From positions 1 through 26,088 of IMG/VR virus record IMGVR_UViG_3300017785_002555: DNA of 26,088 nt. One strand, given 5' to 3'. Each line of letters opens with the position of its first letter. The first letter of the stretch is position 1. The position numbers were made by a program, and so were the translations under genes. Below the pieces are notes generated by a model. It had not been told where the DNA came from, did no database searches, and saw nothing but the letters and a program-made list of their open reading frames with translations. Source of the stretch: a virus. Its lineage: Duplodnaviria; Caudoviricetes. Positions 1-26,088 of this stretch are shown here, in pieces.

Positions 1-5
1 ACCTG

Positions 6-212
6 ATGGAAGTTGAATGCACAAAGTGCGGTGCAAAGCAGGATGGCATCTTGACCGTCAACGCCCCACCACAGCGCGAATGGCAGGGGCTGACGGATGA
101 GGAAATGTTTGACTGTTTAGCACAAACTGACGGCGAAGCAAAACGATTGCCGTTAGGTTTTAAATGGTTTGCTGAAGCCATCGAAGCCAAGCTGCGGGAG
201 AAAAACATTTGA
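6..212 (+). CDS. Phage hypothetical protein, probably 5'-truncated by the window edge
   Basis: Frame is open to the window start. It has a CxxC (CTKC) and a C-terminal 'PQREWQGLTDEE...FAEAIEAKLREKN' segment that I recognise from small proteins of proteobacterial phages. Confidence 0.7.
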   Translation: MEVECTKCGAKQDGILTVNAPPQREWQGLTDEEMFDCLAQTDGEAKRLPLGFKWFAEAIEAKLREKNI

Positions 213-258
213 TCCGGCAGTCGCTATGGCGGAAGCGCCAGAGCCAGCCTCAAAAAGT

Positions 259-289
259 TGTTGCCTTCAGCGCAACAGAAGAAGATAAT
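259..289 (+). promoter_or_regulatory. Putative sigma70-type promoter overlapped by an inverted repeat
   Basis: TTGCCT (261-266), 17 nt, GATAAT (284-289), in the intergenic gap before the packaging genes. Palindrome TGTTGC (259-264)-N7-GCAACA (272-277) overlaps the -35. Confidence 0.45.
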
Positions 290-322
290 GCCGCCCATCA
301 ACCACCACGAAAGGAGGACGCC

Positions 323-367
323 ATGTACGGTAAAGGTAAAAAGCCGCCCAAGCCACCGAAAAAGTGA
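323..367 (+). CDS. 14-aa Lys/Pro-rich micropeptide MYGKGKKPPKPPKK (not in ORF track)
   Basis: Perfect Shine-Dalgarno AAGGAGG at 311-317, ATG at 323, TGA at 365-367 overlapping the GTG start of the next gene (GTGA). Confidence 0.6.
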   Translation: MYGKGKKPPKPPKK

Positions 368-627
368 AGCCGAAGGGCAAAACTATGATGGTTCCCTTAA
401 ACGAGCTCGGGCGTCGTATCGGTCAGCATCACCACAATGCAAAGTTCACGGATGAAATCATCGATAAAATTCGGGACATGCGCGAAGATATGGCCATGAC
501 ATACCAGCAAATAGCCGAAGCCGTCGGCATTTCAAAGCATGCTATTGCCAAGATTTGCCGGTACGAACGCCGAGCTCAAACACCTCATCGATGGATAAAG
601 GTTATTAAAAATGAAAAAGGAGACTGA
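364..627 (+). CDS. Small helix-turn-helix DNA-binding protein
   Basis: 'GQHHHNAKFTDEIIDKIR' followed by HTH-like 'MTYQQIAEAVGISKHAIAKIC'. Lies directly upstream of, and overlaps, terS. Confidence 0.75.
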   Translation: MKPKGKTMMVPLNELGRRIGQHHHNAKFTDEIIDKIRDMREDMAMTYQQIAEAVGISKHAIAKICRYERRAQTPHRWIKVIKNEKGD

Positions 628-1102
628 GCCAAAAAAAATCGGACGGCCACCTGAGCCAGTCCCGAAAGACAAAGCCGATGAGATCTGCGAATGGATTACG
701 ACCGGCAAAACACTGCGTGAATGGTGCCGAAACAATAACATTCACTATTCGACCGTTTATCTTTGGATGGGGAAAGACAAGGAATTTGCTCAACGCTTCG
801 CGGAGGCTAGAGATATTGGTGCTGACTGCATTGCGGATGATGCGCTTGAGATTATCGATACAAAGCCAGAGATGACCGGCGGCGATAATCCGAAATACGA
901 TAATGCCCATGTCACATGGCTGCGCAACCGGGCTGAGTACAGGCTGAAGCTGCTGGCCAAGTGGAATCCGAAAAAGTACGGCGACCGCATGGTGACCGAG
1001 CACACAGGGTCTGAAGGCGGACCGATTCAGATCAGTGACAACGAGCGCGCGGCCAAGGTTAAAGCCCTGATCGCCGCGGCAAGCCAGCGCAAGAGCAAAT
1101 GA
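611..1102 (+). CDS. terS: Terminase small subunit (Sf6 gp1-like)
   Basis: GRP motif, 'EICEWITTGKTLREWCR' HTH, 'FAEARDIGADCIADDALEIID', 'LLAKWNPKKYGDR'. ATGA overlap with terL. Confidence 0.88.
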   Translation: MKKETEPKKIGRPPEPVPKDKADEICEWITTGKTLREWCRNNNIHYSTVYLWMGKDKEFAQRFAEARDIGADCIADDALEIIDTKPEMTGGDNPKYDNAHVTWLRNRAEYRLKLLAKWNPKKYGDRMVTEHTGSEGGPIQISDNERAAKVKALIAAASQRKSK

Positions 1103-2634
1103 CCGTCGATGAATTCGATCCTGAAATTCTGCAGCACCTCACGCCTGAAGAGCTGGCGGAGCTCGATGCTCTGCTGGCTGCAGACAAAACCATTTGGCGA
1201 CCATTACCCGGACCACAATCCATGGCTTACTATTCCGAGGCCGATATCATTGGCTACGGAGGTGCAGCCGGGGGCGGCAAAACAGATCTGGCCTGTGGCA
1301 AAGCGCTCACGAACCATCGCAAAGTAGGCATCTTCCGACTGAATGGCACCGAGTTGACCGGCGTCATCGACCGGTTCACAGACTTGATCGGCTCGCGCAA
1401 TGGCTACAATGGCCAGAACAACATCTGGCGCACCAAGCGTGGCGACGGCGTCGAGATCCAAATCGAGTTCGGATCGTTCCCAAACCTTGGCGATGAGAAG
1501 AAATACCAAGGCCGGCCACATGACCTGCTGGTGTTCGACGAAGCCGCCAACATGCGCGAGATTCAGGTACGCTTCCTGATGGGCTGGCTGCGTACCACGG
1601 ATGTCAACCAGCGCTGTCAAGCCCTGCTAACCTTCAACCCGCCAACGACCGCTGAGGGCCGCTGGATCATCGCCTACTTCGCCCCATGGCTGGACAAGAA
1701 ACACCCGAACCCAGCGGAGCCCGGCGAGCTGCGCTACTTTGCGACCGTCGATGGCAAGGATGTCGAGGTCGAATCCGGTGATGAGTTCGAGCATAACGGC
1801 GAGCTGATCAAGCCCATGTCGCGCACCTTTATTCCGTCGCGGATCAGCGATAACCCTTACCTGATGGGAACCGGATACATGGCCACACTGCAGGCAATGC
1901 CCGAGCCACTGCGCTCACAGATGCTCAACGGCGACTTCAGCGCCGGCATGGAAGATGACCCGTGGCAGGTTATCCCGACCGAGTGGGTCGAGATAGCTCA
2001 GGCCCGGTGGAAGAAGCCGCTCAAGCTGCCGCCAATGGACAGCATGGGCGTCGACGTTGCCCGGGGTGGCAAGGACCAGACCATCATCGCCAGACGCCAT
2101 GGCATGTGGTTTGATGAGCCTCTGGCCTATGCCGGCAGTGCCACGCCTGATGGGCCCACTGTGGCCGGTCTGGTGGTCGCAGCGCTGCGCGACAGGGCTC
2201 CGATACACATTGATGTCATCGGCGTCGGATCGAGCCCCTATGACTTCCTGAACGAATCCAACCAGCAGGTTCTGGGCGTCAACGTGGCCGAGGCTGCACT
2301 GGGTCTAGACAAATCTGGCCGGCTGCGGTTTAAGAACCAGCGGTCCGAGCTGTGGTGGCGCATGCGTGAAGCGCTTGATCCTGCCAACAACACAGGCATA
2401 GCGTTGCCGCCTGATCCACGGCTATTTGCTGACCTGTGCGCGCCGACATGGAAATTGGTTGGCCAAACCATCTCGGTGGCAAGTAGGGAAGAGATACTCG
2501 AGCGCATTGGTAGATCGCCTGACTTTGCGTCGGCGTACTGTTTGGCGCTGATGGACACGCCAAAACGATCAATTGCGATGGAATACGCTCGTCGCAATCA
2601 GAAAGAGGACTATGACCCATATGCAAAACTTTAA
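1099..2634 (+). CDS. terL: Terminase large subunit
   Basis: Walker A YGGAAGGGKT, Walker B LLVFDEA, coupling motif TFNP, RNase H-like nuclease motifs MGVDVARGGKD and RSPDFASA. Confidence 0.95.
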   Translation: MTVDEFDPEILQHLTPEELAELDALLAADKTIWRPLPGPQSMAYYSEADIIGYGGAAGGGKTDLACGKALTNHRKVGIFRLNGTELTGVIDRFTDLIGSRNGYNGQNNIWRTKRGDGVEIQIEFGSFPNLGDEKKYQGRPHDLLVFDEAANMREIQVRFLMGWLRTTDVNQRCQALLTFNPPTTAEGRWIIAYFAPWLDKKHPNPAEPGELRYFATVDGKDVEVESGDEFEHNGELIKPMSRTFIPSRISDNPYLMGTGYMATLQAMPEPLRSQMLNGDFSAGMEDDPWQVIPTEWVEIAQARWKKPLKLPPMDSMGVDVARGGKDQTIIARRHGMWFDEPLAYAGSATPDGPTVAGLVVAALRDRAPIHIDVIGVGSSPYDFLNESNQQVLGVNVAEAALGLDKSGRLRFKNQRSELWWRMREALDPANNTGIALPPDPRLFADLCAPTWKLVGQTISVASREEILERIGRSPDFASAYCLALMDTPKRSIAMEYARRNQKEDYDPYAKL

Positions 2635-2640
2635 ACAACG

Positions 2641-2672
2641 GTGCCCGTATGAAAACGACAAGCCCATAATGT
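2641..2672 (+). promoter_or_regulatory. Repeated junction motif copy 1 (putative late promoter)
   Basis: GTGCCCGTA at 2641-2649, 6 nt after the terL stop. TAATGT at 2667-2672 (17-nt spacer). Confidence 0.65.
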
Positions 2673-3142
2673 CACGGGAAAGTGGGGCACGAACGACTGA
2701 AATTAGGTTGTCTGATGTGTCTGAAATGCAGGCATTAGCATCAGATCTGTTCGCTGATCATTGGGATGAAATAGCGAAAAACAAACATGTGATGGTGTTG
2801 AAACCTGACTGGACAGCATACAAGCTGCTTGAGTCGCAACACAAACTGCTTGTACTTGCTGCGTTTATTGATGGCAGGCTGGTTGGATACAGCGCCAACA
2901 TAGTTAATAGGCATTTGCATTACTTTGACTTGGTCATTTGCAACAACGATATTTTGTTTGTTCACAAGAATTACAGGGCATCTCCAGTTGGCCTGCGGTT
3001 GATACGTGAAACAGAGAAAATGGCAAAAAAGGCTGGGGCTCAAATGATGTTGTGGCATGCAAAACAGCAGACTGCTTTGGACAAAATTATGCCGAAGCTG
3101 AAATATCAAGTTCAAGACATTATTTATGCGAAGGAGATTTGA
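2669..3142 (+). CDS. GNAT-family N-acetyltransferase (start uncertain: 2669 or 2726; track start 2573 overlaps terL)
   Basis: 'DGRLVGY', acetyl-CoA motif A 'ILFVHKNYRASPVGLRLIRETEKMAKKAGAQMMLWHAK'. Confidence 0.82.
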   Translation: MSRESGARTTEIRLSDVSEMQALASDLFADHWDEIAKNKHVMVLKPDWTAYKLLESQHKLLVLAAFIDGRLVGYSANIVNRHLHYFDLVICNNDILFVHKNYRASPVGLRLIRETEKMAKKAGAQMMLWHAKQQTALDKIMPKLKYQVQDIIYAKEI

Positions 3143-3144
3143 CT

Positions 3145-3465
3145 ATGGGAATATCAATTATGGCAGCAGCCGCCGCTACATCAACGGCCTACAGCATTTA
3201 CTCTGGTGAAAAACAGCAACGACAGCAAGAAAAAAGTTTGGAAATGCAGGCCGAAGCAAATAAAAAAGCAGAAGCAGCAGCATTAAAACAAGAGAAAAGC
3301 TCAGAAGAAAATATCCGGGCAGCTAACCGCAAACAGGCTGATGTAAGCGCCATTCTTGCGGCGGCACAGGACACAGGTGGCGCAGATCGTACATTGTTGA
3401 CCGGCCCAATGGGTATTGATCCTAATCAATTGGCACTCGGCAAAAACACTCTCCTCGGCGCATAA
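3145..3465 (+). CDS. Small pre-portal virion protein (106 aa)
   Basis: SD AAGGAG at 3131-3136, ATG at 3145. Hydrophobic Ala-rich N-terminus, coiled coil, C-terminal 'TLLTGPMGID...LGKNTLLG'. Position before the portal is typical of podoviruses. Confidence 0.75.
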   Translation: MGISIMAAAAATSTAYSIYSGEKQQRQQEKSLEMQAEANKKAEAAALKQEKSSEENIRAANRKQADVSAILAAAQDTGGADRTLLTGPMGIDPNQLALGKNTLLGA

Positions 3466-3467
3466 AC

Positions 3468-5189
3468 ATGAGTCAATATCCCAGCGACGCACAATCAAAT
3501 CCCAAGTCGGTGACTCGGGATAAGCTGTTTACCCGCTGGGGGCAGCTCAAGTCTGAGCGCGCAACTTGGTGGGCACACTGGCAAGAGATCACCACATACC
3601 TGCTGCCACGCAATGGCCGGTACTTTATACAAGACCGTGACCGTGGTCAGCGCAGGCACAACAACATCTACGACAACACCGGCACACGAGCGCTTCGAAT
3701 ACTTGGCGCAGGCATGATGGCTGGCGCAACCAGCCCAGCCCGGCCATGGTTCAGGTTGGCAACTGCTGACCCTGAGCTCAATGCGTATCACCCGGTAAAG
3801 CTGTGGTTGGAAGATGTGACCACGCGCATGCAGGTAGTGTTTCAAAAGTCAAATACGTACCGCACATTGCACCAAATGTACGAAGAGCTGGGCGCATTTG
3901 GCACTACGTCATCGATCTTACTGTCAGATCCACGCACTGTCATCCATCATTACCCGTCAACGGTTGGAGAATTCTGCATTGCCACTGACTATCGCGGCAC
4001 AGTTGACACCATCTATCGCGAGTTTGAAAAGACAGTTGCGGAGTTGGTGAAAGAGTTTGGGTACAAAAACTGTTCGACAACTGTTCAAAACATGTATGAC
4101 CGCGGCACACTGGATGCATGGGTGCCAATTATTCATGCCATCGAGCCACGTACTGATCGTGACATCATGAAGCGCGACAACAAAAACATGCCGTTCAAGT
4201 CGGTGTATTTTGAAGTCGGTGGCAACGAAGATCAGTATTTGCGCGAGTCTGGGTTCAATGAGTTCCCAGCATTGGCACCTCGGTGGTCAACAGTTGGCGG
4301 CGACATCTATGGCAATGGCCCCGGCATGGAAGCTTTGGGTGATATCAAGCAGCTGCAGCACGAGCAACTACGCAAAGCACAGGCGATTGACTACCAGACC
4401 AAGCCACCATTGCAAGTCCCAACATCGATGAAGAACCGTGATGTTGACTCATTGCCGGGTGGTATCAGCTATGTCGACGCCAACAGCCCACAGGGCGGCA
4501 TCAAAACAGCATTCGAAGTAAACCTGAACTTGCAGCATTTGCTTATGGACATTCAGGATTGCCGAGAGCGCATCCGTGGTGCGTTTTACGCTGACCTGTT
4601 CATGATGCTGGCCAATGCAACTGACACCCGTATGACTGCAACTGAGGTTGCCGAGCGCCATGAAGAAAAGCTGCTGATGCTAGGCCCCGTGCTTGAGCGA
4701 TTGCACAATGAACTGTTAGATCCGCTGGTCGATAAAACCTTCCAGCGCATGGTCGAGTTCAACATGCTGCCTCCGCCACCACAGGAACTGCAGGGCATGG
4801 AACTGTCGGTCGAGTTTGTATCGATGTTGGCACAGGCACAGCGCGCAGTGGGCACCAATAGCGTTGACCGTTTGGTCGGAAATCTTGGTGCTGTGGCGCA
4901 GTTCAAGCCTGATGTGCTCGATAAATTTGATGCTGATCAGTGGGTCGACAGCTACAGCGACATGCTGGGCGTGGATCCCAAGCTGATTATTGCCAACGAA
5001 GATGTGGCCCTGATCCGTCAAGCGCGCGACCAAGCAATGGCTGCAAAAGAACAAGCAGCAATGATGCAGCAACAGGCAGTAACGGCTAAAGATCTGGCAG
5101 CTGCGCAGACCGGCCAATCCGAAAACGCGCTGACTGATGTCATGAACATGTTCAGCGGTTACAACTCACCATCAGCTACCGAGGTCTAA
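3468..5189 (+). CDS. Portal protein (head-to-tail connector, T7 gp8/BPP-1 type)
   Basis: 573 aa with 'LKSERATWWAHWQEI', 'SPARPWFRL', 'YGNGPGMEALGDIKQLQ', 'RMTATEVAERHEEKLLMLGPVLERL'. Confidence 0.95.
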   Translation: MSQYPSDAQSNPKSVTRDKLFTRWGQLKSERATWWAHWQEITTYLLPRNGRYFIQDRDRGQRRHNNIYDNTGTRALRILGAGMMAGATSPARPWFRLATADPELNAYHPVKLWLEDVTTRMQVVFQKSNTYRTLHQMYEELGAFGTTSSILLSDPRTVIHHYPSTVGEFCIATDYRGTVDTIYREFEKTVAELVKEFGYKNCSTTVQNMYDRGTLDAWVPIIHAIEPRTDRDIMKRDNKNMPFKSVYFEVGGNEDQYLRESGFNEFPALAPRWSTVGGDIYGNGPGMEALGDIKQLQHEQLRKAQAIDYQTKPPLQVPTSMKNRDVDSLPGGISYVDANSPQGGIKTAFEVNLNLQHLLMDIQDCRERIRGAFYADLFMMLANATDTRMTATEVAERHEEKLLMLGPVLERLHNELLDPLVDKTFQRMVEFNMLPPPPQELQGMELSVEFVSMLAQAQRAVGTNSVDRLVGNLGAVAQFKPDVLDKFDADQWVDSYSDMLGVDPKLIIANEDVALIRQARDQAMAAKEQAAMMQQQAVTAKDLAAAQTGQSENALTDVMNMFSGYNSPSATEV

Positions 5190-5190
5190 T

Positions 5191-5511
5191 ATGGCAATGA
5201 TCAGCATGAAGCAAGAAGCCGAGCGCGAAGAGATGCCCGGCGAAATTGAATACGAAGAGCCAATGTATCCCTATGGCTTGTGCCTACGTCTTGAGCAGGA
5301 CCAGATGGAAAAGCTGAGTATTACCACGCTGCCATCTGTCGGCACTGAGATGACTATCACTGCCAAGGTTTTCGTCAAAGGCACCAGTGCTTACGAGACA
5401 CAGGGCGGCAAAGACATGAGCATGGAACTGCAAATTACGGACATGGAGATCGGCGCAAGCGACAAGGCACCGACTGCCGAGCGCAACGCTACCTTGCTGT
5501 ACGGTGCCTGA
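5191..5511 (+). CDS. Putative capsid staple/accessory protein (epsilon15 gp10-like)
   Basis: 'YPYGLCLRL...LPSVGTEMTITAKVFV...MELQITDMEI' and terminal 'ATLLYGA'. Post-portal position. Confidence 0.65.
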   Translation: MAMISMKQEAEREEMPGEIEYEEPMYPYGLCLRLEQDQMEKLSITTLPSVGTEMTITAKVFVKGTSAYETQGGKDMSMELQITDMEIGASDKAPTAERNATLLYGA

Positions 5512-5513
5512 TC

Positions 5514-5672
5514 ATGCCTGCCAAGTCAGAAAAGCAGAAACGGTTTATGCAGGCCGTGGCACACAGCAAAGAGTTTGCCAAAAAGGTCGATGTGCCGCAG
5601 TCTGTGGGCCGGGAATTTATGGCTGAAAAGCTATATCCGGCCTCTGACAAGGATAAGAAAAAGTCGAGGTGA
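5514..5672 (+). CDS. 52-aa basic phage protein MPAKSEKQKRFMQAVAHSKEFAKKVDVPQSVGREFMAEKLYPASDKDKKKSR (not in ORF track)
   Basis: ATG 2 nt after the upstream stop and TGA at 5670-5672, filling the gap exactly. Resembles a small basic protein family I recall from aquatic phages. Confidence 0.8.
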   Translation: MPAKSEKQKRFMQAVAHSKEFAKKVDVPQSVGREFMAEKLYPASDKDKKKSR

Positions 5673-5675
5673 CAT

Positions 5676-5840
5676 ATGTCTAAGCCGGGATTGTGGGCCA
5701 ACATTCATGCCAAGCGTAAACGTATTGAGGCTGGGTCTGGTGAGCGCATGCGCAAGCCGGGTGAAGAAGGCGCGCCAACACGCAAAGATTTCAGAGAGTC
5801 TGCAGCCGAAAAGCTGTACGGCAAAGACAAGAAAAAATAA
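5676..5840 (+). CDS. 54-aa basic phage protein MSKPGLWANIHAKRKRIEAGSGERMRKPGEEGAPTRKDFRESAAEKLYGKDKKK (not in ORF track)
   Basis: SD GAGGTG at 5666-5671, ATG at 5676, TAA at 5838-5840. 'PGLWANIHAKR...GERMRKPG..GAPT' is a pattern I recall from aquatic phage small proteins. Confidence 0.82.
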   Translation: MSKPGLWANIHAKRKRIEAGSGERMRKPGEEGAPTRKDFRESAAEKLYGKDKKK

Positions 5841-5849
5841 AGGCTGACT

Positions 5850-6575
5850 GTGTTCTATCCATCACGGACCGAAGATGATCGCTCAGAACCGTTTGAGCTG
5901 CAAGTAGCGCGTGGCCTAATCAAAGGCCATTCGCTGGTCAATGTGTTTGGGTATCAATCGCTAGTCAATTCAGTGTTTATCCCGATATGGGAAAACGCAA
6001 CCGTATACACGTATCCACCAGCAGCCACGATCATGCAAATGGTCAGCGACAGCGCATCGGACACAGCAGTATCGGTTCGCATCATGGGTCTGAACGCAGC
6101 GTATGAGCCCATCACAGAAGTGGTCACGCTTAATGGCACGACGCCTGTGTCTACCATAGGGTCATACTTCAGGATCAACAACATCGTAACTGTGTCTGGA
6201 AACGCTGTTGGCAATGTAACGCTGGCCGCTAGTGGGGTGACTTACGCCAAGATCAATGCCGGCGTCGGGCGCAGCCAAATGAGTTTGTACAGTGTGCCTG
6301 CCGGGTATTCTTTCTTTTTGACACGAGTCGATTTGTTTTCCAATTTGTCTGGTGGGTCTGGCAATCATTGCCTGTACAGGGTCCAAACCGAGTACCCCAA
6401 CGGCGTCAACATTGATATCTTGCAGACGCCATTTACGGACAGATACGAAGCCCGGCGCGTGGTGCCATTTCCGTATCTTGAGAAAACAGACATTCAATGG
6501 CAGGCCAGAGCATTTCAGCAAACGGCTGAGATAGGTGTTGTCATCGAGGGCATTCTGATACGGAACGAGCATTGA
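5850..6575 (+). CDS. Conserved beta-rich phage protein, possibly a structural/decoration protein
   Basis: 241-aa ORF with GTG start that fills the gap. 'FELQVARGLIKGH..VNVFG', 'EVVTLNGTTPV', 'EKTDI'. V/T/S/G-rich. Confidence 0.7.
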   Translation: MFYPSRTEDDRSEPFELQVARGLIKGHSLVNVFGYQSLVNSVFIPIWENATVYTYPPAATIMQMVSDSASDTAVSVRIMGLNAAYEPITEVVTLNGTTPVSTIGSYFRINNIVTVSGNAVGNVTLAASGVTYAKINAGVGRSQMSLYSVPAGYSFFLTRVDLFSNLSGGSGNHCLYRVQTEYPNGVNIDILQTPFTDRYEARRVVPFPYLEKTDIQWQARAFQQTAEIGVVIEGILIRNEH

Positions 6576-6606
6576 GTGCCCGTATGATTTGACAACGAGA
6601 TAAATT
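6576..6606 (+). promoter_or_regulatory. Repeated junction motif copy 2 (putative late promoter for the capsid operon)
   Basis: GTGCCCGTA at 6576-6584 immediately after a TGA. TAAATT at 6601-6606 (16-nt spacer). Confidence 0.62.
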
Positions 6607-6611
6607 ACACA

Positions 6612-6956
6612 ATGAGCAATTACGATCCAACCGATCTTCGTAGTCAGGAAAAGCAGAAAGCGGAGAAAGTTACCCGCGAGAAGATTTCCAAAGAAAACGA
6701 AGAGGCGGACATTAGGTGGCTCATGGGTACAAAGCGGGGCCGTCGCATATTGTGGCGGCTCATGGATCAATCCGGTGTGTTCCGGCTATCGTTCAACACC
6801 AATGCGATGCAGATGGCTTTCGCAGAAGGTAACAGGAACTTTGGCAACCGCATGCTGGCAATGATTCACGAACAATGCCCTGAGCTTTATCCAACAATGT
6901 TAAAGGAACAGAAAAATGACAGACACGCTGATGACGGAAGCCACAACGACCAATGA
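6612..6956 (+). CDS. Bbp19-like small head-assembly protein
   Basis: 'DIRWLMGTKRGRRILWRLMDQSGVFRLSF...MAFAEGNRNFG'. Lies between portal and scaffold. Confidence 0.8.
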   Translation: MSNYDPTDLRSQEKQKAEKVTREKISKENEEADIRWLMGTKRGRRILWRLMDQSGVFRLSFNTNAMQMAFAEGNRNFGNRMLAMIHEQCPELYPTMLKEQKNDRHADDGSHNDQ

Positions 6957-7590
6957 CGGCGCACCCGCATCGCAAGACGTAGGAAGCAATTCACCGACGG
7001 GTGATGCGCAACCTGCGAATGGGCAGCAAGCATCCGACGGGCAGAACCAAAGCCAGACTACAGAGAATGGCGATGGCAATACCGAAGGCAACAAGCAAGG
7101 CGATAAACCTGTAGAAGGCGCGCCAGAAAAGTACGACTTCAAGTTCGATGAGGGCAAGACAGTCGACGCCGGAATACTCGATGTGTATTCGGAAGTTGCT
7201 AAGGAGTTGAATCTGACTCAGGACGCTGCGCAGAAGATGCTCAGTAAGCTGGCCCCGGTAATCGAGGGCAAACAGCTCGAGCGTATTGAATCGGTAAAGA
7301 ACGAATGGACCAAAGCATCTGTATCTGACAAGGAATTTGGCGGCGATAAGCTGGCAGAAAACCTTCGAGTAGCAGAAAAAGCTTTGAGTGAATTTGGCAC
7401 TGACCAGTTGCGCGCGCTACTCAAAGACTCTGGGCTGGGAAATAATCCGGAGGTAATCCGGTTTATGTACCGCGCAGGGAAGGCAATCAGTGAAGACAGC
7501 TTTGTCGGTGGAAACAAAGGCCAAAAGAATAAAGGCCCGATGACTTTCAATGACCACGCTGCCGCACTCTATTCCAATCAGCAAACTTAA
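6916..7590 (+). CDS. Capsid scaffolding (assembly) protein
   Basis: Acidic low-complexity N-terminus, 'APEKYDFK', 'AKELNLTQDAAQK', 'GLGNNPEVIRFMYRAGKAISED', C-terminal 'AAALYSNQQT'. Directly precedes the major capsid gene. Confidence 0.85.
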   Translation: MTDTLMTEATTTNDGAPASQDVGSNSPTGDAQPANGQQASDGQNQSQTTENGDGNTEGNKQGDKPVEGAPEKYDFKFDEGKTVDAGILDVYSEVAKELNLTQDAAQKMLSKLAPVIEGKQLERIESVKNEWTKASVSDKEFGGDKLAENLRVAEKALSEFGTDQLRALLKDSGLGNNPEVIRFMYRAGKAISEDSFVGGNKGQKNKGPMTFNDHAAALYSNQQT

Positions 7591-7602
7591 CAGGAGCAAA
7601 TC

Positions 7603-8622
7603 ATGGCAACTCTTTCTGCAACCGCACTCACGCTGGCCGATTGGGCCAAACGTATTGATCCCGAAGGCCGTGTACCAGTAGTCGCCGAACTGCTGTCACA
7701 GTCAAATGAAATCCTCGAAGACTGCATGTTCAAGGAAGGCAACCTGCCTACCGGCGAGCGCGTAGTTATTCGTACTGGCCTGCCGACCGTTTACTGGCGC
7801 GCACTCAACCAAGGTATCCCAAACTCCAAATCGACCACAGCACAGGTTGACGAGGCTTGCGGCATCCTTGAAGCTCGCTCGGAAGTCGACAAAGATCTGG
7901 CCATGCTGAACGGCAACACGGCTCAATTCCGCCTGTCGGAAGATACCGCGTTCCTCGAAGCAATGAACCAGACTCAGGCAACCACGCTGTTCTACGGCAA
8001 CCCCGGTACTGATCCTAAGCAGTTCCTCGGTCTGGCTGCTCGTTACTCCAGCCTGTCAGGCGGCAACGCTCAGAACATCCTGTCCGCAGGCGGCTCTGGC
8101 TCTGACAATACTTCGATCTATCTCGTGGTTTGGGGTGACAACACTGTCTACTGCCCATTCCCGAAAGGCTCGAAAGCTGGTCTGATCCATGAAGATCTGG
8201 GCGAGCAGACTGTCTACAACAGCGATGGCACCCGTCTGCAGGCATACGCAACACGTTACCAGTGGAAAAACGGTCTGGTCGTTAAAGACTGGCGCTATGT
8301 CGTTCGCATCTGCAACATCGATGTGTCCGATCTGATCGCTCAAACTGGCACACAAGCTGCAAACGTATCGACAGCAATCATCAAGCTGATGGCTCGCGCT
8401 CTGTATCGTATCCCGAACATGAGCATGGGTCGCGCTGCTTTTTACATGAACCGCACTGTGCACTCTGGTTTGGCTCTGGCCGCTCTGGATAAGTCGCAGT
8501 ACGTTCTGAAGATCGAGCAGGGTCTGACACAGTTTGGTCAGCCTAACAGCTGGCTGTCGTTCTTGGGCGTCCCTCTGCGCCGTGTTGACGCTATCCTCAA
8601 CACCGAAGCAGTCGTGTCCTAA
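7603..8622 (+). CDS. Major capsid protein (BPP-1 Bbp17/epsilon15 gp7 type, HK97 fold)
   Basis: 339 aa, SD CAGGAG. 'LTLADWAKR.DP', 'ELLSQSNEILED', 'RTGLPTVYWRALNQG', 'DWRYVVRICNID', 'FLGVPLRRVDAILNTEA'. Confidence 0.95.
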   Translation: MATLSATALTLADWAKRIDPEGRVPVVAELLSQSNEILEDCMFKEGNLPTGERVVIRTGLPTVYWRALNQGIPNSKSTTAQVDEACGILEARSEVDKDLAMLNGNTAQFRLSEDTAFLEAMNQTQATTLFYGNPGTDPKQFLGLAARYSSLSGGNAQNILSAGGSGSDNTSIYLVVWGDNTVYCPFPKGSKAGLIHEDLGEQTVYNSDGTRLQAYATRYQWKNGLVVKDWRYVVRICNIDVSDLIAQTGTQAANVSTAIIKLMARALYRIPNMSMGRAAFYMNRTVHSGLALAALDKSQYVLKIEQGLTQFGQPNSWLSFLGVPLRRVDAILNTEAVVS

Positions 8623-8649
8623 TCAACCAGAATCGAAAGGAAATAAATC

Positions 8650-9084
8650 ATGATTACCGATAAACTGCTTCGCGTTTCGGAAGATCAAGCACTCACAACG
8701 ACTGCTGTTTCGACCGACACTATCGATCTGTCAGTAGCTCGCGACATTGGCGAAGGCCAAGATCTCTTTATGAACTTTGCAGTGACCACGGCTTTGGCTG
8801 GCGGCACCTCTGTCAAGTTTGAAGTGATTGCTGCAACCAATGCCGCATTATCCTCTGGTGTTGTCGTAATTGGCTCTTCTGATGCAGTCTTGACCGCATC
8901 ACTGGTTGCTGGTTACAACACAGCAGTTCGTATCAACCCGCAAATCGCGTCCACTGGCCAGCGCTATCTTGGCGCTCGCTACACCATCTCCGGCACCTAT
9001 ACCTCTGGTAAGGTAACGGCTGATGTTGTGATGGATATCCAAGACGGTAAGAAGTACTACGCATCTGGCTTCGCCGTCGTTTAA
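8650..9084 (+). CDS. Capsid cement/decoration protein (Bbp16-like)
   Basis: 'MITDKLL..SEDQALT...STDTIDL...RDIGEG', 'RYLGARYTISGT.TSGKVTA'. Follows the major capsid gene, SD AAAGGA. Confidence 0.85.
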   Translation: MITDKLLRVSEDQALTTTAVSTDTIDLSVARDIGEGQDLFMNFAVTTALAGGTSVKFEVIAATNAALSSGVVVIGSSDAVLTASLVAGYNTAVRINPQIASTGQRYLGARYTISGTYTSGKVTADVVMDIQDGKKYYASGFAVV

Positions 9085-9099
9085 TGAAAGGAAAGCACT

Positions 9100-9306
9100 A
9101 TGCCTACATACCGAGTTCTAGAAAAATCATTTATCAACAATGCCATCCGCGAGGAAGGCGAGCTTGTTGAGTATGATGGCAAAGCCGGTTCAAATCTTGA
9201 GCTGGTAGATGGCTCTGATGATGATCAGGCAAAAGCTCCCAAACGTAAATGGGAGAAGAAGTCTCAAGCAACTGAAGAGCAGAACGAAGTAGAAGGCTCG
9301 GTGTAA
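9100..9306 (+). CDS. Small hypothetical virion-associated protein
   Basis: 68 aa, SD AAAGGA. 'YRVLEKSFINNAIREEGELVEYDGKAGSNLE'. Last gene before the terminator. Confidence 0.75.
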   Translation: MPTYRVLEKSFINNAIREEGELVEYDGKAGSNLELVDGSDDDQAKAPKRKWEKKSQATEEQNEVEGSV

Positions 9307-9327
9307 TCTTTCGAAGCCGTAATTACT

Positions 9328-9356
9328 GGGGCCGTCGGGAAACCACGGCCCCTTTT
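9328..9356 (+). terminator. Rho-independent terminator after the capsid genes
   Basis: Stem GGGGCCGT (9328-9335)/ACGGCCCC (9345-9352) with inner GG-GAAA-CC tetraloop, followed by TTTT (9353-9356). Confidence 0.85.
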
Positions 9357-9371
9357 ACATAGGAGTCAAGC

Positions 9372-10052
9372 ATGGCATCCGAAGTCGACATCGTAAATTT
9401 GGCGCTATCTCATATCGGTGACCGTGCCAATGTCTCCAGCATCAACCCGCCGGAGCAATCAATGCAGGCAGAGCTGGCTGCACGGTTTTATCCAATCGCG
9501 CGAGATACTTTGCTTGAGATGCATACGTGGTCGTTTGCAACTCGCAGAGATTATTTGGCGCAGCTAACTAACACATGGGACCAATGGCAATATGCATACG
9601 CATATCCACAAAGTGTCGCCAAGATTATTGCAGTCATACCACCAGAAGCAAACGACGATTATTCAAGCAGGTTTGGCATCACGAATGTTTACGGAATTTC
9701 AGAGACTTACAGTCCAGTTGTCGCCGCTGGCCATTATGTACCTCAGCCTTTTGCAGTTGAAAGCGATTCAACTGGCGCGCGCATCATTTACACGAATCAA
9801 GAAAACGCGATCTGCAGATACACAACTTTTGTAACAGACACAACGAAGTTTTCGTCATTGTTTACTTTGACATTGTCGTGGCATCTAGCATCTATGATGG
9901 CTGGCCCAATCATTAAAGGCGAAGTCGGAGCCGCTGAGGCTGGAAGATGCACAAAGATGATGGTCGGCTTTTTGTCTCAGGCAAAAATGTCTGATTCTGA
10001 TCAACGTGACAGCAAACCTGAGCACATTGTGCAATGGGTCGCCGGGAGATAA
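9372..10052 (+). CDS. Tail adaptor / tail tubular protein A (T7 gp11-like)
   Basis: 'SEVDIVNLALSHIG', 'ARDTLLEMHTWSFATRR', 'WQYAYAYP', 'IYTNQENA', 'LSWHLASMMAGPI'. SD TAGGAG. Confidence 0.88.
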   Translation: MASEVDIVNLALSHIGDRANVSSINPPEQSMQAELAARFYPIARDTLLEMHTWSFATRRDYLAQLTNTWDQWQYAYAYPQSVAKIIAVIPPEANDDYSSRFGITNVYGISETYSPVVAAGHYVPQPFAVESDSTGARIIYTNQENAICRYTTFVTDTTKFSSLFTLTLSWHLASMMAGPIIKGEVGAAEAGRCTKMMVGFLSQAKMSDSDQRDSKPEHIVQWVAGR

Positions 10053-10054
10053 TT

Positions 10055-10441
10055 ATGCCAATTGATATGAGCAAATACGCCAGCGTTTTGTATGCAAATC
10101 AAAATACTGGTCCTGATCAAATGGATGACAGCATGTACAGGCCAGATGGCTCAATCAAAAGCATGAAGGGTTATCTTGGCCCAATGGAGCGCCCAGATGG
10201 CACGGTATCAACGGAGATATCAGCAGGCTTTGAGATTGATGGCAAAGAAATGGATATACCGCTTATGGTGCCCGGATTGACCAAAGCAGAAATTGATTAT
10301 CTTTTGACTGCTGACATGGATAGCGAAGACTTTTTTAAAAATATGCCTGAGTCAATTCAAGACAAGGCTATTGAGCATGCAAAAAAGCGCATAAAAGAAG
10401 GTAAAAATGTCTTTTATCAGGACGGTGAGGAGACACAATAA
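10055..10441 (+). CDS. Uncharacterised 128-aa protein inserted between adaptor and nozzle genes
   Basis: SD GGGAG at 10044-10048, ATG at 10055. Globular part 'RPDGSIKSMKGYLGP...TEISAG.EIDGKEMDIPLMVPGLT...KAIEHAKKRIKEG'. Stop overlaps the nozzle ATG (TAATG). Confidence 0.75.
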   Translation: MPIDMSKYASVLYANQNTGPDQMDDSMYRPDGSIKSMKGYLGPMERPDGTVSTEISAGFEIDGKEMDIPLMVPGLTKAEIDYLLTADMDSEDFFKNMPESIQDKAIEHAKKRIKEGKNVFYQDGEETQ

Positions 10442-12885
10442 TGCCATCAACCCGCACCCTTATACGATCATTTGCAGGCGGCGAGATGTCGCCAGAGATG
10501 TTTGGTCGAATTGATGATGTAAAGTTTCAATCTGGTGCGGCAAAAGTGCGAAACTTTATTGTTACTCCACAAGGTCCGGCAGAAAACAGGCCCGGCACGA
10601 CGTTTGTTCGTGAGGTCAAGGATTCAACAAAGCGCACACGGCTTATTCCGTTTACGTTTTCAACAACGCAAACTATGGTTATTGAAATCGGCGCAGGCTA
10701 CTTCCGATTTCACACCAATGGTGCCACGCTTTTGGCTGGTAGCCCTGCTGCTTACAATGGTGCAACTGCCTACACTGTCGGCGCATTGGTAAGTTCTGGA
10801 GGTGTCAATTATTATTGCATCGCCAATACCACAGGCAACGCACCGCCAAACGCAACGTATTGGTATCCGCTTCCAACCGCGGCCTATGAAATTCCAAATC
10901 CATATGCTGAATCAGATTTGTTTGACATACACCATGTGCAGTCATCAGATGTTTTGACACTTGTTCATCCGGGATATCCACCAAGGGAGCTGCGTCGACA
11001 AGGCGCTACACAATGGGTTCTTAGCACGATTAATTTTGGCGCTCCAATATCTCCGCCCGGCACTGTTACAGCAACTGCTAGTGGTCACACAACAGCAAAG
11101 TACACGTACTCATACAAGGTAACGGCAATTGCTTCTGACGAAGTAAATGAATCTATAGGATCGTCAACTGCATCAGCAAGTGGAAACTTACTCGAGACTG
11201 GCGGCATTGTTACTATTTCATGGTCTACAGTATCCGGAGCATCGTTGTATCGTGTTTACAAATTGCAAGGTGGTGTGTTTGGATACATTGGACAAACGAC
11301 TACGTTATCAATTATTGATGACAACATAGCGCCGGATTTGAGCGTAAGCCCACCAAACTACGACAGCGTTTTTGCCAGCTCAAATAATTACCCCGGTGCA
11401 GTGTCTTATTTTGAGCAACGTAGATGTTTTGCTGGAACAAACAATGACCCACAAAAAATGTGGATGACAAAATCTGGCACTGAATCAAACATGAGTTATT
11501 CATTGCCAATTAAGGATGATGACCGCATTGCGTTCAAAGTGGCAGCTCGTGAAGCAAATACCATTCGACATATTGTCCCGCTGTCGCAATTGGTGTTGCT
11601 GACTAGCGCTGCCGAATGGCGCGTGACATCAATCAACTCAGACGCTATTACTCCAACATCGATCTCGGTTCAGCCGCAGTCTTATATCGGCGCATCCAAT
11701 GTGCAGCCATCAATCATCAATAATGCCATGGTGTATTGCGCATCACGCGGTGGCCATGTGCGAGAGCTTGGCTATTCGTGGCAATCAAATGGTTTTATTA
11801 CTGGCGACTTATCGTTACGAGCGGCTCACTTGTTCGATGATTATGAAATCGTTGACATGTGCTACAGCAAAGCGCCAAAACCAATCATTTGGTTTGTGTC
11901 GAGCTCAGGTTATCTGCTTGGCCTAACCTATGTCCCAGAACAGCAAATTGGTGCATGGCATTGGCATGATACTGATGGCTTGTTCGAGAGCTGTACGACA
12001 GTGGCGGAGGGCGCAGAGGATGTGCTATATGTTGTTGTGCGACGCACAATAAACAATGTCAGTAAGCGCTATATCGAGCGCATGAGCACTCGCAAATTCG
12101 CAAATCAAGTTAATGCGTTTTTTGTTGACTCTGGGTCAACATATAACGGGACCAATACTACGGCAACGACGGTGACTGTAACTACGGGTGCCGGCTGGAC
12201 TCCGTCTGACACTTTGACCATTACTGCATCGACCGGAATTTTTAGTTATCCCGGAACCTCAGATGTGGGCGATCAGATTGTTTTGACGGCTTCTGATGGC
12301 ATTAAGTACTTGCTGACAATCAGCAGTACATCATCATCGACAGTGGCCACAGCGCGCGTCAACAGAACGCTGGTGGCTGAATTCAGGGCAACTCCCATAT
12401 CGGCTTATTCTTTTGCCAGAAATTCAATCAGCGGCCTTACATGGCTTGAGGGAAAGACAGTAAGCATCCTGATTGATGGTGCGGTCCATCCACAGCGCGT
12501 GGTGACATCTGGAACGATCACGCTGGAACAACCCGGGACAATTATTCATATTGGCCTGCCATACGAATCCGACCTGCAGACACTGCCTATGGCTATGCAA
12601 ATTGATGGCGCGTTTGGTCAGGGCCGGGTCAAAAACGTAAACAAAGTGACCATGAGGGTTTATAGGTCATCTGGTATTTTTATTGGTCCAAATGAAGATA
12701 ATTTGATTGAGGCCAAACAGCGTACCAGCGAACCTTATGGCTCTGCGCCGGCATTGAAATCTCAGGAAATTGACATCAATTTAACGCCCGAATGGACGGA
12801 CGGCGGACAGGTATTTGTTAGACAACAAGACCCGTTACCATTGACAATTATCAACTTGTCTTTTGAAGTCGCCGTTGGCGGATAA
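10441..12885 (+). CDS. Tail nozzle / tail tubular protein B (T7 gp12 / P22 gp10-like)
   Basis: 814 aa. 'SFAGGEMSP..GRID', 'NFIVTPQGPAENRPGT', 'RLIPFTFS', 'YPGAVSYFEQR', 'QQIGAWHWHDTDG', C-terminal 'QQDPLPLTI'. Confidence 0.9.
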   Translation: MPSTRTLIRSFAGGEMSPEMFGRIDDVKFQSGAAKVRNFIVTPQGPAENRPGTTFVREVKDSTKRTRLIPFTFSTTQTMVIEIGAGYFRFHTNGATLLAGSPAAYNGATAYTVGALVSSGGVNYYCIANTTGNAPPNATYWYPLPTAAYEIPNPYAESDLFDIHHVQSSDVLTLVHPGYPPRELRRQGATQWVLSTINFGAPISPPGTVTATASGHTTAKYTYSYKVTAIASDEVNESIGSSTASASGNLLETGGIVTISWSTVSGASLYRVYKLQGGVFGYIGQTTTLSIIDDNIAPDLSVSPPNYDSVFASSNNYPGAVSYFEQRRCFAGTNNDPQKMWMTKSGTESNMSYSLPIKDDDRIAFKVAAREANTIRHIVPLSQLVLLTSAAEWRVTSINSDAITPTSISVQPQSYIGASNVQPSIINNAMVYCASRGGHVRELGYSWQSNGFITGDLSLRAAHLFDDYEIVDMCYSKAPKPIIWFVSSSGYLLGLTYVPEQQIGAWHWHDTDGLFESCTTVAEGAEDVLYVVVRRTINNVSKRYIERMSTRKFANQVNAFFVDSGSTYNGTNTTATTVTVTTGAGWTPSDTLTITASTGIFSYPGTSDVGDQIVLTASDGIKYLLTISSTSSSTVATARVNRTLVAEFRATPISAYSFARNSISGLTWLEGKTVSILIDGAVHPQRVVTSGTITLEQPGTIIHIGLPYESDLQTLPMAMQIDGAFGQGRVKNVNKVTMRVYRSSGIFIGPNEDNLIEAKQRTSEPYGSAPALKSQEIDINLTPEWTDGGQVFVRQQDPLPLTIINLSFEVAVGG

Positions 12886-12886
12886 T

Positions 12887-12918
12887 GTGCCCGTAAAACG
12901 CCGTGACATCGATAATGT
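12887..12918 (+). promoter_or_regulatory. Repeated junction motif copy 3 (putative late promoter for ejection-protein genes)
   Basis: GTGCCCGTA at 12887-12895, 1 nt after the nozzle stop. TAATGT at 12913-12918 (17-nt spacer, same hexamer as copy 1). Confidence 0.65.
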
Positions 12919-12942
12919 TCGGGCATTGATTGGAGAGCAACA

Positions 12943-13695
12943 ATGACTCAATACGTTCCGTTTTATGTCTCAAACAGCGCTGTCGATATGACAACAGCCG
13001 ATACGGCTATTGCGCCAGTTGAAGCAAGAGTGGTTCCTAGACGTCTTTATAGTCCTTACGTAACTAAAGCAGTTTCATTATTTAAAGAAGGATCAACATT
13101 TTTGTCGGACATGTTTACGCCGTCGGAGGCAACTTTTGCAGGCATGCAAAAAGCAGCTCCGTTTATGTTCGCTATGGGATCGATACAGTCCGCGGTAGGT
13201 TCTTACTATCAAGCTAAATCAGCGCAATATCAATACAAATCGCAGGCGCTGACCATGGACTTTCAAAAAAGCATGTCGGAGATTAATGCCCGGCAGGCAG
13301 AGTTTATGGCCCAACAAATCATTGATGTTGGCGGCAAAGAAATCAGCATGTTAAAAATGCGCGCTGGCAAAATTAAAAGCGCATCAAAAGCTAGTATGGC
13401 TGCTCGAGGTTTGCGTTTAGGTGTTGGTTCTACAGCAGAAGTAATAGCCACAACAGATCTTGTGGCCGAAATGGATGCTTTGACCATTTATGCAAATGCA
13501 ATCAAATCATCAGAAGCAGCAAGATCACAATCGACTAATTACATGAATCAAGCAATGATGCAAAACATATCTGCGGAAAACTTAAGATCTACTGCGGATA
13601 GCATTAGCCCAGTCAGTGCGGCAATGACTTCATTTGGTCAGTCGGCCAATACTTTGACAACGTCATGGTTTTTGAAAAATAAGGTGGGCTCATAA
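12943..13695 (+). CDS. Internal virion (ejection) protein, T7 gp14-position analogue
   Basis: 250 aa, Ala/Ser/Gln-rich and helical. 'SAVGSYYQAK', 'KASMAARGLRLGVGSTAEV'. First of three genes after the nozzle, SD GGAG. Confidence 0.72.
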   Translation: MTQYVPFYVSNSAVDMTTADTAIAPVEARVVPRRLYSPYVTKAVSLFKEGSTFLSDMFTPSEATFAGMQKAAPFMFAMGSIQSAVGSYYQAKSAQYQYKSQALTMDFQKSMSEINARQAEFMAQQIIDVGGKEISMLKMRAGKIKSASKASMAARGLRLGVGSTAEVIATTDLVAEMDALTIYANAIKSSEAARSQSTNYMNQAMMQNISAENLRSTADSISPVSAAMTSFGQSANTLTTSWFLKNKVGS

Positions 13696-15599
13696 TGGCA
13701 ACAGTACCCATTTACGATCAACCACAGGTTAACCCTAATGTTGGCCAAATGCAGCCAATGCAGGCGCAAACTGTTGAACCTATTCGCGATTTTACTGGCA
13801 AACAAATAGAGGAAGCTGGCCAAGCTAGGGTTGCATACGCATCCAATTTGATGCGCGTTGCGGAAAAGCAAAAAGAATTTGAAGAGCAATTATTGCTTGA
13901 TAAAAGCGAAATTGATCTTAGGACTTTTATTGTTGACTTTACCAAAGAAAATGAAGGCAGTGTAGGCGAAAAAGCAACCGGCCTTACTGAAAAGTTTTCC
14001 ACATCTTATTACAAGAAAGTATCGGAGTTTGTTACTCAATTCTCTGCTAATGGTGCTGCAGACTCTCGGCTAGTAAAAAGATTTCAAACTAAAGCAAATG
14101 AAATTGGCCTTGCTTCAATTGCAAAATTTTCTACATTTGAGGCCGCGCAAAAACAAGAAGTAAGGGTAAACAATAACAAAGCATTGGGAAAAATTTTAAG
14201 CAATACAGCATCATCTGTTCCATTTTCTTTAAAAGATGGAAAAGTATTTGATGGTCCAGAATTTGAAACAAGCAAAAAACAGCTTATAGAAAATTTAAAA
14301 AAGCGAGCTGAATTGCTTGGATACGGCGAAGATTCTGATGTTTACAAGCAGCTTGTTCAGGAAGAAATGTCATCGGTTTATATGGACCGCGTGGCCAATA
14401 TTATTAACACAAACCCACTTGCTGCACCTGCATATTTTGATCAGGTCAAAGATTTTATTACGAACGATGAGTTTAAAAATAAATTCAAAGGAATGGCAAC
14501 CAAAGTTGCTCAAGAAGCCGAGGCTGAAAAATGGGTTGAATCTAAATTTACTGATGCACTAGCAAGCAAAGACAAAAAATCTATTGCTAATTTGCGTTTA
14601 GATATCATGAAACAGTTTTCTGGTGATCAACAGAAAGTTGCTCTTCAAATATATGAGCAGCTTGAACAAAGCATGATCACGCAAAATGAACAGATTAGAA
14701 AAACTTATTCTAGCCAAGCTTGGGATCAGGTTTTGCAGACAAAAACATCATGGGGCAAAGTTGATAATACAACAAAAGAATGGCTTAGAGACAATGATCC
14801 TGATACTTACAGAAGCATAAACATATTTATTGATAACAATATACAAAACGAAAAAAACGCAATTAAAGCAGAAAGAGCAGAAGAGCGTTCGCAAAGATCT
14901 GAAGAACGAGCAATAAGATCAGAAGAAAGATCTGTAAGAAGTGAAGAAAGAGCTGAAAAAAGAGCTGAAGCACAAGAACAAAGAGAAAAAGATAGAGTTG
15001 AACGCGAAAGAAGGCGAGAAATACGTGAAGCAGCTAAAGCTCGCCAAGATGAAAAAGAAGACATGGCTTTTGGTGAACTAAGCTCAATTATGGGCAATGA
15101 TCAAAAAACATTTATTAATATGGATCTTAATAAATGGCGCACCAGACTTTCTGAATCTGATTGGAAATGGTTTAGTAAACAACAAATTGAACTTAAAAAT
15201 AAACCAGAAACTCAAAAACAAGCAACCACATTATCTAGCAGAATTAGTACTGAAGCAGATATTCTTGGCATTGGAAAAAGTGTAGTAAAGAAAGCAAGAT
15301 TTGAAAAAATTATTTATAACGAGATAGATTCATTTATTACAAATAATAATGGTAAACAACCTGATGCAAAGCAAATAAATTCAATTATTAAGGATGCAAC
15401 GAAAGAATATACAACAGGTGAATTTCTTGGAATTCGTTCTAAATCTCGTCGTTATGAACTTAACCGAGCAAAAACAGTTAATGACATACCAAAAGATCTT
15501 TTAAATGATCTTAAAGCGGATCTTAAGCGGCAAAACTTATCTGTTTCGGACCAAGAAATGGTTAACATTTACAATGTTTATATAGGCCAAAATGACTGA
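13695..15599 (+). CDS. Internal virion (ejection) protein, T7 gp15-position analogue
   Basis: 634 aa helical protein starting 'MATVPIYDQPQV', translationally coupled on both sides. AT-rich and divergent. Confidence 0.7.
   Translation: MATVPIYDQPQVNPNVGQMQPMQAQTVEPIRDFTGKQIEEAGQARVAYASNLMRVAEKQKEFEEQLLLDKSEIDLRTFIVDFTKENEGSVGEKATGLTEKFSTSYYKKVSEFVTQFSANGAADSRLVKRFQTKANEIGLASIAKFSTFEAAQKQEVRVNNNKALGKILSNTASSVPFSLKDGKVFDGPEFETSKKQLIENLKKRAELLGYGEDSDVYKQLVQEEMSSVYMDRVANIINTNPLAAPAYFDQVKDFITNDEFKNKFKGMATKVAQEAEAEKWVESKFTDALASKDKKSIANLRLDIMKQFSGDQQKVALQIYEQLEQSMITQNEQIRKTYSSQAWDQVLQTKTSWGKVDNTTKEWLRDNDPDTYRSINIFIDNNIQNEKNAIKAERAEERSQRSEERAIRSEERSVRSEERAEKRAEAQEQREKDRVERERRREIREAAKARQDEKEDMAFGELSSIMGNDQKTFINMDLNKWRTRLSESDWKWFSKQQIELKNKPETQKQATTLSSRISTEADILGIGKSVVKKARFEKIIYNEIDSFITNNNGKQPDAKQINSIIKDATKEYTTGEFLGIRSKSRRYELNRAKTVNDIPKDLLNDLKADLKRQNLSVSDQEMVNIYNVYIGQND
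14874..14957 (+). repeat. Four degenerate 21-nt tandem repeats encoding the heptad R-[AS]-E-E-R-x-x
   Basis: agagcagaagagcgttcgcaa / agatctgaagaacgagcaata / agatcagaagaaagatctgta / agaagtgaagaaagagctgaa. Confidence 0.8.
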
Positions 15600-18500
15600 T
15601 TTTACTAGCGCGATTAATACAGTATTTGAAGAAAAGCGCCGAAAAACACCAACGATAGATCCAGCAAGATCTACCGTGGGTAAATTTGATTCGGCTATTG
15701 AACAATACAAATCTGATCAAGCGGCAGTAGTAAATTACACAGCACAGCAATCTCCTGCTAATTATGCTGAGTCAATGCGCGTTAGTAAGCAAACTAATAT
15801 TCCGACAGAAGTAGTTAGTAGTGATTTAAATTATTTTAAGTCGCTGACAGACATTAGGCAAAAGCAAGAGTATTTGGCAAAAAATCCTCGCCTTTGGCAA
15901 TTTGTAGAAAGATATCCTGAAAGGTATGGACTTATACAAAATGACCTTGGCAAGATTGATAATGTAGTCAATGGCTCACGGCTTGGCATACAGCTAGAAG
16001 TTGAAAACAAAAAGAAAGTATTTACAAAACGCCCAACAGCGGCAGATTTTCCTGTCAATGCTAACCGTGGTTTTGTAGATGCTGTAAAAGAATTGAAGTC
16101 AGCTCAATTCCAATGGGATGACATTATGAGCCGCGGTGAGGCTCGACCAATGGACCGAACAATTGCTCGTGGAGATTACACACAATTTGCAAAAGATCTA
16201 CTTGCTGGCAAACAGTACGACGTATTTTTGCGTGGCTATCAAGAAGGCAAACAAGCTATTGGCATGGGCCTCGACCGCCTTGATATTTTTAGTGGCGTCA
16301 ATCGCGACATTGCTGCAGCTTGGGAAGCTGAAGGGCTTACATATTCGCCAAATGCTATTCGTGCTGCTCGCATTCAACAGCAGCAAAGAAACGTAGAAAA
16401 ATACCCAATACCTTTGGGGGCTGAAGAAGGGTTGCGCGAAATACAGCAAGCAGATGGTCCCGGTGATGCATTGATGGCCATCATTAAAAATCCATTTGCG
16501 GCAACCTATGCAATTGAAAAATCATTAGGGGCAGTTGCGCCTGGCTTAGCTGTGACTATCGGTTTGTCTACGCTTGGCCCAATTGGCACTGCAACTGGTG
16601 CTGGTTTAACAAGCTTTGCTATTGAGTATGGTTCTACCATACAAGATGTTTTGCAAGAAAATAAAGTCAACATGAATGATGTTGGCTCCCTTAGCCGGGC
16701 TTTAGAAAATAAAGAATTAATGGAAAAGGCTCGAGAAAAAGCAGTTGCTCGAGGAATACCTATTGCTTTGTTTGATGCTGCAACTGCAGGTTTGGCCGGT
16801 AGATTTTTAGCTGCTGCTAACTCAACAAAACGCAGCATGATTACTGCAGTTACTGCAGAAGCCGGTGTCCAAATGGCCGGTGGCGCACTTGGTGAAATTA
16901 CAGCTCAAAAAGTTAGTGGAGAAGAAAAATTAAAGTGGGGCGACATTTGGCTTGAAGCTTTAGGAGAATTGCCAACAGCTGTGCCAGAAGCTTGGAGCAA
17001 TTATGCTGGCTTACGTGCAAAGTATGAGCAAAAGCAGGCAGAGCGTACAGATAATATTGTAAATGCCGCAGTCAATGTTGACATCATGCGCAATGCCATG
17101 AATCAAGTCAAAAGCATGGAGGCTGCAAACCTTGGGCAAGAAGGCAAAGAGGCTATTGCTGAAGTGTTTAATCAAGCAAACCCAGATGCTTCGGTCACAA
17201 TTAACGTAAACCAACTTTTTGATTTAACTACAGAAGAAGAATTTAATATGCTTCTGTCATTAAATCAAGATTACAACGCACAAATAAAAAACGCGGTTAA
17301 TGAACAGACCGATATAGAAATTAAGATGGGTGACTTTCTTGCGGTGTTTTCGCAATCGCAAAGGTCTGAAGAAATTCTTGCAAATATTCGTATGAATGAC
17401 ACAGACATTACTTTGGCTGAGGCTAAAGTAATAGCGCAAGAAGAAGACGCCACATTAAAGCAAGAGCTCGAGAATTTGATTGCTGATCAAGATAAGCGTC
17501 AGTCATTTTATGAAAGTAGGGAAGCGGTCAAGCAGGACATTTTTGCCAAGCTTAATCAAGCGAACAGGTTTACATCGTCTGTAAACGAAGTAAACGCAAC
17601 GCTTGCCGCGGCTCGGTTTGCTACTCGTGCTGCACAACTTAACATGTCTCCGCAGGAGTTTTACCAGCAGCGTGGTCTGAACATTGTGTCGCAGTCGGTT
17701 GCTGATGAGCAGGCATTTATGCAGAGCACTACCACGCCTGAATTTAAGCAATGGTTCGCTGATTCTAAGGTGGTGGATGTCGACGGAGCTCCGTTGAGAT
17801 TGTTCCGTGGTATGGCTGGAGCTGCAATCCCCGAAGAAGGCGTGACTGAAATGAGCCCAACTCCGGGCCTGCTTGGCACTGGCATCTACATGACTGGCTA
17901 TCCACGCCGGGCCGAAGGCTATGCTGAAGGCGAGCGCGGCCAAATTTACCCGCTGTATGCATCAATTCAAAATCCAATCAGCGAAGACGATTTCATCGAG
18001 CGTTTTGGTCGGGAGCAGCGTACACCTGAGCAAAACCAAGCAATTACTGATCAGCTTGTCAGCGAAGGGTATGACGGCATCATCGCTGATCGCGGCCCCG
18101 GCAAAGCATGGGAAGTCGTGGCTTTTCGTCCTGAGCAAGTCAAGTCTGTATTTAACGAGCGCCCAACAGAATCGCCTGAATTGTTCAAACAGACCATCGG
18201 CGGCAAACCCGGGGCAAACAATCCCGGCGCTGGTGTCGAGGATCGCAACCGGCTGGGGTTCTGGCCAGCTCTGCGCGTCAAGGTAACCGGCAAGGTCACG
18301 ATCCCTGAAAAGCCACTGATCCTGACTGGCACTACAAACGTCAATGCGCAGAAGCAGATCGACGCAATCGACGGAATCCTGAAAAAGTTTCCAAAGGCGA
18401 CCGAGTCTGTCGAGCAGTGGTCAAAAATGATGGCCTATGCGCTTGGCTCGGACGAGGTTCCGGTGCCGCCGTATGCGTTTATCAGTGATCTCAATGGCAC

Positions 18501-21500
18501 AGGCTCTGTCGACAAGCTGCGCACCCTGACCCAAGGCCAGATCGATGATGCGACAGCAGGATTTGACAATGCCAAAGAGTTCCGCCGGGCATACACATCT
18601 GGCGAGCTGACAGTTGAAACCACTGGCAAGCTGTTCTTGTGGTCGTTTCTTTCCCGTGGAGTGAGCCCCTACACGCAGGAAGCCCTGTTTATTGACTCGT
18701 TCAATGGTGCCAATGAGTGGATTGCCAAAGCGGCGCGCGGTGAATTTACCGAAGCTGATTTTCCGGCCTATGAAGAGTGGGCCAAGTCAGTTGCCCCCAA
18801 GGGCAGCGGCCAGCCCGGCGCTGGTGCTACACACAACCTAAATGCATTCGGACAGGATTTCCTGTTCAAGATGTCGCAGAAGGGCGCAGACGGTAAGTCG
18901 CACCTGCAGCGGCTACACGACATGATGGCCGACCCAAACCAGACCGGCAAGCAGATCCGCCGGGAGTTTGCGACGTTTGGCGAGGGCGTGGGCATCGACA
19001 ACAAGGTGGTGTCGTTTACCCTGCTGGTGGCCGGTTTCAATGATGTGATGGTGCTGGACCGGGTGCAGATCCGCCAGCTCTGGGATGACGGCAAATTTTC
19101 TGGCGTCAACCTGTATGACGGCGTCACAGAAAAACGGATGGTCACCGGCAAAGACGGCGTTGCCAAAGAGAAAAACGTCAAGATTGCCGGGTCATCGCTA
19201 AACAACCTGACCGAAGGCGCGCGTGGCATTTTGGTCTACGAGGCCATTGAGCGCGGTCTGGAAGCCAAGATCCAGCAGTTTTACACCGAGCTGGGCCGGC
19301 CACAGGACGCCAGCATTGGCCGATATCATTGGGAGACATGGGTCGCAGACAGCCAGCAGGAGGCCGCTCATGGCTCTCTGGGCGCTATTTTGGCCGATGC
19401 CAAGGGTGACGATCAGGCAATTGCCAGCGTTCATGCCAAGCAGGGAGAATATGGTGCATATGAGTACGGAGCCCTGTACAATAGGGACGTAACGTCAACA
19501 CCTTGGTTTGGCTATGAGACTCCAACTGGGAACAATTATGCGTTCTCGGTGCCTGCTTTTCGGGCATTTTTGGAGGACATCAAGCGCCCGGCCACTGGTG
19601 TTGTCCCGACAAAATTTAAAGTGACGGAGAGCGGAAATGCCCCTTGGTACACCAGACCAGAAGTCAACCAACAGCGCCTCGATGAGCGAGCAGCCTACTG
19701 GGCAGACCTTGCCGGCGGAACCGGCGAAGGGCGACTTGCTATTGAGCAAGCTGCTCCGACAGCGCAGCCCGATGGTGCCAGACCCGAGCCCGGAGACGGT
19801 GAATTTTTCCAGTCCGGAGGGGCAGGCATTCAGCGCCTACGAACAAGCGATATCAATGTTGCCGCAAGATACGGTACCCCAAGAGACGGATCCACTTCAG
19901 TCGTTGGCGTCCACTATAGCAGCCTCCCTCGAAACACTCTCTCCGGGCAATTCTACGGAACAGGTTTAAAGGGCGCCGAAGCTGGCCGGCTTGGCCAAAG
20001 CACTGACAACCGGCTATCAAACCGGATTCATTTTTACGTCGATGCCGGCTCAGGTATAGCGCCTGAGGCTGGTGTCGGCGGCAACGTCCACGCAGTCAAC
20101 CTGCAAAATCTCTATAACGTCGAAGAAGACGCTCTTGGCTTGCGCGCGCAGGCATCTGCTGCAGGCAGAGATCCACAAAACTTGTGGTTCAATAACCTAG
20201 AATCTGCTGTCATTGATGCCGGATTTGATGGTATCTACATTCCAACTGCACAAGGTTCACAAGGTGTTGCTGTGCTTTTAGGTCCACAGCACGTTGGTAT
20301 ATCGGTTGATCAGCTTGGCACACACTCTGTGCCTGCTGCCGGTATGTATACACCACCACCGACTGGCAAGCGCCGCATATCGTTGCTGCCAGATGAGATC
20401 CAGACTTTCTATGATCAGGAAGCGCAGATTAAACAAAGCGCTCCAAGTGCATACCTGCGCAATGGCAATCTGATTTTTGATGAAACAGATGCGCAAGGCG
20501 TCATTGACTTTTTCCCTGAAGCAGTCAACGCAAAAGTGTTGATGCAGAATGCTCGAGGCACTTTTAATCCGCGTACAAATACCATCACATTGATGAATGA
20601 TGCGAACCTATCTACGTTCGCACACGAGCTTGCACACTTTTTCTTTGAGGATGACATCCTATTGGCATCCGAGTTAATGGGCAAAGAGAACATCACTATT
20701 GGTGAGCAACAAATTATTAATGATGTCAGCAAGTTGATGTCGTGGCACGGAATTCAAGGAAATGCTGTTGAACAAATTCAGCAATATTTCAACATGAGTT
20801 TTGAAGAAAAACGTGCATATCACGAGCGTACTGCTGAGTCATTTGAGCGTTACATGTTCAGCGGCAAAGCGCCGAGCATTGAATTGCAGCCTTACTTCCA
20901 ACGGTTCCGCGCTTGGATGATTAGCGTTTACAACTCAATTAAAGAATTTCTAATTAAAAATCCAGAAGCAGGAAAACTTAATGCCGAGGTTAGAGAAGTA
21001 TTTGACCGTATGTTGGCGACCAATGATCAGATAGAGCTGGCCCAACAAAACCGTTCAATGTTGCCGCTATTTGAATCTGCGCAAGATGCTGGAATGACTA
21101 CCGAAGAGTTTGCTCGGTATCAGCAAGAAAATGCTGAAGCTGGCGCATCTGCTATGGATGACCTGACATCAAAGACATTGTCAGACATGAAGTGGATGGA
21201 AAACGCCAAGGCTCGAGAACTTCGTCGACTGCAAAAGGAAGCCGCTGGCCTACGAGCAGAAATGAAGATTGAGGCTCGTCGCCAGATTTTGTCGCAGCCT
21301 GTGTATCAAGCTTGGCAGTTCTTGACTGGAAAAGCAGCGCAGCCATCTGTTGACCTGACTGAATATCAACTCGAAGTGGCCGAATGGGAGCGCAAGAAAT
21401 CTGAAGCTCTTGAGGAAGTACGCATTGAGGTCCGCACAAAGCTGTGGTCTGAGTCGCCTGAGTCAAAGAAAACTTATGAAACTACACAAAAAGCAGGTCT

Positions 21501-24500
21501 TGCAAAAGGCCAGTTTTTGTCTAAGCACCGCAAAGATATTGAGCTCGAGGTAAGCAAATTTGCTTTGGAGTATGACCGCAATAATCCAAAGCCCAAAAAA
21601 CCAGAAGTTCCAACAACCATCGAAGAGATGGGTGAGGTTGTATACGGCAAGCTTAATACTGCAGCCGTTGCAGAGCTCGGCATTCCAGAAGAAATTACTG
21701 GGTTCTTGAAGACACTGCGCATGGTGGCCACAGATGGTCTGGACCCAGACATGCTGGCTACGCAGTTTGGTTTTTCATCAGGCGATGAGCTTGTCAGATC
21801 TTTGGCTGCTGCAGAAAAGCCTGAGATAGCGATTAATAATTTGACAGATAAATTGATGCTTGAGCAATATGGTGAGTTTTCAACACCAGAGGCTTTGGAG
21901 ATGGCAGCTGACATGGCCATTCACAATGAAGCTCGCGCTCGATTTATTGCGACAGAAATGGCCGCTATTGCAAAGGCAGCAGGCAAACCTCGCATGCTGG
22001 CTAATTCTGCAAAAACTTATGCGCGTGTAATTATTGACCGCATGAAAATCATTGACATTCGTCCAGTCAAATATGCATCAGCAGAAGCTCGTTCTGCTAA
22101 AGCTGCAGAAAAAGCAATGATGGCTGGCAAAACTCAAGAGGTATACGCAGAAAAGCGCAATCAGATGCTGAACAATCAAACAGCAAAAGCTGCATATGAA
22201 GCGCTTGATGAAGTTCAAAAAGGCGTCAGATATCTAAAGAAATTTGACAGCGAAGGTGTACGCAAAGCTATCGATATTGACTATCAGGATCAGATTGATA
22301 CCTTTCTCGAGCGATTTAATCTGAGCTCTGGCCAAAGCCGTCGTAGCATTGAAAAGCGCAAGCAACTGGCTCAATGGCTTGATTCTCAGGAAGAGATGGG
22401 CATTGAAGTCGACATATCACCAAAGCTTAAAAATGAAGCGCTGCGCCAATCTTACAAAGAACTGACAGTTGAAGAGTTCCGTGGACTTGTTGACACCATC
22501 AAACAAATCGAACATTTGGGCCGGCTAAAGCAACGCTTACTGACACAGGCGGAAGACCGCAGGTTTGCTGACATCATTACCGAGATGGTGACTGGTGTTG
22601 AGGTCAATGGCGCAAACAAGAAAGCAGTCAATCGCACCCGCGATACATTGCCAAGTCGAATTACGGCGCTGTTTAAAGGTTACACAGCAAGCCATCGCAA
22701 AGTTGCCAGCTTGGCTCGCGAGCTTGATGGATTTAAAGACGGTGGACCGGTATGGAATTACCTGATCCGTACCATGAACGACGCCGGCAATCGTGAAGCA
22801 ACTATGCGAGCTCAGGCAACTAAGCGCATGGCCGAGTTGATCAAGCCGATTATGAAGCTAGGCAAGATGGGTGGCAACGGTAAGTTTTTCCCAACATTAG
22901 GTCAAAGTTTGAACCGCGGCGAACGGATTGTCATGGTCCTAAACATGGGCAATGCCGGCAATATGCAGCGCTTGCTTGATGGCTATGGTTGGACTATGGA
23001 GCAGGTGCAGCCAGTCATTGATAGCCTAAGCGAAGAAGAGCTTAAATTCGTACAGGATATCTGGGATTTCTTCGAAAGCTATCGGCCAATGATTGCAGAG
23101 AAAGAACGCCGGGTCATGGGCAAAGAGCCAAACTGGGTCGACCCGGTTCCGCTTGATACCAAGTTTGGCCGGCTGCGAGGCGGCTATTTCCCGATTGTCT
23201 ACGATCCGAAGATGTCGGGCCGGGCTGAACAGCAGTCGGATGCTGAGGCAGCAAAGCAGCAATTGCGTGGTGCCTTTGTGGCCGCGACAACCCGCCGCAG
23301 CTTTGTCAAATCGCGCGCTGAGGCCGTGATGGATCGTCCGGTACTGTTGACATGGGATGGCTTATTCCGTGGCGTCAATGAGGTAATACATGATTTGACA
23401 TGGCACGAGTGGGTGATCGACGCCAACCGCATCGTCAAGAATGGCGAATTTGATGATGCAGTGCGTAGTCGGTATGGCGCTGAAGTGGTCCAGCAATTTA
23501 AGGCAGCGATCCGAGACATTGCGGCAGGTGAGTCAGCAGCATTGCAGCCAATTGAAAAAGGGCTCAACTATCTACGTGCAGGCTCGGCCATCGCCGGTCT
23601 TGGCTTCAATATCATGAATGCTTTCCTGCAGCCGCTGGGTCTGACGCAATCGATGGTTCGTATTGGACCCAAATGGGTAGCCATGGGCGTTGGCAAATGG
23701 GCCACATCTCCGGTCGGCATGGTTAAAGAAGTCTGGTCCAAATCAGAATTTATGATGAACCGGCACATGACCCAGCAACGTGAGGTCAACGAGATTCAAT
23801 CGGTAGTACAAGGCAAAAGTACTATTCGCCAGAAAATAGACACGCTGATGTTTGTGCCAATGATCAGCTTGCAGCTGATCGCAGATATGCCGACATGGTG
23901 GGGCGCTTATCAAAAAGCGCTGGCTGATGTAAATGTCGACATGACCGAAGAAGCTATTGAAAGCCGGGCGATTGCTCTAGCTGATCAGGCTGTGCTTGAT
24001 TCTCAATCTGGTGGCCAGATCAAAGATCTTGCGCAGGTGCAGCGTGGCGGAGCGGCATTAAAGCTGTTTACCGTGTTTTATGGATACTTCTCAGCTTCCT
24101 ACAATCTGGGCGTCGAGCGCGCAAAAGCTACAAACTTCCGCAACCCGCTCGATATTATGCACCTTGGCTGGGATTTCCTGATGCTGTATTCGGTGCCTGC
24201 TGTTCTTGGCATGATGCTTAAAGAAGCTTTGCAGCCCGGTGATGAAGATGATGAAGAAGAGCTGGCAACTAAGCTTGCTGGTGAGCAAATCAGCTACATG
24301 ATGAACATGATGGTCGGCCTGAGAGAAGCTGTGGGAGCAGTTCAGTACATGACAGGCACCAAACAATTTGATGCGTCATACGGTGGCCCGGCTGGCCTGC
24401 GGTTCTTCCAAGAGCTGGACAAGCTTGGCAAGCAAATTGGTCAGGGCGAACTTGACCGGGCTTTGCTGAGGTCCACGGTCAACGTAATGGGTATAACCCT

Positions 24501-24606
24501 GCATCTGCCATCAGCTCAAGCAAACCGGACAATTGACGGCGTCATGGCATTGAGCGAAGGCGAGACTGAAAATCCAATGGCCATCCTGATGGGATTCAAG
24601 AAATAG
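15592..24606 (+). CDS. Giant internal virion/ejection protein of the large polyvalent protein type (ART, HhH-GPD glycosylase-like, ART-like and zincin domains)
   Basis: 3004-aa ORF in the T7 gp16 position. Hydrophobic Gly/Ala segments near aa 310-470. ART-PolyVal-like 'EFKQWFADSKVVD..G.PL.LFRG...GYDGII...EVVAFRPEQVKS'. HhH motif with K1138/D1156. HELAH at aa 1678-1682. Long helical C-terminal half. Confidence 0.88.
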   Translation: MTDFTSAINTVFEEKRRKTPTIDPARSTVGKFDSAIEQYKSDQAAVVNYTAQQSPANYAESMRVSKQTNIPTEVVSSDLNYFKSLTDIRQKQEYLAKNPRLWQFVERYPERYGLIQNDLGKIDNVVNGSRLGIQLEVENKKKVFTKRPTAADFPVNANRGFVDAVKELKSAQFQWDDIMSRGEARPMDRTIARGDYTQFAKDLLAGKQYDVFLRGYQEGKQAIGMGLDRLDIFSGVNRDIAAAWEAEGLTYSPNAIRAARIQQQQRNVEKYPIPLGAEEGLREIQQADGPGDALMAIIKNPFAATYAIEKSLGAVAPGLAVTIGLSTLGPIGTATGAGLTSFAIEYGSTIQDVLQENKVNMNDVGSLSRALENKELMEKAREKAVARGIPIALFDAATAGLAGRFLAAANSTKRSMITAVTAEAGVQMAGGALGEITAQKVSGEEKLKWGDIWLEALGELPTAVPEAWSNYAGLRAKYEQKQAERTDNIVNAAVNVDIMRNAMNQVKSMEAANLGQEGKEAIAEVFNQANPDASVTINVNQLFDLTTEEEFNMLLSLNQDYNAQIKNAVNEQTDIEIKMGDFLAVFSQSQRSEEILANIRMNDTDITLAEAKVIAQEEDATLKQELENLIADQDKRQSFYESREAVKQDIFAKLNQANRFTSSVNEVNATLAAARFATRAAQLNMSPQEFYQQRGLNIVSQSVADEQAFMQSTTTPEFKQWFADSKVVDVDGAPLRLFRGMAGAAIPEEGVTEMSPTPGLLGTGIYMTGYPRRAEGYAEGERGQIYPLYASIQNPISEDDFIERFGREQRTPEQNQAITDQLVSEGYDGIIADRGPGKAWEVVAFRPEQVKSVFNERPTESPELFKQTIGGKPGANNPGAGVEDRNRLGFWPALRVKVTGKVTIPEKPLILTGTTNVNAQKQIDAIDGILKKFPKATESVEQWSKMMAYALGSDEVPVPPYAFISDLNGTGSVDKLRTLTQGQIDDATAGFDNAKEFRRAYTSGELTVETTGKLFLWSFLSRGVSPYTQEALFIDSFNGANEWIAKAARGEFTEADFPAYEEWAKSVAPKGSGQPGAGATHNLNAFGQDFLFKMSQKGADGKSHLQRLHDMMADPNQTGKQIRREFATFGEGVGIDNKVVSFTLLVAGFNDVMVLDRVQIRQLWDDGKFSGVNLYDGVTEKRMVTGKDGVAKEKNVKIAGSSLNNLTEGARGILVYEAIERGLEAKIQQFYTELGRPQDASIGRYHWETWVADSQQEAAHGSLGAILADAKGDDQAIASVHAKQGEYGAYEYGALYNRDVTSTPWFGYETPTGNNYAFSVPAFRAFLEDIKRPATGVVPTKFKVTESGNAPWYTRPEVNQQRLDERAAYWADLAGGTGEGRLAIEQAAPTAQPDGARPEPGDGEFFQSGGAGIQRLRTSDINVAARYGTPRDGSTSVVGVHYSSLPRNTLSGQFYGTGLKGAEAGRLGQSTDNRLSNRIHFYVDAGSGIAPEAGVGGNVHAVNLQNLYNVEEDALGLRAQASAAGRDPQNLWFNNLESAVIDAGFDGIYIPTAQGSQGVAVLLGPQHVGISVDQLGTHSVPAAGMYTPPPTGKRRISLLPDEIQTFYDQEAQIKQSAPSAYLRNGNLIFDETDAQGVIDFFPEAVNAKVLMQNARGTFNPRTNTITLMNDANLSTFAHELAHFFFEDDILLASELMGKENITIGEQQIINDVSKLMSWHGIQGNAVEQIQQYFNMSFEEKRAYHERTAESFERYMFSGKAPSIELQPYFQRFRAWMISVYNSIKEFLIKNPEAGKLNAEVREVFDRMLATNDQIELAQQNRSMLPLFESAQDAGMTTEEFARYQQENAEAGASAMDDLTSKTLSDMKWMENAKARELRRLQKEAAGLRAEMKIEARRQILSQPVYQAWQFLTGKAAQPSVDLTEYQLEVAEWERKKSEALEEVRIEVRTKLWSESPESKKTYETTQKAGLAKGQFLSKHRKDIELEVSKFALEYDRNNPKPKKPEVPTTIEEMGEVVYGKLNTAAVAELGIPEEITGFLKTLRMVATDGLDPDMLATQFGFSSGDELVRSLAAAEKPEIAINNLTDKLMLEQYGEFSTPEALEMAADMAIHNEARARFIATEMAAIAKAAGKPRMLANSAKTYARVIIDRMKIIDIRPVKYASAEARSAKAAEKAMMAGKTQEVYAEKRNQMLNNQTAKAAYEALDEVQKGVRYLKKFDSEGVRKAIDIDYQDQIDTFLERFNLSSGQSRRSIEKRKQLAQWLDSQEEMGIEVDISPKLKNEALRQSYKELTVEEFRGLVDTIKQIEHLGRLKQRLLTQAEDRRFADIITEMVTGVEVNGANKKAVNRTRDTLPSRITALFKGYTASHRKVASLARELDGFKDGGPVWNYLIRTMNDAGNREATMRAQATKRMAELIKPIMKLGKMGGNGKFFPTLGQSLNRGERIVMVLNMGNAGNMQRLLDGYGWTMEQVQPVIDSLSEEELKFVQDIWDFFESYRPMIAEKERRVMGKEPNWVDPVPLDTKFGRLRGGYFPIVYDPKMSGRAEQQSDAEAAKQQLRGAFVAATTRRSFVKSRAEAVMDRPVLLTWDGLFRGVNEVIHDLTWHEWVIDANRIVKNGEFDDAVRSRYGAEVVQQFKAAIRDIAAGESAALQPIEKGLNYLRAGSAIAGLGFNIMNAFLQPLGLTQSMVRIGPKWVAMGVGKWATSPVGMVKEVWSKSEFMMNRHMTQQREVNEIQSVVQGKSTIRQKIDTLMFVPMISLQLIADMPTWWGAYQKALADVNVDMTEEAIESRAIALADQAVLDSQSGGQIKDLAQVQRGGAALKLFTVFYGYFSASYNLGVERAKATNFRNPLDIMHLGWDFLMLYSVPAVLGMMLKEALQPGDEDDEEELATKLAGEQISYMMNMMVGLREAVGAVQYMTGTKQFDASYGGPAGLRFFQELDKLGKQIGQGELDRALLRSTVNVMGITLHLPSAQANRTIDGVMALSEGETENPMAILMGFKK

Positions 24607-24638
24607 GTGCCCGTAAGTGTATTCAAAATGTTTAGCCT
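24607..24638 (+). promoter_or_regulatory. Repeated junction motif copy 4 (putative late promoter for the tail-fibre gene)
   Basis: GTGCCCGTA at 24607-24615 immediately after TAG. TAGCCT at 24633-24638 (17-nt spacer). A further TATAAT lies at 24642-24647. Confidence 0.62.
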
Positions 24639-24665
24639 TTATATAATCTCCAAGGAGTCATTGTT

Positions 24666-26088
24666 ATGACTATCAGTTCCAATATTCGAAAAGCCGGGCC
24701 ATTTGTCGGGAATGGCACAGCTTCTAATTTTTCATTTACTTTTAAGGTATTTCAGGCCGCTGATCTTGAAGTTGTGCGGCTTAATGTATCTACGAGTGTT
24801 GAAACCGTTCTGGTTATCAATTCAGATTACACAGTCAGTCTAAACGCAGATCAAAATTCAAATCCCGGCGGCAGCATTACTTTGACTGCTGGCGCTCTTG
24901 CTGCTGGTTTTAATCTGGTAATCACATCGGATATTGAAAACCTACAGCCAACTGATATCGTTAATCAGGGTGGCTTTTATCCTGATGTCATTGAAGATGC
25001 GCTGGACCGCGCAACAATTCAGATTCAGCAATTGCAAGAAGCTGTTGATCGTTCGGCCAAATTGCCAATCACAAGTTCTGCTGATGCTGATGCTTTAGTT
25101 GCAGACATTGTTGTGCTTGCTGACAATCAAACAAACATTGACATTGTTGCAACAAATATTGACGATGTAAATACAACGGCTACAAATATTGCTGCAATTA
25201 TTGCTGCGCCAACTCAGGCCAGTAACGCTGCTGCAAGTGCATTGGCTGCTTCAGGATCTGCATCTGCTGCTGCGGCAAGCGAATCTGCTGCGGCTGCATC
25301 TGCAGCTGCGGCGGCTGCATCATTAGATAATTTTGATGACCGCTATCTTGGTGCTAAATCATCTGATCCTACAGTTGACAATGATGGTAACCCGCTGGTT
25401 GTAGGTGCGTTGTACTACCGTACCACTACGCCGATTGGCATGAAAGTCTATGACGGTTCGCAGTGGCTTGAGGCTTCTGCTGCCCAGCAGGCTGCATTAG
25501 TGACTTATGAGTATGTGGCAACTGCAGGCCAAACCACATTTTCTGGCGCTGATGCAAACGCTTTAACGCTTTCATATATTGCTGGAGGATTAATTGTAAG
25601 CTTGAATGGCGTGGTGTTAAAGTCGGGCGATGATTACACTGCAACAAACGGCACAAGCATTGTTTTATCAGTTGCTGCATCTTTAAATGATGAATTAAAT
25701 GCTTATGCATTTTCAAGTTTTAACATCGCCAATACTTATACGCAGGCACAATCTGACGCAAGATATGCCCAAGTAGCGGCAAACAATACGTTTACAGCAG
25801 CCCAGCGCGGTGCAGTCTCAGCTCTTACAGACGGTGCGACCATCACACCCAACTTTGCTACGGCAAACAACTTCAGCGTGACGCTGGGTGGCAACCGGAC
25901 GCTGGCTAACCCAACAAACCTGACCGCAGGACAAAGCGGTGCAATCACCATCACGCAGGACGGCACCGGCAGCAGGACGCTGGCCTATGGCAGCAACTGG
26001 AAATTTAGCAATGGGTCTGCGCCGGTACTGACCACGACTGCGAATGCTGTCGATGTGCTGGTCTACTTTGTCGAGAGCAGCAGCCGCA
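24666..26088 (+). CDS. Tail fibre protein, 3'-truncated (>474 aa; not in ORF track)
   Basis: SD AAGGAG at 24652-24657, ATG at 24666, open to the window end. T7 gp17-like anchor 'MTISSNIRKAGPFVGNGTASNFSFTFKVF...FYPDVIEDALDRATIQIQQL', Ala-rich stalk, 'FDDRYLGAKSSDPTVDNDGN', 'ATAGQTTFSG', 'VTLGGNRTLANPTNLTAGQSG.I.ITQDGTGSRTLAYGS'. Confidence 0.92.
   Translation, partial: MTISSNIRKAGPFVGNGTASNFSFTFKVFQAADLEVVRLNVSTSVETVLVINSDYTVSLNADQNSNPGGSITLTAGALAAGFNLVITSDIENLQPTDIVNQGGFYPDVIEDALDRATIQIQQLQEAVDRSAKLPITSSADADALVADIVVLADNQTNIDIVATNIDDVNTTATNIAAIIAAPTQASNAAASALAASGSASAAAASESAAAASAAAAAASLDNFDDRYLGAKSSDPTVDNDGNPLVVGALYYRTTTPIGMKVYDGSQWLEASAAQQAALVTYEYVATAGQTTFSGADANALTLSYIAGGLIVSLNGVVLKSGDDYTATNGTSIVLSVAASLNDELNAYAFSSFNIANTYTQAQSDARYAQVAANNTFTAAQRGAVSALTDGATITPNFATANNFSVTLGGNRTLANPTNLTAGQSGAITITQDGTGSRTLAYGSNWKFSNGSAPVLTTTANAVDVLVYFVESSSR

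Follow-up and report, generated by a model that had tools for sequence, protein, structure and literature searches.

The giant gene and its neighbours

The window analysed here, a stretch of 26,088 nucleotides from a virus of the Caudoviricetes (IMG/VR record IMGVR_UViG_3300017785_002555), carries on its plus strand, like all features described below, an open reading frame for a giant protein of 3004 amino acids (15592..24606). Both flanks of the protein are matched by phrog_9880, and its zincin and C-terminal parts are 45-49% identical to Bbp10 of Bordetella phage BPP-1; by these similarities it is a member of the Bbp10 (T7 gp16-like) family. The conserved C-terminal, IVP-D-like region (21559..24603) is 49% identical to Bbp10 amino acids 1023-2050, and Bbp10 is itself entered as an IVP-D homologue in Table 2 of PMC4819975. 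The two genes upstream (12943..15599) stand where BPP-1 has its smaller ejection proteins, bbp12 and bbp11; the first of the two matches phrog_418, an internal virion protein, and the gene order is that of BPP-1, where the giant gene follows the nozzle and two smaller core genes. Given the homology to IVP-D, the 3004-aa protein is probably packaged in the virion and ejected. Its N-terminal part contains an LPD22 domain (amino acids 42-120; 15715..15951), which scored 30.1 bits against Pfam PF18834 (cut-off 28.6) when the N-terminal piece was searched alone and below the cut-off in the whole protein. A hydrophobic Gly/Ala-rich stretch (amino acids 311-345; 16522..16626) reads as a candidate membrane segment.

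The sequence-only reading had described the cargo array as richer in GC than the part upstream. Its counts (36/60 and 17/60) were right, but they came from extreme windows. The GC content is 0.55 in the array and 0.43 upstream, with 0.52 for amino acids 2301-3004 and 0.51 for window positions 1-12900. Since the latter two regions also lie near 0.5, the outlier is the upstream part, and GC was rejected as a marker of the array.

Cargo modules

The first cargo module (amino acids 712-867; 17725..18192) is an ART-PolyVal domain, as had been claimed, matching PF18760 over amino acids 729-859 with 56.7 bits, above the Pfam cut-off of 31.2. The second (amino acids 868-1407; 18193..19812) consists of a putative HhH-GPD (Ogg2-like) domain of about 505 amino acids and a disordered linker. 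It has 403 relatives, with matches covering module residues 4-535, and was folded as one unit with a pLDDT of 92.7, the tail being below 50. A PDB sequence search with this module gave nothing significant. Foldseek returned a probability of 1.00, E values of 0.035-0.07 and target TM scores of 0.60-0.68, and the top five rows were Ogg2 enzymes. The predicted structure appears to have the HhH-GPD-like fold proposed earlier, and the module is a putative glycosylase. K1138 is invariant in its alignment and D1156 at least 90% conserved; by analogy with HhH-GPD/Ogg2 enzymes these are candidates for the catalytic Lys and Asp.

The third module (19813..20547) comprises a domain at amino acids ~1425-1575 and a small C-terminal part. 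That this domain is a second ART, as first suggested, is a language-model lead: its Atlas feature score against ART-PolyVal clusters is 0.91, with recognition below the Atlas threshold, and no Pfam profile matched it. The cultured phage DC33 carries a 67% identical copy in the last position; the module was taken as a single unit because DC33 carries it whole.

Cargo in the 18 scanned homologues includes ART, PBECR1/3/5, GNAT, RadC, GGDEF and LPD1/3/5/23/37. The giant protein joins several unrelated enzyme domains that differ between relatives, as is characteristic of phage polyvalent proteins. The alignment of homologues showed the pattern looked for, with conserved flanks, variable cargo and a Q motif at the junctions.

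The junction tag

The four proposed motifs are present where they had been placed, with glutamines at Q711 (17722), Q867 (18190), Q1407 (19810) and Q1652 (20545). Within the single protein the proposed form, [FL]-x-Q-[STN], is unspecific: there are 10 occurrences where 3.2 are expected, one of them inside module 3 (amino acid 1467) and five outside the array. The case rests on the homologues. In these the glutamine motif recurs, but its real form is [FLY]-x-Q and the following residue is free, being S, T or N in only 67/190 junctions, G in 25% and P in 6%. The [STN] position was accordingly rejected and a cut at a Q|[STN] bond needs revising. The occurrence at amino acid 1467 was dismissed as an extra joint, as it falls within the ART-like domain; a candidate joint at amino acid 1609 varies from FYDQ to FNDQ and still fits the pattern.

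The homologue set comprised 120 proteins, of which four without an anchor were dropped, and the remaining 116 were reduced to 94. Motif 1 (F709-M-Q711; 17716..17724) is found in 92/94, with the glutamine kept in at least 90% of 48 aligned sequences, and motif 4 (L1650-M-Q1652; 20539..20547) in 88/94, whatever cargo precedes it. After dereplication by flank both ends of the array carry the tag in 27/28 homologues, against a background of 8-10%. Motif 2 (F865-K-Q867; 18184..18192) falls where solo ART modules are projected to end and is FKQ or LKQ in 8/8 aligned close relatives. Motif 3 (F1405-F-Q1407; 19804..19812) ends the low-confidence linker, and in DC33 FAQ stands immediately before the copy of module 3. 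Among 11 cultured phages examined all have an equivalent of motif 4, while seven lack a tag at the expected offset on the N side. The phages bearing the tag infect Bordetella, Caulobacter, Vibrio, Acinetobacter, Cobetia and Limnohabitans.

When the joints were located without use of the motif, the tag was found at 37/43 projected module ends (5.8 expected) and 28/39 module starts (4.8 expected), leaving 6 ends and 11 starts without it. Four control patterns were at or near expectation, and alignment ends peaked at the tag pattern only. A broader breakpoint test placed the tag at 77/190, the clustering being diluted by breaks within variable ART loops.

The tag also goes with the scaffold. ART tails carry it in 33/34 copies from 19 proteins with this zincin type, compared with 1/283 copies from 98 other proteins, and it lies upstream of module 2 in 18/22 scaffolds of this type versus 10/43 other long proteins. 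By these comparisons the tag follows scaffold type rather than cargo. The association with the zincin is confounded by common ancestry, and the tag could be read by any part of the scaffold. Of the 117 proteins with ART tails, 43 show regular tails in which no HExxH accompanies them by the pattern used, which is explained for two loci only. No homologue with a dead zincin was found in a search that favoured intact sites. Scaffold dependence also shows in one zincin-less giant (L075), which adjoins a zincin-bearing giant with which it shares one different tag; at another locus (L074) the equivalents of this pair are fused.

A zincin predicted to be split around the array

The HELAH sequence lies at 20623-20637, as reported earlier, in the HExxH helix of the C-terminal half of a predicted zincin (amino acids 1653-1810; 20548..21021; two strands and two helices), which also contains an HExxAxxFE helix (20821-20847). 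HExxH shows no variation in two alignments (48 and 42 sequences) and is present in 11/11 cultured phages, and the second helix, which played no part in the selection of homologues, occurs in 116/116. H1678, E1679, H1682, R1741, H1744, E1745 and E1752 are invariant in the 42 aligned sequences, and E1745 is a putative Glu ligand.

It had been supposed that the metallopeptidase domain begins after the last motif. Instead, the model puts the first helix and strand of the domain before motif 1, in the conserved flank at amino acids 638-711 (17503..17724), which is modelled as a helix, a short helix and a strand (amino acids 696-699) directly followed by the motif. Folded alone, the C-terminal half has only two strands. 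The three-stranded sheet with N-terminal helix, which is the zincin MPTase fold in the sections of Iyer et al. 2017 (PMC5512222) covered here, appears in the model only once amino acids 638-711 are added, strand 696-699 then pairing with amino acids 1663-1667. The complex of the two halves scored 0.95 in three runs and the best of three controls 0.00; this mark is attained by 116/157 solved pairs and 2/215 mismatched pairs. Contacts agree in at least 95%, and the partner pLDDT is at least 93. Tag residues 706-711 and active-site residues are both in the interface lists of the model, which would place tag 1 in the zincin cleft. We thus predict that the zincin is split in two around the cargo array, with the array inserted between strands 1 and 2 by the cleft.

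The C-terminal half alone matched zincin folds weakly (Z 5.1, rmsd 3.6, 87 aligned), Foldseek gave no match to it at E 0.001, and a PDB sequence search for a solved relative of the zincin found nothing significant. Comparing the profiles of both flanks with those of other zincin groups gave nothing above controls. Covariation between the halves (mean z 0.56 over 25 model pairs, P 0.003; z 6.8 for R679-D1688) is weak and dominated by clade signal. In a near-empty relative (L015) a Pro/Ala linker of about 50 amino acids and one tag were found.

Proposed cleavage at the tags and other explanations

The proposal that the zincin cuts at the motifs is strengthened by two results: the motif follows zincin type, and the model folds both flanks into one domain. 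It seems fairly probable that the peptidase cuts at or beside each [FLY]-x-Q tag, so that a split zincin excises its own loop cargo.

Scaffold dependence and the split fold would be accounted for equally well if the cleft bound the tags without cutting; the tags would then be latches that keep the packing, threading or refolding of the modules in order, and the modules would work tethered like the N4 polymerase. The N4 virion RNA polymerase, which is likewise giant and ejected and combines an enzyme active in the cytoplasm with an HExxH domain, has fixed cargo, unlike the protein studied here, and is described as packaged unprocessed; the catalytic activity of ArdC is dispensable, an active-site mutant remaining functional. 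Both cases call for caution about cleavage by the zincin. However, neither the general-base Glu nor any of the putative ligands varies, and the single cleft of a chain could not hold up to five or more tags simultaneously, so we regard latches as rather unlikely. We regard it as unlikely, too, that another protease, coded by the phage or the host, cuts the tags while the zincin attacks, for example, a host protein or the cell wall. Tags do occur in zincin-less giants, the view is limited to 26 kb of genome, and a similar domain in phi24B gp47 has tentatively been tied to peptidoglycan breakdown (preprint), but the same tag occurs across phages of six host genera and changes with the scaffold, the BPP-1 capsid proteins are uncleaved, and the array is predicted to sit within the zincin domain itself.

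The tags do mark positions of cassette exchange, as had been suggested: in the close relatives P0003/P0011 an unrelated module takes the place of cargo 1 between motifs 1 and 2. The four glutamine codons in the window are all CAG, yet CAG is not in excess over 74 junctions (44/74, 47.9 expected), which gave no sign of a DNA site, and such a site was rejected. As the codon is unconstrained, selection works on the protein. That the tags are relics of exchange by short homology at the joints, without a function in the protein, is very improbable, even though this swap maps to them, a chimeric scar in P0059 suggests microhomology crossovers and the tails of ART copies are common by descent, because synonymous codons are free to vary, the same tag ends unrelated modules and one module switches tag on switching scaffold.

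Relation to known systems and proposed mechanism

Built-in cysteine proteases beside the cargo free the modules of MARTX toxins and viral polyproteins at short linker sites. The present system would resemble these in effector release but differ in that the predicted metallopeptidase-like fold encloses the cargo. Autoproteolytic release of domains from phage polyvalent proteins, and so the idea of self-processing, dates to Iyer et al. 2017 (PMC5512222). The proteins described in the sections of that paper covered here are likewise multi-enzyme virion proteins with ART-PolyVal, LPD22 and HExxH domains, but those sections give no junction motif, cut site or cargo between strands 1 and 2, and the inserts they name lie between the two C-terminal helices. 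With BPP-1 Bbp10, epsilon15 gp17 and T7 gp16 (IVP-D; PMC4819975) the homologous flanks and gene order are shared. In Bbp10 the same two tags (Q608, Q768) flank one PBECR1 nuclease, whereas the 3004-aa protein carries three other modules. No processing of Bbp10 was reported in the papers searched, and the openly readable texts searched describe neither processing nor junction motifs for its family; nor was an earlier record of a split-protease layout or [FLY]-x-Q tag found in them.

In the mechanism we favour, that of excision by the split zincin, the giant protein would be packaged in the virion and injected into the host, with amino acids 638-711 supplying the first helix and strand and the array looping out between strands 1 and 2. 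After delivery the zincin would cut at or beside every tag and release the modules; with the loop gone, the two scaffold halves would be held together by the reassembled peptidase, and the freed ART and glycosylase-like enzymes may act against host functions or defences. More tentatively, and giving it a little less than even weight, we suggest that in BPP-1-like podophages a split metallopeptidase serves to clamp cargo: any domain that bears the [FLY]-x-Q tag and lies in the strand 1-2 loop would be carried in and cut out, and the scaffold for DNA ejection would stay whole through the reassembled peptidase. Other lineages would run the system with peptidase-tag pairs of their own, and this code could be read from sequence.

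The Bbp10 family supplies exact candidate sites and a layout linking cargo to peptidase, and its cultured members BPP-1 (one cargo), Caulobacter phage Jess A and Limnohabitans phage DC33 make cleavage testable. By means of the tags, hundreds of giant proteins can be divided into separate modules, which are candidates for early anti-host or counter-defence enzymes; the tags also point to a route by which podophages may bring in several enzymes at infection.

The giant protein and its family

The window is the structural gene block of a podophage of the BPP-1/epsilon15 type (GP7 capsid, Bbp16, Bbp19, portal). Both flanks of the 3004-aa giant protein (15592-24606, plus strand) matched phrog_9880 and likewise BPP-1 Bbp10. 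Because Bbp10 is listed as a homologue of IVP-D (T7 gp16) in Table 2 of PMC4819975, the 3004-aa protein is probably ejected. At 13695-17500, across the second ejection gene and the first part of the giant gene, the GC content is low (0.35-0.43) compared with about 0.51 at 1-12900, and the GC contrast previously credited to a GC-rich array reflects this upstream region more than the array. A GNAT acetyltransferase gene (2573-3142) sits between the terminase and portal genes, a position which we take to be that of T7 IVP-A-like genes in some podophages.

A tag at the module joints

The sequence-only reading had proposed [FL]xQ[STN] as the marker of the cargo joints. The ORF, four motifs and HELAH were all located where it had placed them, and the argument from this single protein was weak, with 10 occurrences of the motif against 3.2 expected and six of the 10 lying off the chosen joints. 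Homologues supported the motif at array ends and internal joints in the form [FLY]-x-Q (the tag), with the residue following Q free rather than restricted to [STN]. From the 912 relatives recovered with the zincin region as query, the best 120 were taken; 116 were anchorable and 94 had non-redundant cargo. The spacing of the conserved flanks ranged from about 160 to 1480 residues, and the tag was present at the N end of the array in 92/94 and at the C end in 88/94, the background in such windows being 8-10%. Pattern and windows had been picked after the sequences were viewed, and the internal joints were therefore tested separately. Modules defined by 27 proteins with a single cargo were projected, after removal of the tag from the query, onto 67 multi-cargo arrays. 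A tag lay within 8 residues of 37/43 internal module ends (5.8 expected) and 28/39 starts (4.8 expected), and four control patterns showed no such enrichment at either. The starts are the cleaner test, since a tag at a start is part of a different neighbour. In a less refined test on breakpoints the tag was found at 77/190 against 15.7%. In cultured phages, read by eye, the C-side tag was present in 11/11, and no tag stood at the expected N offset in 7/11. The tag at the joints is a real and well-supported observation.

The joints proposed for the window itself were borne out. Module 2 (18193-19812) is one mobile unit, with 403 relatives whose best matches cover residues 4-535 of 540; it was predicted to fold as a single domain with a disordered tail closed by tag 3 (Q1407), and its best fold matches were Ogg2-type HhH-GPD glycosylases. 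The module is without a Pfam family and recurs widely in phage proteins of giant and of middle size. Two close relatives, P0003 and P0011, carry an unrelated domain in place of module 1, between tags 1 (Q711) and 2 (Q867), and the cultured Limnohabitans phage DC33 has first and last modules related to those of the window, with tags at the same borders.

Some relatives were irregular. At an internal joint of homologue P0059 (aa ~735-765) the tail of a GNAT module apparently runs into the start of the second zincin strand, possibly a microhomology crossover scar. The ART tail is itself similar to this strand. The giant gene of phage Usme (L082, 653-8004), annotated in two frames, has about 90 ART-like residues between the HExxH and Glu helices. 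Homologues P0033, P0086 and P0138 carry a second kind of HExxH domain, with LPD23, as cargo.

The tag follows the scaffold

The ART-module tail ended in a hydrophobic-x-Q, counted as [LFYVM]xQ, in 33/34 copies from 19 proteins with the window's zincin type and in only 1/283 copies from 98 other ART-carrying proteins, whose tails were x[KR]S, x[FY]S or of other kinds; these counts are not phylogenetically independent. Tail agreement within one protein was 0.42 against 0.08 when shuffled. The search pattern did not match HExxH in 43/117 ART-carrying proteins. One such type was examined further, and full relatives were seen at 2/7 loci. An adjoining giant gene bearing the same tag holds the zincin in L075, and in L074 tagged giant and zincin giant are fused. 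This giant, with a [KR]S-x-x-R tag, thus forms a single frame of 4131 aa in L074 (5468-17860) and two genes in L075 (3785-17842), with the zincin in the first only. The tag follows the scaffold. Gln codons were unbiased at 74 junctions, so the constraint acts at the protein level.

A predicted split zincin

Folded alone, aa 1641-1830 gave two strands; according to Iyer 2017 (PMC5512222), this fold has three and an N-terminal helix. A helix and a strand occur in the conserved flank preceding tag 1. When aa 638-711 were co-folded with zinc and aa 1653-1810, all three runs scored 0.95 (best control 0.00), a mark reached by 116/157 solved and 2/215 mismatched pairs, counts only rough for this case, and one that split-domain halves can pass through resemblance to solved structures. 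A sequence search found no solved relative of the zincin. In the model, strand aa 696-699 paired with aa 1663-1667. The interface lists included tag residues 706-711 along with H1678, E1679, H1682, R1741, H1744, E1745 and A1748, and this sharing with the active site suggests that tag 1 may lie in the zincin cleft. Sequences of other zincin groups have the same elements without cargo insertion; profile comparison of the flanks with these groups was not above controls, and covariation between the halves was weakly supportive. In L015 the halves are parted by a mere ~50-residue linker with one tag; this near-empty scaffold lies at 3340-4290, and its linker is Pro/Ala. The zincin is predicted to be split around the cargo array.

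Putative excision of the modules

Autoproteolytic release was already proposed in PMC5512222, and processing of such a protein is not reported in the available text of PMC3863775 or of the preprints on phi24B and Xacm4-11. Against a cut, the accounts available describe N4 vRNAP as unprocessed and an ArdC E229A mutant as still working, no dead-zincin homologue that could serve as a control was found among those examined, and 7/11 cultured phages had no tag at the expected N offset. Most likely, the zincin would excise the modules inserted in itself by a putative cut at the tags after delivery, and the scaffold halves would stay clasped once the modules are gone.

Follow-up and report, generated by a model that had tools for sequence, protein, structure and literature searches.

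A mobile domain of a phage polyvalent protein is predicted to share the fold and the catalytic Lys/Asp pair of the Ogg2 DNA glycosylases, whereas its base pocket appears to differ. It lies in the window, by which I mean the whole stretch analysed, 26,088 nucleotides of the Caudoviricetes record IMGVR_UViG_3300017785_002555. By enzyme class the domain is very probably a bifunctional DNA glycosylase/AP lyase, and I consider the best explanation, with a probability of roughly 0.36, to be an injected enzyme whose task would be to remove a non-canonical purine from non-self DNA, for instance the modified genome of a rival phage. The features discussed are the following.

15592..24606, + strand: polyvalent protein, 3004 aa, closing the internal-virion gene cluster directly ahead of the tail fibre gene
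17776..18168, + strand: ART-PolyVal domain, aa 729-859 (Pfam E 6e-15)
18241..19740, + strand: mobile cargo domain, aa 884-1383, a conserved block across relatives
18241..18480, + strand: N-terminal extension, aa 884-963, beyond the Ogg2 match
18481..19371, + strand: HhH-GPD core, aa 964-1260, superposing on 207/209 residues of Thermotoga Ogg2
19003..19005, + strand: K1138, predicted catalytic Lys, codon AAG, aligned with the MjOgg2 Lys
19057..19059, + strand: D1156, predicted catalytic Asp, codon GAC, 18 residues after K1138
19327..19341, + strand: H1246-x3-W1250, likely base-edge reader and stacking Trp, invariant, in the register deduced below
19369..19371, + strand: H1260, invariant, aligned with the last Ogg2 residue (the sensor Lys position)
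19372..19740, + strand: conserved C-terminal extension, aa 1261-1383 (beta-sheet and helices), from conservation and the model
19879..20316, + strand: second ART-like block, about aa 1430-1575, by eye and local profile, without a Pfam match
20533..21021, + strand: zincin-like (HELAH) scaffold segment, Tox-MPTase4 E 0.044 (below the cut-off), local profile

The initial annotation had placed the glycosylase-like domain at 18193..19812; the domain is present there, though the conserved block is slightly narrower. All three motifs that had been pointed out lie inside the 3004-residue reading frame, and the spacing of K1138 and D1156 is confirmed, both residues being invariant in the 79 aligned relatives, which span 35-93% identity. 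R1157, E1217, E1220, H1246, W1247, W1250 and H1260 are likewise identical in 79/79, and residue 1216 is a Tyr in 61 of them. Compared with three relatives, synonymous codon changes are far commoner than non-synonymous ones (135:41, 121:36 and 91:10). GC3 is 53-78% in codons 801-1400 of the reading frame, as against 25-45% in codons 1-700. Pfam reports nothing in the cargo block of the window protein and no match above the cut-off in the 79 family members scanned; below the cut-off, the Ogg2 model PF22175 gives no match for the window protein and weak ones in 5/79 members (best E 0.0028).

The structure model of the cargo domain (pLDDT 94.7) bears out the HhH-GPD fold first suggested. In a search over 48,161 chains the top 22 rows were all HhH-GPD relatives, with Ogg2 as the best match (Z 14.7, rmsd 3.0, 207/209 residues aligned), and the top five Foldseek matches were all Ogg2 at E 0.026-0.072, with no match to the PDB at E<=0.001. 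A profile comparison lines up K1138 and D1156 with the MjOgg2 pair (E 0.023), and, to judge by the superposition of the model on Ogg2, the two residues may face one pocket. The Atlas score for the domain is weak (recognition 2000), and a single-sequence PDB search gave no result. Other structural matches are Qng1 (Z 9.2, 248 aligned) and gp46/PUGT (Z 4.4, rmsd 5.0, 201 aligned). These, and about 200 additional conserved residues in the domain, could speak for another chemistry, i.e. a base-modifying transferase of the AADT/aGPT-Pplase type, a nucleotide or RNA base hydrolase of the Qng1 type, or a DNA-binding decoy. I regard this as quite improbable, as Ogg2 is clearly ahead, the exact Lys/Asp spacing is retained, and no hmU or other pathway gene occurs among the 150 representatives scanned (see below).

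The base pocket departs from that of Ogg2. The C-terminal Lys of Ogg2 is the 8-oxoG sensor according to the accessible part of PMC3397491, and a terminal Lys is found in 100 of 103 Ogg2-like proteins. The cargo carriers are without it; their domain continues past the Ogg2 end, and H1260 occupies the position of the sensor. By register, there is no Asp four residues ahead of the stacking Trp, where His or Gly is found instead, and the guanine-reading Asp/Gln position of Ogg1, Ogg2 and AGOG likely holds the invariant H1246. This register derives from the alignment end points and from residue numbers in the accessible part of PMC3397491; in an alternative register, hhalign pairs W1247 with the Trp of Ogg2 at a probability of 7.5. 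A His might still read the guanine edge. The His of the Ogg2 KEASH motif is replaced by Phe in 78/79 members, and that of DRH by Val or Ile in 79/79. Without the C-terminal Lys sensor and with a reader position that is likely His, the cargo domain is not an Ogg2. Because of this altered pocket, the base that it would cut is likely to be unusual and not a product of ordinary oxidative damage, and the substrate probably differs from plain 8-oxoG.

A diverged Ogg2 for the repair of oxidised purines (8-oxoG, FapyG) that accumulate in the virion would be in line with the nearest structures, which are 8-oxoG glycosylases, and with H1260, which at the end position of the sensor Lys might substitute for it. 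However, the carboxylate of the C-terminal Lys is missing, the Asp/Gln reader is likely replaced, and the patchy swapping of the domain is unlike a housekeeping gene. Hosts usually have Fpg/Nth of their own, which counts against such a role as well. Oxidative repair, one of the roles proposed at the outset, is weakened by the absent Ogg2 sensor features, and I consider it unlikely.

The 3004-residue protein matches the phrog_9880 scaffold, LPD22, ART-PolyVal and, weakly, Tox-MPTase4. It is a large multidomain protein with LPD/ART domains, encoded in a virion operon, as is characteristic of polyvalent proteins that carry cargo, and from its gene position it is likely packaged in the virion and injected. 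In the favoured reading, excision from non-self DNA, the domain would enter the cell with the phage genome and might be freed by the zincin-like scaffold segment, a possible candidate processing peptidase. The target base would be flipped out of the duplex, K1138 would attack C1' with D1156 assisting, and the strand would be nicked via beta-elimination, with H1246 and H1260 presumably retuning the pocket away from 8-oxoG. Self DNA would be spared because the carriers appear to make unmodified DNA. As a precedent, the HhH glycosylase Dag1 (K118, D184-x3-W188) degrades 7-deazaguanine phage DNA, as described in the accessible part of bioRxiv 10.1101/2025.10.29.685425. That the target lies in rival DNA can be put forward only tentatively. 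Against such a target, the injected copies would be few, and they would encounter rival DNA only in co-infection or with a resident element.

Alternatively, the injected glycosylase could clean the phage's own incoming DNA of defence-installed base adducts or lesions, after which the base-excision repair of the host would close the gap. An enzyme delivered together with the genome is ideally placed to act on it, an arms race between host and phage would also account for the exchange of families within a single slot (see below), and virion-packaged countermeasures have been a matter of speculation by Getz et al. Yet a Lys/Asp lyase would nick the very genome it protects, and the analyses made indicate no particular defence adduct. 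I consider this explanation rather doubtful.

The position of the domain between two ART-like domains had suggested that a neighbouring ART marks DNA and the cargo domain excises the mark. The upstream ART domain stands, whereas the downstream one was judged by eye and has no Pfam match. Although these two blocks flank the domain in the window protein, and ART adjoins it in several relatives, ART is found in just 11 of 62 distinct complete carriers as called by local profiles, in 7/23 carriers by Pfam, and on the same scaffold in 8/16 versus 10/29 (p 0.35), i.e. without enrichment. ART-PolyVal, which is missing from the L002 protein despite 88% identity, is an independent cargo of the 3004-residue protein. 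I have rejected the coupling, and the mark-and-excise scheme is hardly credible.

In 21 carriers and 16 non-carriers, annotation of 150 representatives of shared families brought up no base-modification pathway, and no carrier-only gene family occurs in more than 7/21 carrier genomes; no partner DNA-modification gene was found in this set. The scan covered 150 of 155 family representatives of at least 110 aa and left out 369 single-genome ORFs (201 single-genome genes in carriers). A modification gene among the latter could escape notice. A C5 methylase family is present in 6/21 carriers and 4/16 non-carriers. Five carriers fall in integrase families, as would suit an enzyme directed at something other than the host chromosome.

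If the domain excised host-methylated bases (Dcm CCWGG, CcrM GANTC), thus harming the host chromosome, the phage would be expected to avoid those sites. The window indeed has one CCWGG where 43 are expected, and the median observed/expected ratio of GANTC is 0.41 in the 21 carriers versus 0.96 in the 16 non-carriers, GANTC ranking first among 408 gapped motifs (p 3.7e-5, with a control set biased toward the window's lineage). However, sister loci without any of the five families detected are equally depleted (e.g. L265, L297, L305, L308 and L315), L005-L007, whose domains are 80-85% identical, are not, and some carriers seem temperate. Depletion clusters on a quick tree of the cargo domain, and GANTC depletion is reported for about half of the pelagiphages in the accessible part of PMC9516812. 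The avoidance follows phage lineage, not the cargo domain; I have rejected it as self-protection, and an attack on host-methylated bases is very improbable.

The family comprises 449 clusters at 50% identity, in podophage ejection-region proteins. It was found in none of 50,697 records of cultured phages, a BFVD search gave just two relatives, both uncharacterised, a scaffold search from L073 recovered only L073, and Ogg2, sought in 5 and in 151 genomes, gave no result. The cargo domain is a mobile, swappable element of ejection proteins; of 32 sister loci, 8 have this family in the slot and 9 have other families with a K..D..Q-x3-W motif there, a finding that is new here. DUF7178 (PF23802) is among these other families, and a model of the L288 family has a pLDDT of 93.5. 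By likeness of motif they are candidate glycosylases; profile links to the cargo family are not significant (probability 0.1-0.9), nor are those to Ogg2.

Such turnover of cassettes in one slot is typical of conflict. Aquatic podophages may even carry a rotating set of HhH-GPD glycosylases delivered by the virion, at least five families in all (the cargo family, DUF7178 and a further three or four without a name), with a different modified base as the target of each, and may destroy the modified DNA of rival phages with them, but this is speculative. If true, the set would be the phage-side counterpart of Dag/Brig defence. That bacteria use glycosylases as weapons against phages has only lately been recognised. 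A set carried by phages and probably injected would constitute a new effector class for polyvalent proteins, would point to a function for DUF7178 and could offer enzymes with new base specificities, and the large family is testable as one soluble domain. A literature search returned no earlier description of the cargo domain.

Among known systems, Ogg2 (Tm1821 3n0u, MjOgg 3fhf/3knt; PF22175) is alike in predicted fold over its whole chain, in the Lys/Asp pair 18 residues apart, in G-x-x-D-V-x-x-[IL]-D-R and Y-x-x-I-E, and in the likely stacking Trp. It differs in its C-terminal Lys, in having Asp at the likely reader position where the cargo has His, and in two His positions lost from the cargo, which has about 500 aa against 207, shares 16% identity and is embedded in a phage polyprotein. 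DUF7178 occupies the corresponding slot of sister phages, resembles the cargo family in its motif and, of the other named families in the Atlas, comes closest (0.88), but Gln replaces the His and a significant profile link to the cargo family is lacking. T4 DenV and AADT gp46/PUGT are also phage-encoded and act on DNA bases; DenV, however, repairs dimers and has another fold, and gp46/PUGT matches the cargo model at just Z 4.4. With the polyvalent proteins (Iyer et al. 2017, PMC5512222), as far as described in the accessible text, the carrier shares LPD22, ART-PolyVal, a zincin-like segment, swappable cargo and predicted injection; no LPD model matches the cargo block, and the word 'glycosylase' does not occur in the main text of that paper. 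Dag1/Dag2, likened here from the description in the accessible part of bioRxiv 10.1101/2025.10.29.685425, have the HhH fold, the catalytic Lys and D/H-x3-W in common with what is predicted for the cargo, but they are encoded by defence genes that stand alone in bacteria and have Asp184, whereas the cargo is phage-borne with His. By this likeness to Dag1/Dag2, I propose that the cargo domain may have a role in conflict.

The motifs and coordinates in the initial annotation, which had proposed an injected HhH-GPD glycosylase, agree with the sequence. The block that holds them is present in 80 viral loci at 47-98% identity, and in 117 proteins; K1138 and D1156, the predicted catalytic pair, are invariant in all 79 aligned rows, and codon changes are mostly synonymous. 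Clustered at 50% identity, the cargo family forms 449 groups (E ≤ 0.001); it was not found in the 50,697 GenBank phages searched, and within GTDB genomes occurs only on six metagenome-assembled contigs.

Whole window: terminases, portal, protease, capsid, tail proteins, two internal-virion-type genes, a 3004-aa ORF and a tail fibre
2573-3142: GNAT acetyltransferase gene, between terminase and portal
15592-24606: the 3004-aa ORF
17776-18168: ART-PolyVal
18241-19740: the cargo domain (aa 884-1383)

The window corresponds to a podophage virion operon that includes genes of BPP-1 type (GP7 capsid, Bbp16), and its source record, a virus contig 63% complete, is identical to it in extent. The 3004-aa protein matches LPD22, ART-PolyVal and the phrog_9880 scaffold, and weakly a zincin. 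In the available text of Iyer et al. (PMC5512222), polyvalent proteins of the same layout are predicted to be injected, and by analogy the 3004-aa protein would be injected at infection.

The domain model (pLDDT 94.7, pTM 0.92) was searched against 48,161 chains, and the best 22 matches are all HhH-GPD relatives, headed by Thermotoga Ogg2 (Z 14.7, rmsd 3.0, 207/209 residues aligned to model 81-377); hOGG1 (Z 10.3), EndoIII (9.2), Qng1 (9.2), ROS1 (8.6) and AGOG (5.9) also match, and the transferase gp46 reaches Z 4.4. Foldseek ranks 1-5 are all Ogg2, none at E ≤ 0.001, and a match in the Atlas (0.91) is weak by the Atlas's own measure. The sequence profile of the domain finds MjOgg2 at E 0.023, a weak match in which the Lys and Asp positions coincide; Pfam gave no match for the domain in the window protein, and Ogg-HhH matches 5 of 79 family members weakly. 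These comparisons support the predicted HhH-GPD/Ogg2-like fold that had been proposed.

Several scaffolds bear the domain, and the proteins range in length from about 700 to 3,700 aa. The phages that carry it differ in portal, capsid and replication module, and some encode integrases; in those short forms that were examined, the domain keeps its place among ejection-region genes. GC3 is elevated over the cargo. On a quick domain tree, the label of the window-type scaffold needs five changes, at least two of them forced by strong branches, and among 50 records searched whole the domain occurs in 28/28 chosen as carriers and 0/22 scaffold relatives.

With the tail protein of L083 (from a lineage of sister podophages) as bait, I obtained 410 relatives and kept 80, of which 75 were new loci. 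The slot that follows the gp15-like gene could be scored in 32 of these new loci, several of them near-duplicates, the others being too short. This slot holds the cargo family in 8/32 and four other families in 9/32, the latter with Lys and Asp 18-21 residues apart and a later Q-x3-W; one or another of these families also sits in 7 of 29 distinct non-carriers on the window-type scaffold. Slot and scaffold together hold four or five of them, including DUF7178, which two of the slot families match.

Loci with other K..D..Q-x3-W cargo in the slot: L260, L283, L288, L302, L306, L310, L312, L325, L275
Further loci with such cargo: L114, L119, L123, L127, L130, L142, L146

The candidate Q-x3-W of L302 is QSITW, the first automated match having been another site, and the similar motif of L275 was recognised by eye. 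Across 44 rows of the L288 family, K183 and D202 do not vary and Q331/W335 hardly do; the model of this family is mostly helical (pLDDT 93.5). Profile comparison of the sister families with the cargo family or Ogg2 gave no significant link, although the alignments still place K/D or Q-x3-W in register; a glycosylase identity of these families is a lead only. On the contig G025 (L198 1-1066 and L200 1422-5594, both minus strand), the cargo family and the L288 family occupy opposite ends; both ORFs are open at the contig ends, and possibly they are one protein with two such domains. Two further loci (L265:14351-16891, L309:5495-7342) hold in the same slot an unannotated cargo of about 600 aa, with no K..D motif by eye. 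In two BPP-1-like relatives (G029, G030) a reverse transcriptase (L206:3382-4995) occurs along with an Mtd-like gene, and it likely marks a diversity-generating retroelement.

The suggestion that excision is coupled to marking by the flanking ART-like domains was not supported. Of 62 distinct complete carriers, 11 have an ART according to local profiles, which can miss diverged ones; among proteins built on the window-type scaffold, 8/16 carriers have one versus 10/29 non-carriers (p 0.35), and the upstream ART is missing in the related locus L002, 88% identical overall. I consider such coupling highly improbable. The ART-PolyVal of the window itself seems to have an Arg (LRLFRG) where the H-Y-D pattern, as set out in the available text of Iyer 2017 (PMC5512222), places a first-strand His. 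In a comparison of 21 carrier with 16 non-carrier genomes, the presence of the domain was followed by no gene family, and a scan of 150 representatives of families shared between genomes revealed no base-modification pathway.

Carriers seemed GANTC-poor, and CCWGG occurs once in the window against 43 expected and is near-absent in the related loci L001-L004, likely through avoidance of EcoRII/Dcm sites. A tie between these depletions and the domain is rejected, and I read them as a lineage or host signal, because sister phages that lack the domain are equally depleted, whereas close domain relatives are not. Attack on host methylation is quite unlikely as the role of the domain. GANTC avoidance is near-total in six genomes (G013, G014, G020, G021, G022, G026) and the L083 lineage, all of them phages of 47-62% GC, from which I infer alphaproteobacterial hosts.

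The likeliest course is delivery of the domain at infection, after which it would flip a non-canonical purine into a His/Trp pocket, excise it through Lys1138 and nick the strand. As the target I tentatively favour rival modified DNA (probability roughly 0.36), ranked ahead of all alternatives, because the cassette turns over, the carriers are apparently unmodified and sometimes temperate, and Dag1 offers a precedent. Removal of defence adducts from DNA is a doubtful second, and some other chemistry is unlikely. A literature search retrieved no prior description of the domain; the word 'glycosylase' is absent from the main text of Iyer 2017 (PMC5512222), though the block may figure, without a name, among the domains in its supplements, which lie outside that term search.

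According to the available text of PMC3397491, Ogg2 separates 8-oxoG from G via the carboxylate of its C-terminal Lys and also uses Asp194 and Trp198; the residues used are Gln315/Phe319 in OGG1 and Asp218/Trp222 in AGOG. This C-terminal Lys is present in 100 of 103 Ogg2-like proteins fetched. In contrast, about 120 conserved residues of the domain run on past the Ogg2 end, and short carriers terminate in residues other than Lys; in superposition the Ogg2 terminus aligns to the invariant His1260, and hOGG1 325, CacOgg 288 and PaAGOG 228 each end on model 373. By these last three end points, if the last helix is ungapped, the stacking aromatic would be W1250 and the Gln/Asp reader position the invariant H1246; a low-probability hhalign register put the stacking Trp on W1247. 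Neither register retains the reader Asp, and at two sites where Ogg2 has His the domain has Phe and Val/Ile. Repair of 8-oxoG is an unlikely role, less probable than removal of defence adducts, though likelier than other chemistry. With the terminal Lys, the reader Asp and both His positions lost, the domain is not a true Ogg2; it is predicted to work like Ogg2 without being one, and its target base is probably different.
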